Assembly (NCBI GenBank): GCA_025453445.1 | Contig: JALOQJ010000005.1 | Span: 136 to 64,135, forward strand | Length of the DNA: 64,000 nucleotides | Reading direction: 5' to 3' | Source: Candidatus Omnitrophota bacterium | GTDB lineage: Bacteria; Omnitrophota; Gorgyraeia; Gygaellales; Profunditerraquicolaceae | In this document: positions 1-64,000 of the stretch, one piece after another | How the letters are laid out: every line of letters begins with the position of its first letter | Numbering within the stretch: position 1 is the first letter of the stretch | Position numbers and translations under genes: made by a program | The notes under the pieces: model-generated | What the model saw: only the letters and a program-made list of their open reading frames with translations | What the model was told of the DNA's origin: nothing | The model's database searches: none

Positions 1-362
1 AAAAGACAAAAGCTAATACCGGTCTGACTGTAGTTTTGGCCCTGAATTACGGAGCAAGGCAGGAAATCACTGATGCGGCGCGCAAATTTGCCGAAGCAGC
101 TATGAGGGGGGAAATTAACCCCGCGGATTTAGATATTGATAAATTCAAATCGTTTTTTTATGATGCGGATTTGCCGGATCCTGAACTTTTAATCCGTACC
201 AGCGGCGAAATGCGCTTAAGTAATTTTCTTCTCTGGCAATTATCGTATGCGGAATTGTATTTTCCTGAAACTCATTGGCCGGATTTCGGCACAAGCGATT
301 TTAAAAAGGCAATTCGGGTATATCAGAAAAGAGAGCGGCGATTCGGAGGGATAAAATGTTAA
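1..362 (+). CDS. uppS: Undecaprenyl-diphosphate synthase, C-terminal part (5' end lies outside the window)
   Basis: The frame is open from position 3. Translation ends with RTSGEMRLSNFLLWQLSYAELYF, the UppS C-terminal signature, and NYG precedes it. Confidence 0.9.
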   Translation, partial: KTKANTGLTVVLALNYGARQEITDAARKFAEAAMRGEINPADLDIDKFKSFFYDADLPDPELLIRTSGEMRLSNFLLWQLSYAELYFPETHWPDFGTSDFKKAIRVYQKRERRFGGIKC

Positions 363-1153
363 TTAAACGCATGGCCAGTGCTATCATCCTGATCGGTGTT
401 GTTGTTGCCACAATTTATATTGACTGGGTTTGTGCAATAGCCGCAACCGTTTTTATCGGTTTCGGGCTGTATGAATTTTTTACAATGGTCGAGAAAAAAG
501 GCATTGGTATCTATAAGTATTTTGGCATCGGCATGGGCCTATTGATACCGCTATCAATACTTTTGCGTTTTGAGCTGACCAAAAAGTGGGAGCTTTTGTT
601 CGTTGTTCTGGCGTTATTTTTCTTAATCCTGATGCAATTCAACCGGCGTAAGAATAGTGGCGTAATCGTAGATATTTCTACCACTATATTCGGCATACTT
701 TATGTTTCATGGTTCTTTTCCTTTATTATTAAAATAAGGTACCTTGAGGGCGGTTTAGGGCTTTTGGCTGCCTTGTTATTAATGACTAAATTAGGAGATA
801 TTGGCGCTTATCTTGTTGGCAGCGCAATCGGTAAGCGGCCGCTCTTGCCACGGATCAGCCCGAAAAAAACCGTGGAAGGCGCTATAGCAGGTTTATTCTT
901 CAGCGCTTTAGGAGGCGTAATCAGCAGGCCATTTTTGCAATTATCATATCCGCACCTTATATTTATGGGGATACTGGTTGGTATTGCCGGTCAGTTAGGT
1001 GATTTATCGGAATCGCTGATGAAACGCGACTGCCAGATTAAAGATTCAGGTAATCTCCTGCCGGGGATGGGTGGGATATTGGATGAAATTGACAGCCTGC
1101 TTTTTACCGCACCCATCTTTTATTTTTATATGAGTATTTTGTTGGCCAAATAA
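356..1153 (+). CDS. cdsA: Phosphatidate cytidylyltransferase
   Basis: Multi-TM protein with the KRPLLPRISPKKTVEGAIAG CTP-transferase motif. It follows uppS as in the conserved uppS-cdsA-dxr-rseP arrangement. Confidence 0.85.
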   Translation: MLIKRMASAIILIGVVVATIYIDWVCAIAATVFIGFGLYEFFTMVEKKGIGIYKYFGIGMGLLIPLSILLRFELTKKWELLFVVLALFFLILMQFNRRKNSGVIVDISTTIFGILYVSWFFSFIIKIRYLEGGLGLLAALLLMTKLGDIGAYLVGSAIGKRPLLPRISPKKTVEGAIAGLFFSALGGVISRPFLQLSYPHLIFMGILVGIAGQLGDLSESLMKRDCQIKDSGNLLPGMGGILDEIDSLLFTAPIFYFYMSILLAK

Positions 1154-1159
1154 AAAATT

Positions 1160-2314
1160 ATGAAACGCATCGCTATTTTAGGCTCGACTGGTTCTATCGG
1201 CAGGAGCGCTTTGGAAGTTGTCAGGCATTTTCCGAAAGAATTCGAGGTAGTAGCTTTAAGTACAAATTCTAATGCTGTTCTTTTAGAGCAACAGATCAGG
1301 GATTTTCGTCCTGTCTTGGTTTGTGCCAATGATGCCTTAGGAGCGGCTAGATTATCAGGCTTATCAGGGAAAAAACTAAAAGTTTTTTCCGGGGGAAGCG
1401 GCTTATCTGAGATGGTCAGCGATAAGCGCATAGACCTGGTGCTTTTGGCGATCAGCGGCTCAGCTGCATTAGCACCCCTTTTGGCTGCAATTGAAGCTGG
1501 TTGTGATATTGCTCTTGCTAATAAAGAAGCATTGGTAATGGCAGGGCCGATAATTATGGAGCGGGCCAGAAAGAAAAAGGTAAAGATTATACCCGTAGAC
1601 AGCGAACAATCGGCAATTTGGCAATGCCTCAAGAATCAGGAAGATGCAGGATTGAAAAATATTTATCTTACTGCCTCTGGCGGCCCTTTAAGAAAAGTCA
1701 GAAAAGCCGACCTGAAAAAAATTTCCCTGAAAGAAGTGCTCAGGCATCCCCGCTGGAAAATGGGCAGGAAGATTACTATTGATTCAGCGACGCTGATGAA
1801 TAAAGGGTTGGAAGTATTGGAAGCAATGTATTTATTCGGAGCAGATATTGATAAAATCAGGGTATTAATTCATCCAGAGGCAATAATTCACTCTATGGTT
1901 GAATTTATCGATGGGGTTATATTGGCGCAGTTATCGGTTACGGATATGCGGATTCCCATTCAATACGCGCTAACCTATCCGAAGAGGCTTTCTAACGGCA
2001 TGGCCAGCGTTGATTTTTATAAATTATCCAGCCTGAATTTTGAAAAGCCTGACTTTACGAAGTTTCCCTGCCTGAAATTAGCCTATCAGGCAGCGAGGGA
2101 TCAGGGGACAGCGCCCTGTGTTTTAAATGCTGCTAATGAAGCATGTGTGGAGAGTTTTTTAAAAGGCAGGCTGCAATTTAGTGCAATACCTTCGGTAATT
2201 GAAAAAGTTTTAGCAAAACACAAATTGATTCTTAAACCGGATTTGAATGATATCTGCAGGCTGGATTTATGGGCACGCCAAGAGGCAGGCAGAATTATTC
2301 CTAGAATGGGGTAA
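1160..2314 (+). CDS. dxr: 1-deoxy-D-xylulose 5-phosphate reductoisomerase
   Basis: The N-terminus reads MKRIAILGSTGSIGRSALEVV, an NADPH Rossmann fold, and length and context are typical of Dxr. Confidence 0.95.
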   Translation: MKRIAILGSTGSIGRSALEVVRHFPKEFEVVALSTNSNAVLLEQQIRDFRPVLVCANDALGAARLSGLSGKKLKVFSGGSGLSEMVSDKRIDLVLLAISGSAALAPLLAAIEAGCDIALANKEALVMAGPIIMERARKKKVKIIPVDSEQSAIWQCLKNQEDAGLKNIYLTASGGPLRKVRKADLKKISLKEVLRHPRWKMGRKITIDSATLMNKGLEVLEAMYLFGADIDKIRVLIHPEAIIHSMVEFIDGVILAQLSVTDMRIPIQYALTYPKRLSNGMASVDFYKLSSLNFEKPDFTKFPCLKLAYQAARDQGTAPCVLNAANEACVESFLKGRLQFSAIPSVIEKVLAKHKLILKPDLNDICRLDLWARQEAGRIIPRMG

Positions 2315-2317
2315 TTT

Positions 2318-3394
2318 ATGATTTCTCTGGTAATATTTTTATTTGTTTTCGGTATATTGATTCTCGTGCATGAATTCGGGCATTTTATCGTTGCCAAAAA
2401 AGTTGGGGTAAGGGTAGAAAGGTTCTCGTTAGGTTTTGGTAAAGTATTGTTAAGCCGAAAAAGCAAGGGAACAGAATATACCTTGAATGCTCTGCCTCTG
2501 GGGGGCTATGTAAAACTCGCAGGGGATGTCCCGGGTGAATGTTCCGGAAAATCTGATGAATATTTGTCAAAAACTCCGGGTCAGCGCGCGGCAATAATTT
2601 TCTGCGGCCCGCTGGTAAATTATCTATTGGGATTTTTTTGTTTTTGGCTGATATTTTTTACCGGGTATCCGACGCTGACTACTAAAGTTGGCGGCCTGCT
2701 CGATGGTTTTGGCGCAAAAGATGCCGGTGTGCAAATCGGCGATCAGATTATCAGCGTAGACGGCCAAAAGGTGGCTTATTGGGAAGAACTGCAGAAAGCG
2801 ATGCAGGCAAAGGGCAATGTGCCGCAGATGAAATTTTCCATCCTGCGTAACGGCAAAGAAATCGGGCTGGAGATAAAAATTAAAGAAAAAGAAATACAGG
2901 ACTTAATCGGCTCAAAACAGAGTATTGGCTTAATCGGGATTACTCCGGTAGATGAAATTATCACAGTGCGCCATTCTTTTTGGCAATCATGTTTCTTAGG
3001 CATAGAAAAAACCTGGTATTTGACAGAAATGACTTATAAGGCCCTTTGGAGGATGATTACCGGAAGGCTGTCTTTCCGTGATTCAGTTACCGGGCCCTTG
3101 GGGATATTCTATATTACTTCCAAAGCCGCGCATCTGGGGATTATCGCCTTAATCCATCTTATGGCAGTGTTGAATATCAGCCTCGCTATATTTAACCTGT
3201 TGCCTTTGCCGGTATTAGACGGCGGGCATATTTTATTATTGGCAATAGAAAAAATCCGCGGCAGGGCTTTAAGCATAAAAGCCGAACAGGTAGTTACGCA
3301 TTTTGGGTTAACTCTGATTATTACGCTAGCGGTAATTGCTACTTACAACGATATTCTGAAATTTAAAGATAAGATTTTTACTTTTTTAAAATAG
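2318..3394 (+). CDS. rseP: RIP zinc metalloprotease RseP (site-2 protease)
   Basis: HEFGHF zinc motif, one PDZ domain, and an NLLPLPVLDGGH motif near the C-terminus. Confidence 0.85.
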   Translation: MISLVIFLFVFGILILVHEFGHFIVAKKVGVRVERFSLGFGKVLLSRKSKGTEYTLNALPLGGYVKLAGDVPGECSGKSDEYLSKTPGQRAAIIFCGPLVNYLLGFFCFWLIFFTGYPTLTTKVGGLLDGFGAKDAGVQIGDQIISVDGQKVAYWEELQKAMQAKGNVPQMKFSILRNGKEIGLEIKIKEKEIQDLIGSKQSIGLIGITPVDEIITVRHSFWQSCFLGIEKTWYLTEMTYKALWRMITGRLSFRDSVTGPLGIFYITSKAAHLGIIALIHLMAVLNISLAIFNLLPLPVLDGGHILLLAIEKIRGRALSIKAEQVVTHFGLTLIITLAVIATYNDILKFKDKIFTFLK

Positions 3395-3397
3395 CAT

Positions 3398-4459
3398 ATG
3401 AATTTAGCCCGCAAGAAAACAAAAACAATCAAAATTGGCAATGTTCTAATTGGCGCAGCTCATCCGGTAGCTATTCAGTCGATGGTAAAATGTAAAACCA
3501 GCGATAGCGGTAGGGCGATAAAAGAAATCAATTATCTGGAGCAATGTGGCTGCGAAATTGTGCGTTTGGCAGTAAAAGACAGCGCGGATGCTTCTAGTTT
3601 CAGGCAGATTAAGCGCAAGACTAATATCCCGCTGGTTGCTGATATTCATTTTGATTGGAGCCTTGCCTTAGAGGCAATAGAAAACGGTGCGGATAAAATC
3701 AGGCTAAACCCGGGGAACATTTATAAAAGAAGCCAGATACAGGAAATTGTTACGGCTTTAAAAATTGCCAAAATACCTTTACGTATTGGTTTAAATTCAG
3801 GCTCTGTGAAAAATATCTCCGGCCGGAAGATGAGCATGGCTGATAAGTTGGTGAACAGCGCTTTGGATTATATAAAGATTGTTGAGAAGATGGGGTTTAA
3901 TAATCTGGTAATTTCCCTGAAGGCGTCTACTGTAGTGGATACAGTGGATGCTTACCGTAAGATAAGCAAGTGTTGCGATTATCCGCTTCATTTAGGGGTT
4001 ACAGCAACCGGTTTGCCTGGTGAGGGAGCGATTAAGTCGGCAATAGCAATTGGCGCTTTGCTATTGGAGGGAATCGGTGATACAATAAGGATATCGCTTA
4101 CTGCCCGGCCCGAGGAAGAAATTAGGGTTGCCCGGGCTGTACTGCGTGCTTTGGATTTAAGGCATTTTGGCCCGGAAGTGATCAGCTGTCCTACTTGTGG
4201 CCGTTGCGAAGTGGATTTAGTAGGCTTAGTTCAGGAAATAGAGCAAAAAATTATCCAGGTCAAAGGAAACAAACCATTAAAAATAGCAGTAATGGGTTGC
4301 GTAGTCAATGGCCCAGGCGAAGCCAAGGAAGCGGATATCGGGGTTGCTTTCGGCAAAAATGACGGCCTTTTGTTTAAAAAAGGCAAAGCTGTGCGCAAAG
4401 TATTGTTTACGCAAAGCGCCGCTGCTTTATTGAAAGAGATAAAAAGAGCCAATGGTTGA
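3398..4459 (+). CDS. ispG: 4-hydroxy-3-methylbut-2-en-1-yl diphosphate synthase (GcpE)
   Basis: TIM-barrel N-terminus and a C-terminal CPTCGRC...GCVVNGPGE iron-sulfur motif typical of IspG. Confidence 0.95.
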   Translation: MNLARKKTKTIKIGNVLIGAAHPVAIQSMVKCKTSDSGRAIKEINYLEQCGCEIVRLAVKDSADASSFRQIKRKTNIPLVADIHFDWSLALEAIENGADKIRLNPGNIYKRSQIQEIVTALKIAKIPLRIGLNSGSVKNISGRKMSMADKLVNSALDYIKIVEKMGFNNLVISLKASTVVDTVDAYRKISKCCDYPLHLGVTATGLPGEGAIKSAIAIGALLLEGIGDTIRISLTARPEEEIRVARAVLRALDLRHFGPEVISCPTCGRCEVDLVGLVQEIEQKIIQVKGNKPLKIAVMGCVVNGPGEAKEADIGVAFGKNDGLLFKKGKAVRKVLFTQSAAALLKEIKRANG

Positions 4460-5711
4460 TAAGCTGAAAGAAAAAATTAAAGAAAAAATTATTACCCAAT
4501 ACCGCGGGTTATTGTCTACGGATAGTTTCAATAATACCGAGCTAAGGGAAAAGATTATTCAGGTTGCAGAAGACGTGCTTGATCGAGAACGCAATAATCT
4601 TTCCAGCGAAGAGAAAATCAAAATTATCAATGAGCTGGTGAATGAATTAACCGGCTTTGGGCCGATAGAGTCGTTATTTGAGGATCAGGCAGTTACTGAA
4701 ATTATGATTAATGGCCCGGATAAAATCTATGCTGAAAAAGGCGGCAAAACTGAATTAACCGGCTTGCGCTTTGATAATGAAGCGCAGCTGATGTATATGA
4801 TCAATAAAATGCTGGCACCGACACGCAGGCATGTTGATGAATCATTCCCTTATACGGAAATCTGCCTGAAGGACGGCTCGCGTGTGAATATTATTATACC
4901 TCCTCTGGCATTAGACGGGCCGGCAATTACCATCAGGAAGTTTTTAAAGGAAATCAAGACTGTAGAGGATTTACTAAAACTTGGTACGCTCGATGAGCGG
5001 ATGAGTGAATTCTTTATCGCTGCTATCAAGGCAAAAATAAATATAATCTTTAGCGGGGCAACCGGCGTGGGAAAAACTACGACCCTGAATGTGCTTTCCG
5101 GGCATATCCCTAATGAAGAGCGGGTTGTCACTATCGAAGATACTGCGGAATTGCACCTTATACAGGATCACGTGGTCAGGCTTGAGTCGCGCCAATCAAA
5201 CATTGAAGGCAGGGGAGAAATTACTATCCGCGATCTTTTCAAAAATTCCCTGCGTATGCGGCCGGACAGGATTATCATAGGAGAAATCAGGGGCTCAGAG
5301 GCTTTAGATATGCTGCAGGCAATTTGTTCCGGGCATAAAGGTTCATTGGTGGTACTGCATGCTAATTCTCCGCAGGATGTAATTTACCGGCTTGAGACGA
5401 TGATTTTAACTTCCGGCATAGCGATTAACCTGGAAGCAATTCACCGCCAGATTGCCACGGCAATAAATTTAATTGTCCAGCAGGAACAGTTGTTGGATGG
5501 TTCAAGAAAAATTACCCATGTTACTCAGGTCAATGGTTTGAAAAACGGGCAGGTAGTTTTGGAAGATATATTTATTTACGAATTAACCGGCGTTGATGCT
5601 AATAATAAGCCGCAGGGCAGGTGGAAAGCAACCGGTATAATTCCCTGTTTCTGGCCGTTATTTGAGAAAAGCGGTATAAAATTATCAAACAGGTTGTTTA
5701 ATAAGGATTAA
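4452..5711 (+). CDS. CpaF/TadA/VirB11-family type II/IV secretion ATPase, orphan
   Basis: Walker A motif SGATGVGKTT, Walker B/Asp box and His box arranged as in CpaF. No TadB/TadC or pilin genes are adjacent. Confidence 0.8.
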   Translation: MVDKLKEKIKEKIITQYRGLLSTDSFNNTELREKIIQVAEDVLDRERNNLSSEEKIKIINELVNELTGFGPIESLFEDQAVTEIMINGPDKIYAEKGGKTELTGLRFDNEAQLMYMINKMLAPTRRHVDESFPYTEICLKDGSRVNIIIPPLALDGPAITIRKFLKEIKTVEDLLKLGTLDERMSEFFIAAIKAKINIIFSGATGVGKTTTLNVLSGHIPNEERVVTIEDTAELHLIQDHVVRLESRQSNIEGRGEITIRDLFKNSLRMRPDRIIIGEIRGSEALDMLQAICSGHKGSLVVLHANSPQDVIYRLETMILTSGIAINLEAIHRQIATAINLIVQQEQLLDGSRKITHVTQVNGLKNGQVVLEDIFIYELTGVDANNKPQGRWKATGIIPCFWPLFEKSGIKLSNRLFNKD

Positions 5712-5716
5712 CTAAA

Positions 5717-6967
5717 ATGCTTTGGTCAAAAACTTTTATTCCCACTTTAAAAGAGACGCCTCAGGAAGCAGAATCAATAAGCCATCAGTTAATGCTCAAG
5801 GCTGGGCTGGTGCGCATGCTGATGGCAGGGGTTTATTCTTATTTGCCGTTGGGCCTGCGTGTTCTGAATAATATCGAAAAAATAATCCGTGCGGAGATGG
5901 AAGCAGCGGGTGCTGCGGAATTATTACTGCCTGCTCTGCAACCGAAAGAATTATGGGTTAAGTCCGGCCGCGATACGGTAATTGCCGATGTGATGATTGA
6001 GTTTATTGATCGCCGCGGTAGGCATATCTGCCTCGGGCCCACGCATGAAGAAGTAATTACTGAATTGGTTAAATCCTATGTTTCCAGCTATCGGCAGCTG
6101 CCTATGGTGCTATACCAAATTCAGGCTAAATTCCGCGATGAAATCAGGCCGCGTTTTGGCCTGGTGCGTTCCTGCGAATTTATTATGAAGGACGCCTATA
6201 GTTTTGATAAAGACCAGCAGGGGCTGGATAAAAATTATCAGGCAATGCATCAGGCATACAAAAGGATATTTAGCAGGTGTGGTTTAGATTTTTTAACCGT
6301 AGCTGCAGATTCCGGAGTAATGGGCGGCAGTGTTTCGCATGAATTTATGGTTGGGGCATCTGACGGTGAAGATATTGTCCTGCTTTGCCCGCAATGCAAA
6401 CAGGCAAAGCCGTTCAAAGATGAAACTAAATTGACTTGCCCGGAATGCGGAATTATCCTGCAAAAAACTAACACCCTGGAAGTCGGCCACATTTTTCAGC
6501 TGGGCACGAAATACAGCGCCGCATTAGGAGCGAATTTTGTTGATGATAAAGGTAAGCAGCAGCCTGTTATTATGGGTTGTTACGGCATAGGCGTTTCGCG
6601 CCTGATTGCCGCGATTATCGAGCAGAACCATGATAAAGACGGAATTATCTGGCCTGCAGAAATCAGCCCTTATCAGGTAAGTATTATTGCGCTTGATGTT
6701 ACGGATGAATTAATTTTTAAGAAAGCACTGGAAATATATGAAAAACTTAAAGCTGAAGGTATAGAAGTCCTGCTTGATGACCGTGATGAACGCGCAGGGG
6801 TGAAATTTAAAGACGCGGATTTACTCGGTATTAGCACGCAGATTGTTATCGGCAGGGAATTCTCGAAAACCGGCGCTATCGAGCTGAAGATGCGCCGTGA
6901 TAATAATAAAATTACAGGTAAAGCCGAAGAAATTTTAGGGAAATTAAAGGAAGTTTTGCATGGATAA
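5717..6967 (+). CDS. proS: Prolyl-tRNA synthetase, bacterial type but without the INS editing domain; a Zn-ribbon mini-insert replaces it
   Basis: The N-terminus is MLWSKTFIPTLKETPQEAESISHQLML. Class II motifs and a C-terminal anticodon-binding domain are present. The protein is only 416 aa, and CPQCKQ...CPECG sits where the INS domain normally lies. Confidence 0.9.
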   Translation: MLWSKTFIPTLKETPQEAESISHQLMLKAGLVRMLMAGVYSYLPLGLRVLNNIEKIIRAEMEAAGAAELLLPALQPKELWVKSGRDTVIADVMIEFIDRRGRHICLGPTHEEVITELVKSYVSSYRQLPMVLYQIQAKFRDEIRPRFGLVRSCEFIMKDAYSFDKDQQGLDKNYQAMHQAYKRIFSRCGLDFLTVAADSGVMGGSVSHEFMVGASDGEDIVLLCPQCKQAKPFKDETKLTCPECGIILQKTNTLEVGHIFQLGTKYSAALGANFVDDKGKQQPVIMGCYGIGVSRLIAAIIEQNHDKDGIIWPAEISPYQVSIIALDVTDELIFKKALEIYEKLKAEGIEVLLDDRDERAGVKFKDADLLGISTQIVIGREFSKTGAIELKMRRDNNKITGKAEEILGKLKEVLHG

Positions 6968-7424
6968 GGATGCAATTGTTGAGCAGTTAAAAGAAATAGT
7001 CGGCGTTTATTTGCAAAGCCAGGGCGTTGAATTGGTAGATTTAATTTACCGCCGTGAAGGCAGGAATTTAATTTTAGAGATATTGGCTGATTTGCCGGAG
7101 GGCGGAATTACTATAGGTGAATGCACCCGGCTGAATCGAGAAATCAGTGTGATTTTAGACGAAAGAAATATCCTGGATGAAAGTTATCTCCTGGGAGTTT
7201 CCTCTCCCGGTTTAGACAGGCCATTAACTGCTAAAAATGATTTTTTAAGATGCAGGGGCAAAGTTGCAAAATTTTTCCTCAAAGAAATTGTTAACGGAAA
7301 AGTGGAATGGGATGGCATAATTAAAAGGGTAGAAAATGACATGGTTTTTATTGACACAGAGGGAATGATTTTAGAAATTCCCCTTTTAAAGATAAACAGA
7401 GCAAAACAATTGCTTGATGTTTAG
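6960..7424 (+). CDS. rimP: Ribosome maturation factor RimP
   Basis: It lies immediately upstream of nusA-infB in the conserved rimP-nusA-infB arrangement, and size and sequence are typical of RimP. Confidence 0.85.
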   Translation: MDKDAIVEQLKEIVGVYLQSQGVELVDLIYRREGRNLILEILADLPEGGITIGECTRLNREISVILDERNILDESYLLGVSSPGLDRPLTAKNDFLRCRGKVAKFFLKEIVNGKVEWDGIIKRVENDMVFIDTEGMILEIPLLKINRAKQLLDV

Positions 7425-7448
7425 GAGAACCTTCAAGGAGAGATTATT

Positions 7449-8684
7449 ATGAGCCAGGAATTAATCGCAATTTTAGAACAGTTAGAAAGAGAAAAAGGAA
7501 TTAAGAAAGAAGTTTTAATTGAAGCAGTAGAAACCGCTTTATTAACTGCCGCGCGCAAAGCAGTGGATATCAAGCCGGAAGAAGAGTTGGAAGTAAAGAT
7601 CGATCCGACTGACGGTAAAATCCGGGCCTTTAGGAATAAGCAAGAAATTACTAATATTGATTTTGGCAGGATTGCCGCATCTACTGCGCGCCAGGTGATT
7701 GTGCAGAAAATCCGCGAGGCAGAAAAAGAGATCATTTTTACAGATTTTCAGAGTAAGGTTGGCGAGATTGTCTCTGGCACGGTTTACCGCTTTGAAAAAG
7801 GAAATATTATTGTTGATCTTCTCGGTAAGGCTGAAGGGATCCTTTTAAAGCGCGAGCAGTCGCCTAAGGAAGAATTTAAACAGGGCCAGCGTATCCGCGC
7901 TTTTATCGTGGAAGTTAAAAAGGAAGCCAAAGGCCCGCAGATAATTTTATCGCGTGCCCATCCTAATTTCGTAAAAAAACTATTTGAGCTGGAAGTGCCG
8001 GAAATTTATGAAGGTATCGTAGAAGTAAAATCAGTGGCGCGCCAGCCAGGAGAGCGGACTAAAATTTCCGTTTGCTCTAAGAATGAAAAAGTTGATTCTG
8101 TGGGTGCTTGTGTAGGCATGCGGGGAAACCGTGTGCGCAATATTGTCAATGAATTGCAGGGGGAAAAAATCGATATTGTCCGTTTTAGCGATGATATTAA
8201 GGAATATATAAAAGCTGCTCTTTCTCCTGCTGAAATAGCCCAGATTAATTTGAATAAAGAACACGTTAAGGCTGAGGTAATTGTGGAAAATGATCAGTTG
8301 TCGTTGTCAATCGGCAAGCACGGCCAGAATGTCCGCCTGGCTTCCCGTTTGATTGGTTGGGAATTGGATATCCGCACCAAAGAAGCTTTAGCTGCGGAAA
8401 AATTAGGCCCAGCTGCTCCGAAGGAAGCTGTTGTTGAAGAAGTAGAGGCAAAAGAGGAAGCGCCGAAAGAAGAGAAAAAAGAAAAGAAAGAGAAAAAGGC
8501 TGCTTCTTTGGAAGACTTGTCAGGGGTAGGCGAAAAAACTTTAACTATTCTAAAGGATGCAGGGTTTAAAAATGCCGAAGATATCGCGAAGGCAAAATTA
8601 GAGGATCTAGTAAATTTAAAAGGTATCGGCGAGAAGAAGGCGGAGAAATTAATTGCCGAAGCCAAAAAACTGATTAAAAAATAG
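7449..8684 (+). CDS. nusA: Transcription termination/antitermination factor NusA
   Basis: S1 domain, two KH domains, and a Lys/Glu-rich C-terminal tail with an HhH motif. Context is nusA-infB. Confidence 0.95.
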   Translation: MSQELIAILEQLEREKGIKKEVLIEAVETALLTAARKAVDIKPEEELEVKIDPTDGKIRAFRNKQEITNIDFGRIAASTARQVIVQKIREAEKEIIFTDFQSKVGEIVSGTVYRFEKGNIIVDLLGKAEGILLKREQSPKEEFKQGQRIRAFIVEVKKEAKGPQIILSRAHPNFVKKLFELEVPEIYEGIVEVKSVARQPGERTKISVCSKNEKVDSVGACVGMRGNRVRNIVNELQGEKIDIVRFSDDIKEYIKAALSPAEIAQINLNKEHVKAEVIVENDQLSLSIGKHGQNVRLASRLIGWELDIRTKEALAAEKLGPAAPKEAVVEEVEAKEEAPKEEKKEKKEKKAASLEDLSGVGEKTLTILKDAGFKNAEDIAKAKLEDLVNLKGIGEKKAEKLIAEAKKLIKK

Positions 8685-8693
8685 AGGAGAATC

Positions 8694-10886
8694 ATGGTAA
8701 CAAAGCCTAAAAAAATAAAACCTAAAGTTAAAAAAATTTCAGCGGTAAAGCACAAGCCGGAAGCAAAAAAAGCTGTTCCTAGGGCCAGCCGGCCCAAGCC
8801 AACAGCTAAGCCCCAGGTTAAGCCTAAGCTGGAAAAAATAATAAAGTCAACGAAGCCAAAAGTTATGCCTGTTGTTAAGCCGCAGGTTAAACCGGAAATT
8901 AAAGTTGCAGTGAAGCCTGAAGTGAAGGTTGCATTAAAACAGGAAGTGAAGCATGTAGTAAGGCCGGAAGTTAAACCTGAACTGAAGCCGGTAGTTAAAC
9001 CGGTAATAAAACCAGAAGTAAAGCCGGAAATAAAATCAGAGCATAAACCGGAAATAAAGCCTGTAATTAAGCCGGAAATTAAACCGGAGATCAAGCAGGA
9101 ATTTAAGCAGCAGGTTAAAGAGACGGCACATTTAAAAGAATTGGTATTAAAATTTCCGGTTATTGTAAAAGACCTTGCCATAAAGCTTCAGGAGAAACCA
9201 TCGATATTAATCAAAATGCTCATGGATATGCGCATTATGGCAGGGATTAATCAGGCATTAGATGAGGAAGCAGCAGCAAAGATCTGTGAAAAATTCGGTT
9301 TTAAAATCATACCAGCGCCCGGTGAAGAAGAATTGGCATTACGTGTGCATCAGGAAGCGGATAAGCCGCAGTCTCTAAAAGCGCGGCCGCCGATAGTTAC
9401 TTTTATGGGCCACGTTGATCATGGAAAGACTTCGCTTCTGGATGCGGTAAGAAAAACCAAAGTTGCTGAGTCAGAACACGGCGGGATTACTCAGCATATC
9501 GGCGCCTACCGCGTGCATCTTCCCCACGGGGATATTACATTTTTAGATACGCCGGGGCATGAGGCGTTTACTGCTATGCGTGCGAGAGGAGCGAAGATTA
9601 CCGATATCGTAGTTTTGGTTGTTGCCGCGGACGATGGGATCATGCCTCAGACTAAAGAAGCAATTGATCATGCGCGCGCCGCCGGTGTTTCTATTATTGT
9701 TGCTGTAAACAAAATCGATAAGCCGCAGGCAGATCTTGACCGGGTAAAAAAACAACTTTCAGAAATGGATCTTTTAGCTGAAGATTGGGGTGGTAAAACC
9801 ATTACTGTCCCGGTTTCTGCTAAGACCGGTGCGGGTATAGATAATTTGCTGGAAATGATTATTCTGGAATCTCAGATGCTGGAATTAAAAGCCAATCCGG
9901 ATCGTGCAGCCAGGGGTGTTGTGGTAGAAGCAAAGATGTCTAAGGGGAAGGGGCCGGTGGCTACTCTATTAGTGCAGAATGGCACATTGCATTTAAATGA
10001 GTTTATTATCGTAGGCAATTTCCTTGGCAGGGTGCGCGCGATGTTTAATCATCTTGGCCAGGCTGTAGCTGAAGCAGGCCCGGCTTATCCGGTGGAGGCA
10101 TTGGGTTTGTCGGGAGTTCCTGATGCAGGCGAGCAATTTTTTGTGATTAGCGATGAGAAACAGGCAAAGGAAATAATTGCTTTGCGCCAAGAGCAGGAAA
10201 AACAGGCTCAGGTCAAGCAGGTTAAGCGTATCAATCTTGAAGAATTACATGCGCAGATTAAAGAAGGGAAAATCAAGGATCTGAAGCTGATTATTAAGGC
10301 AGATGTGCAGGGTTCTTTGGCGGCAATCAAAGATACGCTCGACAAAACCAATACTTCGGAAATTAAGTTAGATATTATCCATGAAGGCGTGGGTAATATT
10401 AATTCGTCGGATGTAATCCTGGCAGTTGCCTCTAACGCCCTGATTTTAGGTTTTAATGTAGTACAGGATGATTTAGCTAAAGTAATATCGGCAAAAGAAG
10501 GCGTGGATGTGCGCGTCTACAATATTATTTATGAATTAGCTAATGATATTAAAGCGGCAATTGAAGGCATGCTTGAGCCAAAAATTAAGAAAGTATTCCT
10601 GGGGAGAGTAGATATAAGGCAGGTTTTTAAGCTTTCTCGTTCAGGCATGGTAGCCGGCTGCTTTGTGAGTAAAGGTAAGATTACCCGGCAGGCGGTAATT
10701 AACCTGGTGCGTAACGGCGAGCTGATTTTTGAAGGTAAAATCAGTAACCTGAAACGTTTTAAAGATGATGTAAAAGAAGTGGCTGAGGGTTTTGAATGCG
10801 GGATTACTCTTAGCGGTTTTGACAGTATGCAGGCAGGCGATGTTATTGAGGCATATGATATAGAGAAAGTGGCGCGTAAGCTATGA
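8694..10886 (+). CDS. infB: Translation initiation factor IF-2 with a repetitive KP-rich N-terminal region
   Basis: G-domain motifs [20 protein letters not shown] and NKIDK. The N-terminus carries tandem [10 protein letters not shown]-type repeats. Confidence 0.95.
8874..9114 (+). repeat. In-frame tandem repeats inside infB, encoding (V/I)KPE(V/I)KP units
   Basis: The motif gttaaaccggaa / gtgaagcctgaa recurs with a 15-18-nt period. This is low-complexity coding sequence in the IF2 N-domain. Confidence 0.7.
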
Positions 10887-11869
10887 AGAAAAGAATATTG
10901 AGCGGGATGCGGCCAACAGGAAAATTGCACCTCGGCCATCTGGTAGGTGCTCTGGATAACTGGATAAAATTGCAGGATGAGTATGAATGTTTTTTTATGG
11001 TTGCTGATTGGCATGCTCTTATGGGCGAATATGAAAAACCGCAAATTTTGCCTGAGTTTATCATTGATAACGTTGCCGATTGGCTGAGTGCCGGAATTGA
11101 TCCAGAAAAAGCCGTTCTATTCATTCAGTCGCAAGTACCTGAGCATCTGGAATTACAGATGATTTTTTCCTGCCTGACGCCTTTAGGCTGGCTGGAAAGA
11201 TGCCCGACGTATAAAGAACAATTGCGTGAGGTAAAAACCCGTGACTTACATACATATGGTTTTTTAGGCTATCCTGTATTGCAGGCAGCAGATATCCTGC
11301 TTTATAAAGCAGGTAAGGTGCCGGTAGGGGAAGATCAGCTGCCGCATCTGGAACTCACCCGGGAAATTGCCCGGCGTTTTAACAGCCTATATAATCATGA
11401 AGTTTTTTCTGATCCGGGGGCGATATTAACCAAGACTCCGCGGCTTTTAGGCTTAGATGGCAGAAAGATGAGCAAAAGCTATGACAATACAATTAATCTT
11501 TCTGATTCCGAAGATATTATAAAAAAGAAAATTTCTAATATGATTACCGATCCGGAAAGGATCAAGCTTGTTGATCCGGGCCATCCATCGGTTTGTAATG
11601 TTTTTGCTTATTACGCGGTATTTTTTCCTGAAATGAAGGATGAGCTGCATAAAGCTTGCGCGGATGCGGGATTAGGCTGTGTAGAGTGCAAGAAACGGCT
11701 GGCTTCCTGTTTGATAGAATTATTAAAGCCGATCCAGAAAAAACGCCATGATTTTTTAAAAGATAAGCAAATGATTTTAAAGATTCTCGAAGATGGAAAG
11801 GCCAGGGCTTCGGCTGTTGCCAGTGCAACAATCAGAGAAGTAAAGGCTGCAATGAAATTATCCCTATGA
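10883..11869 (+). CDS. trpS: Tryptophanyl-tRNA synthetase
   Basis: Class I HIGH-type motif (TGKLHLGH) and KMSKS. Length is 328 aa. Confidence 0.95.
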   Translation: MKKRILSGMRPTGKLHLGHLVGALDNWIKLQDEYECFFMVADWHALMGEYEKPQILPEFIIDNVADWLSAGIDPEKAVLFIQSQVPEHLELQMIFSCLTPLGWLERCPTYKEQLREVKTRDLHTYGFLGYPVLQAADILLYKAGKVPVGEDQLPHLELTREIARRFNSLYNHEVFSDPGAILTKTPRLLGLDGRKMSKSYDNTINLSDSEDIIKKKISNMITDPERIKLVDPGHPSVCNVFAYYAVFFPEMKDELHKACADAGLGCVECKKRLASCLIELLKPIQKKRHDFLKDKQMILKILEDGKARASAVASATIREVKAAMKLSL

Positions 11870-12645
11870 GCTATAAAATAAAGTTAGAAATTTTTGAGGG
11901 GCCGCTGGATTTGCTTTTATACCTGGTGAAAAAAGACCACCTGAATATTTATGATATTCCGATTACTCAGGTGACGGATCAATACCTGCAATATATAGAA
12001 TTAATGCGGTTGTTGGACCTGAATATCGCCGGAGAATTTTTAGTAATGGCAGCGACTCTTCTGCAGATAAAATCAAAAATGCTCCTGCCTGCTGAAGAAA
12101 ATCAGCAGCCTGAGGAAGAAGTAGACCCGCGCGCAGAGCTGGTGAAGCGTTTACTGGAATACGAAAGATTCAAAGAAATTGCCGAAAATCTGCGGCAGAA
12201 AGAAATCAGCCAGCAGGAAGTTTTTAAGCGGCCCAAGGGCGAAGAGGCTGCAGCTGAACTGCCTAAAGAGCCGAAGGAAGTTTATTTTGAGGCGAGTATT
12301 TTTGATTTAATCAGTGCTTTTTCAAAAGCGCTGGAAGATATTCCAAAAGAAGTATTCTATGAGATTATTAAGGATGAATTTACGGTTGAGGAGAAAGTGC
12401 ATCAGATTCTGCATCTTTTACTGGTTGAGAATTCTACGCGGCTTTCGGATTTATTTGCTCAGGCAAAACATAAATTAGACATTATTGTTACTTTTCTTGC
12501 CGTTTTAGAGCTGATTCGCATGAAAGAAATTGTCGCCCGGCAAAAGGGCATATTCGATGAGATAGAGATTACCCGGAACAAGGAGAATATTATACCTTAT
12601 GACAAACGAGGGCAGGCTCAAATTACTGAAGGGCCGCAGCAATAA
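11866..12645 (+). CDS. scpA: Segregation and condensation protein A
   Basis: N-terminal FEGPLDLLLYLV kleisin motif and ScpA-sized product. Confidence 0.85.
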   Translation: MSYKIKLEIFEGPLDLLLYLVKKDHLNIYDIPITQVTDQYLQYIELMRLLDLNIAGEFLVMAATLLQIKSKMLLPAEENQQPEEEVDPRAELVKRLLEYERFKEIAENLRQKEISQQEVFKRPKGEEAAAELPKEPKEVYFEASIFDLISAFSKALEDIPKEVFYEIIKDEFTVEEKVHQILHLLLVENSTRLSDLFAQAKHKLDIIVTFLAVLELIRMKEIVARQKGIFDEIEITRNKENIIPYDKRGQAQITEGPQQ

Positions 12646-13678
12646 TACAGATCCGCTTAAAACCGCAAGCCCGGGGCAGGAGACTGAAGAGGATGTAGTA
12701 TTGAATATTTCTCTACGGCCGCAGAAGTTCACTGAATTTACCGGCCAAAAAGAAATTATTGATAACCTCAAAATCTGCCTTGCCGCAGCAAAAGAAAGAA
12801 AAGAGCCTTTAGAGCATATATTGCTTTCCGGGCCTCCGGGTTTGGGCAAGACTTCTTTATCACATATTATCGCCCATGAAATGGGCACAAAAATTACCGC
12901 TACCTCTGGCCCTGCGATTGAACGCGCCGGAGATTTAATCGGGATTCTTACTAATTTAGAAAAAGGCGATATCCTCTTTATTGATGAAATCCACCGGCTT
13001 TCCAAAGTGGTGGAAGAATTTTTGTACCCGGCAATGGAAGGTTTTCAGATTGATTTTGTCATTGATAAAGGCCAGTTTGCCCGGACAATTAAGTTCAACC
13101 TTAAGCCTTTTACTTTAATTGGTGCTACTACCCGCACCGGCCTCTTAGCTGCGCCGTTAAGGGCGAGGTTTGGTATTTTCCACCATCTGGATTTTTATAA
13201 AATAGAAGACCTGGCTGTAATTATTAAGCATTCCGCGAAAATTTTAGGTGTCGAGATAGATAACGAAGCTGCAGATGAAGTGGCCCGGCGTAGCCGCGGC
13301 ACGCCCCGCATTGCCAATCGGCTTTTACGCAGGATCCGGGATTATGCGCAGGTAAAGAAAATCGGCAAAATCAATCTAACAGTTGCTTCAGAAACGCTGG
13401 ATGAATTAGGTATTGATAAAGCAGGCCTCGATGATATAGACCGGCGGGTATTAAAAACAATTTTGCAAAATTACAGCGGCGGGCCGGTAGGCGTGGAGTC
13501 TCTGGCTGCTACTTTAAACGAAGAAACTGATACTATCGTGGATACAGTTGAGCCTTTTTTATTAAAAGCAGGCTATATTAAGCGCACTTCCCGCGGCAGG
13601 CTGGCTACCAAATTATCCTTCGAGCATTTCGGGTTAAAATACAATAAAGAGAAGCAGGAAGAGTTGTTTGAGAAGTAG
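12599..13678 (+). CDS. ruvB: Holliday junction ATP-dependent DNA helicase RuvB
   Basis: LRP...F..F.GQ N-terminal motif, Walker A GPPGLGKTSL, sensor and arginine-finger regions. No ruvA is adjacent, and the true start may lie downstream of the long overlap with scpA. Confidence 0.9.
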   Translation: MTNEGRLKLLKGRSNNTDPLKTASPGQETEEDVVLNISLRPQKFTEFTGQKEIIDNLKICLAAAKERKEPLEHILLSGPPGLGKTSLSHIIAHEMGTKITATSGPAIERAGDLIGILTNLEKGDILFIDEIHRLSKVVEEFLYPAMEGFQIDFVIDKGQFARTIKFNLKPFTLIGATTRTGLLAAPLRARFGIFHHLDFYKIEDLAVIIKHSAKILGVEIDNEAADEVARRSRGTPRIANRLLRRIRDYAQVKKIGKINLTVASETLDELGIDKAGLDDIDRRVLKTILQNYSGGPVGVESLAATLNEETDTIVDTVEPFLLKAGYIKRTSRGRLATKLSFEHFGLKYNKEKQEELFEK

Positions 13679-13699
13679 TTTCGCGTCTGCCTTGTCCAG

Positions 13700-13800
13700 T
13701 TTCTCGCTCATTGATATTGAGCGGGTCCTGTCTGCCGATCCACCTCGCCGTCCTCGCTATTCGCTGCGGGCGGCAAGGTCTTCGTCTCGGCAGTCACCCG
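13700..13800 (+). repeat. Diverged, truncated family-2-like GC-rich element
   Basis: It shares gagcgggtcctgtc, cctcgccgtcctcgct and cagtcacccgcaag with the 270-nt family-2 repeats at 21484 and 22851, in the same orientation. Confidence 0.4.
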
Positions 13801-13805
13801 CAAGC

Positions 13806-13837
13806 AATGAATTCGCTCGAAATCCGTCATATTCATT
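13806..13837. repeat. Mini-hairpin whose arms reproduce the family-1 terminal inverted repeats (aatgaattcg...catattcatt)
   Basis: AATGAAT and ATTCATT arms flank a 12-nt spacer and are near-identical to the AATGAATCTG / CAGATTCATT ends of the 237-nt element. Confidence 0.5.
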
Positions 13838-13879
13838 TAAAGCTTATATTAGCGGTTGGCTTGGCTGGGATTTCGAGTA

Positions 13880-13919
13880 CCACAGAGTAGCTGACGTTTA
13901 AACGTCAGCTACTCTGTGG
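13880..13919. repeat. 40-bp perfect palindrome (ccacagagtagctgacgttt|aaacgtcagctactctgtgg)
   Basis: Read directly from the sequence. The two 20-nt arms are perfect reverse complements with no loop. Confidence 0.95.
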
Positions 13920-13937
13920 ATAACTTTCAAGATTCCG

Positions 13938-13961
13938 CAAAAACACAGTCAAGACCCACGC
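13938..13961 (+). repeat. 21-nt motif copy (caaaaacacagtcaagacccacgc)
   Basis: It matches AAAACACAGACAAGACACACG with 2 mismatches, and the same motif recurs at 14228, 21500(rc), 22866(rc) and 23945. Confidence 0.8.
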
Positions 13962-13976
13962 TATGATAGGTTTTTA

Positions 13977-14213
13977 AATGAATCTGGCGCGTTTTCGAGC
14001 GAATGTTGATTTTAGGCAAAGCATGCTCGAGTATTTTTGGGAATTCCGATGCCCCGCGAATGCGGGGCAATATCGGAACGGCGATGCTGTTTGAGGACAT
14101 TTTGCGTATAGCGCAAAATGGCCGAGTTCAGCAGCCGCCAAAAATACGAGAGACCTTTGCCGGCCCCGAAGGGGCAAAATCGACTTTGAGCGAGAAAATG
14201 CGGCAGATTCATT
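13977..14213 (+). repeat. Family-1 GC-rich structured element, copy 1 (candidate ncRNA or MITE-like element)
   Basis: It is bounded by a 10-bp inverted repeat, AATGAATCTG...CAGATTCATT, that extends to a roughly 19-bp closing helix. Internal hairpins are ccccgc-gaat-gcgggg, cattttgcg-tata-cgcaaaatg and gccccgaaggggc. It is GC-rich against an AT-rich background. The second copy is at 23709. Confidence 0.8.
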
Positions 14214-14227
14214 AAGAGATACTTTAG

Positions 14228-14251
14228 AAAACACAGACAAGACACACGCGG
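14228..14251 (+). repeat. 21-nt motif copy (aaaacacagacaagacacacgcgg)
   Basis: Consensus copy, located 14 nt after the family-1 element and 15 nt before the queH start. Confidence 0.8.
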
Positions 14252-14265
14252 GACTATATAAACCT

Positions 14266-14799
14266 ATGAAACTATTACTACATATCTGTTGTGCGCCGTG
14301 CATGATTTATCCGCTTGAGAGCCTGTACAAGCAAAAAACTGAGGTGACGGGATTTTTTTATAATCCTAATATTTGTCCGTTACCTGAATATCAGAAACGA
14401 AGGCAGGCGATAGTAGATTTATCGACTGAGAATAAATGTGAAGTAATTTATTCTGAATACCTGCCGTCGGAATTCATGCAGGCAGTAGAGCTGAATAAAG
14501 AGCAGCCGGTCAGGTGTCTAATCTGCTGGCGGCTGCGGCTTGAGAAAACAGCTCAGGCTGCCAAGGACAAGGGATTTGATTCTTTTTCTACCACGCTCTT
14601 AGTCAGCCCTTATCAGGATCAGGAAGCGCTTAAAAAAATAGGTGAAGATATTGCCGAACAAGCCGGCGTGTATTTTCATTATGAAGATTTCCGGCCGGGG
14701 TTCAGGAAGGCGCATAATTTAGCGAAAGAAAAAGGAATCTATTGCCAGAATTACTGCGGCTGTATGTATTCGTATATGGAAAGATGCGAAAAAAAGTAA
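14266..14799 (+). CDS. queH: Epoxyqueuosine reductase QueH (DUF208)
   Basis: HICCAPC motif at the N-terminus and CxxC later in the protein. queA and tgt lie downstream. Confidence 0.8.
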   Translation: MKLLLHICCAPCMIYPLESLYKQKTEVTGFFYNPNICPLPEYQKRRQAIVDLSTENKCEVIYSEYLPSEFMQAVELNKEQPVRCLICWRLRLEKTAQAAKDKGFDSFSTTLLVSPYQDQEALKKIGEDIAEQAGVYFHYEDFRPGFRKAHNLAKEKGIYCQNYCGCMYSYMERCEKK

Positions 14800-15920
14800 A
14801 GATTTTTAAATTTGCTATATTTTTCATTTTTTGTTTTTTAGTCCCCGCACTTTATGCCCAAGCTGGTGAGGTTGTCCGTGTTGCCATTATTCAGGATGCG
14901 CAATCTCTGAGCCTGAAGGTGAAAGGGTTTTACGAAGTTGTTGATCCCAAGGATAATAAAGTTTTATATCGCGGCAAAGACTTATTAACCACTGTCACCG
15001 TCTATAAAAATGGTATTTTACTTGGTAAAATGGTATCTCGCTTAGATAAACTTTTGGTAAGAGCGGAGGATCCTTATGCAGTAATGATAAATGGCCGCAA
15101 GTTCAGGGGTGGTATCACGCTGGCTAAAAAAGATAATTTGCATTTATTAGTAGTGAATAGTATTGAGCTTGAGGATTATATTAAGGGTATTTTATACCAT
15201 GAAGCATCGCACTATTGGCCGCTTGAAGCATTAAAAGCGCAGGCAATTGCAAGCCGCAGTTACGCTGTTTATCAGAAGCAGGCAAGTAGTAGCCGCGATT
15301 TTGACCTGACCAGTGATGTGTATTCTCAGGTTTATGGCGGACGGACTTCTGAGCGTTACCGTACTAACATAGCAGTGGATGAGACAAAGGGAATGTTGTT
15401 AATGTACCAGGGTAAAATCCTGCCAGCCTATTTTCATGCTACCTGTGCGGGACATACTGAAGATGCAAACAGGCTTTGGAATATTAATATTGCGCCTTTA
15501 AAAGGGGTGGTTTGTAATTTTTGCCAGGAATCGCCGCATTTTTTCTGGCATGTGGTTTTAAGTTTAGAAGAAATTGAGAAAAAATTAAAGGGCACTAATT
15601 ATGCTATGAATAATATAGAAGGAATTATTGTTGTGGATAGGGATCAGTCGAATCGTATCATTAACCTGAAGCTATTCAACAAAGATAAGTCTAAGAAAAT
15701 CCCGGCAAAAGATTTCCGGAGTTTAATCGGAGCAGATATCATCAGAAGCACGAATTTTCAGCTGGATATTGCCGGTAAAGACGTTGTAATCGAAGGCAAG
15801 GGTTGGGGGCATGGCGTGGGTTTATGCCAGTGGGGGGCTTATTTTATGGCTAAAAACGGCTCCACTTATCAGGATATCCTCGCATATTATTATCCGGGCA
15901 GCGTAGTTAATTCCCAATGA
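14784..15920 (+). CDS. SpoIID/LytB-domain protein (amidase enhancer family), secreted
   Basis: Signal peptide after the M at 14784, and the C-terminal WGHGVGLCQWGA SpoIID signature. Confidence 0.8.
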   Translation: MRKKVKIFKFAIFFIFCFLVPALYAQAGEVVRVAIIQDAQSLSLKVKGFYEVVDPKDNKVLYRGKDLLTTVTVYKNGILLGKMVSRLDKLLVRAEDPYAVMINGRKFRGGITLAKKDNLHLLVVNSIELEDYIKGILYHEASHYWPLEALKAQAIASRSYAVYQKQASSSRDFDLTSDVYSQVYGGRTSERYRTNIAVDETKGMLLMYQGKILPAYFHATCAGHTEDANRLWNINIAPLKGVVCNFCQESPHFFWHVVLSLEEIEKKLKGTNYAMNNIEGIIVVDRDQSNRIINLKLFNKDKSKKIPAKDFRSLIGADIIRSTNFQLDIAGKDVVIEGKGWGHGVGLCQWGAYFMAKNGSTYQDILAYYYPGSVVNSQ

Positions 15921-16906
15921 AATTAGCAGAATTCGATTATCATTTACCCAAAGAATTAATTGCGCAATATCCTCTGAAGGAGCGCGATGAAGCACGGCTT
16001 TTAGTCGTGCATCGTGCTGACGGAAAAATCGAACATTGCTCTTTTAAGGATTTTACCGGATATTTATCCGCAGATGACCTGTTGGTTTTAAATAATACAA
16101 AGGTTCTTGCCAGCCGCCTGGAAGGAAAGCGTAAAACCGGCGGCAGGGTGGAAGTTTTACTTCTAAAGAGAAATGCGGATTCTATATTTCATGCTTTAAT
16201 TAAGCCGGCTAGGCTGAAATTAAACGAAGAAATATTATTTAATCATGGCAGCCTTAAGGCTGTGATTGTTGGCCGCCAAGAGATACGCTTTAGCGATTGC
16301 CAGACAGGTAAAATTTATGATTACGGCCAGATGCCGCTTCCGCCGTATATCAAAAGAAAACCCGAAGCTTTAGATAGCGTTTATTATCAGACGATTTATG
16401 CAAAGCATGCCGGAGCAGTGGCTTCTCCTACCGCAGGCCTGCATTTTACCGATGAAATACTTAAAAATATTGCGAGTAAAGGCATCAATATTGCTTATGT
16501 TACTTTGCATGTAGGCCATGGTACATTCAAGCCGGTTGTAGCGGAAGATATTAAAGAACATAAAATGGAAGGCGAAGATTTTTTTATTGATGATCAGGCG
16601 ATCGGCCTAATAAATCAAGCCCGTGAAAAAAAAGGAAAAATTTTCAGCGTTGGCACTACCTCTAGCCGGGCGCTGGAAACATTAGCAGGCGGTAAAAAAG
16701 AAGGATCAACTAATCTTTTTATCTATCCGGGCTATAAATTTAAAATGGTTGATTGCCTGTTGACTAATTTTCATTTGCCGCGCACGACTTTATTTATGCT
16801 GGTCTGTGCATTCTCCGGCGAGAAGCTCGCTAAAGAGGCTTATGCAAAGGCGATTGAACAAAAATACCGTTTTTATAGCTATGGCGATGCGATGCTGATT
16901 CTTTAA
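15917..16906 (+). CDS. queA: S-adenosylmethionine:tRNA ribosyltransferase-isomerase
   Basis: MKLAEFDYHLPKELIAQYP N-terminus typical of QueA, and the full length of 329 aa. Confidence 0.9.
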   Translation: MKLAEFDYHLPKELIAQYPLKERDEARLLVVHRADGKIEHCSFKDFTGYLSADDLLVLNNTKVLASRLEGKRKTGGRVEVLLLKRNADSIFHALIKPARLKLNEEILFNHGSLKAVIVGRQEIRFSDCQTGKIYDYGQMPLPPYIKRKPEALDSVYYQTIYAKHAGAVASPTAGLHFTDEILKNIASKGINIAYVTLHVGHGTFKPVVAEDIKEHKMEGEDFFIDDQAIGLINQAREKKGKIFSVGTTSSRALETLAGGKKEGSTNLFIYPGYKFKMVDCLLTNFHLPRTTLFMLVCAFSGEKLAKEAYAKAIEQKYRFYSYGDAMLIL

Positions 16907-18735
<1,829 letters not shown>

Positions 18736-18743
<8 letters not shown>

Positions 18744-19092
18744 AATCAAAATGATTGAACAGGAAGTGACAAAAAAAGAAATGCCGAAGTTTAATGTCGG
18801 CGATACGGTAAAGGTGTTGACTAAGATCCCTGAAGGCCCGGATAAGATCCGCCTGCATCCTTTTGAGGGCATAGTAATTGCCAAGCAGGGTAGTGGCGTG
18901 CGCACATATTTTACGGTGAGAAAAGTTTCTTACGGCGAAGGTATTGAGCGGGTTTTCCCTTTATATTCTCCGAATATCGAACGCATTGAAATTCTTCGTT
19001 CTGGTAAAGTACACAGGGCTAAACTTTATTATTTAAGGGGTAAAGTCGGTAAACAAGCCACGAAGATCGAATCGCAGGACGGAACAAAATAA
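18736..19092 (+). CDS. rplS: 50S ribosomal protein L19
   Basis: Sequence and size match L19, and the gene follows trmD. Confidence 0.95.
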
Positions 19093-19105
19093 AACTTTTT
19101 TAAGA

Positions 19106-19708
19106 GTGCTCTATTACGAGCGTTATTTTAAGAAAAAAGGTTTTGATTTAATTATCGGGGTTGATGAGGCAGGCCGCGGCCCGCTGGCTGGCCCGGTAGT
19201 GGCAGGGGCAGTGCTTTTAAAAAGTACGCGTTTTAAAAATCGTATTGACGATTCCAAAAAATTAACCGCCCTGCAAAGAGAAAAAGCTTATCCAGAAATT
19301 GTCGCTAAGTCTGTTTTTGGCCTGGGGATTATAGGCGAAGATGAAATTGACCGCGTGAATATCCTTGTAGCAACAGGCATGGCAATGGAGGAGGCGATAC
19401 GGTCTTTGTTAAAGAAGCTCGATCCCTACAAAAAAAATAATATCCATGTCCTTGTTGACGGCGATGTTAAGCTTAATTTAGGCCTTCCCTATACTAATAT
19501 TATCAGAGGCGATCAAAAATCAAAAAGCATTGCCTGCGGATCTATCATGGCAAAAGTCACCCGGGACAGGATGATGGTTTTTTATGACACGCTCTATCCA
19601 GAGTATGGTTTTCTGCAGCATAAGGGATATCCTACAAAAACACATAAAGCGGCAATAAAAAAATTCGGCCTTTCCCGGATACACAGGGCCACATTTTCCA
19701 GTGTCTGA
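19106..19708 (+). CDS. rnhB: Ribonuclease HII
   Basis: GVDEAGRGPLAGPVV active-site motif. Confidence 0.9.
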   Translation: MLYYERYFKKKGFDLIIGVDEAGRGPLAGPVVAGAVLLKSTRFKNRIDDSKKLTALQREKAYPEIVAKSVFGLGIIGEDEIDRVNILVATGMAMEEAIRSLLKKLDPYKKNNIHVLVDGDVKLNLGLPYTNIIRGDQKSKSIACGSIMAKVTRDRMMVFYDTLYPEYGFLQHKGYPTKTHKAAIKKFGLSRIHRATFSSV

Positions 19709-20081
19709 CGGGCATTTATCCTTAGGAAAGAGCGGTGAAGATATAGCAGTGGATTTTTTAAAGGACAACGGCTATAAAATTATAGCCAGGAATTATAAGA
19801 TCAAGCTAGGCGAGATTGATATTATTGCTGAAGATAAAGGTACCCTCTGTTTTGTGGAGGTGAAAACCAGAAGCTCTGATAAATTCGGGCTGCCTGTTGA
19901 GGCAGTTAAAAAAGCAAAACAACAACAGATCTCCCGGGTTGCCCTTATGTACCTGAAGGACAAAAGTTTATTTGATAAAAAATCCCGTTTTGATGTTGTT
20001 TCAATTATAAATTCAGCTGAAACACAGAAAATAGATTTAATTAAAGACGCCTTTGAATTAAGCCATCAATATGGCTACTAA
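19701..20081 (+). CDS. yraN: UPF0102 family endonuclease YraN
   Basis: Size and the ...CFVEVKTR motif are typical of the YraN family, and it follows rnhB as in many genomes. Confidence 0.75.
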   Translation: MSDGHLSLGKSGEDIAVDFLKDNGYKIIARNYKIKLGEIDIIAEDKGTLCFVEVKTRSSDKFGLPVEAVKKAKQQQISRVALMYLKDKSLFDKKSRFDVVSIINSAETQKIDLIKDAFELSHQYGY

Positions 20082-20102
20082 AAATTCTTTAGGAGAGCAT
20101 AG

Positions 20103-20663
20103 ATGTATAAAGAAGCTACTTTAAAAAAATACCTTGATGATTTGGCGGCTAAATTGCCTGCTCCCGGAGGCGGATCAGCTGCAGCAATGAATGCGGCAAT
20201 GGGTGTGGCTTTAGTGAGCATGGTGGTGAATTTTACTTTAGGTAAGCCAAAATACGCCCAATATGACACAGAGTTAAAGCATATCCTTAAAAGGGCGGAA
20301 GATCTTAGGAAAGAATTCTTACATTTAGTAGATTTAGATGTTACGGCGTACAAAAGTAAAAATATGCGCGATGCTTTGAATGTACCGTTTATGCTTGCCC
20401 GGCTCAGCTTTGAGGCAATAAAATTATGCCCTGTCTTGATTAAAAAAGGCAATATTAATTTGATTAGCGATGTGGTAGTAGCGGCGATTTTCTTAGAGTC
20501 AGCTTTTACCAGTGCCTATTGTAATGTGGATATAAACTTAAAAATTTTAGATGATAAAAAGCTTGCTTCTGTCATTAGGAAAGAATTAAGCGCGAAAGAA
20601 AAAAGAATCAAAAAAATCAGAAAACTCGTGGAGGAGAAAGTTGGCAAAATTATTAGAGGGTAA
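20103..20663 (+). CDS. Cyclodeaminase/cyclohydrolase family protein (FTCD C-terminal domain; methenyl-THF cyclohydrolase-like)
   Basis: The LPAPGGGSAAAMNAAMGVALVSMVVNFTLGK motif is characteristic of the FTCD_C / FchA family. Confidence 0.7.
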   Translation: MYKEATLKKYLDDLAAKLPAPGGGSAAAMNAAMGVALVSMVVNFTLGKPKYAQYDTELKHILKRAEDLRKEFLHLVDLDVTAYKSKNMRDALNVPFMLARLSFEAIKLCPVLIKKGNINLISDVVVAAIFLESAFTSAYCNVDINLKILDDKKLASVIRKELSAKEKRIKKIRKLVEEKVGKIIRG

Positions 20664-21483
20664 ACCGCTTGCGGAAAAAATTAAAGAAGAGATAAAAGCA
20701 CAAATTCAGGCATTGGGGATTAAGCCTGTTTTGGCTAGTGTTTTAGTAGGCGAGAATGCCGGTGCTGAAGCCTATGTCAAATCACAAAGCAAAGCCGCAG
20801 AAAATTTAGGGATTGTTTATCAATTTCATAAGCTTGATGCAGCTACAACGGAAGTTGCCTTAATTGAATTTATCAAGAAACTAAATAGCGATAAAAATGT
20901 TAACGGCATTATTATTCAGATGCCGCTTCCAGCGCAAATAGATTATAAAAAAATCTCTCAATTTATTTCTGCGGAAAAAGATGTTGAAGGCATGCATCCG
21001 GCAAATATAGGTAAAATAGTATTCGGTAAGGCGAAGATTCTACCCTGTACGCCGGCGGCAGTAATGGAGCTTTTAAATAGCACGGGCGTTGATTTATACG
21101 GTAAAGAGGTAGTGATTGTCGGCCATAGCGAAATTGTAGGCAAGCCTTTAGCGCTTTTGTTGCTTGAAAAATTTGCTACTGTTACAGTAGCTCATATCGG
21201 TACCAGCAAAGCTGGCAAATTAGAAGAGCATATTAAGAAAGCTGAAGTATTAATTGTGGCAGTGGGTAAGGCGGGGTTAATCAAAGGTGATTTAGTTAAA
21301 GAAGGCGCAATTGTCATTGATGTTGGGATCAATAGGGTGGATGGTAAGATTGTCGGCGATGTGGAGTTTGAAGCGGCAGAGAAGAAAGCAAGCTACATTA
21401 CACCTGTTCCCGGCGGTGTCGGTCCACTGACTGTAACTATGTTAATGCGTAATTTAGTCGAAGCTGCGAAATTACAAAAATAA
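20641..21483 (+). CDS. folD: Bifunctional methylene-THF dehydrogenase / methenyl-THF cyclohydrolase
   Basis: Length is 280 aa. The FolD motifs VGxxxxSxxYxxxK, PGGVGP and TVTxxH-like are present. Confidence 0.95.
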   Translation: MAKLLEGKPLAEKIKEEIKAQIQALGIKPVLASVLVGENAGAEAYVKSQSKAAENLGIVYQFHKLDAATTEVALIEFIKKLNSDKNVNGIIIQMPLPAQIDYKKISQFISAEKDVEGMHPANIGKIVFGKAKILPCTPAAVMELLNSTGVDLYGKEVVIVGHSEIVGKPLALLLLEKFATVTVAHIGTSKAGKLEEHIKKAEVLIVAVGKAGLIKGDLVKEGAIVIDVGINRVDGKIVGDVEFEAAEKKASYITPVPGGVGPLTVTMLMRNLVEAAKLQK

Positions 21484-21753
21484 GTTCTTTGGATTTTTTC
21501 CGTGTGTCTTGTCTGTGTTTTTTCGGGTAGTTTACGAGGGGGCGGGTCCTGTCGAGGCATATTTCTTGCAGGAACGCACGATTTTCCCCGGCGTGGAAAA
21601 TCGCGCTCGGCTCCTCGGCCTCGCTCGTCCCAGACAAGATTAGTGCGGGGGACACCGTGCCCGCTCGGCCTGCGGACGTCCTGCTCGAATCGCGCCTCGT
21701 CAATCCGCTTCGACAGGATAGAAGTCGCGCTCAAAACCGGCCAAGTCACCCGC
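21484..21753 (+). repeat. Family-2 GC-rich structured element, copy A
   Basis: Roughly 95% identical to 22851..23120. It starts immediately after the folD stop codon. Its left end carries the reverse complement of the 21-nt motif at 21500-21521. It contains the hairpin cgattttcc-acgccgg-ggaaaatcg. Confidence 0.85.
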
Positions 21754-21769
21754 TAAGACTGGTTTAAAT

Positions 21770-22345
21770 ATGAAAAATAAAAATGTCTATATAATCGCAG
21801 GGCCGAATGGATCGGGTAAGACAACCTTTGCAAGGATGTTTTTGCCTGATTATGTAAGTTGCCCAAATTTTGTAAATGCCGATCTTATTGCTCAAGGGCT
21901 GGCTCCTTTTGAGCCGCGCAGCGCGGCGATTAAAGCGGGTAAACTTGTTTTGCAGCAAATTCATGAATTTGCCGGGCGTAATGTTGATTTTTCTTTTGAA
22001 ACAACTCTATCCGGTAAATCTTACGCGAATTTACTAAGTGAATTAAAACTAAAAGGCTATGCAGTATATCTTTTTTTTCTTTGGATTCCCAATACGGAGT
22101 TAGCAATAGCCCGAATTAAAGACAGAGTTAAGGAAGGCGGACATAATGTACCGGCTGAAGATGTTAGGCGGCGTTTCCGTCGTGGTCTCAATAATTTTTT
22201 CAAATTATATGAGCCGTTGCTTGATTCGTGGATGCTGTTTGATAATTCTCAGGCTAAGCCGGTCTTGATAGCAAAAAGGCGTAATGGCCACATGGAAATA
22301 ATAAATGAAAAATTATTTGAAGCAATTCAGGAATCTTTGAGGTGA
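21770..22345 (+). CDS. Zeta-toxin/AAA_33-like P-loop kinase (COG4185-like), candidate toxin
   Basis: MKNKNVYIIAGPNGSGKTTFARMF Walker A near the N-terminus and a roughly 190-aa zeta-like fold. Confidence 0.7.
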   Translation: MKNKNVYIIAGPNGSGKTTFARMFLPDYVSCPNFVNADLIAQGLAPFEPRSAAIKAGKLVLQQIHEFAGRNVDFSFETTLSGKSYANLLSELKLKGYAVYLFFLWIPNTELAIARIKDRVKEGGHNVPAEDVRRRFRRGLNNFFKLYEPLLDSWMLFDNSQAKPVLIAKRRNGHMEIINEKLFEAIQESLR

Positions 22346-22348
22346 TGT

Positions 22349-22501
22349 ATGAAAAAAAGAATGTCCGTAGAAGATAAGGCTGAAGCAGCGCTGAAGGCAG
22401 CGGTAAGAAAAGTTGTAGAAGAGCATAAGAAGACCGGCCGGCCTTTAGCAATATGGGAGAATGGTAGGGTTATGCAAATTTCTCCGTATAAGATAAAGTA
22501 G
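22349..22501 (+). CDS. Small basic 50-aa protein (MKKRMSVEDKAEAALKAAVRKVVEEHKKTGRPLAIWENGRVMQISPYKIK), candidate partner or antitoxin
   Basis: Not in the ORF table because it is under 60 aa. A GAGGTGA RBS lies 5 nt upstream, and the ATG is 4 nt after the kinase stop. Confidence 0.45.
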   Translation: MKKRMSVEDKAEAALKAAVRKVVEEHKKTGRPLAIWENGRVMQISPYKIK

Positions 22502-22519
22502 GTGTTAAGTTATAGATAG

Positions 22520-22849
22520 ATGAAAACAATTGTTCTTTTGACTATATCAAATGTGTTTATGACTTTTGCCTGGTATGGGCATCTGAAGTTTAAAAATTCG
22601 CCGCTCTGGATTGTAGTTTTAATCAGCTGGGGCATTGCTTTTGCCGAGTATTGTTTTCAGGTGCCGGCAAACCGTATCGGCTCTTATAAATTTAGCGCGG
22701 CACAGTTAAAGACAATTCAGGAAATAATTACTCTTGTAGTATTTGCAGTATTTTCTGTGCTCTATCTTAAAGAAGAATTCAAATGGAATTATGCTGTAGG
22801 TTTCTTGTGTATCTTACTAGCGGTGTTTTTTATATTTAAGAAGTGGTAG
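22520..22849 (+). CDS. DUF486/DMT-superfamily small membrane protein
   Basis: 109 aa with four predicted TM helices and a pattern resembling DUF486. Confidence 0.6.
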   Translation: MKTIVLLTISNVFMTFAWYGHLKFKNSPLWIVVLISWGIAFAEYCFQVPANRIGSYKFSAAQLKTIQEIITLVVFAVFSVLYLKEEFKWNYAVGFLCILLAVFFIFKKW

Positions 22850-22850
22850 A

Positions 22851-23120
22851 GTTCTTTGGATTTTTTCCGTGTGTCTTGTCTGTGTTTTTGCGGGTAGTTT
22901 ACGAATGGGCGGGTCCTGTCGAGGCATATTTCTCGCAGGAACGCACGATTTTCCCCGGCGTGGAAAATCGCGCTCGGCTCCTCGGCCTCGCTCGTCCTCT
23001 AAAGTTTATTTAGGGAGGACACCGTGCCCGCTCGGCCTGCGGACGTCCTGCTCGAATCGCGCCTCGTCAACCCGCTTCGACAGGATAGAAGCCGCGCTCA
23101 AAACCGGCCAAGCCACCCGC
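22851..23120 (+). repeat. Family-2 GC-rich structured element, copy B
   Basis: Near-identical to copy A except for an 18-nt equal-length substitution block (cagacaagattagtgcgg versus tctaaagtttatttaggg). It starts 1 nt after the stop of the upstream gene and carries the motif reverse complement at 22866-22887. Confidence 0.85.
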
Positions 23121-23184
23121 GAGAAATGAACTATTTTAGATAAGTACTCAACCAAAATAGCAAATTTGATCAAAGAGGGATAAA

Positions 23185-23688
23185 ATGGAAATCGAAGTTA
23201 TTAAGATAATCGTTTATCCGGTATTAGTTACTTTTCTTACGATAACGATAGCTAAATTTCATTTTGAAAAAGATAGAAAAGTAGAATATCTTAGGGCTAA
23301 AGATAAAGTAGCGATAGATTTAATAAGGTGTCTTTGTAATATGCTTACTCACATGTGGGAAATGGTGAATATCGATCGCTGGGTGGCTAATGGTAATTCT
23401 AATCCAGATCTTCCTCAGAAACGACTACAAGCTAGAAATAATTTTTACCAATCTAGGAATGATACTACTATCTTATTAGGACTTATGGGGTTGTATTACG
23501 GTACTAAAATAGTGGATAGGATATCCCAGCTTATATCTGATTTAAACGATATGGTGAATAGTAATAATTTTTCCGCTTTTGATAAGTGGGATAATTTTAG
23601 AAGAAAAAAGTTGTTACCCATTCTAAATAAAGTTCATAAGGAATTAAAGTATACCGTATTTGATAGACCGTTTTGGGATTTAGGTTAG
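23185..23688 (+). CDS. Hypothetical membrane-anchored protein, very AT-rich gene
   Basis: N-terminal TM helix (IIVYPVLVTFLTITIA). Codon usage is far more AT-rich than in neighbouring genes. Confidence 0.5.
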   Translation: MEIEVIKIIVYPVLVTFLTITIAKFHFEKDRKVEYLRAKDKVAIDLIRCLCNMLTHMWEMVNIDRWVANGNSNPDLPQKRLQARNNFYQSRNDTTILLGLMGLYYGTKIVDRISQLISDLNDMVNSNNFSAFDKWDNFRRKKLLPILNKVHKELKYTVFDRPFWDLG

Positions 23689-23708
23689 AGTAGTTTTGGT
23701 GTTTGATA

Positions 23709-23937
23709 AATGAATCTGGAGCGTTTTCGAGCGAATGTCGATTTTAGGCAAAGCATGCTCGAGTATTTTTGGAAATTCCGATGCCCCGCGAATGCGGGGC
23801 AATATCGGAACGGCGATGCTGTTCGAGGAGCATTTGCTAGAGCAAATGCGACGAGTTCAGCAGCCGCCAAAAATACGAGAGACCTTTGCCGGCCCGCCGA
23901 AGGCGAGGCAAAATCGACTCTGAGCGAGAAAACCGAC
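23709..23937 (+). repeat. Family-1 GC-rich structured element, copy 2
   Basis: It has the same AATGAATCTG...CAGATTCATT ends and the same hairpins as copy 1, with compensatory changes: gcatttgc-taga-gcaaatgc, and cgcc-gaa-ggcg. Confidence 0.8.
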
Positions 23938-23944
23938 AGATTCA

Positions 23945-23968
23945 TTAAAGCGTAAATACACAGACAAG
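23945..23968 (+). repeat. 21-nt motif copy (aaatacacagacaagacaaacgcg)
   Basis: Located 7 nt after family-1 copy 2 and 29 nt before the metF TTG start. Confidence 0.75.
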
Positions 23969-23996
23969 ACAAACGCGAAACAGTAAGGAGTGAAAA

Positions 23997-24866
23997 TTGA
24001 ATTTTAAAGAGAAGATACAGACTGGGAAATTTGTGGTGACGTCCGAGATTGGCCCGCCTAAGGGGGTTGAGACAAAGACTCTTTTGGAGGATGCGGAATT
24101 AATTAGGGGCAAGGTTGATGGGATTAATGTTACTGATTTACAAAGCTCAGTAATGCGCTTAGGTTCACTTGCTGTTTGCGCCTTGTTGAAACAAGGTGGC
24201 TTTGAGCCGATATTCCAGTTAACTTGCCGTGATAGGAATCGCCTTGCTTTACAGTCAGATGTTTTATCAGCTGCAGCACTCGGGATTGAAAATCTCTTAC
24301 TTCTTACTGGCGATCATCCGGCAATGGGCGATCACCCGGAAGCAAAGCCGGTTTTTGACCTTGATTCAGTGCAATTATTGCAGGTAGTAAAGAAGCTGCA
24401 GGAAGGCGCTGACATGAAGGGTAATAAATTAATTGGCGAGCCGCCGAAATTCTGCATGGGCGCTGTGGTTAATCCCGGAGCAGACCCATTGGAGCCGCAA
24501 ATAATAAAGATGGAGAAAAAAATTGCTGCTGGTGCGGAATTTTTCCAGACACAGGCAGTTTATGACATAAAAACTTTCGAGAACTTTTTAAATAAAACCA
24601 AGCATTTAAAAACTACGGTTATGGCAGGTATAGTTTTATTAAAATCCGCAGGTATGGCGCGCTACATGAATAAGAATGTCGCCGGAGTATTTGTGCCGGA
24701 TAATTTAATCAAGGAGATGGAAGAGACAAAAGACAAACAAGCTAAGTCTGTGGAAATTGCTGCGCGCTTAATCAAAGAATTAAAGCCAATGTGTCAGGGG
24801 ATTCATATTATGCCTATCGGCTGGGATAAGGTTGTACCGAGAGTTTTAGAGGCAGGTGGATTATAA
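23997..24866 (+). CDS. metF: Methylenetetrahydrofolate reductase (MetF-like)
   Basis: TTG start with an AAGGAG RBS. VTSEIGPPKG and the TIM-barrel MTHFR pattern are present. Confidence 0.8.
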   Translation: MNFKEKIQTGKFVVTSEIGPPKGVETKTLLEDAELIRGKVDGINVTDLQSSVMRLGSLAVCALLKQGGFEPIFQLTCRDRNRLALQSDVLSAAALGIENLLLLTGDHPAMGDHPEAKPVFDLDSVQLLQVVKKLQEGADMKGNKLIGEPPKFCMGAVVNPGADPLEPQIIKMEKKIAAGAEFFQTQAVYDIKTFENFLNKTKHLKTTVMAGIVLLKSAGMARYMNKNVAGVFVPDNLIKEMEETKDKQAKSVEIAARLIKELKPMCQGIHIMPIGWDKVVPRVLEAGGL

Positions 24867-24868
24867 CA

Positions 24869-27454
24869 ATGGGTAATTTGCCTCAGATCCCGGGTGCCAA
24901 GAAAAAAGGCGTAATATTAATTGATACTAAGGATGACTTAAGTAAATTAGAAGGCCAGCTCATTTTTGATACTGTCTGTATCGATGGACCGGAACAATTT
25001 TCTTTTAATTTAGCCAAGTCTCTGAAAGAAAAGTATAAAGTCGGGGTTAAGGTTGTAACTAAGGATGCTTTTACCGGCGAGTTACCCGGCGATATCGAGG
25101 CAATAAATAGCCCGATACAGGAAATCGTCGGTGAGGGCAAAGCAGAAGCAGTAAAATTTAAAAACGGAAAAGCTGTTGGTATAAGTCTGGTTTTATTTAT
25201 TAATCAGGAATTGACGACTGGCGCGGATCAAAATTGCGCCAGTGTTGCCTCTGTAGGCAAAGGAGATAATATGTCAGATGTCCTTATTCAATTAGGCACC
25301 AAAGGAAGCGAAGCAGTATTAAATCTCACCCGTGGCGCGCTGGAAAAAGCAATTAAAGAAAAAGGCACCGGGCAAGCAGTTAGTTTTCCCGAGACAAATT
25401 ATTTTTTCCCTCTGATTAATGCTTTATTAAAAATTGAAGTAAAAAATCTAGGCGACTGCCTTGAAGTTTTAAAGCAAGCCGAGGGTTTAAATAAAAATCA
25501 GGCAGCTGTTAATGGTTTTAATTTAGCTGCCCTAGGTGGAATATTAAATAAAGGTATTGCAACTTTGCTTTGTGAAGAAATACTAGCGGTTTTGGCCTGT
25601 GCTGATAAAACACATCCTCAAGAGGGTTATGCTGGATTTCTTTCCGATACTTTATTGCGGTCGTTGGGTATCCAGCTGGTCGATGGCAGAATCGCCGGGA
25701 TTGCTGTAATTTTAGGCCCGGCAAAAGATGAAGATGCAGCAGTGCAATTGGTAAGGGATTTTCAGAGCAGGAGTATTGTCAGCCTGCTGGTGGGTAATGT
25801 TGCTGGCAATACTTTTAAAAAGCAGCTGGAAAATAAAAAAATCGAGATGGGCCTTGAGAATTATATCGTGCCTTTAGGCGAAGATTACCTCTCGGCGATT
25901 TATGCGGCAAACTGGGCAGTGAGAGCGCCGTTAATGTACGGCGGGCTGAAGAGCGGCCAATGGCAGAATATTTTAAATTATACCAAAGACAAAGTTCCGG
26001 CATTCATCGTGTTGCTAACTCACGTTGATGAAGTAATTGTGGCCACTGGTTTGGGCGTATTAGCCATGGGTTTCCCGATTATTACTGATTTAGAAGTGCC
26101 TCAGTTGGGAAAAATCGATACTACTTTGTATGAAGCATTGGTTACGGAAAAAGATTACAAAAAATTAGCCGGTAAATGTATTGAAGTAAGGGGCCTGAAA
26201 GTCAAAATTGCCCAGATTCCTGTGCCTGTGCCCTATGCTGCGGCATTTGAAGGAGAACGGGTAAGGCGGGAAAATTTACATATCGAATTCGGCGGTAAAG
26301 CAAGCCAGGCATTTGAGTTTCTCACCACTAAGCAATTAAATGAAATTGAAGACGGCAAAGTGGAATTAATCGGCCCGGATATCGACCAGCTTGAGCAGGG
26401 CAGCAGGTCTATGCCTTTGGCAATTATTGTAGAAGTTGCCGGACGTAAAATGCAGAAAGATTTTGAGCCGATTTTGGAACGCCAGATTCACCGTTTTACA
26501 AATTATGCCATGGGCCTGATGCATGTAGGACAACGCGATATGAACTGGATCAGGATTTCCAAAGACGCTTTTAATAAAGGCTTCCGGATTAAGCATATAG
26601 GGGTAATTCTGCATGCTATGTTACATCAGGAATATAGTGCCATAGTTGATAAGGTACAGGTAAAGCTTTACACAAAACAAGCTGACGTAGAAAAATTATT
26701 GCCGCAAGCAATGAAATCCTATGCTGAACGCGATGAGCGTTTAAGCGGAATGACTGATGAAAGTGTGGATACTTTTTATTCCTGCCTTTTATGCCAGAGT
26801 TTCGCTCCGAACCATATTTGTATGATTACGCCTGAGCGCTTGGGTTTGTGCGGCGCTTATTCATGGCTTGATGGTAAAGCATCGTATGAAATTATGCCTA
26901 CCGGGCCGAATCAGCCGGTTGCTAAAGGTGTAGCAATCGACAAAAATAAAGGCGAGTGGAAAAATATCAATGATTTTGTTTTTGCCAAATCTAATAAAAC
27001 TATCGAGAAAGTAAATATGTATTCGTTGATGGATGCGCCGCAATCATCATGCGGTTGTTTTGAATGCATTGTGGCAATCATCCCGGAAGCAAACGGGGTA
27101 ATGGTTGTGCATCGTGATTATTCAGGGATGACACCCAGCGGTATGACTTTTACTACACTTGCCGGATCAGTCGGCGGAGGAGTGCAGACTCCGGGATTTT
27201 TAGGCGTGGGGAAACTTTATATTGCCAGTAAGAAATTTATCTCTGCAGAAGGCGGTTTAAAAAGGCTGGTCTGGATGCCTAAAGAATTAAAGGAGTTATT
27301 AGGGGATAAGCTTACAAAACGCGCAGAAGAGCTGGGTGTGCCGGACTTGCTTGAGAAAATTGCCGATGAAACCAAGGCTAATACTTCCGAAGAGCTGTTA
27401 AATTTTCTGCAGCAGGTAAAGCATCCGGCTTTAGAGATGGAGCCTTTAATTTAA
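24869..27454 (+). CDS. acsB: Acetyl-CoA synthase catalytic subunit (AcsB/CdhC-like) with a roughly 130-150-aa N-terminal extension
   Basis: A-cluster region motifs CLLCQSFAPNHICMITPERLGLCGA, SCGCFEC, VWMPKELK and a C-terminal KIADET...HPALEMEPLI. The C-terminal two-thirds aligns well with acetogen AcsB as I remember it. Confidence 0.85.
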   Translation: MGNLPQIPGAKKKGVILIDTKDDLSKLEGQLIFDTVCIDGPEQFSFNLAKSLKEKYKVGVKVVTKDAFTGELPGDIEAINSPIQEIVGEGKAEAVKFKNGKAVGISLVLFINQELTTGADQNCASVASVGKGDNMSDVLIQLGTKGSEAVLNLTRGALEKAIKEKGTGQAVSFPETNYFFPLINALLKIEVKNLGDCLEVLKQAEGLNKNQAAVNGFNLAALGGILNKGIATLLCEEILAVLACADKTHPQEGYAGFLSDTLLRSLGIQLVDGRIAGIAVILGPAKDEDAAVQLVRDFQSRSIVSLLVGNVAGNTFKKQLENKKIEMGLENYIVPLGEDYLSAIYAANWAVRAPLMYGGLKSGQWQNILNYTKDKVPAFIVLLTHVDEVIVATGLGVLAMGFPIITDLEVPQLGKIDTTLYEALVTEKDYKKLAGKCIEVRGLKVKIAQIPVPVPYAAAFEGERVRRENLHIEFGGKASQAFEFLTTKQLNEIEDGKVELIGPDIDQLEQGSRSMPLAIIVEVAGRKMQKDFEPILERQIHRFTNYAMGLMHVGQRDMNWIRISKDAFNKGFRIKHIGVILHAMLHQEYSAIVDKVQVKLYTKQADVEKLLPQAMKSYAERDERLSGMTDESVDTFYSCLLCQSFAPNHICMITPERLGLCGAYSWLDGKASYEIMPTGPNQPVAKGVAIDKNKGEWKNINDFVFAKSNKTIEKVNMYSLMDAPQSSCGCFECIVAIIPEANGVMVVHRDYSGMTPSGMTFTTLAGSVGGGVQTPGFLGVGKLYIASKKFISAEGGLKRLVWMPKELKELLGDKLTKRAEELGVPDLLEKIADETKANTSEELLNFLQQVKHPALEMEPLI

Positions 27455-27466
27455 CAACTTTTTTGC

Positions 27467-27494
27467 TTGACGAGAGGGCTTTGTGAGGTATAAT
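27467..27494 (+). promoter_or_regulatory. Sigma70-like promoter (ttgacg-N16-tataat)
   Basis: Read from the sequence. The -10 box ends 9 nt before the ATG at 27504, which suggests a leaderless or short-leader transcript. Confidence 0.45.
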
Positions 27495-27503
27495 AAAACA
27501 GAA

Positions 27504-28382
27504 ATGCGTAAATCCTACCCTATGGCATTCAACCAGTTAAAACAATACAGGATCATTTTTTTCGCTGCCTGCGGTTTGCTATTTTTTATCAGCAGTGTTT
27601 ATGCTGATAATGATTTTTCCGGCTCTTCCGGCAAGAGTATCTCTGAAGAGAAAAAAGGCACGGTAATTTTTGGCAAAGAAAAAAACAGGCCATCTCCTCT
27701 CGATGCTTTTATGAATAGTAATTCCACTGATTATGCCACAAGCGATATCCATGGTGATAGTGTCAAAGTTTACCGTGACAATGGCTTAGAGGCACAACGC
27801 AGAGGGGATCTGGATTTAGCGCTTAATTATTATCAGAAAGCAGTTGAATTGAATCCCGGCTATGCTGTTGCTTATAATGATTTAGGTATAATCTACGAAG
27901 CAAAAGGCGATACTAAGCGCGCGGAAGAAAATTATCTGCAGGCAATTAAGTTAGAGCCGGATTACTTAAGCCCATATTCAAATTTAGCTTTGATCTATGA
28001 AAACAGGCGTGATTTTAAGGACGCCGCTTATTACTGGAAAAAACGTTCTGAACTAGGCTCAAGCAGTGATCCTTGGACAGTGAAAGCAAAAGCGCGTTAC
28101 GAATCTATACAGTTGACAAACAGGGGCGAATCTTCTATCGCCGATGCCCGGGAACAGGATGTAATTAATCTTACCCAGAATATTTCTCAGCAGAAATCGC
28201 TCCTCAGAAAGAGCAATAAGGAGCTGGCGCAGGATTATTTTATAAAAGCAAAACAAGACTTTCAAAAAGGCTTTGACTTGCAAGCCTATAAGACAGCTTT
28301 GGATGCTGCTCAGCTTGATCCTGATAATGATAGTATCGAAGAGTTTGTAAGAAAACTACATATAAGATTACTGTCGAAGTAA
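27504..28382 (+). CDS. TPR-repeat protein with an N-terminal signal/anchor
   Basis: Hydrophobic N-terminus and multiple TPR units (AxxYxxLGxxY pattern). The start was moved from the GTG at 27483 to the ATG at 27504. Confidence 0.6.
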   Translation: MRKSYPMAFNQLKQYRIIFFAACGLLFFISSVYADNDFSGSSGKSISEEKKGTVIFGKEKNRPSPLDAFMNSNSTDYATSDIHGDSVKVYRDNGLEAQRRGDLDLALNYYQKAVELNPGYAVAYNDLGIIYEAKGDTKRAEENYLQAIKLEPDYLSPYSNLALIYENRRDFKDAAYYWKKRSELGSSSDPWTVKAKARYESIQLTNRGESSIADAREQDVINLTQNISQQKSLLRKSNKELAQDYFIKAKQDFQKGFDLQAYKTALDAAQLDPDNDSIEEFVRKLHIRLLSK

Positions 28383-28433
28383 ACCACAAAAATTTTGTTC
28401 CTGCCAAAAGAATAATTCCATGCGTTATTTTTA

Positions 28434-30977
28434 ATGAGTGAGAAACGATTATACTTATTGGACGCAACGGCATTTTGTTACCGGGCATATTATGCGCTTA
28501 CTAGCCTGGCAACTTCTTTTGGCCAGCCGACAAACGCAATATACGGGTTCATTAATATAATAAACAAGATCCTCAAAGATAATAATCCGGAATATCTGGC
28601 AGTGTGTTTTGACGTTTCAAGGGAAACGTTCCGGACGAAAAAATTCGCCGAATATAAAATTAACCGTCCGCCGATGCCTGACGGGTTGTCCAGCCAGATT
28701 CCTTTTATTAAAGATATTGTCAAAGCATACGGGATTACAATTGTAGAAAAGGCAGGTTTTGAAGCTGATGATATTATCGCCAGCCTCTCGAGCAAAGCAA
28801 AAGAAGAAGGCATGCCGGTAATGATTGTCAGCTCTGATAAAGATATATTGCAGTTGGTGGATGAGAATACTTCTGTGTTTAGTCCATATAAAGATATCGG
28901 CACTTTATATGATAGGGATAAGGTTTTAGAGCGCTTCGGGATTATGCCGGAGCAGATTCCTGAATTAATCGCTTTAATGGGTGATCAGGTGGATAATATT
29001 CCGAGTATCCCGGGAATCGGGGAAAAAACTGCCAGCAGCCTGATCAAGCAATTCGGTACAGTGAAAAAAATCTTGAGCGATCTTGAAGCGGTCACTCCTG
29101 AAAGAATCAGAGAATCAATCAGGAATAATTCAGAAACGGTTGAATTAAATCATGAGCTTGCGCTTTTGGATAAAAAAGTCAGCCTGGATATTGATTTAGA
29201 GCAGCTAAAAATTAATTCTCCGGATTATCCGGGGCTGCTGAGGATTTTTAAGCAGCTTGAATTCAAGAAATTTTTAAAAACCCTGCCAGCAGCGCCGGGT
29301 GAGCAAGAAGCAGAGACAGAGGTGGTTGTTTTAAAGGATAAGGATCTAGCTGGGTTATTAAAACCGGTAGATGAATTGTTTTTAACCGGTGACAGCGCTG
29401 AGAAGCTGATTTTTTGCGTCAAAGATAAAATTTTCCGTATAGAAAATCCCGGTGAGGTTACAAAAAAGATTTTAGCTGATGCCAAGATTAAAAAAATCAG
29501 CCACGATTTAAAAAAATTAAAAGTTACTCTGGCAAAAGAAAAGATTAATCTGGAAGGCCTGTATTTTGATACATTAATCGCCGCATATGTGCTCAATCCT
29601 TCAAAAGCAGGGTATAGTTTGACTGATTTGGCATGGGATTATTTAAGCGGCGCTCCTGAGGAAAAAACTTTAGGTGGGGTTGCGGCAATGAAGTTAATTT
29701 TAGCTCTGAGGCATAAGCTGGAAGAAGAATTAAAAGAAAAGTCGCTCTTCAAGCTTTTTCAGGATACAGAGATGCCGTTGGCAGAAGTTCTGGCGCAGAT
29801 AGAGCTGACAGGCATTAAATTAGACCTCCCGGTATTGGAGCAGCTGGATAAAGACCTTGGTAAGAGGTTGAAAGAATTAATTGAAGGTATCTATAAGCTA
29901 AGCGCAATTGAATTCAATATTAATTCTCCCAAGCAGCTCAGGGAAATCCTCTTTGAAAAATTAAAATTACGTGTGGTTAAAAAGACTAAAACCGGTCCGT
30001 CTACGGATGAAGAAGTACTAAGGGTATTGGCAGAAACTCATGAGTTGCCAAAGCTCTTGTTGGAATACCGGCAGTTAACAAAGCTGAAAAATACTTATAT
30101 TGATGCATTACCTGCTTTAGTTGATCCGCTAACAGGCAGGGTGCATACCTGGTTTAATCAGGCAGGCACCGAGACAGGCAGGCTGAGTTCTAATAACCCC
30201 AATCTGCAGAATATCCCGATTAAGACGGAAATCGGCTCGCGGATCAGGAAAGCAATTATTGCTTTTGATAAAAAAAGTGTTTTACTTTCCTGTGATTATT
30301 CTCAAATAGAATTAAGGATCCTGGCGCATTTGTCAGGCGATGATAATTTAATTCAGGCATTTATTAGAGGCGATGATATACACAAGGCTACCGCAGCTTT
30401 GATTTATAATGTTGAAGAAAAAGACGTAAACGATGAAATGCGTGTTGTTGCCAAACGGATTAATTTCGGAATAGTTTATGGCTTAAGTTCTTGGGGCTTG
30501 GCGCGCGATTTAAAGCTTCCGGTTGAAGAAGCGCAAGTATTCATTGATGCCTATTTTATCCGCTACCCTGGAGTGAAAGAATATATTGAGTCGCAAATCG
30601 CGCTGGCTAAGAAACAAAAATTTGTCAGTACGATTCTCGGTAGAAGAAGGTATCTGCCGGAAATTGACAATAAAAATCAGGCAGTTAATCAGCTTGCTCA
30701 GCGCCAGGCAGTGAATACGCCTATACAAGGTTCTGCCAGCGACCTGATTAAATTGGCGATGATCCGTATCGCAGGCTGTATCGAAGAAAAAAAATTAAAC
30801 AGTAAAATGATCCTGCAGATTCACGACGAACTGTTATTTAATGTGCCGGAAAATGATTTGGATAGTTTTACCGCTTTAGCTAAAGACAGTATGGAGAATG
30901 TTTTAAAACTAAATGTGCCAGTGAGGGTCAGTATGAAAAAAGGCAAAAACTGGCTGGAAATGGAGGAGATAAAATGA
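28434..30977 (+). CDS. polA: DNA polymerase I
   Basis: 5'-3' exonuclease N-terminus, and polymerase motifs A (DYSQIELR), B (RRxAKxxNFGxxYG) and C (QIHDEL). Confidence 0.95.
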   Translation: MSEKRLYLLDATAFCYRAYYALTSLATSFGQPTNAIYGFINIINKILKDNNPEYLAVCFDVSRETFRTKKFAEYKINRPPMPDGLSSQIPFIKDIVKAYGITIVEKAGFEADDIIASLSSKAKEEGMPVMIVSSDKDILQLVDENTSVFSPYKDIGTLYDRDKVLERFGIMPEQIPELIALMGDQVDNIPSIPGIGEKTASSLIKQFGTVKKILSDLEAVTPERIRESIRNNSETVELNHELALLDKKVSLDIDLEQLKINSPDYPGLLRIFKQLEFKKFLKTLPAAPGEQEAETEVVVLKDKDLAGLLKPVDELFLTGDSAEKLIFCVKDKIFRIENPGEVTKKILADAKIKKISHDLKKLKVTLAKEKINLEGLYFDTLIAAYVLNPSKAGYSLTDLAWDYLSGAPEEKTLGGVAAMKLILALRHKLEEELKEKSLFKLFQDTEMPLAEVLAQIELTGIKLDLPVLEQLDKDLGKRLKELIEGIYKLSAIEFNINSPKQLREILFEKLKLRVVKKTKTGPSTDEEVLRVLAETHELPKLLLEYRQLTKLKNTYIDALPALVDPLTGRVHTWFNQAGTETGRLSSNNPNLQNIPIKTEIGSRIRKAIIAFDKKSVLLSCDYSQIELRILAHLSGDDNLIQAFIRGDDIHKATAALIYNVEEKDVNDEMRVVAKRINFGIVYGLSSWGLARDLKLPVEEAQVFIDAYFIRYPGVKEYIESQIALAKKQKFVSTILGRRRYLPEIDNKNQAVNQLAQRQAVNTPIQGSASDLIKLAMIRIAGCIEEKKLNSKMILQIHDELLFNVPENDLDSFTALAKDSMENVLKLNVPVRVSMKKGKNWLEMEEIK

Positions 30978-32362
30978 AGGTAGTAATGTGTGCATCTGAG
31001 GTGGTACCTTTTGCCAAAACAGGCGGCTTAGCAGACGTGGCAGGCGCTTTACCATTAGCCTTGGAAAAAGAAGGCCAGGAAGTAATTATTATCATGCCTT
31101 GTTACAAGATGATACGTAACGGAAAGTTTGATCTTAAGAAAGTCAAAGAAGATGTTTCTTCTGCGTCAATCGGGAAAAACATCAAAGTTTATTTTATTGA
31201 AAATGACGCTTATTTTGGCCGCGATTTTCTCTATGGCGATAAAACCGGCGATTATAAAGATAATCTGGAACGTTTTTCTTATTTTTCCAAAAAAGCCCTG
31301 GACTTATTAAAAGAAATAAATTTTAAGCCTGATATTATCCACGTGCATGATTGGCAGGCATCGTTAATCCCGGTGTACCTTAAAACATTATACAAGGATG
31401 ATGTTTTTTATAAAAGCATCCGCACAATTTTAACTATACACAACATCGGATACCAGGGCCTGTTTGCCAAGGAAGAATTCCCCAAGCTCGGGCTTGACTG
31501 GAGCCTGTTTACCATGGAAGGCCTGGAATTTTACGATAAAATCAATCTGCTTAAAGGCGGAATGGAATTTTCCGACTTAATTAATACTGTTAGCCCGACT
31601 TATAGCAAAGAAATTCAGACAAAAGAATTTGGTTTTGGCCTGGATGGAGTATTGGCCAAGCGCAGTAACGCGCTATTCGGTATTTTAAACGGCCTGGATT
31701 ATGATATTTGGAATCCGGAAACAGATAAGTTTATTGCCAAGAATTTTTCTGTTGATTCGGCAGAAGGCAAAACCAAGGATAAAGAAGACCTGCAGAAGCT
31801 TTGTGGATTACCGCTTAAAAAAGACGTTCCGCTTTTCGGCATTGTCTCGCGCTTGGCTGAACAAAAAGGGTTCGATATTCTGGCCGAGGCAATTGAAAAG
31901 ATCTGCAAATCTGATTTGCAGCTGGTAATTTTAGGCACCGGCGATTTGAAATACCATATTTTGCTTGAAGGAATGGTAAAAAAATATCCCAGGGTAATTT
32001 CTTTAAATCTGAAATTTGACGATGCGTTGGCGCATAAAATATACGCCGGTTCAGACATATTCCTTATGCCTTCTAAGTATGAGCCCTGCGGTTTGGGGCA
32101 GTTGATTAGTTTAAGGTATGGGACAATCCCGCTTGTTTTTAAAACCGGCGGCCTTGCAGATACGGTAAACGAGAAAAACGGGTTTGTTTTCTCCAAATAT
32201 TCAAAGGCTGAATTGCTGAAAGCGATAAATAGGTCGTTGAAAGCATTTAGTGTGAATAAAACCTGGAAGGCGCTGGTTGAGCGCGCGATGCAGGATGATT
32301 TTTCCTGGGGGGAATCTGCCCGCGAATATATTAAACTATATGCAAAAGCAAAAGCTGCTTAA
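30974..32362 (+). CDS. glgA: Glycogen synthase
   Basis: The N-terminal KTGGLADV motif and GT-B fold length. Confidence 0.9.
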   Translation: MKVVMCASEVVPFAKTGGLADVAGALPLALEKEGQEVIIIMPCYKMIRNGKFDLKKVKEDVSSASIGKNIKVYFIENDAYFGRDFLYGDKTGDYKDNLERFSYFSKKALDLLKEINFKPDIIHVHDWQASLIPVYLKTLYKDDVFYKSIRTILTIHNIGYQGLFAKEEFPKLGLDWSLFTMEGLEFYDKINLLKGGMEFSDLINTVSPTYSKEIQTKEFGFGLDGVLAKRSNALFGILNGLDYDIWNPETDKFIAKNFSVDSAEGKTKDKEDLQKLCGLPLKKDVPLFGIVSRLAEQKGFDILAEAIEKICKSDLQLVILGTGDLKYHILLEGMVKKYPRVISLNLKFDDALAHKIYAGSDIFLMPSKYEPCGLGQLISLRYGTIPLVFKTGGLADTVNEKNGFVFSKYSKAELLKAINRSLKAFSVNKTWKALVERAMQDDFSWGESAREYIKLYAKAKAA

Positions 32363-32954
32363 GAAAAAAATCATTATCGGAGTTACTGGTAGTTTTGGCA
32401 GTGGCAAGAGCACGGTAAGTTCAATGTTGGCTTCTTGCGGCGCTTTTGTCGTTGATGCGGATAAGATTAGCCATGAACTAATTAAACCCGGCAGTGTAGT
32501 TTATAAAAAAATTATCAAAAGTTTTGGTAAAGATATTCTTGCTGTGGGCGGCAGTATAGATAGGAAAAAATTAGCAGCAATTGTTTTTTCTAAAGCACCC
32601 TTACTTAAAAAATTGAACAGCCTGATACATCCGGTAATTATCCGCCGGATGAAGCAGGAGATTAAAAAAGCAAAGCAGCAAATCATAGTTTTGGATGCCC
32701 CTTTGCTTATAGAGGCAGGTTTAAAAAAAGTTGTCGATAAATTAGTAGTAGTAAAGATTAAAAAAAACGAGCAGATACAACGTCTCCGGAACAAGGCTGG
32801 TTTACGCAGGGATGATATATTAAAGAGGATCAAAGCGCAGGTTTCACTTTCAGATAAGGTCCGCCTGGCGGATTTTGTAATAGATAATAGCGGCTCAATC
32901 GGAAAAACAAAAAAACAGGTAAAAAATATTTGGAGGAAGCTGTGGAGAAATTAG
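32340..32954 (+). CDS. coaE: Dephospho-CoA kinase
   Basis: [15 protein letters not shown]-loop. The start was moved to the ATG at 32340, overlapping the glgA 3' end. Confidence 0.85.
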
Positions 32955-34198
32955 ATATACGTGGATTAAAAGACATGAAAATAACCGAGTTGAATAAATT
33001 AGCCAAAGACTTAAACGTCAACGGCGCCAGCGGCCTGAAAAAACAGGATCTGATTTTTAAGATCCTTCAGGGCCAGGCAGAAAAAGAAGGGTTGATGTTT
33101 GGCGAGGGTGTTTTGGAAATCCTGCCAGAAGGCTTCGGCTTTTTAAGGTCGACAAATTATAATTATCTTCCTTGTCCTGACGATATTTATATATCGCCCT
33201 CACAAATCAGGAAGTTTGATTTAAGGACTGGAGATACGGTAAGCGGAGAAATCCGGCCGCCAAAAGAGGGCGAGAAATATTTTGCCCTGTTGAAAGTGGA
33301 AGCAGTCAATTTTGAAAATCCGGAAGTTGCCAAAGATAAGGTGCTTTTTGATAATCTGACGCCAATCTATCCGCATGAGCATTTTATTCTCGAGACTGCT
33401 CCTGAGGAAGTTTCTATGCGGATTATGGATTTATTGACTCCCATCGGCAAAGGCCAGCGCGGGTTGATTGTTGCCCAGCCTTACAGTGGAAAAACTGTGT
33501 TATTGCAGAAAATCGCCAATGCTATCACTACCAATCAGCCGGATGTAGTTCTGATTGTCCTTCTGATTGACGAACGTCCGGAAGAAGTTACGGATATGCA
33601 GAGGCATGTTAAGGGAGAGGTTATTTCATCTACTTTTGACGAACCGCCGGAAAGGCACGTTCAGGTCGCGGAAATTGTCCTGGAAAAAGCCAAAAGGCTG
33701 GTCGAGCATAAAAAAGATGTAGTAATCCTTCTGGATAGCATTACCCGGCTTGCCCGCGCTTATAACTCAGTTGTCCCGCATAGCGGCAAAGTTTTATCAG
33801 GCGGTATTGATTCTAATGCCCTGCAAAAACCCAAGCGTTTCTTTGGAGCGGCACGCGGTATAGAAGAAGGCGGATCCCTGACAATTATCGCCACAGCCTT
33901 AGTTGATACCGGCAGCCGTATGGATGAAGTTATTTTTGAAGAATTCAAAGGTACCGGCAATATGGAACTGCAATTGGACAGGAATTTGTTCCAGAGAAGG
34001 ATTTACCCGGCGATTGACATTAAACGTTCGAATACCCGGCATGAGGAGCTGCTTTTAAAGCCGGATATACTGCAGCGCTCCTGGATATTGAGAAAAGTTT
34101 TAAATGAGCTGAGTAATGTTGAGGCAATGGAACTGTTAATTGAAAAATTAGCAAAAACAAAAAATAACGAAGAATTTTTAAAGAGTATGAACCAATAA
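32930..34198 (+). CDS. rho: Transcription termination factor Rho
   Basis: N-terminal RNA-binding domain, Walker A and Q/R loops. Length is 422 aa. Confidence 0.95.
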
Positions 34199-34221
34199 TA
34201 AAATAAAAGGGAGGAAATAAA

Positions 34222-34422
34222 ATGAAAGACAAGGTACACCCCAAATATCAGGAAGCAGTAATTATCTGCGCCTGCGGAAATACGATACATACACGTTCCA
34301 CTAAACCGAGTATCCGCGTGGAAGTTTGTTCGAAATGCCACCCGTTTTTTACCGGTAAGCAGAAATTCGTTGATTCTGCCGGGCGCGTGGATAAATTCAT
34401 GAAGAAATACGCTAAAAAATAA
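34222..34422 (+). CDS. rpmE: 50S ribosomal protein L31
   Basis: HPKY N-terminus and a CxxC...CxxC zinc ribbon. Confidence 0.9.
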
Positions 34423-34425
34423 AAC

Positions 34426-35490
34426 ATGTTCGATCAGTTGAAGAAATTAGAAAGCCGCTACGATGAGCTCGAGCAGCTCCTTGGCCAGAACGAGATTATT
34501 TCTGACAAGGAACAGTATGCCAGGCTTGTGAAGGAATATTCCGGTTTAAAGGAAGCTGTTTTGTTGTTTCGTGAATATAAAAAAGTGGCTGTTGAGGCCG
34601 AAGGCATGGAAACTGTTTTAAGCGAAAAACATGATGCTGATTTTCTTGATTTAGCTAAAAAAGAGCTTGAGTCTTTGATGCAGAAGAAGCAGGAGTTGGA
34701 AGGACGGCTGAAAAAAGAACTCGCCGGAGAAGACAAGGATTTGGGCCGCGACATCATCGTGGAAATCCGGCAGGGAACAGGGGGTTTGGAAGCAGGCTTG
34801 TTTGCTGCTGATTTGTATCGCATGTATACCCAGTATGCCACTAATAAAAAATGGGATACAGAGGTAATGGCAAGCCATGAATCAGAGCTGGGCGGCTTAA
34901 AAGAAGTAGTGTTCAGCGTTAAAGGCAGGGATGCTTATAAGCGGTTTAAGTTCGAAAGCGGGGTGCATCGTGTGCAGCGTGTGCCTTCTACTGAAGCTCA
35001 AGGTAGGATTCATACTTCTACGGCAACTGTAGCAATTATGATAGAGCCTAAAGAGGTTGATTTGGTAATCGAGCCTAAGGATTTGCGAATTGATACGTAT
35101 CGTGCTTCCGGCCCTGGCGGGCAGCATATGCAAAAAAGCGATTCCGCTGTCAGGATTACTCATATTCCTACTGGTGTTGTGGTTGCCTGCCAGGATGAAC
35201 GCTCCCAGCTGAAGAATAAAAATAAGGCAATGAGGATTTTAGGTGCCCGCCTTCTGGATAAAAAAGAGCAGGAGGAAGCCAAAAAAAACGCCGCGGCAAG
35301 AAAATCTCAGGTTGGCTCAGGAGACAGAAGCGAAAAAATCCGCACTTATAATTTTCCCGACCGACGGGTGACTGATCACCGGATTAATTTATCGCTTTAT
35401 CGCCTTGAGGCAATACTGGATGGCGATTTAGAAGAATTGTCAGATGCGTTGATCAAAGCATCTGAAGAGAAAGCCAAAGAGAATGAATGA
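34426..35490 (+). CDS. prfA: Peptide chain release factor 1
   Basis: GGQ motif ([10 protein letters not shown]) and the RF1 domain arrangement. Confidence 0.95.
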
Positions 35491-36274
35491 GGCGGAATTA
35501 TTATTCAGCGAAATATTAAAATGCAATAGATCGTCTTTATATCTTAATAAAAATTTACGCTTGAATAAAACTAAAGCTGTTGAGATTTCCCATGTATTAA
35601 AAAGAAGGATTACAGGCGAGCCTATACAATATATCCTTGGTAAAACAGAATTTATGGGTATGGAGTTTAAAGTAACGCCGGATGTGTTGATTCCGCGGCC
35701 TGAAACAGAAATATTGGTGGAAGTAGTTATAAAATTGGTTAATTCATTTTCATCAACACACCAAGCGCTGAAAATTTTAGACATAGGCACAGGCTCGGGT
35801 TGTATCGCGATATCTCTGGCGAAATTGCTTACTAATGTTGAAATCTATGCCGTTGATGTTTCAGAAAAGGCTTTACAGGTAGCCAAGGAGAATGCAAAAT
35901 TAAATAAAGTCAAAATTAATTTTTTCCAGAATGATGTATTGTCAGCCATCAGCTTTCAGCCATCAGCTTTCAGCTTAATCGTTAGTAACCCGCCTTATGT
36001 CAGAGCTGCAGAAATTAATCAGCTGCAAATTGAAGTACAGCGTGAACCGCATATTGCCCTTGACGGAGGCAGAGATGGTTTGGATTTTTATCGCGATATC
36101 ATAAAATATGCTGCCAGGGCTCTGAAAAATAATGGTTATCTGGCTTTGGAGATCGGTTTTCGGCAGCTTAAAGGAATAAAAAATATTTTTCACAAATCCA
36201 ATAAATTTGAGATAATAGAAGTAGTAAAAGACTATAATTATATAGAAAGAGTTGTCATCGCAAAATTAAAATAG
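35483..36274 (+). CDS. prmC: Release factor glutamine methyltransferase
   Basis: NPPY motif and a SAM-binding DIGTGSG motif. It follows prfA. Confidence 0.9.
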
Positions 36275-36287
36275 GGCCAGAGATAAA

Positions 36288-37550
36288 ATGGATAAATTAA
36301 TTATTGAAGGCGGAGTAAGATTAAAGGGTGAGGTAACGATTTCAGGAGCTAAGAATGCGGTATTGCCGATACTGGCAGCAACGCTTTTAACTGATGATGC
36401 CTGTATTATTAAGGGTGTTCCGGATCTACGCGATACCAACACTATGCTGAAGATCTTGAAGTCTTTAGGCAAAAATGTAGAATTCGATAACGGCGTTGCG
36501 ATTATTTCGCAGGCTAAAAATACCAGCCACATTGCTGATTACAAACTGGTTTCTACGATGCGCGCATCTTTTTGTGTTTTAGGCCCGCTCTTAGGCAAGC
36601 TTAAAAAAGCAAAAGTTTCTCTTCCTGGTGGGTGTATTATCGGTGTGCGGCCGGTAGACCTGCATATCAAGGGTTTGAGGGCATTAAATGCCGAGATAAA
36701 TATTGAATCAGGTTATGTGGTTGCAACTGCTTCTAAACTTAAAGGGGCAGAAGTATATCTGGGCGGTGTTTATGGCTCTTCAGTTTTGGCGACTGACAAT
36801 GTAATGATGGCAGCCTGCCTTGCGCAGGGTAAAACCATTATTGAATCCGCGGCATGTGAGCCGGAAGTGTTTGATTTGGCTGAATTCTTGATAAAAATGG
36901 GCGCAAAAATCAAGGGGCACGGTACACCTACTATTGAAATTGAAGGTGTCAAACAATTACATGGAGCACAGCATAAAATTATCCCTGACAGGATAGAAGC
37001 CGGAACTTTTATATTAGCATCCTTATTGACCGGAGGAGATATTACAATAAAAAATATTTTCCCCCGTCATCTGGGAGCAATGATTGATAAATTGCAAGAA
37101 GCTGGCGTGGATATTAAATCAACGGATAATACAATGCGTGTTGCCCTTAAAGGAAAGCTGAAGCCGGTAAATATTTCTACTTTGCCTTATCCGGGATTTC
37201 CTACGGATATGCAGGCGCAGATAATGAGCTTGATGGCAATTACACCCGGTATCAGCGTGATTACGGAAAAAATTTATCCCGATAGGTTTATGCATGTAGC
37301 AGAACTTAACCGTATGGGCGCGCATATACAGAGAGAAGGGCCTTATGCAATTGTTTCCGGAGTAAAAGAGTTATCCGGCGCTCCGGTAATGGCATCGGAT
37401 TTACGCGCTTCGGCATCTTTGGTATTAGCAGGGTTAGTTGCAGGCGGCAAGACTTCTATTTCGAGAATATATCATTTGGAGCGCGGGTATGAATTTATGG
37501 AAGATAAATTGCGAGTTTTAGGTGCCAAGATCTGGAGAGAGAAAGAATGA
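36288..37550 (+). CDS. murA: UDP-N-acetylglucosamine 1-carboxyvinyltransferase
   Basis: Typical MurA N-terminus (KLIIEGGVRLKGEVTISGAKN) and the active-site Cys region. Confidence 0.95.
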   Translation: MDKLIIEGGVRLKGEVTISGAKNAVLPILAATLLTDDACIIKGVPDLRDTNTMLKILKSLGKNVEFDNGVAIISQAKNTSHIADYKLVSTMRASFCVLGPLLGKLKKAKVSLPGGCIIGVRPVDLHIKGLRALNAEINIESGYVVATASKLKGAEVYLGGVYGSSVLATDNVMMAACLAQGKTIIESAACEPEVFDLAEFLIKMGAKIKGHGTPTIEIEGVKQLHGAQHKIIPDRIEAGTFILASLLTGGDITIKNIFPRHLGAMIDKLQEAGVDIKSTDNTMRVALKGKLKPVNISTLPYPGFPTDMQAQIMSLMAITPGISVITEKIYPDRFMHVAELNRMGAHIQREGPYAIVSGVKELSGAPVMASDLRASASLVLAGLVAGGKTSISRIYHLERGYEFMEDKLRVLGAKIWREKE

Positions 37551-38110
37551 TTCTGATGATCGATAATTATGATTCTTTTACCTATAATCTTGTCCAGTAT
37601 TTTGGCGCATTGGGCGCGGATATCAAAGTATATAGAAATGATAAAATTACCATTAATGGGATCAAGAAATTGCGCCCTGAAAAAATCGTCATTTCTCCCG
37701 GCCCGGGAAGGCCGGAGAACGCGGGAATTTCTCCTCTGGTGATCAAAGAATTCGCCGGAAAGATCCCCATACTTGGCGTCTGCCTCGGCCATCAGGCAAT
37801 CGGTTATGTTTATGGCGCGAAAATTGTGATTGCTGAAAAATTAATGCACGGCAAAACCTCGTTAATTTATCATAACCAGAAGGATATTTTTAAAAATATT
37901 CCTAATCCTTTTGAAGCTACCCGCTATCACTCGTTGCTGGTTGAAAAAAAGAACCTGTCTGAGTGCCTGGAAGTAATTGCACGGACAAAATGCGGTGAGA
38001 TTATGGGTTTAAAGCACAGAAGCTATCCTCTTTGGGGTTTACAATTTCATCCCGAGTCAATTTTGACCAAATCAGGCAAAGACATACTGAATAATTTTCT
38101 AAAGATATGA
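37547..38110 (+). CDS. trpG: Anthranilate synthase component II / glutamine amidotransferase
   Basis: Class I GATase triad with GVCLGHQ. Confidence 0.85.
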   Translation: MILMIDNYDSFTYNLVQYFGALGADIKVYRNDKITINGIKKLRPEKIVISPGPGRPENAGISPLVIKEFAGKIPILGVCLGHQAIGYVYGAKIVIAEKLMHGKTSLIYHNQKDIFKNIPNPFEATRYHSLLVEKKNLSECLEVIARTKCGEIMGLKHRSYPLWGLQFHPESILTKSGKDILNNFLKI

Positions 38111-39114
38111 TTGAAGAGGCAATAAAGCAGTTATCTTCGGGAAAAAACCTTGCTGCCGGATGCATGAAAGCGGTAATGGAAGAAATTATGAGCGGCAAGG
38201 CTGAAACTGCTCAGATTATCCCTTTTCTCTCTAAGCTCAATCAGCAGGGCGAAACTGCCGAAGAATTGGCTGCGGCAGTAGAAGTAATGCGCGAGCATGC
38301 AGTAAAAATACAATCCAAGCATAAAGTTATTTTAGATACCTGTGGCACTGGAGGAGATAAGAAGCATACCTTCAATATTTCTACGGCAGTAGCTTTTATT
38401 GCTGCAGCTGCAGGTATTGCGGTTGCTAAGCACGGGAACCGTTCTGTTTCCAGTAAATCAGGCAGCGCAGATGTGCTGGAGGCTTTGGGAGTTAATATTA
38501 ATCTGCCTAAGGAAAAAGTAGAAAAATGCCTTGATGAGATTGGGATTGCTTTTTTATTCGCCCAGAATTTTCATCCGGCAATGAAATTTGCCATGCCGGC
38601 GCGAAAGGCAATCGGAGAAAAAACCATTTTTAACTTCTTAGGGCCATTAAGTAACCCTGCGAATGCCACGCACCAGTTGATCGGAGTCTATGATGCTGCC
38701 CGGGCGAATATTTTAGCTAATGCTTTGGCAAGGCTTGAGGCAAAACATGCTTTGATTGTTTGCGGCAGGGATGGTTTGGATGAAATTACTACTACAGCAA
38801 AGACGCTAATTTATGAAGTGCGCGGGGGCCAATTGAAAGCGCAATACGAAATTTCTCCTGAGGACTTCGGAATTAAAAAAAGCAAATCTGGGGATTTAAG
38901 CGGAGGCACGGCGCAGGAAAATGCAAAAATTTTACTGGGAGTATTAAATGGCGAGCATTCTGCCTGCCGTGACGCTGTGATTCTAAATGCTGCAGCGGCA
39001 ATTTATGCGGCTGATAAGGTGAAATCAATTCATGAGGGCCTTAGCTTGGCAGAGGATGCCATAGATAGCAAGGCAGCTTTAAAAAAACTAGAACAGTTAA
39101 AAAACTTTTCTTGA
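38107..39114 (+). CDS. trpD: Anthranilate phosphoribosyltransferase
   Basis: GTGGD motif and the KHGNRSVSSKSGSAD motif. Confidence 0.9.
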   Translation: MIEEAIKQLSSGKNLAAGCMKAVMEEIMSGKAETAQIIPFLSKLNQQGETAEELAAAVEVMREHAVKIQSKHKVILDTCGTGGDKKHTFNISTAVAFIAAAAGIAVAKHGNRSVSSKSGSADVLEALGVNINLPKEKVEKCLDEIGIAFLFAQNFHPAMKFAMPARKAIGEKTIFNFLGPLSNPANATHQLIGVYDAARANILANALARLEAKHALIVCGRDGLDEITTTAKTLIYEVRGGQLKAQYEISPEDFGIKKSKSGDLSGGTAQENAKILLGVLNGEHSACRDAVILNAAAAIYAADKVKSIHEGLSLAEDAIDSKAALKKLEQLKNFS

Positions 39115-39908
39115 AAAAAATGAAAAAAAATGATGCCTTGAAAGAAATTATAGTTAAGAAACAAGAAAAAATCATTTTGGCTAAGCAGCAGATGCCGGAG
39201 GAAGAATTAAAGGCTAAAGTTCAAGGCCTTGCTGTAACACGGCCATTCATTGAGGCAATAAATAAGCCGCGCCAGATCAGCCTGATTGCCGAGATAAAAA
39301 GGGCATCTCCTTCTTGCGGGGTTATCCGCGAAGATTTTAATCCGCAGGCTATCGCTAAAATTTACGAAGAGGCAGGTGCTGCTGCAATTTCTGTATTAAC
39401 TGAAGAGGATTATTTTTTAGGCAGCCTGAATTATCTTTCTGAAGTAAAAAATACAACTGGCTTGCCAGTTTTAAGAAAAGATTTTATTTTAGAGCCGTAT
39501 CAGGTTTATGAATCGCGCCTCGCTGGCGCGGATGCCATACTTTTAATTGCCGATTTACTTTCTAAGGATAAATTAGTTGAGTTGATGCAGATAGCCGAAA
39601 CTTTGGGGCTTGATTGCCTGGTGGAAGTTCATACAGAAAAAGAATTAAAAAAAGTTTTAAATTTAAAAGTGCCTTTAATCGGTATCAACAACCGCGATTT
39701 ACATACACTGGAAGTTGATTTTAAAATTACCGAGAGATTGTTTCCTTTGGTTTCCAAAGATAAAATTATCGTAGTGGAAAGCGGAATTAAGAGCCGTCAG
39801 GATACCTTGTTTTTTAAAATTTTAGGAGTTAATGCCCTCTTGATTGGCGAGGCATTTATGCGCGCAACTGATATCCGCAGGCAAGTCGAAGAAATTATGG
39901 GATGGTAG
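39111..39908 (+). CDS. trpC: Indole-3-glycerol phosphate synthase
   Basis: IAEIKRASPS motif and TIM-barrel length. Confidence 0.9.
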   Translation: MKKMKKNDALKEIIVKKQEKIILAKQQMPEEELKAKVQGLAVTRPFIEAINKPRQISLIAEIKRASPSCGVIREDFNPQAIAKIYEEAGAAAISVLTEEDYFLGSLNYLSEVKNTTGLPVLRKDFILEPYQVYESRLAGADAILLIADLLSKDKLVELMQIAETLGLDCLVEVHTEKELKKVLNLKVPLIGINNRDLHTLEVDFKITERLFPLVSKDKIIVVESGIKSRQDTLFFKILGVNALLIGEAFMRATDIRRQVEEIMGW

Positions 39909-39911
39909 CTG

Positions 39912-40535
39912 ATGATTAAGGTTAAAATTTGCGGGATTACTAATTCAGCTGATGCCCAAGTTTCGGTAAAAGCCGGTTGCGATGCCCTGGGGTTTATATT
40001 TTATAAAAAGAGCCCGCGCTATATCAGTCCTGGCGAAGCCTGTACGATAATCAAAAAAATACCCAGCCGGATTATTAAAATTGGAGTATTCGTTAATAAC
40101 AAAGAGGATTATATAAAACGCATTGCAAAACTTTGCCGGCTGGATATGCTGCAATTCCACGGTAATGAATCAGCGCGGTTCTGCGCTAGTTTTAGAGATT
40201 ATAAGATTATTAAAACTTTCCGCATAAAAGATAAATCCAGCCTGAAAAATATCTTAAAATACAAATTGTTTGCTTATCTTTTTGATACCTATGTTAAGTC
40301 AAAAATAGGCGGTACGGGTAAGGTGTTCAACTGGAAGTTGGTGCGGCATATAAAGGGATTAACCCGGCCGGTGTTTCTTTCGGGCGGGCTAAATGCTGAA
40401 AATGTAAATCGCGCCGTAGCTGTAGTATCTCCGGAATGGGTGGATGCTTCAAGTTCTTTGGAAGCATCTCCCGGTAAAAAGGATCATAAAAAAGTGAAAC
40501 AATTTATTAAGGTAGCAAAGAAATTGAAATCGTGA
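39912..40535 (+). CDS. trpF: Phosphoribosylanthranilate isomerase
   Basis: KICGIT N-terminus and 207-aa length. Confidence 0.85.
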   Translation: MIKVKICGITNSADAQVSVKAGCDALGFIFYKKSPRYISPGEACTIIKKIPSRIIKIGVFVNNKEDYIKRIAKLCRLDMLQFHGNESARFCASFRDYKIIKTFRIKDKSSLKNILKYKLFAYLFDTYVKSKIGGTGKVFNWKLVRHIKGLTRPVFLSGGLNAENVNRAVAVVSPEWVDASSSLEASPGKKDHKKVKQFIKVAKKLKS

Positions 40536-40567
40536 TATACTAAAAAAATTAAGGAGAATTAGCATAG

Positions 40568-41746
40568 ATGTTACCGAATAAAAAAGGATATTTTGGGGAA
40601 TTTGGCGGAAGGTTTGTTCCGGAGACTCTTGTTTATGCCTTGGATGAATTAGAAAAAGTTTATGCCTTGGCAAAGCACGACCGGAGATTCCTTAAGGAGC
40701 TCGATTATTACTTAAAAGAGTATGCCGGTAGGCCGACGCCGCTATATCTGGCAAAAAATCTCAGCAAGTATTTAAAGATTAAGAAGGTTTACCTTAAGAG
40801 AGAAGATCTTTTACATACTGGCGCGCATAAAATTAATAATACCTTGGGTCAAATCCTCTTGGCAGTAAAAATGAAAAAGCCACGTGTGATTGCTGAGACC
40901 GGAGCTGGCCAGCATGGCGTGGCTACGGCTACAGTTGCTGCACTTTTTGGTTTAAAATGCGATGTTTACATGGGCACAGAAGATATCGAAAGGCAGAAGC
41001 CTAACGTTTTTCGGATGAAATTATTAGGTGCTCGGGTAATTCCTGTATCAAGCGGCGCAAGGACGCTAAAAGATGCAATGACTGAGGCTCTGCGTGACTG
41101 GGTAACTAATGTGCGTAATACTCACTATATTATCGGCACAGTTGCCGGGCCGCATCCCTATCCAATGTTAGTGCGCGATTTTCAGTCGGTGCTAGGCAAA
41201 GAAGCAAAAAAACAAATTTTACAAAAAGAAAACAAGCTACCTGATTACTTAGTTGCTTGCGTTGGCGGCGGAAGTAATGCTATGGGGTTGTTCTATCCTT
41301 TTTTTAATGATAAATCCGTAAAATTCATTGGTGTGGAAGCAGGAGGCAGAAGTATGGGGGAAGGAGAGCATGCGGCGACTTTGGTTGTCGGCAAGATTGG
41401 CGTGCTACACGGTACAAAGTCAAATTTACTGGAGGATAAATTCGGCCAAGTTAATCTCACGCATTCTATCTCTGCAGGGCTTGATTACCCGGGCGTTGGG
41501 CCGGAACATGCTTTTTATAATAAAACCGGCAGGGCAAAATATGTTTCGGTTAATGATAAAGAGGCTTTAGAAGGGTTTGAGCTGCTGGCAAAATTAGAAG
41601 GGATTATTCCTGCTCTGGAATCAGCGCATGCAATTGCCTATTTAAAGAAGATGGCAAAACGCGCCAGAAATTCTACGGTAATAGTTTGTCTTTCCGGCAG
41701 AGGAGACAAAGATTTAGGGATAGTAACGCAGAGATTAAAAGTATGA
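40568..41746 (+). CDS. trpB: Tryptophan synthase beta chain
   Basis: PLP motif HTGAHKINN and the GGGSNA motif. Confidence 0.95.
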
Positions 41747-42531
41747 ACCGTATCGAAACTAAATTTAAGCAATTAAGGAAAACCAAAGAAAAAGCTTTTA
41801 TTGCTTTTATCACCGCAGGTTACCCCAGCCTTGAGGCAACTTATAAATTAGTCCTGGAATTTGCCAAGTCTGACGTGGATATCGTAGAATTAGGCGTGCC
41901 GTTTTCCGATCCTATTGCCGATGGGACGGTAATCCAGGAGTCGTCGCAGGCAGCACTGAAAAAAAAAGTAAATCTTAATGATATCCTGCGGCTGGTGAAG
42001 CGTTTGAGGCAGCATACTGATATCCCGCTTTGCCTGATGACTTATTACAATCCCGTGTTTTGTTTTGGGGAAGAAAAGTTTATCAAGGCGGCAAAAGCTG
42101 CAGGTGTAGACGGTATTATTGTGCCGGATCTTTTGCCTGAAGACGGCAGGCAGTTAACAAAACTGGTAAATAAATTTCAAATAGATAATATCCTGTTTAT
42201 TTCGCCCACTACTTCAAAAGCAAGGATGAAGTATATTGCTTCTTTGTCAAAAGGTTTTATTTATTATGTATCTCTGACCGGTATAACCGGCGCGCGCCAG
42301 TCTTTGGCTGCGGATTTAAAAAGCAATCTTAAGGCGATTAAAAATATTACTTCCAAACCCGTTTGCGTTGGGTTTGGAATTTCTACTCCAGCACAAGTAA
42401 GAGAAGTATCTGGTATCTGCGACGGAGTAATTGTTGGGAGTGCTATTGTAAAGAAAATCAGAGAGAATATTAAAAATCCCCGTTTAACAAAAATTATTGG
42501 CAACTTTGTATCCCGCTTAGCAAATGTATAA
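41743..42531 (+). CDS. trpA: Tryptophan synthase alpha chain
   Basis: ATGA overlap with the trpB stop. The N-terminus reads [11 protein letters not shown]...FITAGYP. Confidence 0.9.
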
Positions 42532-43792
42532 AAAAACCAAATTAAGCAACGGGCTAAAGGTGATTACTCACCGCATGCCGTCTAAGCAATCAGTATCCCT
42601 GGGTATCTGGATCAAAACAGGCGGAAGGTATGAGCCTGCGCAGGTTAAGGGGGTTGCGCATTTTATCGAGCATTTGCTTTTCAAGGGCAGTAAAAAATAT
42701 TCCTGCCGTAAGATTAAAGAATCAATCGAGGGTATAGGCGGTTCATTGAACGGTTTTACTTCAGAAGAGGTTACCTGCTATTTGGTAAAAATTCCTGCAA
42801 CGTATCTTAATCTGGCGATGGATATTCTCTCAGACATGGTAATTAATCCGTTATTTCTTCCGGCTGATATCGAAAAAGAGCGCACAGTAATCCTGGAAGA
42901 AATAAAAATGTATAAAGACCTTCCACAAAGCTACGTCCATGAATTACTCGATGGACTAATGTGGCCAAAACAGCCGTTAGGGGAAAGTATCCTCGGTACT
43001 TTTGAAACTATCTTACGGATGAAAAAAAATGATTTAGCAACATTTAAGAAGCAATATTATACACCGCCTAATATTGTGCTTAGCGCAGCAGGTGCTTTAG
43101 ACCACTCCCAGCTGGTTAGCAGGGCAAGGCATATTTTTTCCGGGCGTTGCGAAAAAAAGATGAACGGGTTTTTAAAGGCTGAAGAAATACAAGTTAAGCC
43201 ACAGCTGGAGATATTTTACAAAGAGACAGAGCAGGCGCATTTAGCTTTGGGTTTCCATAGTTTTAAAAGGGGGCATCCTTTAAAACATGCCCTGGGCCTG
43301 TTAAATATAATTTTAGGCGGTAATATGTCCAGTCGGCTTTTTAATGAAGTAAGGGAAAAAAGGGGTTTAAGTTATGAAATCGGCACACAGCTAAAACGTT
43401 TTGAAGACACCGGGGCATTTCTGGTGCATGCCGGCATGGATAATAAAAAAGTTATCCCGGCAATAAAATTGATTTTAGAAGAGTTGTCAAGGGCAAAAGC
43501 AAAGGTAGTTACTGAAGATGAATTCCGACGGGCAAAAGATTTCTATCTCGGGCAGTTGATGCTTGCTTTGGAAGATACAATGGATAGCATGCTCTGGATC
43601 GGCGAGACTACTGTTGCTTTAGATAAGGCCTATACTTTGGAAGAAATAATCAAGGAAGTCAGGTCTGTGAAGCGGCATGATTTGCAGGAAGCAGCAAAAC
43701 AGGTTTTTAAAGAAAATAATTTGAACCTGGCTTTAATCGGCCCGCTGAAAAATAAAGAAGCAGAGATATCGGGTATCTTGAGGCTAAATTAA
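42524..43792 (+). CDS. M16-family zinc peptidase (pitrilysin-like)
   Basis: HFIEHLLFKG inverted zinc motif (HxxEH). Confidence 0.85.
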   Translation: MYKKTKLSNGLKVITHRMPSKQSVSLGIWIKTGGRYEPAQVKGVAHFIEHLLFKGSKKYSCRKIKESIEGIGGSLNGFTSEEVTCYLVKIPATYLNLAMDILSDMVINPLFLPADIEKERTVILEEIKMYKDLPQSYVHELLDGLMWPKQPLGESILGTFETILRMKKNDLATFKKQYYTPPNIVLSAAGALDHSQLVSRARHIFSGRCEKKMNGFLKAEEIQVKPQLEIFYKETEQAHLALGFHSFKRGHPLKHALGLLNIILGGNMSSRLFNEVREKRGLSYEIGTQLKRFEDTGAFLVHAGMDNKKVIPAIKLILEELSRAKAKVVTEDEFRRAKDFYLGQLMLALEDTMDSMLWIGETTVALDKAYTLEEIIKEVRSVKRHDLQEAAKQVFKENNLNLALIGPLKNKEAEISGILRLN

Positions 43793-43795
43793 ACT

Positions 43796-44818
43796 ATGGA
43801 TTCTATAATGTCTTTACCGGCTATCATTATATTATTTATTATACTTACGCTGCTTTCATTCTTTTTTTCTTCTTCTGAAACTTCTATTATTGGTTTAAGT
43901 AAGATCCGCCTGCGCCATATGCTTTCCCGCGGGGTCAAGGGCGCGCAGAGTATCCAGCGTTTGATGTCTAACCTGGATAAGTTTATCGTAGCAATACTCG
44001 TGGGCAATAATTTTGTCAATATTGCCATGTCCAGTATTGCTACCGGAATTTGTGTGCTTATCTTTGGCTATAAATGGGGTATTCTTATTGCCAGCCTTAG
44101 CACGGCATTTTTTGTATTAATTTTTTGCGAAATAACCCCAAAGATTTTAGCGATTAAACATACGGAAAGATTCGCCTTATTCGTTGCGCCGATAATGGAG
44201 TTATTCATTAAAATATTTAATCCGGTAATTTCTCTTTTTACCGGTGCCAGCGACCTTCTGCTGAAGCTTTTGAGGATAAAACCTGGGAAGCGCTCGCCTT
44301 TGATTACCGAGGAAGAATTGCGTTTAATGATAGAGCTGGGCAAAGAAGAAGGTTTTTTAAGTGTCGAAGAAGGGAAAATGTTGCAGCGTATTTTTGAGTT
44401 CGGCGATACTAAGGTAAAAGATGTGATGGTGCCTAAAGATAAGATTATCGCGGTGGATATTAATACGACTTCTGAGGCATTATTGAATATTTTTGTGGAA
44501 GAAGGGCATGCCCGGCTGCCGGTTTATAAAGGTACGCCGGATAATATTGTGGGAATAGTTTATGCCCACGATCTATTGTATATACTTAAAGATAAGGGGT
44601 TATTTCTGCTGCAGGATCTGTTACACGAGGTATATTATATATCTTTAGAAACGCCGGTGCATGAGGTATTAAAGAAATTCCAAGCGGATAAGGTGCAAAT
44701 TGCCATTGTGGCTGATAAGCATAATAAAACCCAGGGGTTAGTAACACTAGAAGACCTCACCGAAGAAATTGTCGGGGAAGTTGAAGAGAAGCATATAAGG
44801 CATAATACTCATAAATGA
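43796..44818 (+). CDS. CNNM/CorC/HlyC-family protein (DUF21 transmembrane domain plus CBS pair)
   Basis: Four TM helices at the N-terminus, followed by CBS domains. Confidence 0.85.
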   Translation: MDSIMSLPAIIILFIILTLLSFFFSSSETSIIGLSKIRLRHMLSRGVKGAQSIQRLMSNLDKFIVAILVGNNFVNIAMSSIATGICVLIFGYKWGILIASLSTAFFVLIFCEITPKILAIKHTERFALFVAPIMELFIKIFNPVISLFTGASDLLLKLLRIKPGKRSPLITEEELRLMIELGKEEGFLSVEEGKMLQRIFEFGDTKVKDVMVPKDKIIAVDINTTSEALLNIFVEEGHARLPVYKGTPDNIVGIVYAHDLLYILKDKGLFLLQDLLHEVYYISLETPVHEVLKKFQADKVQIAIVADKHNKTQGLVTLEDLTEEIVGEVEEKHIRHNTHK

Positions 44819-44830
44819 CCCCTGAAATTA

Positions 44831-44859
44831 TTGACAGAGTGTTTAACCTGTGGTAATAT
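44831..44859 (+). promoter_or_regulatory. Consensus sigma70-type promoter (ttgaca-N17-taatat)
   Basis: Read from the sequence. It sits about 35 nt upstream of a strong AAAGGAGGAG RBS. Confidence 0.5.
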
Positions 44860-44894
44860 AACTTTCATATCGGAAGTTAAAAAGGAGGAGTAGA

Positions 44895-45044
44895 ATGGCA
44901 GAAAAGGGATATTGTGTAAAATGTAAGGATAAAAGAGAAATAAAAGACGAACAGAAAGTTACGATGAAAAACGGCCGTGCAGCAGTGAAGGGCAAATGCC
45001 CGGAATGCGGCACTGGTATGTATAAGATTTTAGGCAAAAAATAA
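44895..45044 (+). CDS. Small 49-aa zinc-ribbon protein (CVKC...CPECG), absent from the ORF table
   Basis: Strong RBS, the consensus promoter upstream, and two CxxC pairs. Confidence 0.55.
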   Translation: MAEKGYCVKCKDKREIKDEQKVTMKNGRAAVKGKCPECGTGMYKILGKK

Positions 45045-45131
45045 TCCTCGGTAAAGTTATAGTATGATTCCACAGATAAAAAACAGATTGCACAGATTCT
45101 AAACGAAATCTGTGAAATCAGCACTTAATCT

Positions 45132-45569
45132 GTGAAATTATTTTTAAAAGAGGAAGTACCAATAGAAACTAAAAAATTAGCCCTGCGTATTGCAGCAATT
45201 GTGAAGGAGAAAAAAGGCGAGGATGTAGTTGTTTTGGATATGCGGCCTCAGGCAAGTTTTTGCGATTATTTTGTGATCGTAAGCGCCAATTCCTTAAGGC
45301 AAGTTAATGCAATCGCGCAAGCAATAGCAGAAGATTTATCGAAAGTTCGAATAAAACCTCTCTCAAAGGCTTTGTCGGCAGATGAGTCCGGCTGGATAGC
45401 CATGGATTTCTCAAGCGTAGTAGCGCATATATTTTATAAGCCGATGAGAGAGTTTTATTCTTTAGAGCGCCTGTGGTCCGACGCAAAAAGAGTTAGAATT
45501 GAAAAAAAATATTCAAGACCTGTTAATCCCCGTAATAAAAAAGTCACTAGAAAACTTAGGGCTAGCTGA
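45132..45569 (+). CDS. rsfS: Ribosomal silencing factor RsfS (Iojap family)
   Basis: Central motif ...VVLDMRPQASFCDYFVIVSANS.... The true start may be downstream of 45132. Confidence 0.8.
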   Translation: MKLFLKEEVPIETKKLALRIAAIVKEKKGEDVVVLDMRPQASFCDYFVIVSANSLRQVNAIAQAIAEDLSKVRIKPLSKALSADESGWIAMDFSSVVAHIFYKPMREFYSLERLWSDAKRVRIEKKYSRPVNPRNKKVTRKLRAS

Positions 45570-47127
45570 AGGCTTAACCTCGGAAATAATCCTCGATTTT
45601 CCCACTGACGCGCATTTCGGCGAATTATCCACAAGCCTACCTTTAAAATTAGCCAAGGCATTTAAAAAATCTCCGGTTAAAATCGCCAAGGAATTAACCG
45701 ATATTATTAAAAGCGAATTGGAAAAAAACAACCTGGCTAAGTATATCCGGGAAATTAAAGTTGAGGGAGCGGGGTTTATTAATTTCTATTTCAGCAATGT
45801 TTTCTTTCATGAATATCTGCAGGGTGTGTTAATTAATAAAGAAAAATCATTTCAGCCTAATCTGGGAGCTGGAAAGCGTGTTTTAATCGAATTTGTCAGC
45901 GCTAATCCTACCGGGCCTTTGTCCGTGGCTCATGCACGCCAGGCAGTTGTCGGAGATGTCCTGGCAAATATCCTTTCTTTTTTAGGATTTATTGTAGAAA
46001 AAGAATATTACCTGAATGATGAAGGAAATCAGATTAACATCCTTGCTGCTTCCACGGGTTTAAGGATGCGTGAATTGCAGGGGGAGGCTATTAATTATTA
46101 TCAGGGCGATTATATCAAGGATATTGCCGCAGGTATGCTTAAGCGTGGAATTAAGATTGAAGATTCTCCTGATTATCCGGCGGATTATATTTTAAAAATT
46201 ATCCGGCAGGAATTGGATGATTTTGGAGTGAAGTTTGATACTTGGTTTAGCCAAAAATCATTAGGCGCAAGCAACAGGATTAAAAAGACGCTGGATTTAT
46301 TAAAACAGAAGGGTTTTCTTTACGAAGAAGATAGCGCGCTTTGGTTTAAGTCTACTCAGTTTGGAGACGATAAAGACAGGGTAGTAATTAAAAGTGATGG
46401 CAGCTATACGTATCTGGCGCCGGATATTGCTTATCATGAAGATAAGTACAAGCGTGGTTTTGACTGGTTGATTAACCTCTGGGGCCCAGATCATCACGGA
46501 TATATTAATCGTCTGAAGGCTTCGGTTCAGGCACTTGGTAAAGATGCCAAATCGCTTTCAATTATAATCGTGCAGCTGGCAACAATTTTTCGCAGCGGTG
46601 TGCCGGTGCAGATGTCTACACGCCGCGGCCAGTATATCACCTTAAGGGAAGTGTTGAACGAAGTCGGGCCTGATGCAGCAAGGTTCTTTTTTGTGATGCG
46701 CCGCACTGCAAGCCATCTGGATTTTGATTTGGAAGTTGCCAAGAAACAAACTTCGGAAAATCCCGTCTATTACGTGCAATATGCTTATGCTAGAATCTGC
46801 AGTATTTTGCGCAATAATCCTTCTGGAGCCAAGCCCGTGGATGCGGATCTGGCACTGTTAAAAGAAAAAGAAGAAATTGAGTTGATTAAGAAACTTTGGC
46901 AGTTTCCGCATATCCTGCATATGTGCCTTGTAACCGAAGATCCTTATATGCTGACAGTTTATTTGCAGGAAGCAGCAGAGTATTACCACAAATTTTATGA
47001 CTTACATCGCGTCTTAGGCGAAGATGAAAAATTGACGCAAGCCCGGCTTGCGCTTTGCGAAGCAACTAGAATAGTGATTGCTGTTGGGTTAGAGCTGTTG
47101 GGTATTGCCCGTCCGGAGAAGATGTAA
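45499..47127 (+). CDS. argS: Arginyl-tRNA synthetase
   Basis: Class I HIGH-type motif, KMSTR (MSTRRGQ), and a C-terminal DALR domain. Confidence 0.95.
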   Translation: MKKNIQDLLIPVIKKSLENLGLAEGLTSEIILDFPTDAHFGELSTSLPLKLAKAFKKSPVKIAKELTDIIKSELEKNNLAKYIREIKVEGAGFINFYFSNVFFHEYLQGVLINKEKSFQPNLGAGKRVLIEFVSANPTGPLSVAHARQAVVGDVLANILSFLGFIVEKEYYLNDEGNQINILAASTGLRMRELQGEAINYYQGDYIKDIAAGMLKRGIKIEDSPDYPADYILKIIRQELDDFGVKFDTWFSQKSLGASNRIKKTLDLLKQKGFLYEEDSALWFKSTQFGDDKDRVVIKSDGSYTYLAPDIAYHEDKYKRGFDWLINLWGPDHHGYINRLKASVQALGKDAKSLSIIIVQLATIFRSGVPVQMSTRRGQYITLREVLNEVGPDAARFFFVMRRTASHLDFDLEVAKKQTSENPVYYVQYAYARICSILRNNPSGAKPVDADLALLKEKEEIELIKKLWQFPHILHMCLVTEDPYMLTVYLQEAAEYYHKFYDLHRVLGEDEKLTQARLALCEATRIVIAVGLELLGIARPEKM

Positions 47128-47131
47128 GTGA

Positions 47132-47289
47132 GTGCACAATTTACGGAACGAAGTGAACGTAAATTGTATGCACGAACTTACCCCACACCCAGGCAGCAGA
47201 ATAAAAAGCTAATGTTTTCTGGGTGTGGGGTTAATTCGCACAGCGACTTATGTTCATCCGCTTTTAGCGGATTCCATAAGTCGCGTGCT
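47132..47289 (+). repeat. Three-hairpin intergenic element, copy 1 (argS-recJ spacer)
   Basis: Hairpin 1 is gtgcacaatttacg...cgtaaattgtatgcac. Hairpin 2 is ccccacacccag-N26-ctgggtgtgggg. Hairpin 3 is gcacagcgacttatg-(atccgct-ttt-agcggat)-cataagtcgcgtgc. Confidence 0.75.
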
Positions 47290-47295
47290 CATTAA

Positions 47296-48984
47296 ATGCA
47301 AAGCCATAAAATCCTCAATATTCATTCCCTTCATAGTAAACTTCAGGATACTCTAAGTAAAGAATTAAAAATTTCCAAAGTCCTGGCTCAGGTATTAATT
47401 AACCGCGGGATTAAGTCTATCCAAGAAGCCGAAGAATTTCTTAAAATTGACCCCAAAAACCTCATCGATCCATATTCTTTTCGTCATATGCATACAGCAG
47501 TGAGCCTGATAAAAAAAGCGCTTAAAGATCAAGAAAAAGTCATGCTCTGCGGCGATTATGATGTAGATGGCATTACTTCTTTGGCTTTGTTAAAAGGCAC
47601 TTTTTCAAAACTCGGGTTGGATACTTTACATTATATACCTCACCGGGTGAAAGACGGCTATGGCCTGAATAAAACAGCTGTGGAGCTTGCCCGGCAAAAA
47701 AAAGTTAAGCTGTTGATTACTGTTGACAGCGGCACTACCAGTTTTTCCGAAGTAGAGGAATTAAGGAGATCCGGCATAGAAGTAATCATTACTGATCATC
47801 ATGAGCCGGCGCATGATAGGCTTCCTGATGCCTCAGCGATTATCAATCCAAAAATAAAAGGTTCTGCTTATAAATTTAAGGAATTAGCCGGAGTAGGGGT
47901 GGCTTATAAATTATGCCAGGCTCTGACAAATAAAGTATTGGCTGAAGAGCTGGATTTGGTGGCTCTGGGAACAATTGCTGATGTGGTTTCTTTGACCGGA
48001 GAAAACCGGATTATCGCAAAATTAGGCTTGGAATGCCTTTCTAATACAAAAAGAATCGGGATTAAATCGCTGGTAGAAGCAAGCCGCTTGCGCAGCAAAG
48101 AAATTAATTCGACTTTTGTCAGTTTTATTCTCGGGCCGCGGCTGAATGCCAGCGGCAGAATGGATTCTGCAGAAGCTTCTTTAAATCTTTTGCTTAGCCA
48201 GGATAAGGAGGAGGCAGATATACTTGCTAAGTCCATTGATGCCTTAAACCGCCAGCGCCAAAAAATAGAAAGCGGCATTTTAGAAGAGGCACATGATTTA
48301 ATCAGCCGTGAAGTAAATTTTAAAGACCATAAAATAATCGTTGTTGCCAAAGAAGGCTGGCATCAGGGTGTTTTGGGGATTGTTGCTTCTAAACTGGCAG
48401 ATAAATTCTTCAGGCCTACGATAGTTATTTCATTGAGCGAAAATTTGTGCAAAGGCTCGGGCCGTTCGATAAAAAATTTCCATCTTTTTCATGCTTTGCG
48501 GGATTGCGCTGAACATCTGGAAAGTTTTGGCGGGCATGCTCACGCTGTCGGCTTGATAGTTTCCAGGGGCAATATTGAAAATTTTAAAAAAGAAATTAAC
48601 CGGCTGGCAAAAGAAAGATTAAGAGTAGAGGATTTACTGCCGAGTGTTGATATAGATATGGAGCTGAGCCTTGCTGATTTAAGCAGCTCACTGGCTCAGG
48701 AGTTGCAAACTTTGGAGCCTTTTGGCACAGGTAACCGCGAGCCGTTATTTTATAGCCGCAACCTTAAGCTAAAAGGCGAGCCGCAGGTCTTAAGCCGCGA
48801 TACTTTGAAGTTCTGGGTTACCGATGAAGAGATTACTTATCCTGTGATTGGTTTTGGCATGGCAAGTTTCAAAGAAAGCCTGATAAATGCCGCTTCTTTG
48901 GATTTGGTTTATATATTGGGAATTGATACCTGGCAAGGCGATGAAAGCATAATTCTGGAAGCCAAAGATATATTCTTTAAATAA
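47296..48984 (+). CDS. recJ: Single-stranded-DNA-specific exonuclease RecJ
   Basis: DHH motifs (GDYDVDG, DHH) and the DHHA1 domain. Confidence 0.9.
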   Translation: MQSHKILNIHSLHSKLQDTLSKELKISKVLAQVLINRGIKSIQEAEEFLKIDPKNLIDPYSFRHMHTAVSLIKKALKDQEKVMLCGDYDVDGITSLALLKGTFSKLGLDTLHYIPHRVKDGYGLNKTAVELARQKKVKLLITVDSGTTSFSEVEELRRSGIEVIITDHHEPAHDRLPDASAIINPKIKGSAYKFKELAGVGVAYKLCQALTNKVLAEELDLVALGTIADVVSLTGENRIIAKLGLECLSNTKRIGIKSLVEASRLRSKEINSTFVSFILGPRLNASGRMDSAEASLNLLLSQDKEEADILAKSIDALNRQRQKIESGILEEAHDLISREVNFKDHKIIVVAKEGWHQGVLGIVASKLADKFFRPTIVISLSENLCKGSGRSIKNFHLFHALRDCAEHLESFGGHAHAVGLIVSRGNIENFKKEINRLAKERLRVEDLLPSVDIDMELSLADLSSSLAQELQTLEPFGTGNREPLFYSRNLKLKGEPQVLSRDTLKFWVTDEEITYPVIGFGMASFKESLINAASLDLVYILGIDTWQGDESIILEAKDIFFK

Positions 48985-48986
48985 AA

Positions 48987-49214
48987 TTACGCTCGGGTAA
49001 TTGCGCCTTTTTTGATGCACTTAGTGCAGAGAAAAACTTTTTTCGCACGGCCGTTTACAAGGATACGCATTCTTTGCAGGTTAGGCAGAAACTTACGTAT
49101 GTTCCTGCGGCTGATTTTACTTCCTGTTCCGCCTTTTTTCTTGGCAAGGCCTTTACGCACTAAAATTTTTCCTGCAACCGCTTTTTTACCGCATATATGG
49201 CATATTTTTAACAT
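48987..49214 (-). CDS. rpmB: 50S ribosomal protein L28
   Basis: RRNIRKFLPNLQRMRI...VFLCTKCIKKG matches bL28, and an AAGGAGTA RBS lies on the - strand. Confidence 0.9.
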   Translation of the reverse strand: MLKICHICGKKAVAGKILVRKGLAKKKGGTGSKISRRNIRKFLPNLQRMRILVNGRAKKVFLCTKCIKKGAITRA

Positions 49215-49239
49215 TTTTAATTACTCCTTTAATGAGCAG

Positions 49240-49414
49240 ATAATTTACGGAGCGAAAGCGACGTAAATTATAGCTACTGTTAATTAAATGATTATCAGCG
49301 TCTGCGAATTAAACCCCACACCCAGCTACATTGAAATCTTTTATTTAGTATCTGGGTGTGTGGGTCAAATTCAGGCATACAACTTCCGTTCGCTTGCGCT
49401 CCGTAAGTTGTGCC
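49240..49414 (+). repeat. Three-hairpin intergenic element, copy 2 (rpmB divergent spacer)
   Basis: Same three-hairpin architecture as 47132, with compensatory changes in the hairpin 1 arms (cacaatttacg becomes ataatttacg). Hairpin 2 again has the ccccacacccag/ctgggtgtgtggg stem. Confidence 0.75.
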
Positions 49415-49545
49415 TTCATTTGAAGTATACTTGAAAATTCAGCCTTGTCAAATAATTAAATAAGAAAATCCTTGCTCTAATCCTCAATCAGGAGGTATAC
49501 TATAAGCACAAAATTTAAAGCGCAAAAATAATCAGGAGGTATAGA

Positions 49546-50739
49546 ATGCCTAAAACCTTAAAAGTCATCAGTATTGTTCTTTTCTTCTTTAGCCTGCTTC
49601 CCATTGTTTCTTCCCAAGCCCAAACCACTGACTCCATCCGTATTATTACCTACTATCCCTCACCCTACGGCAGTTACCGTGAACTAAGGACTAAAAGGCT
49701 GGCCATTGGTGATGATTATATTAAAACTGGCGTTCCTCCTGATAAATACGACTGGCAGGAATATGCCACTGATCCAATGCATAATATTGGTTATAATACA
49801 GACTTGGTAGTCCAAGGCAATGTGGGGATTGGGACAACGATGCCGGAATCCAATTTGGATATTGTTCAGGAAAATGGATTCCCGGTTATTTATTTAGATG
49901 GTTATGGGACAAGATCAGGAACAGTTAATTACGCCCCCCATTTTATTGGAAGGACTGCGCGTGGTACAGCAGCTTCTCCGCAAGCGACTCAATTAGGTGA
50001 TGGTTTGCTTGTTTTGCGTGGACTAGGCTATGGTTCAGGTGGATGGGTTGGCGGAAACTCCGGCTCCGGCCAGATAATAGTTTATGCAGATGGAGACTTT
50101 ACTAGTACTTCGTCTCCGGGAAAAATTATATTTTACACTACCCCTATAGATAGTACTATTAGTTCCGAGAGGATGATTATTAGTTCATCCGGCAACGTCG
50201 GCATCGGGACGACCAGTCCGCAAACGCCTGCGCCTGGAGGCGGCACTACCGGGAATTTAGATGTTAATGATGTTTATTTAAGAAGCACCGGTAAGTGGGC
50301 AAGCCAAGGTGGTGGAGGCGTTGTGCAGATGGTTTCTACTAACTATACGGGAACTATGGATAGCGCGGGTATTCCTTGGGATAATACAATTCCACTTTAT
50401 AGCGAAGGTAGCGAAATACTTACTTATGTCTTTACCCCGAAATATCCAGACAGTATGATTAGGATTGATGTTGTTGTTTCTGGTGATGAGATAGGCCAGA
50501 CTACCGCAATAGTGGCTTTGTTTAACGGTACGACCTGTGTGGATGCCGTTGCCAGTTATGGCCATGATTCACCACACGATTATAATTTGCTTTATACGGA
50601 ATCATCCGGCAGCACAAGCGCCAGGACATATTCAGTACGCGTGGGTAATATGCGGGTTAATTCTTCCAATGATATAGCTAACCCTCCTTTAGGTGGAAAG
50701 TATATTTCCAAAATGATTATTACAGAAATCCGCACCTGA
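49546..50739 (+). CDS. Secreted protein with tail-fibre-like GNVGIGTT(x)P repeats
   Basis: Signal peptide, two GNVGIGTT motifs, and a Gly/Ser/Thr-rich stretch. Confidence 0.6.
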   Translation: MPKTLKVISIVLFFFSLLPIVSSQAQTTDSIRIITYYPSPYGSYRELRTKRLAIGDDYIKTGVPPDKYDWQEYATDPMHNIGYNTDLVVQGNVGIGTTMPESNLDIVQENGFPVIYLDGYGTRSGTVNYAPHFIGRTARGTAASPQATQLGDGLLVLRGLGYGSGGWVGGNSGSGQIIVYADGDFTSTSSPGKIIFYTTPIDSTISSERMIISSSGNVGIGTTSPQTPAPGGGTTGNLDVNDVYLRSTGKWASQGGGGVVQMVSTNYTGTMDSAGIPWDNTIPLYSEGSEILTYVFTPKYPDSMIRIDVVVSGDEIGQTTAIVALFNGTTCVDAVASYGHDSPHDYNLLYTESSGSTSARTYSVRVGNMRVNSSNDIANPPLGGKYISKMIITEIRT

Positions 50740-50765
50740 TAAAACTAGGGGATGTTTCTTATTAA

Positions 50766-50828
50766 AATAGGGACAGCGACCATTTTTTTCGATACTTACC
50801 CAAAAATAAATGGTCGCTGTCCCTATTT
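50766..50828. terminator. 21-bp perfect inverted repeat (aaatagggacagcgaccattt-N21-aaatggtcgctgtccctattt); likely a terminator, possibly an operator
   Basis: Read from the sequence. It is followed by tattta and a tataat box 7 nt before the helicase ATG. Confidence 0.4.
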
Positions 50829-50849
50829 ATTGATGGTATAATCATAATA

Positions 50850-53800
50850 ATGGAAAATAAAATCTTAGAAGGCTTGAATAAAGAGCAGAGAGAAGCGGTT
50901 ACGCACAAGCAGGGGCCGCTGTTGATTATTGCCGGTGCTGGCACAGGCAAAACTATGGTAATTACCCGCAGGATTTCCTGGCTTTTATCCGAAGGCTTGG
51001 CTAAAACCAGTGAAATTTTAGCGCTCACTTTTACTGATAAAGCATCTCAGGCGATGCAGGAACGCGTAGATATACTCCTGCCTTATGGTTATACAGATAT
51101 CTGGATTTCTACTTTTCATGCTTTTGGAGACAAAATACTGCGGGAAAATGCGGTGATTGCCGGTTTAAACCCTGATTTTAAGGTTTTGACTCAGGCGGAG
51201 GCAGCAGTATTTTTCCGCGAGCATCTTTTTGAATTTAACCTAACTTATTTCCGGCCATTATCTGATCCTACGCGTTTTATTGAAGCATTAATTTCTTTTT
51301 TTAGCCGGGCAAAAGATGAAGATATTTCACCTGAGGAATATTTAAAATATGCGCAGTCCCTTGCTATAAAGGCAAAAGAGAACCCCGAAGATAAAGCGCT
51401 CGAAGAAGAAGCTTTGCAGCAAATAGAAATAGCTGGAGCATATCTCAAGTATCAGGAATTGCTGGCAAAAGAAGGGCTGTTGGATTTTGGTAATCAATTT
51501 TACCTAAGCCTTAAGCTTTTGCGCGAGCATCCCTTAATTTTAAAAAAATACCAGCAGCAGTTTAAATATATTTTAGTTGATGAATTTCAGGATACTAATT
51601 TTGCGCAATTTCAGATTATCAAATTACTGGCTGGTGCGCATAAAAATATTACAGTCGTGGCAGATGATGACCAGTGCGTGGTTGCCGGCACGCTTATAGA
51701 AACGCCCGAAGGTAGAAAGAAAATTGAAAATATAAAGAGGGGCGATTTAGTCCTCACTGCTGTAGGCAAGGGCCATTTGGCTACCTCTAAAGTAACTAAC
51801 GTGTTTAAGAGAAGAAAAAAGACTAGGCTGCTAACTTTTGAAACAGAAAAAAGCAATAAAATTACAGTAACATCAAATCACAAAATGTTCTGCTATGTGC
51901 CGGTAAAGCTTAAAAATAAAGAGAAGAAGATTTATTATGTTTACCTGATGTTGAGAAAAGATTTAGGCTGGAGATTGGGGATTACTGATGATTTGGCGGT
52001 AAGATTAAAATTAGAACGCAGCGCTGATAAAATAATTGGTTTACGTTCTTTTGATACTGAACAGGAAGCTCAATTTTTTGAAACATTCCTTTCTTTAAAA
52101 TATAGCATACCCACAGTATGTTTCATGAAGAGAAAAGGGGTGCGTATAGTAGATGACTGGCTCAAGCGGCTTTATACGGAATTTAATACAGAAGAAAGTG
52201 TAAGGAAATTGGCTAAAGATTTAGATATAGACTTAGATTATCATCACTATTGCCTGGGTGCAGTGACCAGGGGCAATAAAATAAGGATAAAAATAAATGT
52301 TTATCTTTGTTACCGCAGGCATATATCAAAAGAAAGAAAAAACAGAATATTGAAAAATCCTTCTATTATGCATCAGGTTAGCTTAGAGACTTCAGATATC
52401 CAAACAATAACTAAATTAAGGAAACTGGGATTTAATTTGAGGAAGGCAAAAAAAGGTTTCAGGGTAAGGTATGACCTTGCCGATATTAAGAAAATAGAGG
52501 ATATTGCTTTTAAACTCAAGGAAATTACCGGCGGTATATTGGAATATAAATTCAGCCTCGGTAAGTTCAATGTAGTAAATTTACCGGCTCTGGTAATACC
52601 TGCCTCTAATATTTTGAGAGGGCATTATCTACCGGTTAGAAAGGAAAATAGTATTATTTATGATAGAATCGTAGGTATTAGAGAAAAAGAAACTACTGCA
52701 ACAGTATACGATTTAGAGATAGGGCGGACTCACAATTTTATTGCTAATAAAATAGTGGTGCATAATTGTATTTACCGTTTCCGGGGTGCTGCTTATTCTA
52801 ACCTGTTAAATTTTATTAAGGATTTTCCGGAGAGTAAAAAAGTCAGTATCGTCCAGAATTACCGTTCAACACAAGCAATCCTTGACAGCGCATACCGTTT
52901 GATTCAGCAGAATAATCCTGAGCGTTTTGAAGTAAAAGCAGGCATTAATAAGCAGCTTGTTGGTGTAACCAAAGGTGGCAAAGCTCCTGAGCATTTGCAT
53001 TTTGATACTCATTCTACTGAAGCGGATCAGGTTGCCGGATTGATTAAAGAAAAGATGAAGTCAGGAGATTCCCATTATCGTGATTTTGCTATTCTCGTGC
53101 GTTCCAATTCCGATGCCCGGGCTTTTTTGCAGGCATTGAATATGCAGGATATTCCCTGGCAATTCAGCGGTAATCAGGGGCTTTACAGCCGGGAAGAAGT
53201 AAAGCTTTGTATTAATTTCTTGCGCGTGGCAGCTAATCCTTCAGATTCGTTGAGCCTGTATTATCTGGTTAGCTCCGAAGCATATAATTTTAATCTTTCC
53301 GAATTGACTGTCATAAGCCATTATTCTAAACGCAGGAATAAGCCATTATATTTGGTTTTTCAGGATATCGGTAATATTGAAGAACTTGAGGTTACCAGCG
53401 ATGCCACAAAAGAAAAAATAAAAAATATTTTAAGCGATTTGGAAAAATTCCTTAAAACCAGCCGGCAAGAAACTACCGGAAAGTTATTGTATAGTTTTTT
53501 GACGGAAACCGGTTATTTAAAATCGCTTACCCAAAATCAGAATCTGGAAAACGAAACTAAAATTCAGAATTTAGCTAAGTTCTTTAATATCGTGCGTGAT
53601 TTTGAATTAGTAGCAAAGGAGGACCGGGTAATTAGTTTTGTAAATTACCTGAATCTTCTGATTGAAGCAGGCGATGATCCCTCTACTGTGCAGGCGGATT
53701 TAGACAGCGACGCGGTGAACGTGTTGACGATTCATAAGGCAAAGGGGCTGGAATTTAGGGTAGTATTTTTAGTCAGCCTTGTGCAGGGCCGTTTTCCCTG

Positions 53801-54854
53801 GCCGCGCAGGGCCCAGACTTTTGAATTGCCGGATATAATGATTAAAGAAGTGTTGCCTACTGGAGATTTTCATATTCAGGAAGAGCGCCGGCTTTTTTAT
53901 GTGGGAATGACCCGTGCCAAAGAAGAGCTTTACCTGACCAGCGCTGCTGATTATGGCGGCAGCCGCCTGAGGAAGGTAAGTCAATTTGTTGCTGAGGCTC
54001 TGGGTAAGGAAATGCCGGCTGTGGAAAAGAAAAAAACCAGCGCCCGCGAGGCGATTGAACGTTTCGCTTTGAAAAAAGAATCTCTGCCTTCAGCACAGCA
54101 AATTTTTCCCGAAGGTAAATTAGTTAATTTAAGTTATTACCACATCGATGATTATTTAACCTGCCCCTTAAAATACAAATACGTGAATATCCTGCGCGTG
54201 CCGATTATGGAACACCACACAGTAATTTATGGCCGCGCCATGCATGATGCAGTGAGCAAATATTTTCAGTTTAAATTAATCAATAAAAAAATGAGCCTCG
54301 CAGATTTATTAAATGCTTTTAGGGTTAGTTTTGACCCGCAGGGATTCTTAAGCGAAAAACACCAGCAAGAACGTCGTTCTACCGGTGAAAAAGCATTGAT
54401 ACGTTTTTTTGAGGAAGAAGAGAAGCTTGCAGCTCGTCCGAAATTCATCGAAAAAGAATTCTCTTTTATATTAGAAGATAATAAGATTTCCGGCCGCTTT
54501 GACCGCGTGGATGAAGATAAAGATGGCGCAATAATTATGGATTTTAAGACTTCGCAGATTAAAACCCATAAAGATGCAGATAAGCGTGCTGCAGAAAGCC
54601 TGCAGCTTAAACTTTATGCTTTGGCTTATCAGAGGATGTCCGGCAGCCTGCCTAAAAGCGTAGCGTTATATTTTCTGGAATCCGGCATGGTCGGTAAAAG
54701 CAGCATTGGCGAAGATGATTTGGAGGAAATTAAGGAAAAAATTAAGGAAGTCTCCGCAGGTATCCGTAAGGGAAATTTTTCAGCTGCGCCTGCTTATATG
54801 GGTTGTGCCTATTGTGCCTACAATCAGATTTGTCCTTCTGTCTTGATTAAATAA
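50850..54854 (+). CDS. UvrD/PcrA-family helicase fused to a C-terminal PD-(D/E)xK / 4-Cys (Cas4- or AddB-like) nuclease domain, interrupted by an intein
   Basis: Helicase motif I GAGTGKT, motif II VDEFQDTN, and motif III split as ADDDQ|C...HN|CIYRFRGA. The C-terminal nuclease region ends with YMGCAYCAYNQICP. Confidence 0.85.
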   Translation: MENKILEGLNKEQREAVTHKQGPLLIIAGAGTGKTMVITRRISWLLSEGLAKTSEILALTFTDKASQAMQERVDILLPYGYTDIWISTFHAFGDKILRENAVIAGLNPDFKVLTQAEAAVFFREHLFEFNLTYFRPLSDPTRFIEALISFFSRAKDEDISPEEYLKYAQSLAIKAKENPEDKALEEEALQQIEIAGAYLKYQELLAKEGLLDFGNQFYLSLKLLREHPLILKKYQQQFKYILVDEFQDTNFAQFQIIKLLAGAHKNITVVADDDQCVVAGTLIETPEGRKKIENIKRGDLVLTAVGKGHLATSKVTNVFKRRKKTRLLTFETEKSNKITVTSNHKMFCYVPVKLKNKEKKIYYVYLMLRKDLGWRLGITDDLAVRLKLERSADKIIGLRSFDTEQEAQFFETFLSLKYSIPTVCFMKRKGVRIVDDWLKRLYTEFNTEESVRKLAKDLDIDLDYHHYCLGAVTRGNKIRIKINVYLCYRRHISKERKNRILKNPSIMHQVSLETSDIQTITKLRKLGFNLRKAKKGFRVRYDLADIKKIEDIAFKLKEITGGILEYKFSLGKFNVVNLPALVIPASNILRGHYLPVRKENSIIYDRIVGIREKETTATVYDLEIGRTHNFIANKIVVHNCIYRFRGAAYSNLLNFIKDFPESKKVSIVQNYRSTQAILDSAYRLIQQNNPERFEVKAGINKQLVGVTKGGKAPEHLHFDTHSTEADQVAGLIKEKMKSGDSHYRDFAILVRSNSDARAFLQALNMQDIPWQFSGNQGLYSREEVKLCINFLRVAANPSDSLSLYYLVSSEAYNFNLSELTVISHYSKRRNKPLYLVFQDIGNIEELEVTSDATKEKIKNILSDLEKFLKTSRQETTGKLLYSFLTETGYLKSLTQNQNLENETKIQNLAKFFNIVRDFELVAKEDRVISFVNYLNLLIEAGDDPSTVQADLDSDAVNVLTIHKAKGLEFRVVFLVSLVQGRFPWPRRAQTFELPDIMIKEVLPTGDFHIQEERRLFYVGMTRAKEELYLTSAADYGGSRLRKVSQFVAEALGKEMPAVEKKKTSAREAIERFALKKESLPSAQQIFPEGKLVNLSYYHIDDYLTCPLKYKYVNILRVPIMEHHTVIYGRAMHDAVSKYFQFKLINKKMSLADLLNAFRVSFDPQGFLSEKHQQERRSTGEKALIRFFEEEEKLAARPKFIEKEFSFILEDNKISGRFDRVDEDKDGAIIMDFKTSQIKTHKDADKRAAESLQLKLYALAYQRMSGSLPKSVALYFLESGMVGKSSIGEDDLEEIKEKIKEVSAGIRKGNFSAAPAYMGCAYCAYNQICPSVLIK
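51675..52766 (+). mobile_element. Intein (364 aa) inserted in helicase motif III
   Basis: N-terminal CVVAGTLIETPEG (block A), TSNH (block B), VYDLEIGRTHNFIAN (block F), and a terminal VVHN followed by a +1 Cys (block G). It is in frame. The roughly 200-aa central domain is presumably a homing endonuclease. Confidence 0.8.
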
Positions 54855-54909
54855 ATATCAATAAATTATAATTGCGTGATTGCCGGTTTAGAAGTAAAAT
54901 ACTACTAAT

Positions 54910-55743
54910 ATGAAGAAAGTCCCTGTCAGTGTTAGTCATAAGTTTAAAATATCTGTAGTCATCCTTGTTTTTTTTCTGGCGATATTCCGGCTTCTGGATA
55001 TTCTCTATCTGCCGTTTTTTAATCCAGCCGTAGATTTGATACCTGATAAGGCCATTTTAATTATTGTTATCTGTGTGCTGGTGTATCTTTGGATTCAGGA
55101 GACACGGGATTATTATAATCTTCTGCGCTTGAATAATGATTTAGCAAGCACGCATGAGCAGCTGGAGCAGGCGGAAGTAGAAAGTATTACTGCTCTTATG
55201 AAAGCAGAAGAATCCAAGGATCCTTATACCTATGGCCATTCAGACCGAGTTACTAAATTAGCATTGGCCATTGCCGAGAGGATGAATCAGGATGATAATT
55301 TTAAAAAAATAATTTCCCGCGCAGGCCTCTTGCATGACATCGGAAAAATCGGCATACAAGACGCCGTGCTTTTAAAGCAGGAAAAATTAACCGATGCGGA
55401 GTGGGAAATTATCAAAAGCCATTCTCAGCAGGGGGCGAAGATTTTAGAGCCGTTAAAATTCCTTGCTCAGGAAAGAAAGATTATTTTACATCATCATGAA
55501 CGCTATGACGGTAAAGGCTATCCTGATCGCCTGATGGGAGAAGAGATCCCCCTGGGGTCGCTGATTTTAGCAGTGGCAGATGCATTTGATGCAATGAATT
55601 CACAGCGGCCCTATCGTCAGGCAATGGAAAGAGTTGCAATCATAGCTGAATTAAGCAGGTGCCGCGGCACCCAGCATAAAGCTCAGATTACTGATACTCT
55701 CCTGAAGTTGCTGGAGGAGAGGCCGGAACTTTGGGATAAATAG
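54910..55743 (+). CDS. Membrane-anchored HD-GYP domain protein (putative c-di-GMP phosphodiesterase)
   Basis: HD motif (LLHDIGK) and the HHHERYDGKGYP HD-GYP signature. One or two N-terminal TM helices. Confidence 0.8.
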   Translation: MKKVPVSVSHKFKISVVILVFFLAIFRLLDILYLPFFNPAVDLIPDKAILIIVICVLVYLWIQETRDYYNLLRLNNDLASTHEQLEQAEVESITALMKAEESKDPYTYGHSDRVTKLALAIAERMNQDDNFKKIISRAGLLHDIGKIGIQDAVLLKQEKLTDAEWEIIKSHSQQGAKILEPLKFLAQERKIILHHHERYDGKGYPDRLMGEEIPLGSLILAVADAFDAMNSQRPYRQAMERVAIIAELSRCRGTQHKAQITDTLLKLLEERPELWDK

Positions 55744-55753
55744 GAGAGACAAC

Positions 55754-56704
55754 ATGTTTAGGGAAAAAATTAAAGTATTGGATTGTACTGTCCGCGACGG
55801 CGGTTTGATTAATAATCATGATTTTGATTTGAGGTTTGTCAGGGAAGTTTATAAGGCTCTTTCAGAGGCGGGTGTAGACTATATGGAAATAGGCTACAAG
55901 AATTCAAAAAAGTTATTTTCTCCCAAAGAATTCGGAAAATGGAAATTCTGCGAAGATGATGATATTAAAAAAGTCGTTGAAGGTATAGAATCTAAAACAA
56001 AAATTTCCGTAATGGTAGATGTGGACAGAGTAGATATTGAAGATGTGCCTGCGCGCAAACTTAGCCCGGTGCAGATGATCAGGGTGGCTTCTTATGTTAA
56101 GGATATAGATAAGGCGATATTTCTGGTAAATCATTTTGCCGATAAAGGGTATGAAACGACAGTAAATATTATGGCAATCTCGCGGGCGCTGGATAATGAG
56201 CTGACAGAATGCCTGCATCAGCTGGAAGAAGAAAGTAAGGCAAAAGTAGTTTATATTGTAGATAGTTTCGGCGCATTATATCAGGAGACAACCGAATTCC
56301 TGATCAAAAAGGCGAGGCATATCTTAAAAAGTAAAGAGGTAGGGATTCATGCGCACAATAATCAGCAATTGGCTTTTGGCAATACCATCGAAGCAATTAT
56401 CCATGATGCTAACTATGTTGATGCCACTGTCTACGGATTAGGCAGGGCTGCGGGAAATTGCCCTTTGGAATTAGTTTTAGGATTTTTAAAAAATCCGAAA
56501 TTCGATATCCGGCCAATACTTGATTTAATCTCCAAGGAGTTTATTCCTTTGCGGGAAAAAATAGAATGGGGCTACATCATTCCTTATGCGATTACCGGTA
56601 TTCTGGATGAACATCCCCGTGCAGCTATGGCTTTGCGCAGCAGCGACAAAAAAGAAAATTACCGCGAATTCTATGACAGCTTGGTCGGGGAAGTTGAAGA
56701 GTAA
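55754..56704 (+). CDS. HMGL-like/DRE-TIM aldolase family protein
   Basis: LDCTVRDGG resembles the TLRDGEQ metallolyase motif, and the protein is TIM-barrel sized. The assignment is tentative. Confidence 0.5.
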   Translation: MFREKIKVLDCTVRDGGLINNHDFDLRFVREVYKALSEAGVDYMEIGYKNSKKLFSPKEFGKWKFCEDDDIKKVVEGIESKTKISVMVDVDRVDIEDVPARKLSPVQMIRVASYVKDIDKAIFLVNHFADKGYETTVNIMAISRALDNELTECLHQLEEESKAKVVYIVDSFGALYQETTEFLIKKARHILKSKEVGIHAHNNQQLAFGNTIEAIIHDANYVDATVYGLGRAAGNCPLELVLGFLKNPKFDIRPILDLISKEFIPLREKIEWGYIIPYAITGILDEHPRAAMALRSSDKKENYREFYDSLVGEVEE

Positions 56705-56706
56705 AT

Positions 56707-57339
56707 ATGGATGTTGCAAAGTTTAAAGTACTGCCCCTTTTGGGGATTCTTAGGGATATAGAGCAGGAAATAATTGAACCATTGATTGAGACGATTATTG
56801 CAAGCGGCCTGAAGACAATCGAAATTACTATGAACACAAAAAATGCCGCAGCTTTAATCCGCCGGGCAGTTGAATTATCGGGTAAACAACTAGTGATTGG
56901 CGCAGGGACAGTTTTAACTTCGGATGATTTAAAATCTGCACTTGATGCTGGTGCGACATTTATCGTTACGCCGGTTTTGGTTAAGGAAGTTTTGGGCTAT
57001 TGCCTGAAAAATAAAATTCCCATTTTCCCCGGTGCACTCACCCCGCAGGAAATTTACACAGCGTGGTTTGAAGGTGTCACCATGGTAAAAGTTTTTCCGG
57101 CAAAATTTTTCGGGCCGGAATATTTCAAAGAAATTAAAGGCCCTTTTAAAGAGATTAAACTTTTGGCCTGCGCAGGAGTGACTGCGGAAAATCTTAAAAG
57201 TTATTTTTCTAATGGCGCAGATGCTGTTAGTTTCGGCGCCAGCGTGTTTAGGCAGGATTGGCTGAAAGAAAAAGATTTTTCCAGCATTAAGCGAAGCATT
57301 AAAGAATATCTGCAGGCATTCCGGGGGCAATATGCCTAA
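56707..57339 (+). CDS. eda: KDPG / 4-hydroxy-2-oxoglutarate aldolase
   Basis: LVIGAGTVLTSDDLKSALDAGATFIVTP matches the Eda family. Confidence 0.8.
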   Translation: MDVAKFKVLPLLGILRDIEQEIIEPLIETIIASGLKTIEITMNTKNAAALIRRAVELSGKQLVIGAGTVLTSDDLKSALDAGATFIVTPVLVKEVLGYCLKNKIPIFPGALTPQEIYTAWFEGVTMVKVFPAKFFGPEYFKEIKGPFKEIKLLACAGVTAENLKSYFSNGADAVSFGASVFRQDWLKEKDFSSIKRSIKEYLQAFRGQYA

Positions 57340-57751
57340 TTTTGGGCTTGGCCTGGATAAAGAAAAAGCCCTTGCTGAAAAAATGCTGCAGCTGGGGGTT
57401 CGCGAAGAGGATATTGTCGAGAACTTTATCAGATCAGGCGGCCCAGGCGGACAGAATGTAAATAAAACTTCTACCTGCGTGTACCTGAAACATCTTCCTA
57501 CCGGTATAGAGATAAAATGCCAGGAAGAGCGCTCTCAGGCGCTGAACCGTTACCGCGGCCGGCAGATTTTAATGAAAAAAATAGAAACCCTGATTTTAGG
57601 CCGGCAATCCGCAGAAAGGCAGCGTATTGAAAAAATCCGCCGCCAGAAAAAAAGAAGGTCAAGAAGAGCGAAATTAAAAATATTGGAGGCAAAACGCCGT
57701 CAGGGAGAAAAGAAACGGCTGCGCGCGCCTGTGCAAGAAGGGGAGGAATAA
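57332..57751 (+). CDS. arfB: Peptidyl-tRNA hydrolase ArfB (alternative ribosome rescue factor)
   Basis: GGQ motif (SGGPGGQNVNK), roughly 140 aa, and a basic C-terminal tail. Confidence 0.85.
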   Translation: MPNFGLGLDKEKALAEKMLQLGVREEDIVENFIRSGGPGGQNVNKTSTCVYLKHLPTGIEIKCQEERSQALNRYRGRQILMKKIETLILGRQSAERQRIEKIRRQKKRRSRRAKLKILEAKRRQGEKKRLRAPVQEGEE

Positions 57752-58282
57752 ATGAAATACCTGTTTAGTTTGATTTTGGCAGTATTTTTATCAGCTGCCA
57801 TGGTTTCGCCGGCTTTGGCTAAAGAAAAACCTTCTTCCAAATTGCAGACGCAGAAGCTTGATTTGAATGCTGATAAAGTAAAAGAGATTATCACCATGGA
57901 GGATAAATTCGATACTGACGGGTTTTCTGTTATTACGATAGCCAGGCCTAAGGCAGATAAAATCGGCAGTTTTACTGTTCCCGGGCGTTTTAAAGCAATA
58001 GAATTCGCGGATTTATACGGAGATGGGGCCAAGCAGATCGCAGTGTATTTTGAAGGCAAGGATGCCTCTAATCATCTGGTACTTTACGGTATAAAAAATA
58101 ATAGAATATCCAGGATATTCGGGGTTGATAGTGCCTGCGATATAGAAGGGGATTTCAGCACTGTTCTGGCGCGGATAACAATAGATAAGCCTGTTTGCGA
58201 GGAAGGCAGCTGCTATTGCCCGGAGCAGCCTGAGCATGAGATCTGGATCTGGACCGGAGAAAAGTTTATCCGGGAGCGGTAA
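57752..58282 (+). CDS. Secreted hypothetical protein
   Basis: Signal peptide [23 protein letters not shown]. No family recognised. Confidence 0.5.
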
Positions 58283-58302
58283 TAGGTGTTACGAATATGC
58301 TG

Positions 58303-58331
58303 TTGACTTATCGCTAAAAATATTATATAAT
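58303..58331 (+). promoter_or_regulatory. Consensus sigma70 promoter TTGACT-N17-TATAAT upstream of rpsO
   Basis: Read from the sequence. An AAGGAGG RBS follows 13 nt later. Confidence 0.6.
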
Positions 58332-58358
58332 CATTTGTTTGTAAAGGAGGTGGCAGAG

Positions 58359-58628
58359 TTGGTTTTAGTCAAAGACAAAAAGAAGAATATTATTGACAGT
58401 TACAAAGTCCATACCAAAGATACTGGTTCAGCGGAAGTGCAGATAGCGCTCCTGACCGAGAGAATCAATAGCTTAAGCGGGCACTTTCAACTGCATAAAA
58501 AAGACCATCATTCCCGCGGGGGGCTGTTGGCGTTAGTCGGAAGGCGCCGCAGGCTCTTGAGTTATCTGAAGAAGAAAGATATCAAAAAATATGAGGGGAT
58601 TTTGGAGAAGCTTGGCCTCAGGAAGTAA
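58359..58628 (+). CDS. rpsO: 30S ribosomal protein S15
   Basis: [16 protein letters not shown]...[12 protein letters not shown] matches S15. TTG start at 58359, 8 nt after the RBS. The listed ORF start at 58236 is an upstream in-frame extension. Confidence 0.9.
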
Positions 58629-58646
58629 AAGGAAAGGTAAAACATA

Positions 58647-60728
58647 ATGCAAGAAGGTATTCTAAAAGCTAAATTCGGTGATAATGATTTGATCCTGCAG
58701 ACCGGTAAAATTGCCAAACAAGCAGGTGGTTCTGTTACTGTGCAGTGTGGCGGAACCGTAGTATTGGTAACTGCTTGTATGTCTAAAGGAGTCAAGGAGG
58801 GGCGGGATTTTTTTCCTCTTACCGTAGAATACCAGGAGAAAACCTATGCCGCAGGCAGGATTCCCGGAGGGTTTTTTAAAAGAGAAGGCAGGCCCTCAGA
58901 AAGCGAAATCTTGACTGCGCGTTTGATTGACCGGCCGATCCGGCCGCTTTTCCCTGAAGGACTGTTTAATGAAGTACAGGTAATGGGAATGGTCTTATCC
59001 AGCGACGGAGCAATTGACCCTGATGTTTTAGCTGTTAATGGCGCTTCCGTGGCTTTATTAATTTCTGATATTCCTTTCAGCGGGCCTTTAGCCTGCTGCC
59101 GTGTGGCGCGGCTTAATCAACAATTTATCCTGAATCCTACTTATGCGCAATTAGAGAAAGCTGATTTAGAGGTAGTGCTTGCCGCAAACAGTGAAGGCGT
59201 GGTCATGCTTGAATCTAAGGCGCAGGAAGTATCCGAAGAAATATTCCTTGAGGCGGTAAAATTCGCTTTTGAAAGTTTACAGCCGATTATCCACTTGCAG
59301 AAAGAATTTGCCAAATTATACGGCAGGCCTAAGGCAAAAATTGAATATAGAAAAATTGACCCGGCTTTGCAAAAGAAGGTTGAAGAATTAGCGCAAAGTA
59401 AATTAAAAGAAGTTTATGCTTTGTCCAGAAAAGAAGAACGCGAAGAAGCAGTAGATTTATTAGCCAAAGAGCTGGAAGCTACGCTTACTCAGGAAGGCTA
59501 TCTTGCTGCGGATATAAAAGTTGCATTACATGAGGTAGAAAAAGACGAAGTAAGAAGGAAAATTTTACATCAGAATGTACGTATAGACGGCCGCGCATTT
59601 AATGAAATCAGGCCGATTACCTGTGAAGTTTCCGTGCTTCCGCGCACACATGGCTCAAGCTTATTTACCCGTGGCCAGACCCAGAGTTTAGCTATAACTA
59701 CTCTTGGTACCGGCGAAGATGAGCAGATGATTGAGGCGTTGGAAGGTGAGAAATATAAATCTTTTATGCTGCATTACAGCTTTCCGCCTTTTAGCGTGGG
59801 AGAGACTGGGCCGGTACGCGGCCCGGGCCGCCGTGAAATCGGGCATGGCGCTTTGGCAGAAAAAGCGCTGCTTGCGGTAATGCCTTCAAAAGAAAAATTT
59901 CCTTATACGGTCAGAGTGGTCTCGGAAATTTTAGAGTCCAACGGTTCATCGAGCATGGCTACTGTGTGTGCTGCGACTCTATCATTAATGGATGCCGGTG
60001 TTCCGATAAAAGATACAGTTAGTGGTATTGCTTTAGGTTTGATTAAGGAAGGCGATAAAGCGGTAATTCTGACTGATATCGCAGGTTTAGAGGATCATTT
60101 TGGCGATATGGATTTTAAGGTTGCAGGGACAAAAACAGGCGTTACTGCTGTACAATTAGATTTAAAGATTCAGGGAATTGATTTAAATTTACTGCAAAAA
60201 TGCCTTGCGCAGGCAAAAGAAGCGCGTTTCATTATTTTAGAAAAAATGCAGGCTGTGCTCGTGGCGCCGCGGCAGGAATTGTCCGCATATGCGCCGCGCA
60301 TTGATGTCATAAAAGTGAATCCTGAAAAAATCGGCGAGTTAATTGGGCCGGGCGGCAAGACAATCAAGGCAATTATTGCTGCTACCGGAGCCAGTATTGA
60401 TATCCAGGACGACGGGACAGTTTTAGTCGGATCTACTGATGCTGTGAAGTCAGGGGATGCGATTAAGATGATCAAGGCGATTACAGATGAGGTTGAAGTC
60501 GGCCGGGTTTATCTGGCTAAGGTTAAACGGATTATGCCGTTCGGCGCTTTCTGTGAAATTGCCCCGCGCAAAGAAGGACTGGTGCATGTTTCTGAATTGG
60601 CAGGCCATTTTGTCAAAAGTGTCGAAGAAGTTGTCAAGATAGGCGATGAAATCAGGGTCAAGGTTATCGGCGTTGACGAAATGGGCCGGATTAACTTAAG
60701 CAAGAAGCAAGCCGAAGAAAAAGCTTAA
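58647..60728 (+). CDS. pnp: Polyribonucleotide nucleotidyltransferase
   Basis: Two RNase PH domains, KH and S1 domains. It follows rpsO. Confidence 0.95.
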   Translation: MQEGILKAKFGDNDLILQTGKIAKQAGGSVTVQCGGTVVLVTACMSKGVKEGRDFFPLTVEYQEKTYAAGRIPGGFFKREGRPSESEILTARLIDRPIRPLFPEGLFNEVQVMGMVLSSDGAIDPDVLAVNGASVALLISDIPFSGPLACCRVARLNQQFILNPTYAQLEKADLEVVLAANSEGVVMLESKAQEVSEEIFLEAVKFAFESLQPIIHLQKEFAKLYGRPKAKIEYRKIDPALQKKVEELAQSKLKEVYALSRKEEREEAVDLLAKELEATLTQEGYLAADIKVALHEVEKDEVRRKILHQNVRIDGRAFNEIRPITCEVSVLPRTHGSSLFTRGQTQSLAITTLGTGEDEQMIEALEGEKYKSFMLHYSFPPFSVGETGPVRGPGRREIGHGALAEKALLAVMPSKEKFPYTVRVVSEILESNGSSSMATVCAATLSLMDAGVPIKDTVSGIALGLIKEGDKAVILTDIAGLEDHFGDMDFKVAGTKTGVTAVQLDLKIQGIDLNLLQKCLAQAKEARFIILEKMQAVLVAPRQELSAYAPRIDVIKVNPEKIGELIGPGGKTIKAIIAATGASIDIQDDGTVLVGSTDAVKSGDAIKMIKAITDEVEVGRVYLAKVKRIMPFGAFCEIAPRKEGLVHVSELAGHFVKSVEEVVKIGDEIRVKVIGVDEMGRINLSKKQAEEKA

Positions 60729-60731
60729 AAA

Positions 60732-62897
60732 GTGAGAGAAAGAAGATTAAATGAAATCAAGGGCCTGATCCTGATTGCAGCGGCACTGATTGTGCTGGCA
60801 AGCCTGATTTCATTTACACCTTTCGACCTTTCCCTTTATACCTCTCATCCAAATTTTCCTCCTAAAAATCTTATCAGAAGTTTCGGGGCTTATTTAGCCG
60901 GTGCAATTTTATTTCTTTTCGGATGGGCAGGCTACCTTATTCCGGTGTTTATTCTATTTTTCGGAGTAATGCTCTTCAGGCAGGAGCTGCCTGATTTGCG
61001 GCTTCCGAAAATCTTAGGCTTTTTAGTCCTCTTGTTATCAATTAGTTCCCTTGTAAGTATATCCGGGGTAAATAATGAGGCCATCCGTTTTTCACACGGC
61101 GGTTTCTTAGGGTTTAGCCTTTCGCGTTTCATAGTAAATTATTTCGGCACACTCGGCGCCTACATTATATTTATCACTCTTAGCCTCCTGGCACTTGCTT
61201 TGACTACCGAAGTTTTAATTTCAGCTTTCCTGAAAAAAGCAGTAAACAAATCAAGGTCTTTAGCCGATGGATTCTTTAGTTTAAAAACTAAAATTAAAAT
61301 CAAACCCATTACGCTTAAGCCTTTGAGGCCGGTTAATAAGCCGAAGATTAGCGCAAACGAAATAAACATAAAAGAAGATGCCTCTAAGCTTTCGTTGGTG
61401 TCAAAACCGAAAATTCAGATTAAAGAAAAGCCTGAAACAGCGCAAATAAAAACACGTCCGCAAGAGTTAAAAATCGGGGATTATGTTTTACCGGGACTGG
61501 ATCTTTTGGATGTTCCTCCGCCTGTAGAAGCCCGGCAAATTAAAGAGGATCTTGAGGCAAACGCGCGTATTCTAGAGGATACGCTTGCGGATTTCGGGAT
61601 TACGGTTAAGGTTACTGATATTGAACGCGGGCCGGTGATTACCCGTTATGAACTTGAGCCTGCGCCGGGGGTAAAATTAAACCGCATCGTCGCCTTAAAC
61701 GACGATATTTCACTGGCAATGAAAGCGCCTTCAGTAAGGATTGTTGCTCCTATCCCGGGAAAGGCAAGAGTTGGCGTAGAAGTCCCTAATTCGCAGAGTA
61801 ATTTTGTTTATCTAAAAGAGGTTTTTGTTTCCAAGGAATTTCAGGAGTCAGATTATAAAATTCCGCTTGTGCTAGGCAAGGATATTTCCGGGCATCCGGT
61901 GATTACAGACTTAGGGGATATGCCGCATCTTTTAATTGCCGGCACTACTGGTTCTGGAAAAACTGTCTGCGTAAACTGTTTGATTTTATCCATGCTTTTT
62001 AAGTCCTCTCCTAATGAAGTAAAATTTGTTATGGTTGATCCGAAAATGGTGGAATTAGCGCCTTTTAACGGCCTGCCGCATCTTCTTTGTCCTGTAGTGA
62101 CTGATGCCAAGAAAGCAGCAGTGGCTTTGCAATGGATTGTTAGTGAAATGGAAGATCGTTATCAGCTTTTAGCAGGTATCGGCGCAAGAAATATAGAATC
62201 CTATAACGAAAAATCCGAACAGAAAATGCCTTATATCGTCGTGCTTATCGATGAATTGGCGGATTTAATGATTGTCTCACGCGATCTGATTGAAAATGCG
62301 ATTACGCGCCTGGCGCAGCTTTCTCGCGCAGTAGGGATTCACTTAGTCTTGGCAACTCAACGGCCTTCTGTTGATGTTATCACTGGCGTAATTAAAGCAA
62401 ATTTTCCTGCCCGGATTTCTTTTAAGGTTGCTTCCAAAGTAGATTCCCGCACTGTCCTTGATATGAACGGAGCAGATAAATTATTAGGTAAAGGCGATAT
62501 GTTATTTTTGCAGCCGGGTGAAGAAAAATTAATCCGCGCGCAAGGGTCGTTAATCACCGATAAAGAAATAGAGCGCGTAGTGGATTTTGTCAGGCAGCAG
62601 GCACAACCGATTTACAACGAAGAGATATTAAAAGAACAGCAGAAAAGCCATTTTGGCAACGGAGAGAAAGACGAGCTCTATGATGAAGCCGTAAGGATTG
62701 TCATGGAGGCTAATCAGGCATCTGCCTCGATATTGCAGCGCCGCCTGCGTTTAGGTTATACCCGCGCTGCCCGCATTATCGATACAATGGAAGTAGACGG
62801 TATGGTCGGGCCCTTTGAAGGCAGTAAGCCGCGCAGGATTTTAATTGACCGCGAGGCATGGCTAAAAAAAGATTTACTAGAGAAAGAAGATAAATAA
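60732..62897 (+). CDS. ftsK: DNA translocase FtsK
   Basis: N-terminal TM domain, Walker A GTTGSGKT, and a C-terminal gamma domain. Confidence 0.9.
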   Translation: MRERRLNEIKGLILIAAALIVLASLISFTPFDLSLYTSHPNFPPKNLIRSFGAYLAGAILFLFGWAGYLIPVFILFFGVMLFRQELPDLRLPKILGFLVLLLSISSLVSISGVNNEAIRFSHGGFLGFSLSRFIVNYFGTLGAYIIFITLSLLALALTTEVLISAFLKKAVNKSRSLADGFFSLKTKIKIKPITLKPLRPVNKPKISANEINIKEDASKLSLVSKPKIQIKEKPETAQIKTRPQELKIGDYVLPGLDLLDVPPPVEARQIKEDLEANARILEDTLADFGITVKVTDIERGPVITRYELEPAPGVKLNRIVALNDDISLAMKAPSVRIVAPIPGKARVGVEVPNSQSNFVYLKEVFVSKEFQESDYKIPLVLGKDISGHPVITDLGDMPHLLIAGTTGSGKTVCVNCLILSMLFKSSPNEVKFVMVDPKMVELAPFNGLPHLLCPVVTDAKKAAVALQWIVSEMEDRYQLLAGIGARNIESYNEKSEQKMPYIVVLIDELADLMIVSRDLIENAITRLAQLSRAVGIHLVLATQRPSVDVITGVIKANFPARISFKVASKVDSRTVLDMNGADKLLGKGDMLFLQPGEEKLIRAQGSLITDKEIERVVDFVRQQAQPIYNEEILKEQQKSHFGNGEKDELYDEAVRIVMEANQASASILQRRLRLGYTRAARIIDTMEVDGMVGPFEGSKPRRILIDREAWLKKDLLEKEDK

Positions 62898-63622
62898 TGA
62901 CAAAAGAGACAGTAGGCGCAAGGCTGAAAAAATTACGCCTGGAAAAGGGCTTTAGCCTGGAAGAGGTGCAGAAAAAGACAAAGATTCATCCTAGTATCCT
63001 TAAAGCAATCGAGGAAGACAGCCTGATAAATTTAAATCCGGTATACGTAAAAGGTTTTTTAAAAATTTATTGCCGTCTGCTCGGTGCTGATCCGCGTAAT
63101 ATCATCCCTGACTACAGAGAAATCAAAACTGAGGTTCAGTTAAAGCCTAAGGCAGCAGTAGGAAAGGTGGCTCGTTTTTCTCTGCCGCGGATTAACTTAA
63201 AAATAGTTTTTATCATACTTGGCGCTATAATGGCTGTTTTTTTAACAGTTGGCCTGATAAAGTTGATTGCGCACCAGCTGAAAAATAAAGTACCCGTGCC
63301 TATAGCCAGAAAAACCCAGGTATCTTCAGAAATATTTTCTAAGGCTCGGGCTCCGTCTTCTTCAGGCATTAGGCTGGGCATCCGCGCCAAAGATAAGTGT
63401 TATGTCAGTTTAAAAGTTGACGGCAGGACTGTCTTCCAGGGAGAATTAAAAAAGGGAAGATTTGAGAGCTGGCAGGCAAAAGATAAAATTGAATTTGCTT
63501 TAGGCAATGCCGGAGTTGTAGATTTGGAAGTAAACGGTAAATTAATTTCTAATCTTGGTAAAAAAGGCCAGGCTCTTAGAAATGTTGTTGTTACCAGAGA
63601 CGGCTTAAGCATTAAGAAATGA
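62897..63622 (+). CDS. rodZ: RodZ-like protein (XRE-type HTH plus TM plus DUF4115)
   Basis: N-terminal HTH (LRLEKGFSLEEV), one central TM helix, and a C-terminal beta-rich domain. Confidence 0.7.
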   Translation: MTKETVGARLKKLRLEKGFSLEEVQKKTKIHPSILKAIEEDSLINLNPVYVKGFLKIYCRLLGADPRNIIPDYREIKTEVQLKPKAAVGKVARFSLPRINLKIVFIILGAIMAVFLTVGLIKLIAHQLKNKVPVPIARKTQVSSEIFSKARAPSSSGIRLGIRAKDKCYVSLKVDGRTVFQGELKKGRFESWQAKDKIEFALGNAGVVDLEVNGKLISNLGKKGQALRNVVVTRDGLSIKK

Positions 63623-64000
63623 ACCCAGCCCTTCCTAAAAATGGTAATTTAACAAGCGATGTGAGGAAGGGCGGGGTAAAAAAAGCCGGTATTTTAAGTT
63701 TGGGTTGCCCGCGCAACCTGACAGATTCAGAACATCTTTTAGGTAAGCTTAAGAAAAGCGGCTACTCTATTGTAGATATTGCCGAGGCAGAGGTAGCTTT
63801 TGTGAATACCTGTGCTTTTATTGAAGATGCCAAGGCTGAATCGATTGAAGCGCTCCTTGATTTAATTGAGCTGAAAAAAGAAGGAAAGCTCAAAAAAATA
63901 ATTGCCTGCGGTTGCCTTGTGCAGCGCTATAAGGACGTTTTAGAAAAAGAATTTCCCGAGATCGATGTTTTTACCGGGACATTTGCTTTCGAGCATTCTT
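63619..64000 (+). CDS. rimO: Methylthiotransferase RimO/MiaB family, N-terminal part (continues beyond the window)
   Basis: The MTTase N-domain reads ILSLGCPRNLTDSEHLLGKL. ATGA overlap with the rodZ stop. Confidence 0.7.
   Translation, partial: MNPALPKNGNLTSDVRKGGVKKAGILSLGCPRNLTDSEHLLGKLKKSGYSIVDIAEAEVAFVNTCAFIEDAKAESIEALLDLIELKKEGKLKKIIACGCLVQRYKDVLEKEFPEIDVFTGTFAFEHS

Follow-up and report, generated by a model that had tools for sequence, protein, structure and literature searches.

The window analysed here is a stretch of 64,000 nucleotides from a Candidatus Omnitrophota bacterium. Two of its intergenic spacers, ruvB-queH and folD-metF, hold copies of two repeat families (Fam1 and Fam2), rearranged debris and several variable genes, called cargo below. 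Comparisons include a related genome referred to as the 85% relative. The features are as follows.

13679-13976, + strand: rearranged Fam2/Fam1 debris from ruvB to Fam1 copy 1
13977-14213, + strand: Fam1 copy 1, complete element of 237 nt (nhmmer E = 1.5e-63; MFE -126 kcal/mol, z = -11.2)
13977-13996, + strand: 5' arm of the closing helix P1 of Fam1 copy 1, partner 14194-14213; P1 varies even among copies of one MAG
13997-14004, + strand: conserved GAGCGAAU of Fam1 copy 1, opposite UGAGCGAGAA (14187-14196), between P1 and P2
14005-14040, + strand: 5' strand of the rod of Fam1 copy 1 (P2-P5), partner 14138-14184; 97-99% of cells pair
14044-14078, + strand: side arm P6 (hairpin 1 of an earlier, sequence-only reading of this DNA); its base covaries and its tip occurs as discrete types between genomes
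14079-14137, + strand: side arm P8/P7, with invariant CGGC/GCCG, a GCAGC internal loop and a variable hairpin at 14098-14120 (hairpin 2 of that reading)
14138-14184, + strand: 3' strand of the rod of Fam1 copy 1 (P5-P2), broken by the side hairpin at 14163-14175
14163-14175, + strand: side hairpin P3a (hairpin 3 of that reading), with a C(GAA)G loop; highly variable and missing from some copies
14187-14196, + strand: conserved UGAGCGAGAA of Fam1 copy 1, partner of 13997-14004
14194-14213, + strand: 3' arm of P1 of Fam1 copy 1, partner 13977-13996
14231-14248, + strand: 18-nt motif ACACAGACAAGACACACG, 17 nt beyond the end of Fam1 copy 1
21484-21759, + strand: Fam2 copy 1, after the folD stop and before the gene of a zeta-toxin-like kinase
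21501-21518, - strand: inverted ACACAGACAAGACACACG motif within the 5' leader of Fam2 copy 1, with a counterpart at 22868-22885 for copy 2
21770-22849, + strand: cargo between the Fam2 copies, namely a zeta-toxin-like P-loop kinase (21770-22345), a small ORF and a DUF486 membrane protein (22520-22849)
22851-23126, + strand: Fam2 copy 2, with ORF167 and Fam1 copy 2 downstream in the same orientation
23185-23688, + strand: ORF167, a cargo ORF of 167 aa without a family match that separates Fam2 copy 2 from Fam1 copy 2
23709-23946, + strand: Fam1 copy 2, complete element of 238 nt (nhmmer E = 1.7e-65; MFE -122.4 kcal/mol, z = -10.5)
23958-23975, + strand: ACACAGACAAGACACACG motif with 1 mismatch, 11 nt beyond the end of Fam1 copy 2

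The two Fam1 copies were confirmed as members of one element. The coordinates first given for copy 1 were exact, while the end first given for copy 2 (23937) is the start of the terminal CAGATTCATT, and the true end lies at 23946. Within the window, exact matches to the inverted ends AATGAATCTG...CAGATTCATT are confined to the four ends of these elements. The closing helix of about 19 bp consists of 10 bp, a G/G mismatch and then 9 bp, which in copy 1 include one G-U pair. Both copies fold into a long rod with this 19-bp helix and three side hairpins, and their fold far exceeds chance; the MFE of copy 1, for example, compares with -72.8 ± 4.8 kcal/mol for shuffles. Compensatory change had been claimed for all three hairpins. 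Symmetric changes do keep the pairing in hairpins 2 and 3, while hairpin 1 is the same in both window copies and is thus without compensation inside the window. The description of the elements as GC-rich against an AT-rich background was overstated, the elements having about 50% G+C and the window 42%.

More than 55 additional Fam1 copies were recovered, nearly all from Candidatus Omnitrophota MAGs and metagenomes. A 23-nt core pattern matched 42 genome loci, again nearly all in Candidatus Omnitrophota MAGs, and the QueH homologues of the window protein carry Omnitrophota annotation. Searches of viral contigs and of plasmid or phage collections gave zero matches to Fam1. Rfam 15 had no match across the whole window at gathering thresholds, and at E = 10 it returned only chance-level matches at the Fam1 elements (E = 1.7-5.4). 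A literature search on Omnitrophota repeats or ncRNAs found nothing relevant. Fam1 is a previously undescribed self-folding repeat of about 240 bases that is common to many Candidatus Omnitrophota genomes.

The covariation predicted by the sequence-only reading was massive once further copies were added. Over 44 aligned copies, 86.4% of cells were paired, compared with 38-43% when the partners were slid. Both sides had changed in 50 pairs and 345 cells, values reached by 0 of 500 shuffles, and a separate RNAalifold run recovered P1-P6 with 30 covarying pairs. Both-sided change affected 18 of the 21 pairs of P1 and 4 of the 6 pairs at the base of P6 (helix 5); in the rod, GGCAAAG/CTTTGCC is replaced by GCCAGAG/CTCTGGC and also by GCCAATG/CATTGGC. 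The sequence of P1 is free to vary yet always pairs, whereas the junctions are almost invariant. Conservation in Fam1 is lowest at the termini and highest in the interior core. The facing strands GAGCGAAU and UGAGCGAGAA yield G.A, A.G, G-C, C-G, G.A and A.G, and alignment columns 31/309 and 32/308 of the GAGCGAAU region are paired in 43 of 44 copies, with almost invariant sequence. In copies other than Fam1 copy 1, the P8/P7 hairpin loop is mostly C-UAGA-G. The + strand folds to a rod of about 235 nt under a P1 clamp helix of 19-25 bp whose sequence varies freely. Several conserved tandem G.A motifs stiffen the rod, which also bears three side arms with near-invariant junction nucleotides. The original proposal of a structured, conserved and non-coding element outside Rfam is well supported, with covariation present, no Rfam match and no consistent target-site duplication.

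The genes next to the window copies had been assigned correctly, copy 1 ending 52 nt before queH and copy 2 ending 50 nt before metF. The cis-regulation of these genes that had been suggested did not hold. Across 49 copies the flanking genes were unrelated and the orientations mixed: both neighbours ran opposite to Fam1 in 18 cases and in its own direction in 13. More distant relatives, with a QueH 69-73% identical, have a ruvB-queH spacer of only 20-68 nt without Fam1 (as in L170 and L172), and the 85% relative has rearranged pieces at this position. A gene-specific leader or riboswitch was rejected because neither orientation nor gene family is constant and queH relatives lack the element; Fam1 does not serve as a queH- or metF-specific regulator. 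In many copies, the distance between the ends of Fam1 and stop codons is -11 to +10 nt. The debris on the ruvB side of copy 1 includes a Fam2 5' start, a motif like the Fam2 3' end (13943-13960), a short Fam2 variant (about 13721-13802) whose orientation is opposite to that in the 85% relative, and a perfect 18-bp hairpin (13880-13919).

A nearby Fam2 was always upstream of Fam1 and on the same strand (24/24 cases), and the space between them frequently held variable genes, often anti-phage ones. They encode AbiJ-like PDC-S32, AbiLi/AbiLii, SIR2-like, HEPN/nucleotidyltransferase-like, zeta-toxin-like and unknown proteins, and some are housekeeping genes, such as argH and queA. Cargo is present in both orientations, and the same chromosomal site holds different cargo in different genomes. 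The window contains the array Fam2-cargo-Fam2-cargo-Fam1, and similar arrays occur in L052; in the 85% relative, the cargo at 21770-22849 is missing from the folD-metF spacer and a different ORF, of 136 aa, stands where the window has ORF167. The Fam2-Fam1 stretch is a hot spot where the accessory genes differ and are often anti-phage. About 60% of Fam1 copies had no Fam2 remnant within 90 nt, so cassette bracketing is not the whole story, and most Fam2 copies are solo. The ACACAGACAAGACACACG motif is the reverse complement of the window Fam2 leaders and a variant of the Fam2 terminus. It was rejected as a universal outer inverted repeat, the motif or the complement of the canonical Fam2 terminus following Fam1 in only 7 of 56 copies. 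Within the conserved feature at 14187-14196, GCGAGAAA is the reverse complement of TTTCTCGC from the Fam2 5' region. A consensus fold of Fam2 (MAFFT alignment) gave partial structure only, and the window Fam2 copies fold no better than shuffles.

Fam1 behaves as a long-lived, recombining repeat. It stands at the 3' end of an Amidohydro_2 gene in 7 of 8 genomes, where its core averages 78% identity and that gene 70% (nucleotide) between the same genomes. Since the core is more conserved than the neighbouring enzyme gene, something presumably reads Fam1. Copies from one MAG had an identity of 0.74, copies from different MAGs 0.63 and orthologous copies 0.57-0.77, and copies inside one genome were 52-93% identical; Fam1 has long been retained in these genomes and homogenised within each. 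Between close relatives it was found lost, gained, truncated, chimeric or inverted. Inversion in place was seen in L015/L039, in L008 and between the window and L168, and in the metF-proximal copy of the 85% relative the interior is replaced while the arms and flank are kept. Fam1 is gained at new intergenic sites and inverted in place, and modules are swapped between copies. The P1 arms as a general frame for different interiors were rejected; this arrangement is real but rare, with 2 cases (L174 and L107) against 40 standard ones. At the duplex-defined ends of Fam1 no consistent direct repeat was found, with no clean empty site to compare, and in many copies the closing helix simply runs on into A/T-rich flanks. 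No inserting or inverting enzyme was consistently near Fam1. In L075, inverted Fam2 copies surround a Y1_Tnp gene that is flanked by its own short REPs; a RAYT link was rejected in view of these separate REPs and of tblastn, which finds the gene in no other locus. The insertion sequences that account for the other transposases, rve in L040 and an IS256 fragment in L108, are unrelated.

The folding strand was clear. Under RNA parameters the + strand outfolded the - strand in 43 of 44 copies, and under DNA parameters it did so in all 44. Among the non-Watson-Crick cells of the 44-copy alignment, G.A/A.G (253) far outnumbered C.T/T.C (51), and the loops include GNRA, C(GNA)G and a conserved UAGA. 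The raw multiple alignment gave no wobble excess (G.U 77, A.C 68), a parity that we attribute to alignment noise because P1, with its arms aligned separately for each copy, gave 38 G.U and 16 A.C; for P2-P5 the counts were 13 and 3. In about 60-70% of cases the strand that folds better runs antisense to its neighbouring genes and has negative GC skew. As it is mostly antisense to its neighbours, read-through mRNAs would usually bear the weaker complementary fold. At both window copies, a scan detected no sigma-70-like promoter or canonical terminator. A scan of P1 for an intrinsic terminator (a G+C-rich stem with a U-run of at least 5) was negative, the tails being CAUUA/CAUUU with only 2-4 U, and no conserved sequence was found upstream of solo Fam1 copies.

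We favour with moderate confidence the view that Fam1 and Fam2 are modules of one mosaic system of intergenic repeats across Candidatus Omnitrophota, Fam1 being nearest in behaviour to REPIN/BIME/ERIC-type repeats. Fam1 is larger and far more elaborately folded than such palindromic repeats. BIMEs are mosaic combinations of modules in fixed orders. ERIC (IRU) sequences are imperfect palindromes in transcribed intergenic regions of enterobacteria, in either orientation; their sequence is conserved over a wide taxon, with low copy number, some orthologous copies and internal-insertion variants, and no function is known for them. Fam1 differs from ERIC, a 127-bp simple hairpin, in showing no sequence similarity, in its host phylum, and in its side arms, tandem G.A motifs and link to a second family and variable cargo. 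REPINs, which occur with RAYT transposases, are extragenic palindromic repeats that form long hairpins and diverged within-genome populations, with mostly vertical inheritance and long persistence (Bertels & Rainey 2011, PMC3116915; bioRxiv 10.1101/2021.07.10.451892). Fam1 resembles REPINs and REP-BIMEs as a vertically persistent, extragenic palindromic population that sits at gene ends in either orientation and, like BIMEs, joins other modules in a fixed order. Unlike REPINs, it is 230-260 nt long rather than about 70-110 nt, and has a branched three-arm fold with invariant junctions and free termini rather than a simple doublet hairpin. Moreover, it lacks the short REP units (about 20-40 nt) arranged as inverted doublets, and no RAYT flanked by Fam1 was found.

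Within such a repeat system, Fam1 would act through its folded + strand in single-stranded form, and this strand would most likely be RNA. Where P1 stands against stop codons, it would place a long double-stranded clamp at gene boundaries, which could be a transcript-end or a processing/stability signal, and the invariant junctions could offer a protein-binding platform. As conserved DNA in several copies, Fam1 may also provide portable homology together with the short inverted motifs TTTCTCGC/GCGAGAAA, and these would drive cassette replacement and inversion.

A possible but less probable explanation is that Fam1 is a free-standing family of structured ncRNA genes, paralogues that each have their own promoter and act in trans. 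Such an RNA could bind or sequester a conserved Omnitrophota protein, and the repeat behaviour would then be gene-family dynamics. Covarying stems with invariant junctions are the signature of a functional RNA; the GNRA loops and tandem G.A motifs on the one strand that outfolds the other in 43/44 copies, and the G.U excess after arm-wise alignment, point the same way. The deep positional conservation, with a core more conserved than the adjoining coding gene, and the indifference to the orientation of neighbours would also suit a self-contained gene. However, a conserved promoter or terminator was not found, and the ends of Fam1 overlap or abut neighbouring stop codons, leaving no space for transcription signals. 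Loss, gain, truncation, chimeras and inversion among close relatives also argue against this explanation, as does the strict coupling to Fam2 and variable cargo, unexpected for a trans-acting RNA. Fam1 resembles raiA, HEARO, ROOL, OLE and similar large structured ncRNA candidates from comparative genomics: it is of the same size class, covaries strongly, has GNRA loops and conserved junctions, and is restricted to a single lineage. It differs from them in its several copies per genome, both orientations, insertion polymorphism and module swapping, and in having no Rfam model match and no defined transcription signals.

Rather doubtful, in our view, is the reading of Fam2 and Fam1 as single-stranded-DNA recombination structures, that is, non-autonomous cassette ends or attC-like exchange sites, with the cassette moved in trans by a HUH/Y1-type or other recombinase and the fold read as DNA. 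The fixed order and strand of Fam2-cargo-Fam1 (24/24), the differing cargo at one chromosomal site between genomes and the arrays in the window and L052 would all fit such sites, as would the Fam2 5'-terminus complement after Fam1 in 7/56 copies and an inversion junction at the shared short inverted motifs. The + strand also folds better under DNA parameters, wobble pairs are very rare, and C(GNA)G triloops and GCGAAGC mini-hairpins, both present here, are classic stable DNA hairpins. On the other hand, no recombinase consistently adjoins the elements: the sole Y1 transposase (L075) has its own REPs, and the remaining transposases (L040, L108) are unrelated. About 60% of Fam1 and most Fam2 copies are solo, and some cargo is housekeeping. 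IS608-type elements use the lagging-strand template. A lagging-strand mechanism was rejected for Fam1, in which a GC-skew orientation bias is present but in the wrong direction, the + strand sitting on the negative-skew strand in 32/44 cases. IS200/IS605-type ends (LE/RE, PATE) are distinct left and right ends with hairpins in a fixed order, lack TIRs and target-site duplications, and go with a Y1 transposase and an active strand on the lagging-strand template. Fam2/Fam1 have a fixed order in 24/24 cases and no consistent target-site duplication, but also the skew described above and no associated Y1 transposase.

Integron attC sites conserve a paired-arm structure and not sequence, with a non-complementary central stretch and variable terminal structure; they are homogeneous per genome and bound promoterless accessory or defence cassettes. 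Fam2 and Fam1 resemble them in bracketing variable, often anti-phage, genes. However, the ends of Fam1 read AAATGAATCTG/CAGATTCATTT, and by inspection they carry no RYYYAAC/GTTRRRY boxes, the R-box motifs of integrons. At 225-280 nt, Fam1 is about twice the maximum length of attC (57-141 bp), is mostly solo and is associated with cargo in both orientations, and no integrase was found near Fam1 in a non-exhaustive inspection of the loci. We would only tentatively suggest, as an unlikely but bolder possibility, that Fam2 and Fam1 are candidate structured boundaries of a new Omnitrophota cassette-exchange system or else that Fam1 alone is a new class of large ncRNA that has a conserved partner protein. 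In the exchange system, Fam2 and Fam1 would be folded single-strand sites, DNA or RNA, read by a lineage-specific enzyme, and defence and toxin genes would be swapped between them at fixed chromosomal positions, a functional parallel to attC by structurally unrelated means.

A reading of Fam1 as an ordinary MITE is very improbable. In that case it would have arisen by deletion from an insertion sequence and would be mobilised by a transposase specific for its terminal inverted repeats. Fam1 does have terminal inverted repeats of 19-25 bp, is multi-copy, intergenic and polymorphic in presence, and breaks a public assembly contig. However, its termini vary most, even within one genome, and its core least, the reverse of a transposase-bound element. 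Target-site duplication is not consistent, within-genome copies are only 52-93% identical, and orthologous-site copies persist where the flanking gene is about 70% identical; no transposase-bearing relative with the same ends was found among about 170 loci. Finally, a small protein encoded by the 81-codon ORF that spans copy 2 from the ATG of AATGAATCTG and is matched by four database 'proteins' can be dismissed almost entirely, because copy 1 has a stop in the same frame, no Pfam match was found for the copy 2 ORF, the four 'homologues' keep only patches in shifted frames, and hairpin lengths vary among copies by non-multiples of three.

Omnitrophota are uncultured, very small and possibly host-dependent bacteria, and to our knowledge almost nothing is known of their genome biology. 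For this phylum, Fam1 is a newly defined repeat family of many genomes, and its fixed pairing with Fam2 around variable anti-phage genes points to a route of defence-gene exchange. The three-arm rod with its repeated tandem G.A motifs is also a clean covariation data set for structural and biochemical work. In practice, gene callers currently mis-annotate Fam1 as small ORFs and the repeat breaks assemblies; it can also be used as a marker for Omnitrophota contigs.

Fam1, a folded repeat of about 240 nt, was present in two copies in the window, as the sequence-only reading had claimed, and the genes downstream of them, queH and metF, had been rightly named (distances 52 and 50 nt). The end of copy 2 had been placed at 23937; the element is real, but its terminal CAGATTCATT only begins there, and the true end lies at 23946. 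The description of the copies as GC-rich in an AT-rich background was only mildly true (about 50% G+C vs 42% for the window). The overall shape is a long rod with three side arms.

Fam1 copies of the window and parts of copy 1
13977-14213, + strand: Fam1 copy 1
13977-13996 with 14194-14213, + strand: P1, the closing (clamp) helix of copy 1
14005-14040 with 14138-14184, + strand: P2-P5, the rod of copy 1
14044-14078, 14079-14137 and 14163-14175, + strand: the three side arms of copy 1
23709-23946, + strand: Fam1 copy 2

Folded as RNA, the + strand of copy 1 reached -126 kcal/mol, compared with -72.8 +/- 4.8 for dinucleotide shuffles (z = -11.2), and copy 2 reached -122.4 kcal/mol (z = -10.5). 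Differences between the two copies were mostly at the tips of two arms, symmetric and with pairing retained. The earlier claim that hairpins were kept by two-sided changes thus held for these two arms and failed for the first hairpin, whose sequence is the same in both copies. Forty-four copies were aligned with MAFFT, blind to structure; the fold of copy 1 was projected on this alignment, and the pairs were counted. Paired cells amounted to 86.4%, against 38-43% after sliding the partners by 1-3 columns, and none of 500 shuffled controls matched any observed measure. The covariation that had been predicted for further copies was found in these 44, with two-sided change in 50 of 90 pairs (345 cells), and an independent RNAalifold run on this alignment recovered P1-P6 with 30 covarying pairs. 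For example, GGCAAAG/CTTTGCC was replaced by GCCAGAG/CTCTGGC, GCCAATG/CATTGGC or GCCGGAG/CTCCGGC, and TATTTTTGG/CCAAAAATA by CATTTTCGG/CCGAAAATG. P1 was the most variable part (variants include AATGAATCTG, AATGCCCCTG, AACGGAGCTG, AATAGACATGG and AAGAAAATTTATGG) and was unlike even among copies of one MAG, while its pairing was constant in all copies (15-25 bp). The junctions TTCGAGCGAATG, GGGAAT, ACGGCG, GCAGCCGCC and TGAGCGAGAA were almost invariant. Opposed GAGCGA stretches give G.A, A.G, G-C, C-G, G.A and A.G, and this tandem G.A device is also a feature of P4/P5 and of the P7 base, in a side arm. Judged from the aligned sequences, the Fam1 fold is under selection.

The two strands were not equivalent. 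With RNA parameters, 43 of the 44 copies were more stable as + strand than as complement (mean -117.6 vs -103.2 kcal/mol), and with DNA parameters all 44 were. Non-canonical cells were biased to G.A/A.G (253) over C.T/T.C (51), and the + strand hairpin loops comprised GNRA tetraloops, C(GNA)G triloops and a conserved C-UAGA-G. G.U was not in excess over A.C in the raw alignment (77 vs 68); it was when the P1 arms were aligned to each other copy by copy (38 vs 16) and in the well-aligned P2-P5 (13 vs 3). Taken together, strand stability, G.A bias, loops and G.U excess indicate that selection is acting on the + strand as a single strand. Wobble pairs are rare in Fam1 (1-3%), and triloops of the C(GNA)G type are very stable in DNA, so that RNA and single-stranded DNA are not distinguishable by sequence alone.

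In the collection of species-representative genomes, the 23-nt core pattern GCAGCCGCCRAAAATRCGARAGA had 42 matches, nearly all in Candidatus Omnitrophota MAGs and often 2-4 per MAG; none was found in viral contigs, and blastn with Fam1 gave zero matches in plasmids and phages. Homologues of the window QueH likewise carry Omnitrophota annotation. A profile search of all fetched DNA gave 64 matches to Fam1, of which 56 cover practically its full length. Fam1 comprises non-coding intergenic modules that fold on themselves, with + strand polarity, and is spread across Omnitrophota MAGs. Among 49 copies, 18 were antisense and 13 sense to both neighbours, and the flanking genes were mutually unrelated. 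These mixed contexts, together with ruvB-queH spacers of relatives that have no element (20 and 68 nt where QueH is 73% and 69% identical), contradict the earlier proposal of a cis-regulator for queH and metF; Fam1 is no leader for particular genes. Many copies had one end -11 to +10 nt from the stop codon of a neighbour, and the + strand lay on the strand of negative local GC skew in 32 of 44 cases (p = 0.004). One divergent, back-to-back pair (L009, a fetched database locus like the other L-numbers, 2448-2949) had a 44-nt gap and a mutual identity of only 52%.

We found that Fam1 is maintained, homogenised, inverted and reshuffled at the DNA level, and that its core is under purifying selection. 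Flanks identified orthologous copies in different MAGs (L018/L014/L016, L004/L021, L032/L024 and L026/L033/L029/L037). In 7 of the 8 genomes compared at a purine-nucleoside-phosphorylase/Amidohydro_2 locus, where protein identity is just 65-73%, Fam1 directly adjoined the amidohydrolase gene at its 3' end; it was inverted in L008 and absent from L002; mean identity of the core was 78% (80-88% without L008), compared with 70% for the gene at the nucleotide level. Identity was 0.74 within a MAG, 0.63 between MAGs and 0.57-0.77 for orthologous copies, and arm types were common to copies of one genome; this is concerted evolution. L015 and L039 have opposite Fam1 orientations within the same flanks. 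The ruvB-queH spacer measures 588 nt in the window and 434 nt in L168, from the relative with 85% identical QueH, where it holds a full Fam2 (the partner repeat), a short Fam2 variant inverted relative to the window, and a Fam1 reduced to its 3' arm beside the same right flank; the junction is at TTTCTCGC, the reverse complement of Fam1 GCGAGAAA. Upstream of metF, the same relative retained the P1 arms and flank but has an inverted short Fam2 variant in place of the Fam1 interior, and its 3' arm is that of the window's queH copy. Clamp arms of Fam1 type and GAGCGA junctions around another interior occurred at L107 7679-7911 (unclassified, about 230 nt) and L174 16146-16306 (inverted short Fam2 variant). 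In L040 (730-1936), an IS481-like (HTH + rve) transposase gene lies inside Fam1, of which model positions 112-242 alone remain. A 67-nt direct repeat (98.5% identical) is on either side of a copy in L023 (about 6450-7000); its two units lie 64-130 nt and about 110-175 nt off the respective Fam1 ends, not next to them, and are thus no target-site duplication. A perfect 18-bp inverted repeat, CCACAGAGTAGCTGACGT TTAA ACGTCAGCTACTCTGTGG, lies between ruvB and copy 1 (13880-13919) and was not found in the 85% relative. The public contig of the window breaks at a Fam1 repeat.

Fam2 was Omnitrophota-wide and very abundant in metagenome contigs of this phylum (at least 120 loci in one metagenome scan with the Fam2 pattern). 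Its local hairpins covary between genomes, and the whole element folds no better than shuffles. Fam2 copies were mostly solo; all 24 cases of Fam1 and Fam2 within about 2.5 kb of each other had Fam2 on the upstream side and both repeats on one strand, either directly adjacent or with intervening genes. This linkage of Fam1 and Fam2 surrounds variable accessory genes, the cargo differing by genome even at one chromosomal site.

Fam2 copies of the window and cargo genes
21484-21759 and 22851-23126: Fam2 copies, 96% identical, about 62% G+C
Window, between the two Fam2 copies: zeta-toxin-like kinase, DUF486
Window, Fam2 to Fam1: 167-aa ORF of unknown family
85% relative: a different ORF, of 136 aa
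L033: AbiJ-like PDC-S32
L045: AbiLi, AbiLii
L029: nucleotidyltransferase/HEPN-like pair, by inspection of its sequence
L026 and L006: unknown proteins

At ten loci, convergent Fam2 pairs around 0-2 kb enclosed SIR2-like, DUF5677 and unknown proteins, and also argH and queA. The 18-nt motif ACACAGACAAGACACACG, a Fam2 terminus variant, follows each Fam1 copy of the window and recurs, in inverse orientation, in the leader of each window Fam2. This motif or the complement of the canonical Fam2 5' end followed Fam1 in 7 of 56 copies, and a Fam2 3' end lay at most 90 nt upstream in 17 of 56; thus, Fam1 copies are mostly solo modules. The stretch 800-3450 of L075 has inverted Fam2 copies that enclose two genes, one for a RAYT-like Y1 transposase and one SIR2-like, with classical short REP hairpins around them (GTAGGGACAG...CTGTCCCTAC and GTAGGGGCGGG...CCCGCCCCTAC); that REP adjoins a Fam2 end in L113. 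The window also carries a Wood-Ljungdahl-type run (20641-27454) of FTCD_C/fchA-like, folD, repeat cassettes, metF and an 861-aa CODH/ACS, CdhC-like by the Pfam marks of the 85% relative; the folD-metF interval is the insertion place of the repeats and accessory genes.

Extragenic palindromes in genome-specific populations are traits of REPIN/BIME and ERIC repeats. These are closest to Fam1 in behaviour, including vertical persistence, but Fam1 is without their defining features: it has neither short REP doublets nor a flanking RAYT, and lacks ERIC sequence. Its likeness to integron attC is in logic only (structure-conserved paired arms, unpaired centre, variable distal part, cassette boundaries). 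At gathering thresholds, Rfam 15 gave zero matches in any part of the window; at E up to 10, the elements had chance-level matches only. The comparison the sequence-only reading had called for thus placed Fam1 in no Rfam family, and literature searches found no prior description. Therefore, we class Fam1 as a structured interspersed intergenic repeat without known sequence relative, newly described here.

We favour, at an even chance, a composite reading in which Fam1 is a single-strand transcript-end module and also provides homology for cassette replacement and inversion. It would act single-stranded, with RNA as the likeliest form; the long clamp helix against stop codons may mark or process transcript ends, the invariant junctions may bind a protein, and the multi-copy conserved sequence with its short inverted motifs could serve exchange and inversion of cassettes. 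A free-standing family of trans-acting ncRNAs is a tentative alternative: the strand-polar fold is compatible with it; against it, scans of the window copies for promoter-like and terminator-like sites found none, and solo copies have no common upstream sequence. Recombination sites in single-stranded DNA, or ends of a mobile cassette, are slightly less likely still; in their favour, the + strand is also the stabler one as DNA, and against them, most copies are solo. A plain MITE is very improbable, since the termini are variable and the interior conserved, the reverse of the MITE pattern. A small protein can practically be dismissed, and the earlier non-coding claim stands: an 81-codon ORF spans copy 2, but it is stopped in copy 1, has no Pfam match, and its four database 'homologues' have common patches only, with shifted frames, on contigs that contain clear Fam1 copies.

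Public gene calls of 66-93 aa hypothetical proteins on Fam1/Fam2 (proteins P0001-P0004, L168 3556-3837 and window 13668-13901) are almost certainly spurious ORFs caused by these repeats. Elsewhere in the window, AAGCCGGAAATTAAA-like units of 12 and 24 nt are repeated in tandem and in frame (8854-9119); they would encode a lysine/proline/glutamate/valine-rich repeat within an ORF. At 49486-49564, the sole place in the window where GC skew goes negative, AATCAGGAGGTATA... occurs twice, 44 nt apart, as a ribosome-binding-site-like repeat.

Follow-up and report, generated by a model that had tools for sequence, protein, structure and literature searches.

What is the 21-nt sequence AAAACACAGACAAGACACACG, which recurs beside structured, repeated DNA in the genome of a Candidatus Omnitrophota bacterium? 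We addressed this question in one continuous stretch of 64,000 nt, referred to here as the window. A search allowing up to three mismatches found the 21-mer at exactly five sites (Table 1), whereas 100 dinucleotide-preserving shuffles yielded no matches. This bore out the five sites listed in an earlier, sequence-only reading of the same DNA. The last copy, which that reading had put at 23945-23968, lies about 10 nt further to the right and carries two mismatches that had gone unmentioned. The copies cluster within 10 kb of the 64 kb examined. Two of them sit 18-21 nt 5' of start codons, two others are antisense and 3' of genes, and the three exact copies belong to different element types. Three functions had been offered for the motif: a recombination or insertion site, a processing or termination signal, or an operator shared by the downstream genes.

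Table 1. Motif copies, terminal arms and inserted modules in the window (positions are those of the window)
Feature	Position	Strand	Basis or remark
Outer-element left arm, diverged	13679-13707	+	Profile match; begins directly after the ruvB stop codon
Reversed remnant, F1-type shell around a GC-rich core closed by GCGGGT/ACCCGC	13710-13838	-	Reverse complement of L012 9785-9945 by direct reading
Mini-element left arm	13849-13877	+	Profile match
Perfect 40-nt palindrome (CCACAGAGTAGCTGACGTT/TAAACGTCAGCTACTCTGTGG), mini-element core	13880-13919	.	Direct reading and folds
Mini-element right arm	13935-13963	+	Holds the 2-mismatch motif 13940-13960; motif search and profile
Motif copy	13940-13960	+	2 mismatches
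F1 copy 1	13975-14216	+	Fold z-score -10.6; 95% identical to copy 2
Outer-element right arm	14224-14256	+	Holds the exact motif 14228-14248; motif search, fold, duplex test, profile
Motif copy	14228-14248	+	Exact
F2 copy 1 end: 16-nt leader GTTCTTTGGATTTTTT, then arm	21484-21526	-	Arm holds the exact motif 21501-21521; directly after the folD stop codon
Motif copy	21501-21521	-	Exact
F2 copy 1 body, 62% GC	21527-21726	-	Repeat finding and composition
F2 copy 1 other arm, diverged GCGCTCAAAACCGGCCAAGTCACCCGCTAA	21727-21756	+	End alignment and profile
F2 copy 2 end: leader, then arm	22850-22893	-	Arm holds the exact motif 22868-22888; directly after the DMT_6 stop codon
Motif copy	22868-22888	-	Exact
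F2 copy 2 body	22894-23093	-	96-97% identical to copy 1 except one replaced hairpin loop
F2 copy 2 other arm, diverged	23094-23123	+	End alignment and profile
F1 copy 2	23707-23948	+	Repeat finding, fold, consensus structure
Solo right arm	23950-23982	+	Holds the 2-mismatch motif 23955-23975; just 5' of the MTHFR ribosome-binding site; repeat finding and profile
Motif copy	23955-23975	+	2 mismatches

The genomic setting was assessed from the coding content of the window. A Candidatus Omnitrophica MAG encodes a protein 100% identical to the product of the MTHFR gene (23997-24866), and hundreds of relatives of this product at 85-97% identity are labelled Omnitrophota. In a greedy map of open reading frames (ORFs) across the 64-kb window, the plus strand carried nearly all ORFs and the gaps between them were mostly shorter than 30 nt. 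The few minus-strand ORFs were without a Pfam match, or lay within the elements or within likely plus-strand genes. GC skew was positive across the whole window (1-64000). In a genome so compact and co-directional, the inserted blocks are conspicuous: they are among its few long gaps, between ruvB and queH, folD and a zeta-like gene, DMT_6 and a gene for a 167-aa protein, and the latter gene and MTHFR. Elsewhere in the window, a 730-aa ORF (8694-10886) contained in-frame tandem repeats of 12 and 24 nt (AAGCCGGAAATTAAA-like) at 8854-9119, coding for K-P-E-rich peptide repeats.

We compared these gaps with the same gene pairs in related genomes and found an insertion polymorphism. The ruvB stop codon and the queH ATG were 12 nt apart in L016/L017 (MTHFR 89% identical), and the spacing of folD and MTHFR was 5-7 nt in L018/L019 (MTHFR 90%) and L024 (89%); these are empty sites. 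The corresponding gaps in the window measured 587 nt for ruvB-queH and ~2.5 kb for folD-MTHFR. Both gaps were filled in the window and in L011/L012 (MTHFR 97%), and the folD-MTHFR gap was also filled in L013 and L025 (MTHFR 92%) and in L017. Since relatives have empty sites, the DNA between these gene pairs in the window, the motif included, is inserted DNA. The motif arrived with this inserted DNA and is therefore not needed for expression of the flanking genes. The folD-MTHFR insertion may represent a single old event, in which case some of the between-genome 'copies' would be orthologues and not independent insertions. In L012, the C-terminus of folD was altered at the element junction (9000-9020), where AGTTCTTT is tandemly duplicated with the stop codon inside the duplication; the insertion therefore reshaped the end of a housekeeping gene. 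The L024 locus, empty between folD and MTHFR, also contained an RVT_1 reverse-transcriptase gene (2305-3603) with large non-coding gaps around it and no link to the motif.

The ends of the inserted DNA proved to be similar to one another. At every filled site, the upstream stop codon was followed directly by the start of the block, a G/T-rich stretch similar to the motif's reverse complement, and many blocks closed with the motif immediately 5' of the downstream ribosome-binding site. We picked 20 termini by eye before any profile search, 10 left and 10 right, the latter reverse-complemented, from the window and from L009, L012, L013, L017, and L025; they aligned over ~30 nt with a mean column identity of 70% and the consensus TTTCGCGTnTGnCTTGTCTGTGTTTTnGCGnG. 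Written inward from the element end, the consensus of this ~30-bp imperfect terminal inverted repeat is TTTCGCGTnTGnCTTGTCTGTGTTTT. A profile search of 174 kb (the window and eight loci) returned 21 sites, all at the edges of inserted blocks, of which 20 were the hand-picked training sequences and one, L012 1568-1596, was new. No profile site fell in coding DNA, in empty-site genomes or in L026 within the 174 kb searched.

By profile, the window contained nine arms, four on the plus strand (13679, 13849, 21497, and 22864) and five on the minus strand (13935, 14224, 21727, 23094, and 23950), and their orientations were properly nested: (( )) ( ) ( ) ). Within each pair, the motif was exact or near-exact in one arm, and the other arm was more diverged. 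The arms were not palindromic and 60-550 nt lay between them. Judged by the alignment of the termini, the motif is probably the better-preserved arm of a ~30-base terminal inverted repeat. The sequence-only reading had described it as present at a single end of most elements, which holds for the better-kept arm; four diverged inverted copies (13679, 13849, 21727, and 23094) had been overlooked. Among the three functions offered, a recombination or insertion site came closest, as the empty orthologous sites and the alignment of element ends put the motif in a terminal inverted repeat.

Nesting was most evident in the ruvB-queH block. The outer element (13679-14256) ends ~10 nt 5' of the queH ATG, and the spacer to the right of its right arm is homologous to the empty-site spacer. 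In the block fold, its left arm pairs with 14237-14256 as a 16-bp stem. Inside the outer element lies a mini-element of 115 bp (13849-13963), delimited by the arms at 13849 and 13935. For the reversed remnant next to the outer left arm, positions 43-125 of this block (B1) also gave a BLAST match to L016 9953-9873. The two forward motif copies around F1 copy 1 are thus the right arms of two nested elements (13849/13935 and 13679/14224). They had been likened to a long duplicated target, but their register relative to the F1 ends does not fit a target duplication: the order is motif-spacer-F1 on the left and F1-spacer-motif on the right. Target duplication was also sought at the other junctions. 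F2 copy 1 had TAA on both flanks, and F2 copy 2 was flanked by AGA and GAG. Where the elements join folD and MTHFR, or ruvB and queH, a TA/TAA duplication may be present, but it is inseparable from the stop codons. No consistent target-site duplication was found at the elements examined. In L010 (GCA_025490975.1), an independent assembly of the same organism, the contig ends just past the 40-nt palindrome, which suggests that this palindrome breaks assemblies.

The two near-identical F1 copies of the window lie 9.7 kb apart. F1 has 26-nt inverted ends of its own (AATGAATCTG...CAGATTCATT; the inverted-end sequence begins AATGAATCTGSCGCRTTTTC...), and these ends and the motif arms look distantly related when read by eye (TCTG.C...TTTTC..GC). 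The F1 fold was very stable, and a consensus structure was common to five copies, with 18 compensatory pairs (changes on both sides) and with G-U accounting for only 0-3 of ~89 pairs. The hairpin loops were of the C(GAA)G, C(GCAA)G, and C(GAAA)G types. In each of the five copies, F1 folded more stably as the element-sense strand, with RNA and DNA parameters alike, and this included the copy of L017, where F1 is reversed relative to the genes. The fold comparison points to a single strand of the element itself as the folded form of F1, and not to a structure of the host mRNA, on the thin evidence of a single reversed copy.

The relation of F1 to the motif varied by context. In the window, each motif copy lay 6-20 nt past the end of a repeated element, in agreement with the claim that the motif always marks an element end; in relatives the claim did not hold throughout, since the MTHFR ribosome-binding site of L025 and L013 directly adjoins an F1-type right end that has no motif. 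The linker between F1 and the motif was 6, 14 or 15 nt long. As this length is variable and F1 is found without the motif, the motif is not part of F1; F1 is a module in its own right, which lies within or next to motif-bounded shells. In L012, the interior of F1 was replaced by a GC-rich core closed by GCGGGT/ACCCGC. L009 carried a 91% identical F1 copy with an exact motif at an unrelated locus, followed by a partial duplicate. The near-identical copies of F1 and F2, the unrelated locus of L009, the reversal in L017, and the core swap in L012 together indicate that modules move or are exchanged.

The F2 copies (21483-21753 and 22850-23120) were 96-97% identical to each other, with a GC content of 62%. 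When the five motif-bearing regions were aligned, the motif was the sole sequence common to the F1 and F2 families, and treatment of F1 and F2 as one family was rejected. F2 was also rejected as a strongly structured RNA, since on neither strand did it fold better than shuffles (z-scores -1.4 and -0.8). Its ORFs of 84-86 aa were discounted as coding sequence, the L012 copy having a large internal insertion.

Divergence of the motif was estimated from orthologous copies. These differed at 3-5 of 21 positions between close relatives, and at 3-4 positions for the arms of L012; the L012 orthologue of the 14228 arm had four differences, with the adjacent linker nearly unchanged. Copies within a genome were more alike than orthologous copies between genomes. 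Such a pattern is predicted by recent spread or gene conversion of a repeat, and not by a pairing-constrained RNA helix or an operator.

The blocks are insertions, their ends are inverted repeats, and their modules nest and occur in both orientations. We consider it likely that they form a family of repeats that is specific to this lineage, nested and non-autonomous, and that resembles MITEs or BOX, Correia and REPIN elements. The arm would be the conserved core of a ~30-bp repeat bounding small non-coding mobile elements in one Candidatus Omnitrophota clade. These elements would have landed in very short gaps between co-directional genes, directly after the stop codon, and would then have served as landing places for F1, for GC-rich cores closed by GCGGGT/ACCCGC, for the perfect palindrome, and for a few cargo genes. 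Repeated landing would have given rise to nested, mosaic blocks. The motif arm may be bound and cut by a transposase or recombinase encoded elsewhere. That enzyme probably works on a folded single strand, because the F1 fold is compensated, has almost no G-U pairs, and is better on one fixed strand of the element.

We searched for such an enzyme and for relatives of the repeats. The ORFs scanned in the window and the fetched loci included no transposase, recombinase or integrase, and those scanned in the window included no TnpB, IscB, RT or RAYT gene. A degenerate form of the motif gave two hits in 596 Gb of genomes, a collection that does not include the source genome; both were motif-only, and their number was about that expected by chance. 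The same motif gave seven hits in a metagenome scan, the sole true relative being L009. In viral contigs, its three hits, all in coding DNA, were due to chance, and no hit was obtained with the F1 end pattern. A search of Rfam over 13500-24100 yielded no hits at gathering scores and none of relevance at E <=10.

The main alternative is that the repeats act as RNA. The arms would pair to close a large structured insert in a polycistronic mRNA, and the motif would be kept for pairing. Such an insert might bring the stop codon near the downstream ribosome-binding site, or might provide a processing or stabilising site of the RNase III type, as reported for Correia and REP elements. In whole-block folds, the motif did lie in the outermost stem of blocks B1, B5, and B10. 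The plus (transcribed) strand was the more stable one in eight of 10 blocks, with 104 G-U pairs compared to 66 on the minus strand, an excess that could also stem from the G+T skew of the plus strand. The elements had no terminators on the plus strand, and some of them provide the downstream Shine-Dalgarno sequence.

Pairing of the arms was compared with shuffles. The far terminal arm was the best duplex partner of the motif in four of 11 cases, which favours the inverted-repeat reading, and the arm-arm duplex was clearly better than shuffles in only two of the 11. Shuffles as good as the real duplex numbered 0/200 in L017 and 1/200 for L012 B5; in the window, they numbered 16/200 for the 14228 motif with its best partner, the 13679 arm, and 11/200 for the 13940 motif with its best partner, the 13849 arm. 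Three motif copies (23955, L012 9959, and L009 1112) were without a local partner arm in the duplex test, the only inverted partners of the 23950 arm being those at 22864 and 21497, across the cargo genes. The exact motif also occurs on either strand relative to transcription. Finally, the 14228 arm in the window equals the family motif and pairs with its own partner less well than its L012 orthologue does with its partner, which argues for homogenisation and not for selection on pairing. We therefore regard a role at the RNA level as unlikely. The narrower proposal of a processing or termination signal is disfavoured by the two antisense copies downstream of genes, by the fast divergence of orthologues, and by a promoter and terminator scan, which showed no enrichment.

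The preferred reading of the blocks as nested, non-autonomous repeats leaves room for cargo, and the gene content between folD and MTHFR differed depending on the genome. The window has a zeta-toxin-like gene with a ~50-aa ORF, DMT_6, and the gene for the 167-aa protein; L012 has a 136-aa ORF, L025 a remnant of that ORF, L013 DMT_6 and a TPR protein, and L017 no gene. The 167-aa and 136-aa proteins are unrelated. In the window, the zeta-toxin/AAA_33-like gene (191 aa) and the ~50-aa ORF that follows it (22349-22501) resemble a toxin-antitoxin pair (21770-22501 in all). This pair and F2 copy 1 separate folD from DMT_6, two genes that are neighbours in L013.

Two related readings give this variable gene content a larger part. 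The first is an undescribed system of hairpin-dependent transposition or recombination of single-strand DNA, in which the inverted arms would be a persistent landing pad in the essential folD-MTHFR operon, repeatedly acquiring modules and cargo. If true, it would be a cassette-capture mechanism distinct from integrons, with a toxin-antitoxin-like pair among its cargo. Only two features might hint at such new transposition biology, namely the compensated fold of F1, specific to one strand, and the turnover of genes between the arms, and we hold this reading to be quite unlikely. The second is capture of cassettes at sites that resemble attC in function: the structured elements would be single-strand recombination sites, and the inverted arms would mark a landing pad for unrelated genes. 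The differences in gene content between the post-folD and pre-MTHFR arms (window, L012, L013, and L017) and the strand-specific folding of F1 with its conserved structure speak for it. It has to contend with the lack of an integrase among the scanned ORFs, with ends (GTTCTTT and TTAGCGG) unlike the attC core sites RYYYAAC/GTTRRRY, and with L013, where DMT_6 follows folD directly with no element between. A test of the link between cargo and cassette did not bear it out: the 167-aa protein has its closest homologue (72% identity, L026) in a defence-island-like array without the motif or a module. Capture of this kind thus appears very unlikely.

The array in L026, another Omnitrophota MAG, consists of co-directional small genes, including methylase-Vsr-HNH, ThsB-TIR with caspase, and HipA. 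This locus also has a different 130-nt intergenic repeat, present twice (6450-6578 and 9838-9967) at 85% identity and unrelated to the motif family.

The remaining two alternatives carry hardly any weight. F1 and F2 as omega-RNA or reRNA-like scaffolds of a TnpB/IscB-type nuclease, with the motif as a common 3' guide, would fit the layout of a ~250-nt structured scaffold followed by ~20 nt of conserved sequence, but this is extremely improbable: no Rfam family matched (IscB/HEARO and IS605-related ones included), no adjacent nuclease gene (TnpB or IscB) and no RT was present among the window ORFs scanned, the supposed guide neither abuts its scaffold (the linker varies from 6 to 15 nt) nor varies (the '3' tail' is identical between copies), F1 is found without the motif, the motif has inverted partners at element ends, and the scaffolds are nested and in both orientations. 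An operator or regulatory site for queH, MTHFR and their neighbours, which the two copies upstream of start codons could bring to mind, has next to no probability either, as relatives express the same genes without the motif, the entire block being absent and the genes nearly abutting, two copies lie antisense where genes end, the motif changes quickly between orthologous sites of close relatives, and no promoter enrichment was seen.

Read as a family of nested, non-autonomous repeats, the blocks explain the GC-rich, structured, and repetitive nature of one rare long intergenic stretch in a very compact Omnitrophota genome. Annotators should treat them as selfish nested repeat DNA and not as riboswitches, small RNAs or operators. 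Such repeats break short-read assemblies, as at the palindrome where the L010 contig ends, and the occupied and empty sites among relatives can serve as a strain-level marker.

We compared the family with known systems; the literature searched contained no description of such repeats or of MITEs in Omnitrophota. As in MITEs, the elements are small (<~600 bp) and without a transposase gene, with units of 115-290 bp whose internal ORFs are not conserved between copies. They also have terminal inverted repeats: 20 ends align at 70% column identity and are nested, and F1 adds its own 26-nt ends. Polymorphism of insertion, a further trait of MITEs, is evident from the empty sites of L016/L017, L018/L019, and L024. 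In Streptococcus pneumoniae, BOX elements lie between genes and are built of non-coding modules (boxA-boxB-boxC), with partly complementary end modules and a variable interior. The present family is likewise intergenic and modular, with conserved, partly complementary ends, no transposase of its own, and co-transcription with the flanking genes. Unlike in BOX, its modules nest, occur in both orientations, and can include cargo genes; there is no sequence similarity, and the host belongs to another phylum.

Correia elements, which are MITEs of Neisseria, and ERIC/IRU elements share with the family terminal inverted repeats of ~26-30 bp, a location within operons, presence/absence polymorphism, and larger variants that arise by internal insertions. 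Correia elements are 100-155 bp long and duplicate TA, and in Neisseria the RNA hairpins of these repeats are RNase III targets. The family described here differs in that no consistent duplication was seen, the arms are unequal (one exact and one diverged), and the interiors are long and GC-rich. REP and REPIN-BIME elements, which are mobilised by RAYT (IS200/IS605-like Y1 transposases), resemble it in their inverted pairs of short conserved sequences and in the possibility of single-strand hairpins. REPINs, too, are found after stop codons within operons and maintain their hairpins by compensatory changes; they leave no target duplications, and no consistent one was seen here. However, palindromic REP units in close inverted pairs were not seen here: the arms are non-palindromic and 60-550 nt apart, compared to a few tens of nt in REPINs, and no RAYT was present among the scanned window ORFs.

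Integron attC sites and CALIN arrays are similar in their strand-specific folding, in a structure that is conserved while the sequence varies, and in the adjoining small cargo genes, which here include the toxin-antitoxin-like pair. They differ in that the R''/R' core sites (RYYYAAC ... GTTRRRY) are absent here, the ends being GTTCTTTGG... and ...CACCCGCTAA, and no IntI was found among the scanned ORFs of the window and loci. The elements are also two to four times longer than attC sites, and they reside within essential housekeeping operons. Membership in any single named family is unproven, and by the sum of these likenesses and differences the motif and its elements most plausibly represent a new, local family within a well-known class of selfish repeats, and not a signal for gene control.

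Follow-up and report, generated by a model that had tools for sequence, protein, structure and literature searches.

The 64,000-nt stretch of Candidatus Omnitrophota DNA analysed here (the window) contains two near-identical repeats of about 270 nt, one after folD and one after a DUF486 gene, and the question raised by this locus is what kind of element they represent. The first-pass annotation described these family-2 copies, here a and b, as differing by an equal-length replacement of 18 nt and as beginning at the stop codon of the upstream gene, and both descriptions held. Repeat finding and ungapped comparison gave 97% identity between 21483-21630 and 22850-22997, and 96% between 21647-21753 and 23014-23120. 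The replaced block reads CAGACAAGATTAGTGCGG in copy a and TCTAAAGTTTATTTAGGG in copy b, with one neighbouring G/A difference. The first base of copy a is the final A of the folD TAA (21483), and that of copy b is the base right after the DUF486 TAG (22850); the gap to the next ATG is 16 nt for copy a (ATG at 21770) and 64 nt for copy b (ATG at 23185). Abutment of stop codons, which the annotation had proposed to check more widely, was also seen in relatives. The hairpin cgattttcc-N7-ggaaaatcg was found in both copies (Table 1).

Table 1. Features of the family-2 and family-1 repeats and of neighbouring genes in the window.
Feature	Position	Strand	Evidence and remarks
Family-2 copy a, whole repeat unit	21483..21753	-	Tail motif, outer shell and complete inner core; direct repeat with copy b; nhmmer against family-2 profile, E=8.6e-43; identical in L203
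Family-2 copy b, whole repeat unit	22850..23120	-	Repeat comparison, nhmmer profile, L203
Copy a core by covariance model R1 (P2, P3, internal loop, P5, P6)	21557..21690	-	cmsearch 107.8 bits (copy is part of the seed alignment), model positions 1-127
Copy b core by R1	22924..23057	-	cmsearch 110.3 bits (copy is part of the seed alignment)
Extra 5' shell segment, copy a	21722..21764	-	Second nhmmer match, family-2 profile positions 12-54
Extra 5' shell segment, copy b	23089..23136	-	nhmmer
Anchor 1, copy a, GAGCGGGCACGG; internal loop, 5' side	21655..21666	-	Invariant in 122 copies; G-G-C (positions 6-8) is the pseudoknot strand
Anchor 2, copy a, GAGCGA; internal loop, 3' side	21621..21626	-	Invariant
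Hairpin P6, copy a	21579..21603	-	Loop CACGCCGGG (21587-21595) is anchor 3, pairs with anchor 1
Hairpin P6, copy b	22946..22970	-	Copy a position + 1367 nt
Replaced 18-nt block, copy a	21631..21648	-	P5 apical part; stem GTCCC/GGGAC covaries
Replaced 18-nt block, copy b	22998..23015	-	P5 tip; extends stem (GTCCT..CTAAA / TTTAG..AGGAC)
Tail motif ACACAGACAAGACACACG, copy a	21501..21518	-	21-nt motif of the first-pass annotation; like outer-stem 3' strand of relatives' family-2 elements
Tail motif, copy b	22868..22885	-	Motif search
Tail motif, family-1 copy a	14231-14248	+	Motif search
Tail motif, family-1 copy b	23958-23975	+	1 mismatch
"Solo" motif	13943-13960	+	2 mismatches; 3' stem strand of degenerate mini family-2 element
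Degenerate mini family-2 element	13878..13965	+	Contains "solo" motif
Family-1 copy a	13975..14250	+	Includes tail motif; fold z=-11.0
Family-1 copy b	23707..23975	+	Includes tail motif; head-to-head with family-2 copy b
Zeta-toxin-like P-loop kinase	21770-22345	+	Pfam Zeta_toxin 1.7e-10
orf50, 50-aa ORF	22349-22501	+	With kinase forms cargo 21770..22501 beside copy a
DUF486/DMT_6 gene	22520..22849	+	Between copies a and b
orf167, AT-rich cargo ORF, no known family	23185..23688	+	Between 5' ends of copy b (-) and family-1 copy b (+)

The two-copy arrangement is not an assembly artefact, as two independent assemblies reproduce the copies. A JGI contig (Ga0392394_0001771, L203) matches the window collinearly over 8.1 kb (99.84% identity), and each of its copies keeps its own block. 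An NCBI contig (JAOQIB010086553, L002) is a one-copy deletion variant without the zeta-toxin-like gene, orf50 and DUF486, and its single copy is chimeric: the left part is a-type, the right part is b-type, and the crossover falls in the identical run 21650-21703. An assembler jump, or simple homologous recombination, would be enough to account for this deletion. L002 was the only population variant found, and exact-protein look-ups with orf167, QueH and MetF yielded no further structural variants.

Comparison of copies showed that the interior of family 2 is a conserved, three-dimensionally organised, pseudoknotted structure on one strand. In the core, of about 130-170 nt, a long closing stem with tandem G·A opens into a three-way junction. 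The asymmetric, near-invariant internal loop (GAGCGGGCAYGG / GAGCGA) and the variable hairpin P5 lie on one arm, and the other is hairpin P6, whose conserved loop (CNCGCYGGG) makes a 3-bp pseudoknot with the internal loop; about 27 loop nucleotides are near-invariant. The main covariation test was run on 122 distinct copies in an anchored, gapless alignment (A4), which was preferred because P3 was mis-registered in the MAFFT alignment (A3). In A4, pairing reached 84.0%, compared with 54.9% when shuffled (0/500) and 34-45% with partners slid, while covariation was 0.696 versus 0.181 and the cells changed on both sides numbered 696 versus 216. The full structure including P2 gave the same outcome on the MAFFT alignment, and an alignment-free test also backed it. 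The pseudoknot was 95% paired. Its covarying pair, between the G at position 7 of GAGCGGGCA and the C at position 5 of CNCGCNGGG, was G-C in 109 copies, C-G in 12, C-C in 2 and G-G in none, and is flanked by an invariant C-G and by a G-Y pair (G·U in 77). The covarying stem of P5 was 90% paired and P6 91%, the latter with compensatory changes at every pair.

Interior wobbles (10 G·U versus no A·C) identified the folded strand as the minus strand of the window, and the sense strand was the more stable in 116/123 distinct copies. The termini form an outer stem (for example UUUUAGCGGGU...ACCCGCUAAAA) with a mean longest run of 11.7 bp, compared with 8.2 in the control, and the closing stem was about 20-30 bp in folded examples. 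Single-sequence folding of family 2 was no better than that of shuffles (z = -0.5 on the plus and -1.6 on the minus strand). The absence of structure that these z-scores would imply is overruled by the comparative data, since GC-rich shuffles themselves fold well.

The 18 nt that differ make up the tip of P5, the only part of the structure open to free variation. This agrees with the earlier description of the block as a variable loop in a constrained molecule: it occupies the apical part of a covarying stem, the tip sequence differs in 119/123 distinct copies, and elsewhere this tip houses a whole nested copy. Taken as ongoing diversification, however, the term "hypervariable" did not survive, as in three assemblies each block keeps to its own locus. 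Nine nucleotides of the P5 loop of copy a complement the tail motif, with a chance probability of about 4e-4; this complementarity was absent in copy b and had no consistent match in relatives, and the variable part of P5 showed no consistent sequence match to flanking DNA.

We also considered whether the copies encode a small protein in which the block is a six-codon variable region, possibly diversified by a retroelement, and found this highly improbable. In both copies one frame stays open, giving 84 aa in copy a (21502 to 21756) and 86 aa in copy b, and the block length is a multiple of three. However, the product matches no Pfam family and is rich in Arg, Ser and Pro, the composition that GC-rich non-coding DNA would yield. 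The block-bearing segment ranges from 16 to 33 nt across the family with no 3-nt periodicity, the covariation is of base-pairing type, and the blocks are fixed across assemblies. The protein-coding reading is effectively refuted. A diversity-generating retroelement was likewise rejected, as the block differences fall at all base types and are not adenine-specific, both copies are intergenic, and no reverse transcriptase (RT) was present among the best 25 of 110 Pfam families matched by window genes.

Families 1 and 2 had been proposed to be diverged paralogues with conserved architecture. The 21-nt tail is indeed common to both (local score 42 versus a null of 18.7±2.6 in the window), and the motif ACACAGACAAGACACACG occurs five times in the window against an expectation of 0. 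With the tail removed, however, the best alignment between the families scored 18 against a null mean of 18.4, family 1 lacks the three invariant core anchors of family 2, and R1 matched neither family-1 copy at E<=0.1. The hairpins that had been equated also differ in kind: the family-2 hairpin is P6, with its conserved pseudoknot-forming loop, whereas the family-1 hairpin varies between its two copies. Family 2 is not a close paralogue of family 1, nor do they belong to the same RNA class. Besides the tail, both have the tandem G·A within a short motif of the closing stem (TTYGAGC...GCGAGAA), and in relatives the two families also occur as chimeras or nested together (L076 1180-1470, L053, L040). 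The tail gave 0 matches in a scan of the genome collection, which suggests that it is specific to this lineage. The second nhmmer match in copy a, to profile positions 12-54, and our reading of the sequence indicate that this copy consists of an older shell with a core nested inside it. When the extra 5' segment of the window copies was made to pair with the tail motif, the cost was about 5.5 kcal/mol relative to the MFE, so the tail is better taken as a separate 3' module that follows the outer stem (GCGGGUG.../...CUACCCGC).

Further copies, for which the first-pass annotation had suggested a search, do exist: the core was found in at least 120 metagenome stretches, on contigs of 34-68% GC, and in no viral contig. 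Sampling around folD yielded 13 further core copies in 11 of the Omnitrophota species genomes covered, and R1 matched 15 full cores across 1.23 Mb of Omnitrophota sequence, sampled at about 20 kb per genome, from which any copy number per genome is an extrapolation. Family-2 elements measure 170-280 nt. At the folD|metF and ruvB|queH junctions some related species have no element, and others carry one of either family, in either orientation. In L175 a core lies inverted inside the P5 loop of another core, and in L076 a family-2 core lies within a family-1 shell; fragments and mini elements exist, and elements 92-97% identical to each other were found in contigs with unrelated flanks. Copies were intergenic in 124/137 cases and followed no orientation rule relative to genes. 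Family-2 copies showed no clear target-site duplication, and no transposition event was caught between near-identical genomes.

The explanation that we favour, with modest confidence, is that the dispersed, ORF-less repeats of family 2 are structured, non-autonomous mobile elements. The unit in this genome is composite: an older copy provides the shell, a complete core lies within it, and a tail of 18-21 nt comes last. On this explanation copy a arrived with the zeta-toxin-like gene pair, inserting between folD and a resident DUF486; copy b lies after DUF486, at a site also occupied in a related species. The mobilising machinery would be encoded elsewhere and would recognise the folded single strand, most likely as RNA and possibly as single-stranded DNA, with insertion into short gene-end spacers or into exposed hairpin loops of other copies. 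Resident copies could then serve as portable homology, so that intervening genes may be gained or lost by recombination, as in L002. Against the mobile reading counts the conserved pseudoknot, which exceeds the needs of a DNA transposase, and we know of no bacterial system that mobilises an ORF-less structured RNA in trans. The window and L016 both have an element after DUF486, in species with about 80% FolD identity, and these same-junction elements could be old residents and not repeated insertions.

We regard as possible, though tentative, a version in which the core is a new structured-RNA class that is itself mobile via an RNA intermediate. Such an RNA might be self-processing, as a new ribozyme, or an RT or recombinase from elsewhere might copy and integrate it, and paired head-to-head copies might carry small cargo genes between housekeeping genes. 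If true, this would make the element a bacterial counterpart of SINEs or retrozymes.

Rather doubtful, in our assessment, is a family of small RNA genes present in many copies and each transcribed independently, whether regulatory, protein-binding or catalytic (for example a self-cleaving ribozyme), spread by duplication and only incidentally close to cargo genes. The fold is of riboswitch or ribozyme grade in its near-invariant loops and covarying pseudoknot, it is strand-specific, and its intergenic position without fixed orientation to neighbours is that of stand-alone genes; viral contigs, moreover, carry no copies. However, the nesting (L175, L076 and the window copies), the fragments and chimeras, and the presence or absence at given junctions are uncharacteristic of RNA genes, as are near-identical copies amid unrelated flanks, and many copies lie antisense in tight co-directional operons with no excess of promoters or terminators. 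The two explanations are partly compatible, since a mobile element may also encode a functional RNA.

The genes bracketed by the repeats suggested a further possibility. The zeta-toxin-like gene, orf50 and orf167 were absent from all relatives (no tblastn match in 80 related loci), defence-system and NCBIfam scans of the cargo gave weak P-loop matches only, and in L203 orf167 carries a nonsense mutation. DUF486 is probably resident and not cargo, as it follows folD in L016, L020, L047 and L051; in L016 the folD stop TAG is followed immediately by the DUF486 ATG. The elements could be read as cassette-capture recombination sites, attC-like or Xer-dependent dif modules, whose folded single strand would be the substrate of a site-specific recombinase encoded elsewhere and whose intervening genes would be mobile cassettes; we consider this unlikely. 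As attC sites do, family 2 brackets small, diverse, promoterless genes, including toxin-antitoxin pairs, and here small AT-rich lineage-specific ORFs (a toxin-like pair and membrane-like proteins) at the same junctions. It is an imperfect palindrome with a variable centre and selection for the structure of one strand. Two-site recombination drops an attC cassette and leaves a hybrid site, and L002 lacks exactly one repeat and the intervening genes and retains such a site. In addition, family-1 copy a lies between two tail-motif copies, one of which belongs to the neighbouring mini element. However, family 2 has no attI and none of the R''/R' core sites (RYYYAAC / GTTRRRY): the unit starts with GTTCTTT against GTTRRRY. 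At 270 nt compared with about 57-141 nt it is two to four times longer than attC, and it has conserved internal loops and a pseudoknot. No integrase was found among the best 25 of 110 Pfam families in the window, and none was enriched in the ORFs nearest to copies. Copies are scattered over many junctions and not arrayed on a single platform, and most lack adjacent cargo. Ordinary homologous recombination would be expected to cross over in the longest stretch of identity, which is where the L002 crossover falls, and DUF486, missing in L002, is probably a resident gene.

The position of copies after stop codons and in intergenic spacers, and their stable, GC-rich structures in an AT-rich genome, would also suit cis-acting parts of host mRNAs such as terminators, insulators or REP-like stabilisers. 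We judge this quite unlikely. A hairpin with a U-tract is absent, the outer stem having U-rich 5' and A-rich 3' flanks on both strands, and the terminator role raised by the first-pass annotation found no footing: there were 2 terminator-like sites, both outside the family-2 copies, versus 3.0±1.7 in shuffles, and the promoter and terminator scan as a whole was at shuffle level. The conserved strand was antisense to the upstream gene in 60 cases and sense in 44, and in the window it is antisense to both folD and DUF486; some related species, moreover, do well without an element at the same junctions. A riboswitch or 5' leader was rejected, as the downstream gene was co-oriented in 51 cases and opposite in 53, and neighbouring genes were functionally diverse.

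The repeat family appears to be absent from Rfam and from the literature searched. Rfam 15 gave no match at the gathering score for the window and 20 diverse loci, nor at E<=10 for the window region and 20 short loci, and literature searches by taxon, description and sequence string returned nothing relevant to the repeat. Among known repeats, family 2 resembles MITEs, Correia/NEMIS, ERIC, RUP, BOX and REP/BIME elements in being short (below about 500 bp), ORF-less, multi-copy, dispersed and intergenic, with complementary termini (terminal inverted repeats) that close a long stem. As in MITEs and small dispersed repeats, copies occur in either orientation, may be nested in one another or reduced to fragments, are present in some related genomes but not in others, and recombine with each other. 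To our knowledge, known MITEs are confined to particular lineages, with constraint falling mainly on the ends, whereas the interior of family 2 carries near-invariant loop nucleotides and a covarying pseudoknot on a single strand, and its core spans contigs of widely differing GC content. An autonomous, transposase-encoding parent with the same ends was not found among the neighbours of about 135 copies. Clustering of these neighbours and Pfam searches of the 144 nearest ORFs showed no enrichment of transposase, RT, integrase or nuclease (25 most recurrent of 203 Pfam families).

Large, conserved, pseudoknotted and multi-copy RNAs are also known from HEARO (IscB omega RNA), TnpB omega RNA and IS110 bridge RNA. 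These RNAs are tied to mobile DNA and can occur in many copies, and HEARO was first noticed as a repeated structured RNA whose role was then unknown. No IscB, TnpB or IS110 genes were found beside about 135 copies, and there was no match to Rfam HEARO. Unlike in OMEGA and bridge RNAs, the variable part of family 2 is a hairpin tip, and not a terminal or internal-loop guide. The multi-helix junction and the docking of a conserved internal loop with a conserved hairpin loop recall twister-sister, hairpin ribozymes and eukaryotic retrozymes, and small self-cleaving ribozymes in repeats are likewise multi-copy, ORF-less and without set relation to genes. However, no Rfam ribozyme similarity was found even at E<=10, and a closing stem of the length seen here is atypical of small ribozymes.

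If the fold is that of a functional RNA, it would represent a widespread, sequence-conserved pseudoknotted RNA class missing from Rfam. If the element is mobile, it would be a rare bacterial ORF-less repeat in which the interior, and not just the ends, is under strong structural selection, and this selection would point to an unknown mobilising machinery. The repeats also mark the entry points of toxin-like or unknown cargo into otherwise conserved operons, one being the Omnitrophota folD-metF folate/Wood-Ljungdahl cluster. For annotation and assembly they have practical consequences: they create spurious ORFs (84, 86 and 77 aa in the window) and break metagenome assemblies, and three contigs terminate inside repeats.

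The pair of family-2 copies is real. A repeat finder matched 21483-21630 with 22850-22997 at 97% identity and 21647-21753 with 23014-23120 at 96%, and an ungapped comparison placed between these stretches a replaced block of equal length (21631-21648, CAGACAAGATTAGTGCGG, versus 22998-23015, TCTAAAGTTTATTTAGGG). An independent JGI assembly (contig L203) matches the window collinearly along 8.1 kb (99.84% identity), with its own block in each family-2 copy; family-1 copy a was reproduced at 100% identity in an NCBI assembly. Three short contigs begin or terminate within these repeats, a kind of break typical of multi-copy sequence. The copies do abut stop codons, as the first-pass annotation had reported: copy a runs from the final base of the stop codon of folD and copy b directly follows the DUF486 stop, with the next start codons 16 nt and 64 nt, respectively, beyond the unit end. 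The window holds five occurrences of an 18-nt motif, ACACAGACAAGACACACG, versus 0 expected.

Coordinates of repeat elements and other features, in the window unless a related or metagenome locus (L number) is named
Feature	Position	Strand	Context or basis
Family-2 copy a	21483-21753	-	after folD
Family-2 copy b	22850-23120	-	after DUF486
ruvB-queH gap	13679-14265		appears mostly filled by elements
77-aa ORF	13668-13901		overlaps ruvB-queH elements; probably spurious
Degenerate family-2-like shell	~13700-13810	-	weak profile hit and reading by eye
Mini family-1 shell	~13812-13850		weak profile hit and reading by eye
Mini family-2	13878-13965	+	ruvB-queH gap
"Solo" motif	13943-13960		3' stem strand of degenerate mini element
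Family-1 copy a	13975-14250	+	last element of ruvB-queH gap
Family-1 copy b	23707-23975	+	before metF
Third repeat family	L008, ~1665-1850
Third repeat family	L011, ~545-760
Third repeat family	L053, ~1800-1960
Third repeat family, short forms	L016, L004, L076
Common hairpin pair	47135-47230 and 49250-49400		intergenic
Coding tandem repeat	8875-9119		inside ORF 8694-10886

Further copies were sought, and both profile and anchor-pattern searches found them. Profile searches of 1.2 Mb of related genomes gave 16 full-length family-2 and 13 family-1 relatives; alignment of the former revealed a skeleton that is conserved, and in every species the variable block falls at the same place within it. 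A gapped search pattern of three invariant loop anchors (GAGCGGSCANGG, GAGCGA and CNCGSNGGG) matched at least 120 metagenome stretches, on contigs of 34-68% GC, and 0 stretches of viral contigs.

Comparison of these copies establishes a conserved, strand-specific, pseudoknotted fold with helices P2, P3, P5 and P6. Three independent tests agree on it. An alignment-free test counted contiguous pairs within one sequence versus between arms of different sequences, and gave 3.8 versus 1.1 for P3, 6.0 versus 1.4 for P6 and 6.0 versus 3.75 for P5; P3 and P6 each have more than 60 distinct arm sequences. When 122 distinct copies were put into an anchored gapless alignment, 84.0% of cells were paired versus 54.9% when shuffled (0 of 500 shuffles reached 84.0%) and 34-45% when partners were slid, and the covariation score was 0.696 versus 0.181 shuffled. 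A MAFFT alignment of 32 diverse copies that included P2 gave 80.3% versus 54.7% paired and covariation of 0.619 versus 0.198, with both-side changes at all 10 of 10 pairs of the outer P2 stem. The tertiary pair between internal-loop position 7 and P6-loop position 5 is G-C in 109 copies, C-G in 12, C-C in 2 and G-G in 0, and is flanked by an invariant C-G on one side and G-Y on the other (G·U in 77 copies). Wobbles in helix interiors (G·U 10, A·C 0), together with more stable folding of the sense strand in 116 of 123 copies (mean margin 10.8 kcal/mol), assign the selected fold to one strand; in the window this is the minus strand, which runs antisense to folD and DUF486. Folding each window copy as a single sequence (z = -0.5 and -1.6) is uninformative because shuffled GC-rich sequence folds nearly as well.

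The 18-nt block forms the apical portion of hairpin P5, whose stem covaries and is 90% paired. A different tip is seen in 119 of 123 copies, with a length of 16-33 nt and no codon periodicity; a small protein ranks lower as an explanation of the element. In most metagenome copies this "variable block" amounts simply to a stem-loop whose sequence is arbitrary. The earlier description of a variable loop in a constrained molecule thus holds for the P5 tip on its covarying stem; hypervariability as ongoing diversification is not supported, since the block version at each locus is fixed across three assemblies. At one locus (L175, ~7540-7990) a complete core lies inverted within the P5 apical loop of another, and the outer core retains the tertiary pair in its C/G version (AAGCGGCCACGG with CTCGGTGGG); the permissive site of this fold is therefore P5. 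In copy a the P5 loop (UCUUGUCUG on the minus strand; 21631-21648) is a perfect complement of 9 nt of the tail motif (CAGACAAGA; 21501-21518; chance ~4e-4); this complementarity is missing in copy b and inconsistent among relatives.

The proposal that families 1 and 2 are diverged paralogues is not supported. Their similarity is significant in the 21-nt tail only (score 42 versus 18.7±2.6), and without it the best local alignment scored at the null mean; family 1 contains none of the three family-2 anchors and receives no score from R1, the covariance model of the family-2 core. Common to both are the tail motif, which resembles the 3' stem strand of relatives' family-2 elements, and a short closing-stem motif with tandem G·A. 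Composite elements combine the two: at L076 a family-1 shell encloses a family-2 core, and at L053 and L040 a family-1 5' end is joined to a family-2 core. The window family-2 copies are composite too, with a full core within an older copy's shell. Family 1 is itself strongly structured (MFE -130 kcal/mol, z = -11.0), and its two window copies differ by compensatory hairpin changes. At least 11 relatives of it occur in other Omnitrophota species, and Rfam gave no match. Ten of 13 family-1 copies are antisense to the folD strand.

The local order is folD, family-2 copy a, a zeta-toxin-like kinase gene, a 50-aa ORF (orf50), DUF486, family-2 copy b, orf167, family-1 copy b and metF; the organism is a Candidatus Omnitrophota bacterium, and the closest FolD is 85% identical. 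folD and metF adjoin directly (9-46 nt gap) in most related species; in others their junction is occupied by either family in either orientation, at times with additional genes. The ruvB-queH junction, site of family-1 copy a, has the same filled/empty pattern. DUF486 is probably resident, because several relatives have it downstream of folD (immediately so in L016, which also carries an element at the copy b site). The zeta-like gene, orf50 and orf167 are present in no relative examined, and copy a with the zeta-like gene and orf50 is therefore inserted between folD and DUF486. A nonsense change in orf167 in the JGI assembly (GGA to TGA; L203 ~7700, window ~23480) marks this cargo gene as either decaying or dispensable. 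At that contig's end, the family-1b locus bears the hairpin of the family-1a type, from either gene conversion or a contig-end assembly chimera.

A recombination variant, L002 (NCBI JAOQIB010086553.1), has folD, a single family-2 copy (1977-2254) and orf167, without the zeta-like gene, orf50 or DUF486. At all diagnostic sites through the block this copy has the a-type sequence and, to the right of the block, the b-type, with the crossover within a 54-nt identical run (window 21650-21703). Homologous recombination between direct repeats accounts for this arrangement; an assembler jump is a possible source of the chimera. Because the probably resident DUF486 is missing too, L002 represents a deletion rather than an ancestral empty site.

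Reading by eye of window 21754-23706 and loci L016, L076, L023, L053, L004, L011 and L026 placed the small AT-rich cargo ORFs that neighbour elements at the 5' (head) end of the element in about 10 of 11 cases, and 3' tails point toward conserved housekeeping genes. Cargo-free head-to-head family-1/family-2 pairs recur (L018, L019, L086, L087).

Family-2 copies are dispersed, ORF-less, nested and patchy, with cargo genes beside some and no adjacent partner gene. Elements 92-97% identical occur on contigs with non-homologous flanks, some GC-rich and unlike the window's organism. Of 137 copies, 124 are intergenic; the copies are tightly packed among genes, and no orientation preference relative to either neighbour was found; cis-acting mRNA elements rank lower as an explanation. 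Neighbour clustering for a recurrent protein family returned housekeeping genes only, and the window's own genes are housekeeping too (best 25 of 110 Pfam families). Among the 144 nearest ORFs, none of the 25 most recurrent of 203 Pfam families occurred more than three times, and mobile-element enzymes were not enriched. We infer a non-autonomous, mobile element that machinery encoded elsewhere would recognise as a folded single strand. Its pseudoknot and G·U pairs make RNA the more likely form of that strand; attC-like recombination sites rank lower. A multi-copy RNA gene family, also ranked lower, is partly compatible with mobility.

Small dispersed structured repeats are a known kind. This family is absent from Rfam 15, with no match under any setting, and from the literature searched. 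Its unusual trait is an interior as strongly conserved as that of a riboswitch or ribozyme, over very different genomes. There is a real chance that it represents a new class of mobile RNA.

Other features were noted in passing. All plausible genes of window 1-64000 are on the plus strand, and the whole 64 kb contains no tRNA or other Rfam family at gathering score. The third repeat family is GC-rich, TTTTGCTGCGGGTTTG(C/T)TCGCG...GCTGAAAA..., and in related species it occupies these same junctions between genes. The coding tandem repeat has a 12-nt period and 15 copies and is Lys/Pro/Glu-rich. The common hairpin pair is AATTTACGGA.CGAA..GA.CGTAAATT plus CCCCACACCCAG...CTGGGTGTGGGG; its second hairpin also appears in the L028 family-1 copy, as a variable hairpin.

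Follow-up and report, generated by a model that had tools for sequence, protein, structure and literature searches.

A repeat-filled spacer in a Wood-Ljungdahl operon of an Omnitrophota bacterium, a probable recombination hot spot holding a putative toxin-antitoxin pair

REP/BIME elements of enterobacteria and BOX elements of Streptococcus pneumoniae are lineage-specific, GC-rich hairpin modules found at many loci, where they lie in varied order and orientation in intergenic spacers, adjoin stop or start codons, and occur inside operons; an effect of REP/BIME elements on mRNA stability is established, and REP units, palindromes of 20 to 40 nt, go with a RAYT transposase in the genome. MITEs (Correia/NEMIS) are short, non-coding, dispersed elements with inverted ends, target-site duplications, and a parent insertion sequence that has the same ends, and MITE-flanked composite elements are a precedent for repeat-bounded transposable units. 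Neisseria has "minimal mobile elements," in which homologous recombination replaces one gene cassette with another inside conserved flanks. Integron arrays consist of co-oriented open reading frames (ORFs) without evident promoters, including orphan and toxin-type cargo, with imperfect palindromic repeats between them (attC sites, 57 to 141 nt, with RYYYAAC/GTTRRRY core sites at the cassette boundaries). The zeta-family systems epsilon/zeta, PezAT, and AvrRxo1:Arc1 pair a P-loop kinase with a tightly linked small partner gene and show a patchy, cross-phylum distribution on plasmids and islands; in AvrRxo1:Arc1, the antitoxin gene lies downstream of the toxin (PMC4938570), the same toxin-first order as in the module described below. 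Here, we report a spacer in an Omnitrophota genome that shares features with all of these.

The DNA read comprised 64 kb of one Omnitrophota genome (the window, to which all coordinates refer unless a related locus is named) and a handful of related loci (L-numbered). In the window, folD (20641 to 21483, + strand; Pfam folD domains, THF_DHG_CYH_C at 1.5e-64) and metF (23997 to 24866, + strand; Pfam MTHFR, 2.6e-35) are 2.5 kb apart, with an FTCD_C gene (20103 to 20663; Pfam FTCD_C) on the folD side and acsB (24869 to 27454; Pfam ACS/CODH beta-subunit domains) on the metF side. From folD to metF, the spacer holds a first copy of one repeat (fam2A), a zeta-like kinase gene, a 50-amino-acid (aa) ORF, a DMT_6/DUF486 gene, a second copy of the same repeat (fam2B), an AT-rich gene for a 167-aa membrane protein, and a copy of another repeat (fam1B), an order proposed by a sequence-only reading and borne out by ORF, Pfam, and repeat mapping. 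The arrangement is no assembly artefact, because an independent JGI contig (Ga0392394_0001771) carries the identical layout, at 99.9% identity over its entire length. All ORFs of the spacer are co-oriented, with promoter-like and terminator-like sites at chance frequency. The account that we favor, and hold to be probable, is that the spacer is an old, repeat-filled hot spot of homologous recombination for gene gain, swap, and loss and that the kinase pair is most likely a toxin-antitoxin module.

Both flanks are conserved, and folD is syntenic in the relatives L138, L139, and L149. In L139, folD is followed directly by metF across a 505-nt spacer without any gene, which is filled with repeats and has fam1 inverted relative to both flanking genes; L138 has fam2, an unrelated 136-aa ORF, and then mosaic repeats; and L149 has DUF975 and DMT_6 genes (folD-DUF975-DMT_6-metF), then repeats. 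The earlier claim that the segment splits a methyl-branch gene cluster agrees with the gene-free gap of L139 and the single unrelated ORF of L138. Between close relatives, the interior of the spacer is reshuffled, and the ends alone stay put.

The description of the segment as an accessory island suits the kinase-50-aa module and the 167-aa orphan and fails for the DMT_6/DUF486 gene (22520 to 22849, + strand; Pfam DMT_6, 1e-49), which encodes a small membrane protein conserved in the lineage (15 Omnitrophota members in its cluster at ≥90% identity). DMT_6 is not foreign, because the gene occupies the corresponding position in L149 and has diverged there as much as its flanks (78% nucleotide identity, equal to the 79% of metF), and it would be the ancestral resident of the spacer. 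The kinase module fills the interval between folD and DMT_6, where L149 has DUF975. The 167-aa orphan (23185 to 23688, + strand; 31.5% GC) fills the slot from the right end of fam2 to the left arm of fam1, the slot that in L138 holds the unrelated 136-aa orphan. Its product has an N-terminal membrane helix and a helical bundle (AlphaFold model all-helical, pLDDT 80); the family yielded 10 matches at 49 to 72% identity, the model had no significant match in the PDB, and the sequence had none in Pfam, PADLOC, PHROGs, or NCBIfam. In the JGI contig, the gene has a nonsense variant at 23479.

The kinase (191 aa; 21770 to 22345, + strand), a putative toxin, scored 41.1 bits with Pfam Zeta_toxin (cut-off, 22.3), over residues 56 to 147 only. 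Its AlphaFold model (pLDDT 84) has a predicted zeta-type P-loop kinase fold; in Foldseek searches of the PDB, ranks 1 to 12 were all AvrRxo1-ORF1, PezT, or zeta (E-values, 2.5e-8 to 1.1e-6; TM-scores, 0.54 to 0.69), that is, toxins solved with their antitoxins, with E-values about 100-fold better than those of generic kinases. The catalytic residues of this toxin class are the Walker A lysine, an Asp after strand 2, and Arg residues of the lid. In the kinase described here, the Walker A motif (GPNGSGKT), D38, E77-T78-T79, and R133-R135 are invariant across 19 homologs. The name "zeta-like kinase" in the sequence-only reading was well chosen: the protein belongs to the zeta/PezT/AvrRxo1 toxin superfamily and, like the toxins of toxin-antitoxin modules, forms a fixed pair with its small neighbor.

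That neighbor, the 50-aa ORF (putative antitoxin; 22349 to 22501, + strand), is separated by 3 nt from the stop codon of the kinase gene and matched nothing in Pfam at E ≤ 0.1. The same 3-nt distance was found in 9 of 10 loci (L124 to L133; the remaining one, L132, ends at the kinase), and these nine cover at least five distinct genomic contexts. At the nucleotide level, the match to other genomes begins exactly at 21769 and stops exactly at 22502. The module occurs in unrelated contexts across phyla, namely immediately 3' of tRNA-Ser genes, beside an integrase, by Tn3 on plasmids, and in the defence island of pSYSG, and on plasmids of Synechocystis, Legionella, Acinetobacter, and others, where kinase homologs carry the annotation "zeta toxin family protein." On Synechocystis pSYSG and a Legionella plasmid, overlapping ORFs of 59 and 64 aa follow the kinase homologs; they are 27 to 28% identical to the 50-aa ORF and have a K..G motif in common with it. 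Kinase and 50-aa ORF form a discrete mobile two-gene unit.

Most likely, this unit is a type II toxin-antitoxin system. By analogy with zeta/PezT (substrate, UDP-GlcNAc) or AvrRxo1 (substrate, NAD), the kinase would arrest growth by phosphorylating an essential metabolite of the nucleotide type, and the 50-aa protein would inhibit the kinase by binding to it. In L128 to L130, a promoter overlapping an inverted repeat was seen by eye upstream of the module, as in autoregulated toxin-antitoxin operons. The module in the window, unlike zeta-family systems, has lost the promoter-operator region of its own, so its transcription probably depends on readthrough from folD. Both proteins are small for the family: PezT and zeta have about 240 to 290 aa and AvrRxo1 has 421 aa, and the partner, which belongs to no Pfam family, has only half the length of the antitoxins known from zeta-family systems (98 aa in Arc1).

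Less probable, though a reading to be taken seriously, is that the protein is no toxin but a common kinase acting on small molecules or nucleotides, with the 50-aa protein as a small accessory subunit, and that the island has no addiction or defence function. Amino acid identity of about 80% across more than 100 clusters is unusually high for a toxin (the best 120 of 7,927 homologs, as cluster representatives, are at 79 to 87%), and the partial Pfam match and the lack of any sequence-level match to solved zeta toxins in the PDB point the same way. The expected link to toxin or defence families stood for the kinase in Pfam, but its matches in PADLOC, NCBIfam, and PHROGs were weak (P-loop stretches and one generic ATPase family), and the 50-aa ORF, DMT_6, and the 167-aa protein had no significant match in these three collections. 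An ordinary kinase, however, would leave unaccounted for the toxins among all 12 best structural matches, the fixed and translationally coupled partner, the spread over unrelated contexts, and the promoter over an inverted repeat in L128 to L130, all of which argue for the toxin-antitoxin reading.

Two kinds of repeat, whose similarity far exceeds chance, make up the noncoding part of the spacer. The first, fam1, is an element of about 250 nt with conserved branched secondary structure; fam1B (23703 to 23954, + strand) is followed by a terminal motif (23955 to 23980, + strand), of which the 18-mer ACACAGACAAGACACACG (23958 to 23975) sits just 5' of the metF ribosome-binding site. A second copy, fam1A (13971 to 14221, + strand), precedes a terminal motif at 14231 to 14248 and the queH start at 14266, and the two copies are 91 to 95% identical (23707 to 23895 versus 13975 to 14166). 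Besides these two copies in the window, fam1 was found in L134, L137, L139 (inverted), and L149. Folding is strongly structured (z = −11.2), and an alignment of five copies supports 88 pairs with 91% of cells paired; 19 pairs are changed on both sides, compared with 8.6 ± 2.0 in shuffles (0 of 500 reaching this number) and 0 to 7 in slid controls. The outer 20-bp helix is built from both ends of the element and thus gives it terminal inverted arms of about 20 bp. Rfam 15 had zero matches in the window at gathering thresholds and, in E-value mode over the repeats, chance-level matches only.

The 18-mer occurs five times (0.00 expected); fam1 has it at the 3' end in + orientation, and fam2 has it at the start in − orientation. 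Before metF, the motif is kept at the same site in L138, L139, and L149, and in 4 of 4 genomes examined, outward-facing terminal motifs lie directly against the stop codon of folD and the ribosome-binding site of metF. Just upstream of queH and ybaB, too, there is a unit with the motif at its end.

The second kind is an oriented GC-rich unit, represented by fam2A (21484 to 21753, − strand; 59% GC) and fam2B (22850 to 23120, − strand), each about 270 nt with GTTCTTT as boundary sequence. Read on the − strand, fam2A runs from 5' GCGGGTGACTTGGCCGGTTTTGAG to 3' AAACACAGACAAGACACACGGAAAAAATCC; its 3' motif (21501 to 21518) adjoins the folD stop codon, and fam2B, with the 3' motif at 22868 to 22885, begins right after the DMT_6 stop codon. 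The copies are 94 to 97% identical (21483 to 21630 versus 22850 to 22997, 97%; 21647 to 21753 versus 23014 to 23120, 96%) and differ in a single region, a central loop of 16 to 19 nt that differs completely. Two separate source copies fit this loop better than a simple local duplication does; the mutual identity, set against the 80 to 82% of either copy to the orthologous one in L138, indicates recent duplication or gene conversion. Homologues occur twice in L135 and also in L149. The repeats had been called structured, which is true of fam1; fam2 as a whole folded no better than shuffled sequence (z = −0.7 on the + strand and −1.7 on the − strand), and structure support is limited to local hairpins bearing compensatory changes. 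Likewise, a repeat follows DMT_6 and the 167-aa ORF, and not the other two of the four ORFs, each of which had been said to be followed by one.

Shorter units of the same superfamily occupy the ruvB-queH spacer, the second repeat-occupied spacer of the window. One (13679 to 13805, − strand) lies directly after the ruvB stop codon and is 89% identical to positions 7786 to 7929 of L138; the other (13853 to 13962, + strand) has the conserved 5' end, a perfect hairpin (13880 to 13920), and the 3' motif (13943 to 13960). Units of the fam2 type are oriented, 110 to 290 nt long with conserved ends, dispersed, and without terminal inverted repeats. Solo repeats lie in the ruvB-queH spacer, upstream of ybaB in L135, and in L134, L137, and L149, and no additional fam1 or fam2 copy was found in the 64 kb.

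The spacer can be read as a BIME- or MITE-like mosaic built from two kinds of dispersed, GC-rich, hairpin-bearing repeat specific to the lineage, the oriented units and the branched palindromic element. Since these repeats recur at many loci, also in related genomes, they would act as portable homology patches, and genes between them would be gained, swapped, or lost through ordinary homologous recombination, with no dedicated integrase. The direct fam2 copies bracket the kinase, the 50-aa ORF, and DMT_6, and one crossover between them would delete exactly 1,367 bp. Contig L121 shows such a product, with folD, a single hybrid fam2 (A-type loop, B-type tail), and then the 167-aa gene, the crossover lying inside a 57-nt stretch identical in fam2A and fam2B; this contig has no distinguishing SNPs outside the repeat and may be a chimera produced by short-read assembly over that shared stretch. 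As in the Neisseria minimal mobile elements, different whole genes occupy one slot between conserved flanks with no recombinase nearby, but the homology arms here would be the repeats themselves plus the flanking genes. The repeats resemble REP/BIME and BOX elements in the properties given above, but they have no sequence in common with them, their units are longer (110 to 290 nt, compared with 20 to 40 nt for palindromic REP units), and fam1 is branched where those form simple stem-loops.

The branched structure of fam1 and its excess of G-U pairs on one strand (15 versus 5) hint at a function at the RNA level, which the recombination model leaves unexplained. The repeats might primarily serve the operon as cis-acting RNAs or small RNAs, for instance by stabilising mRNA, providing processing sites, acting as insulators, or forming a leader of metF; they would then have no role in gene gain or loss, and the inserted genes would be incidental. 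Such a reading draws on the compensatory pairs, the fixed motif-ending unit before metF in 4 of 4 genomes and before queH and ybaB, and the known effect of REP/BIME elements on mRNA stability. We consider it unlikely as a full account, given that fam1 is inverted in L139, fam2 units run antisense to the operon, the spacer interior is reshuffled with only the ends fixed, and no Rfam family matches; an RNA function as such is compatible with the hot-spot model.

More doubtful still is a repeat-bounded transposable unit, in which the fam2 copies would be composite ends moved in trans by a transposase encoded elsewhere, with the kinase, the 50-aa ORF, and DMT_6 as cargo. Near-identical copies do bracket exactly these three genes, and conserved termini are common to many units in several genomes. 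Also, fam1 is a short, non-coding element with inverted ends in several dispersed copies, as MITEs are. However, the fam2 copies are direct rather than inverted, fam2A is orthologous to the single L138 copy, and DMT_6, by its place and divergence in L149, is not cargo. By eye, no target-site duplication was visible at the fam2 borders and no consistent one at the flanks of five fam1 copies; in the window and related loci, neither a transposase nor a parent insertion sequence was identified, and fam2-type units, unlike MITEs, lack terminal inverted repeats. We attach about as little weight to a bolder variant, in which fam1 and fam2 units would be a new class of structured mobile noncoding elements in Omnitrophota, recognised as RNA or single-stranded DNA by a trans-encoded enzyme and actively mediating site-specific gene capture or exchange at gene boundaries. 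If true, such a cassette system would differ from integrons in doing without an integrase or in being encoded remotely, and the fam2-bracketed kinase-50-aa-DMT_6 segment and the orphan slot would be its products.

The integron-like cassette array suggested by the sequence-only reading, in which repeats would be sites for an integrase encoded elsewhere and promoterless ORFs captured singly, is largely refuted within the window and very improbable: one-way ORFs with promoter-like sites at chance, repeats beginning exactly at the folD and DMT_6 stop codons, and unrelated orphans in the post-fam2 slot of two close relatives would suit it, but no gene in the 64 kb has an integrase, recombinase, or transposase domain (Phage_integrase included), intI and attI are likewise absent from the 64 kb, DMT_6 is vertically inherited at the locus, and the kinase-50-aa pair and the 167-aa family are never repeat-flanked elsewhere. 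As attC sites, fam2 and fam1 were rejected, being two unrelated families of 250 to 280 nt (2 to 4 times attC length) without R'/R'' cores and with a GTTCTTT boundary instead of GTTRRRY (core sites checked by eye). One ORF per recombination site was rejected as well, with three ORFs between fam2A and fam2B and cassette-free repeats beside the housekeeping genes ruvB/queH, ybaB, and metF and in the filled L139 spacer.

Under the hot-spot reading, even the core Wood-Ljungdahl operon of an uncultured phylum with reduced genomes has one defined spacer in which selfish and orphan genes are tolerated, and the likely reason is that dispersed structured repeats supply portable homology. Two uncharacterised repeat families are gained, one with solid covariation and no Rfam counterpart, and these repeats break short-read assemblies of the genomes exactly at the folD-metF locus. 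The module of a mini-zeta kinase and a downstream partner of about 50 aa is very widespread and unstudied, with at least 7,900 homologs, and may offer a simple system for testing zeta/AvrRxo1-type toxin biology.

All window genes lay on the plus strand, and nearly all were housekeeping, with tgt, trmD, rplS, rnhB, yraN, FTCD_C (20103-20663), and folD (20641-21483) to the left of the island. The 2.5-kb stretch between folD and metF (23997-24866; directly followed by acsB, 24869-27454, 861 aa) comprised repeat fam2A (21484-21753, minus strand), a 191-aa zeta-like P-loop kinase gene (21770-22345), a 50-aa open reading frame (ORF; 22349-22501), a DMT_6/DUF486 gene (22520-22849), fam2B (22850-23120, minus strand), a 167-aa ORF (23185-23688; GC content, 31.5%), and fam1B (23703-23954, plus strand) followed by the terminal motif, exactly the order given by a sequence-only reading. 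GC content was 58 to 59% in fam2, 49% in fam1, and 41.7% in the whole window. An assembly artefact was ruled out because an independent JGI contig (Ga0392394_0001771, metagenome 3300037461) had the identical arrangement at 99.9% identity; contigs from short reads SRR12684589 broke precisely within fam2A and fam1B.

Besides the island, the sole part of the window that did not look like housekeeping was at 48985-50739 (a 562-nt gap without genes, then a 397-aa ORF without a Pfam family; best match, the Pgp3 C-terminal domain, E 0.005, under the cut-off), together with a 176-aa ORF (57752-58282) with no Pfam match. A 1,334-aa UvrD/AddA-type helicase-nuclease (50850-54854) carried an intein in its helicase N-terminal domain (Pfam Intein_splicing, residues 291 to 639, 2.4e-17). 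A 12-nt-periodic repeat (family D1, 13/15 overlapping copies; 8875-9119) in the IF-2 gene (8694-10886) encoded the K/P/E/V-rich N-terminal region of that protein and was coding low-complexity sequence unrelated to fam1 or fam2.

The folD-metF spacer was compared with those of three relatives (loci L138, L139, and L149). The synteny check proposed for the island was borne out in L139 (MetF, 89% identity), where fhs-FTCD_C-folD was followed by 505 nt without a gene; this stretch contained 46 nt from the start of fam2, a copy of fam1 in inverted orientation (69% identity), a short unit, and the motif. L138 (MetF, 97% identity) had an orthologous fam2 (80%, with a longer central hairpin), an AT-rich unrelated 136-aa ORF, fam1 arms in mosaic around a short unit, and then the motif. 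In L149 (MetF, 87% identity), folD was followed by 9 nt, DUF975, DMT_6, 332 nt with a short fam1 and a unit, and metF, with cooS and further genes downstream up to acsB; the motif at the folD stop codon was absent. The terminal motifs at the folD stop codon (except in L149) and at the metF ribosome-binding site are therefore old and positionally conserved, and the content between them is fluid. Elsewhere in the cluster, fhs (formate-tetrahydrofolate ligase) lay between yraN and FTCD_C in L139 (4419-6113) and was missing there in the window (19701-20663) and L138, and therefore lies elsewhere or is absent. Window AcsB (24869-27454) had a long N-terminal part including a CODH_A_N domain; in L149 (9895-15763), cooS (Prismane), a ferredoxin, and a pyridine-nucleotide oxidoreductase lay between metF and a shorter AcsB (727 aa).

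The claim of an accessory island held in part. DNA identity between the window and L149 was 78% for DMT_6, matching its flanks (metF, 79%; folD, 72%), and the DMT_6 protein cluster at ≥90% identity had 15 Omnitrophota members; DMT_6 is thus a vertically inherited resident of the spacer, and the proposal that DMT_6/DUF486 is a foreign cassette fails. The kinase pair (kinase plus 50-aa ORF) and the 167-aa ORF were accessory. Homology with L149 picked up again at 22507, just past the end of the 50-aa ORF; fam2A and the kinase pair thus fill the interval held by DUF975 in L149. The slot between the fam2 right end and the fam1 left arm (window, 23121-23701; L138, 7310-7780) was occupied by the 167-aa ORF in the window and by the unrelated 136-aa ORF in L138, with homology resuming at most 14 nt from the two stop codons.

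The repeats shared an 18-mer, ACACAGACAAGACACACG, with five occurrences in the window (0.00 expected): three on the plus strand (13943 and the 3' side of each fam1 copy) and two on the minus strand (the start of each fam2 copy). fam2A and fam2B were 96 to 97% identical outside a 16- to 19-nt central loop. Their mutual identity (94 to 97%) far exceeded that of either copy to the L138 orthologue (80 to 82%), which implies that they were recently duplicated or homogenized by gene conversion; the loops are unrelated, which argues for two source copies. Reverse-complemented fam2 was aligned with intergenic elements of other metagenomic Omnitrophota-type contigs, and the alignment showed that fam2 belongs to a family of oriented units, starting with GCGGG(T/G)GA.TTGGC.G.G.TTT.GAG, finishing with CCCG..AAACACAGACAAGACACACG..AAAAATCC, and having interiors of variable length (110 to 290 nt). 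Such units were found in the window (13679-13805, minus strand; 13853-13962, plus strand), L138 (7006-7314), L134 (4330-4595), L139 (7870-7985), L149 (8813-8974), and L135 (two, on a 9.5-kb contig).

Whole fam2 did not fold better than shuffles (z = −0.7 and −1.7). Two local hairpins showed compensatory changes that preserved pairing when the L135 copy was set against the window or L138 copies (6 pairs changed on both sides versus 2.1 ± 1.0 in shuffles; weak evidence from four sequences). The idea that the inverted terminal motifs pair as a long-range RNA duplex and loop out the island was dropped because left and right motifs within a genome were no more complementary than motifs across genomes. 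Rfam gave nothing credible for fam1 or fam2 at gathering and E-value thresholds. A degenerate pattern (15 specified bases) returned chance matches from genome contigs (L001 to L119), none with fam1 or fam2 content, and an exact 20-mer scan of metagenomes gave four loci and missed even the same-population JGI contig. Viral contigs contained two 18-mer matches, both chance, and no relatives of the kinase or the 167-aa family. A literature search found general MITE papers only and none on Omnitrophota repeats.

By comparison with shuffles, fam1 (∼250 nt, with ends that pair with each other) folded far better (−131 kcal/mol; z = −11.2). A branched structure of 88 pairs was supported (five copies, four genomes; 91% of cells paired), and 19 pairs changed on both sides versus 8.6 ± 2.0 in shuffles (0/500) and 0 to 7 with slid partners; G-U pairs exceeded A-C mismatches (15 versus 5) on the strand corresponding to plus in the window. 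fam1B was 88 to 95% identical to fam1A (13971-14221), which lies between ruvB and queH. That spacer (13679-14250) was a second nest of the island's repeat modules, composed of a short unit in reverse orientation, part of a fam1 arm, a second short unit containing a perfect hairpin (41 nt, 13880-13920), fam1A, and the motif. JGI gene calls within it were spurious (70 aa inside fam1A; 42 aa upstream on the opposite strand).

The kinase had 7,927 homologs at E ≤ 1e-5, the best 120 of which were 79 to 87% identical, came from Omnitrophota and from bins labelled Rikenellaceae and Syntrophaceae, and, where named, were "zeta toxin family protein" or "predicted ABC-type ATPase." The 50-aa ORF followed 3 nt after the kinase in every locus extending beyond the kinase gene, with different neighbours each time, and DNA similarity to other genomes was limited to window 21769-22502; the pair is thus a discrete unit. 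It lay directly 3' of tRNA-Ser in two genomes (L124, 5889-6732; L129, 5839-6732). In L124, part of the tRNA 3' end was repeated ∼110 nt past the module, which in this respect resembles a very small integrative element with att-like sites and without its own integrase. In three contexts the pair had an apparent promoter of its own, in a conserved 75-nt leader whose TTGACG...TAGAAT overlaps an inverted repeat (by eye). Only 16 nt separated fam2A from the kinase ATG in the window, where the pair is without its own promoter.

Plasmid homologs of the kinase (48 to 55% identity) were found on Synechocystis pSYSG and a Legionella plasmid, each with an overlapping downstream ORF (59 or 64 aa) that aligned with the 50-aa ORF. 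The Legionella homolog adjoined Tn3; the pSYSG homolog neighboured type I R-M, PIN, MNT, and DUF4433-macro genes. The pSYSG pair (L152, 1920-6393), from a cultured organism, was flanked by a type I R-M S subunit plus MNT-type nucleotidyltransferase on one side and a DUF4433-macro (DarTG-like) pair on the other. A publication that terms the region a defence island leaves out the kinase pair (PMC4963859), which is absent from the published catalogue of Synechocystis toxin-antitoxin systems. A literature search on COG4185 returned nothing.

An AlphaFold model of the kinase (pLDDT, 84) had AvrRxo1-ORF1, PezT, and zeta as its 12 best PDB matches (E 2.5e-8 to 1e-6), every one solved with its antitoxin, and generic kinases only from E ∼1e-5. 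PDB searches by kinase sequence and profile found no zeta toxin; the fold search alone matched. The 50-aa ORF follows the kinase gene just as the antitoxin gene follows the toxin gene in AvrRxo1:Arc1 (PMC4938570). The unusually high conservation of the kinase, its lack of sequence-level matches to solved zeta toxins, and PADLOC matches that were weak and at the P-loop level count against a toxin; on balance, we consider the pair a probable toxin-antitoxin module of the zeta/AvrRxo1 kind. Of the toxin or defence role first proposed, the presence of a toxin-type module was upheld. Across PADLOC, NCBIfam, and PHROGs, the kinase gave weak matches only (P-loop stretches, one generic ATPase family), and the 50-aa ORF, DMT_6, and the 167-aa ORF gave nothing significant.

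The 167-aa family was small (10 matches, 49 to 72% identity), with an invariant AKFHFEK motif. Its model was a membrane helix with a helical bundle, and a fold search returned generic helical bundles (E > 0.2) and no significant structural neighbour. One homolog had Dcm-Vsr-HNH, a ThsB-like TIR protein, a caspase, and HipBA as neighbours; others adjoined an ion channel. On the JGI contig, a nonsense change (G>T at 23479) split the ORF into 98- and 67-aa fragments, which suggests that the gene is dispensable. The ORF as a passenger of the repeats was dropped, with no fam1 or fam2 near homologs elsewhere, and we treat it as an orphan accessory gene.

An integron-like cassette array had been suggested for the island, and the analogy fails: no integrase, recombinase, or transposase domain was found in any window ORF of ≥110 aa (JGI gene tables were also checked), the repeats failed the attC definition in size, sequence, and distribution, and they were not one-to-one with ORFs. 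The likeness was confined to co-oriented ORFs with palindromic repeats between them.

Instead, the repeats may act as dispersed homology for recombination. Double crossovers (repeat by repeat, or repeat by folD or metF) would exchange the genes in between, which would explain both the swap in the orphan slot and the kinase pair occupying the DUF975 position of L149. One crossover between fam2A and fam2B, which are direct repeats, would remove the 1,367-bp kinase-50-aa-DMT_6 segment, and contig JAOQIB010086553 (L121) had the exact product expected (folD, one fam2 with an A-type loop and a B-type tail, and the 167-aa gene), the switch lying within a 57-nt identical stretch (21647-21703). This contig had no private SNPs and for that reason could also be an assembly chimera. 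The island is best read as a mosaic hot spot that resembles BIMEs or MITEs and bears a zeta/AvrRxo1-like pair; its most original parts are the structured fam1 and the widespread, unstudied mini-zeta module.
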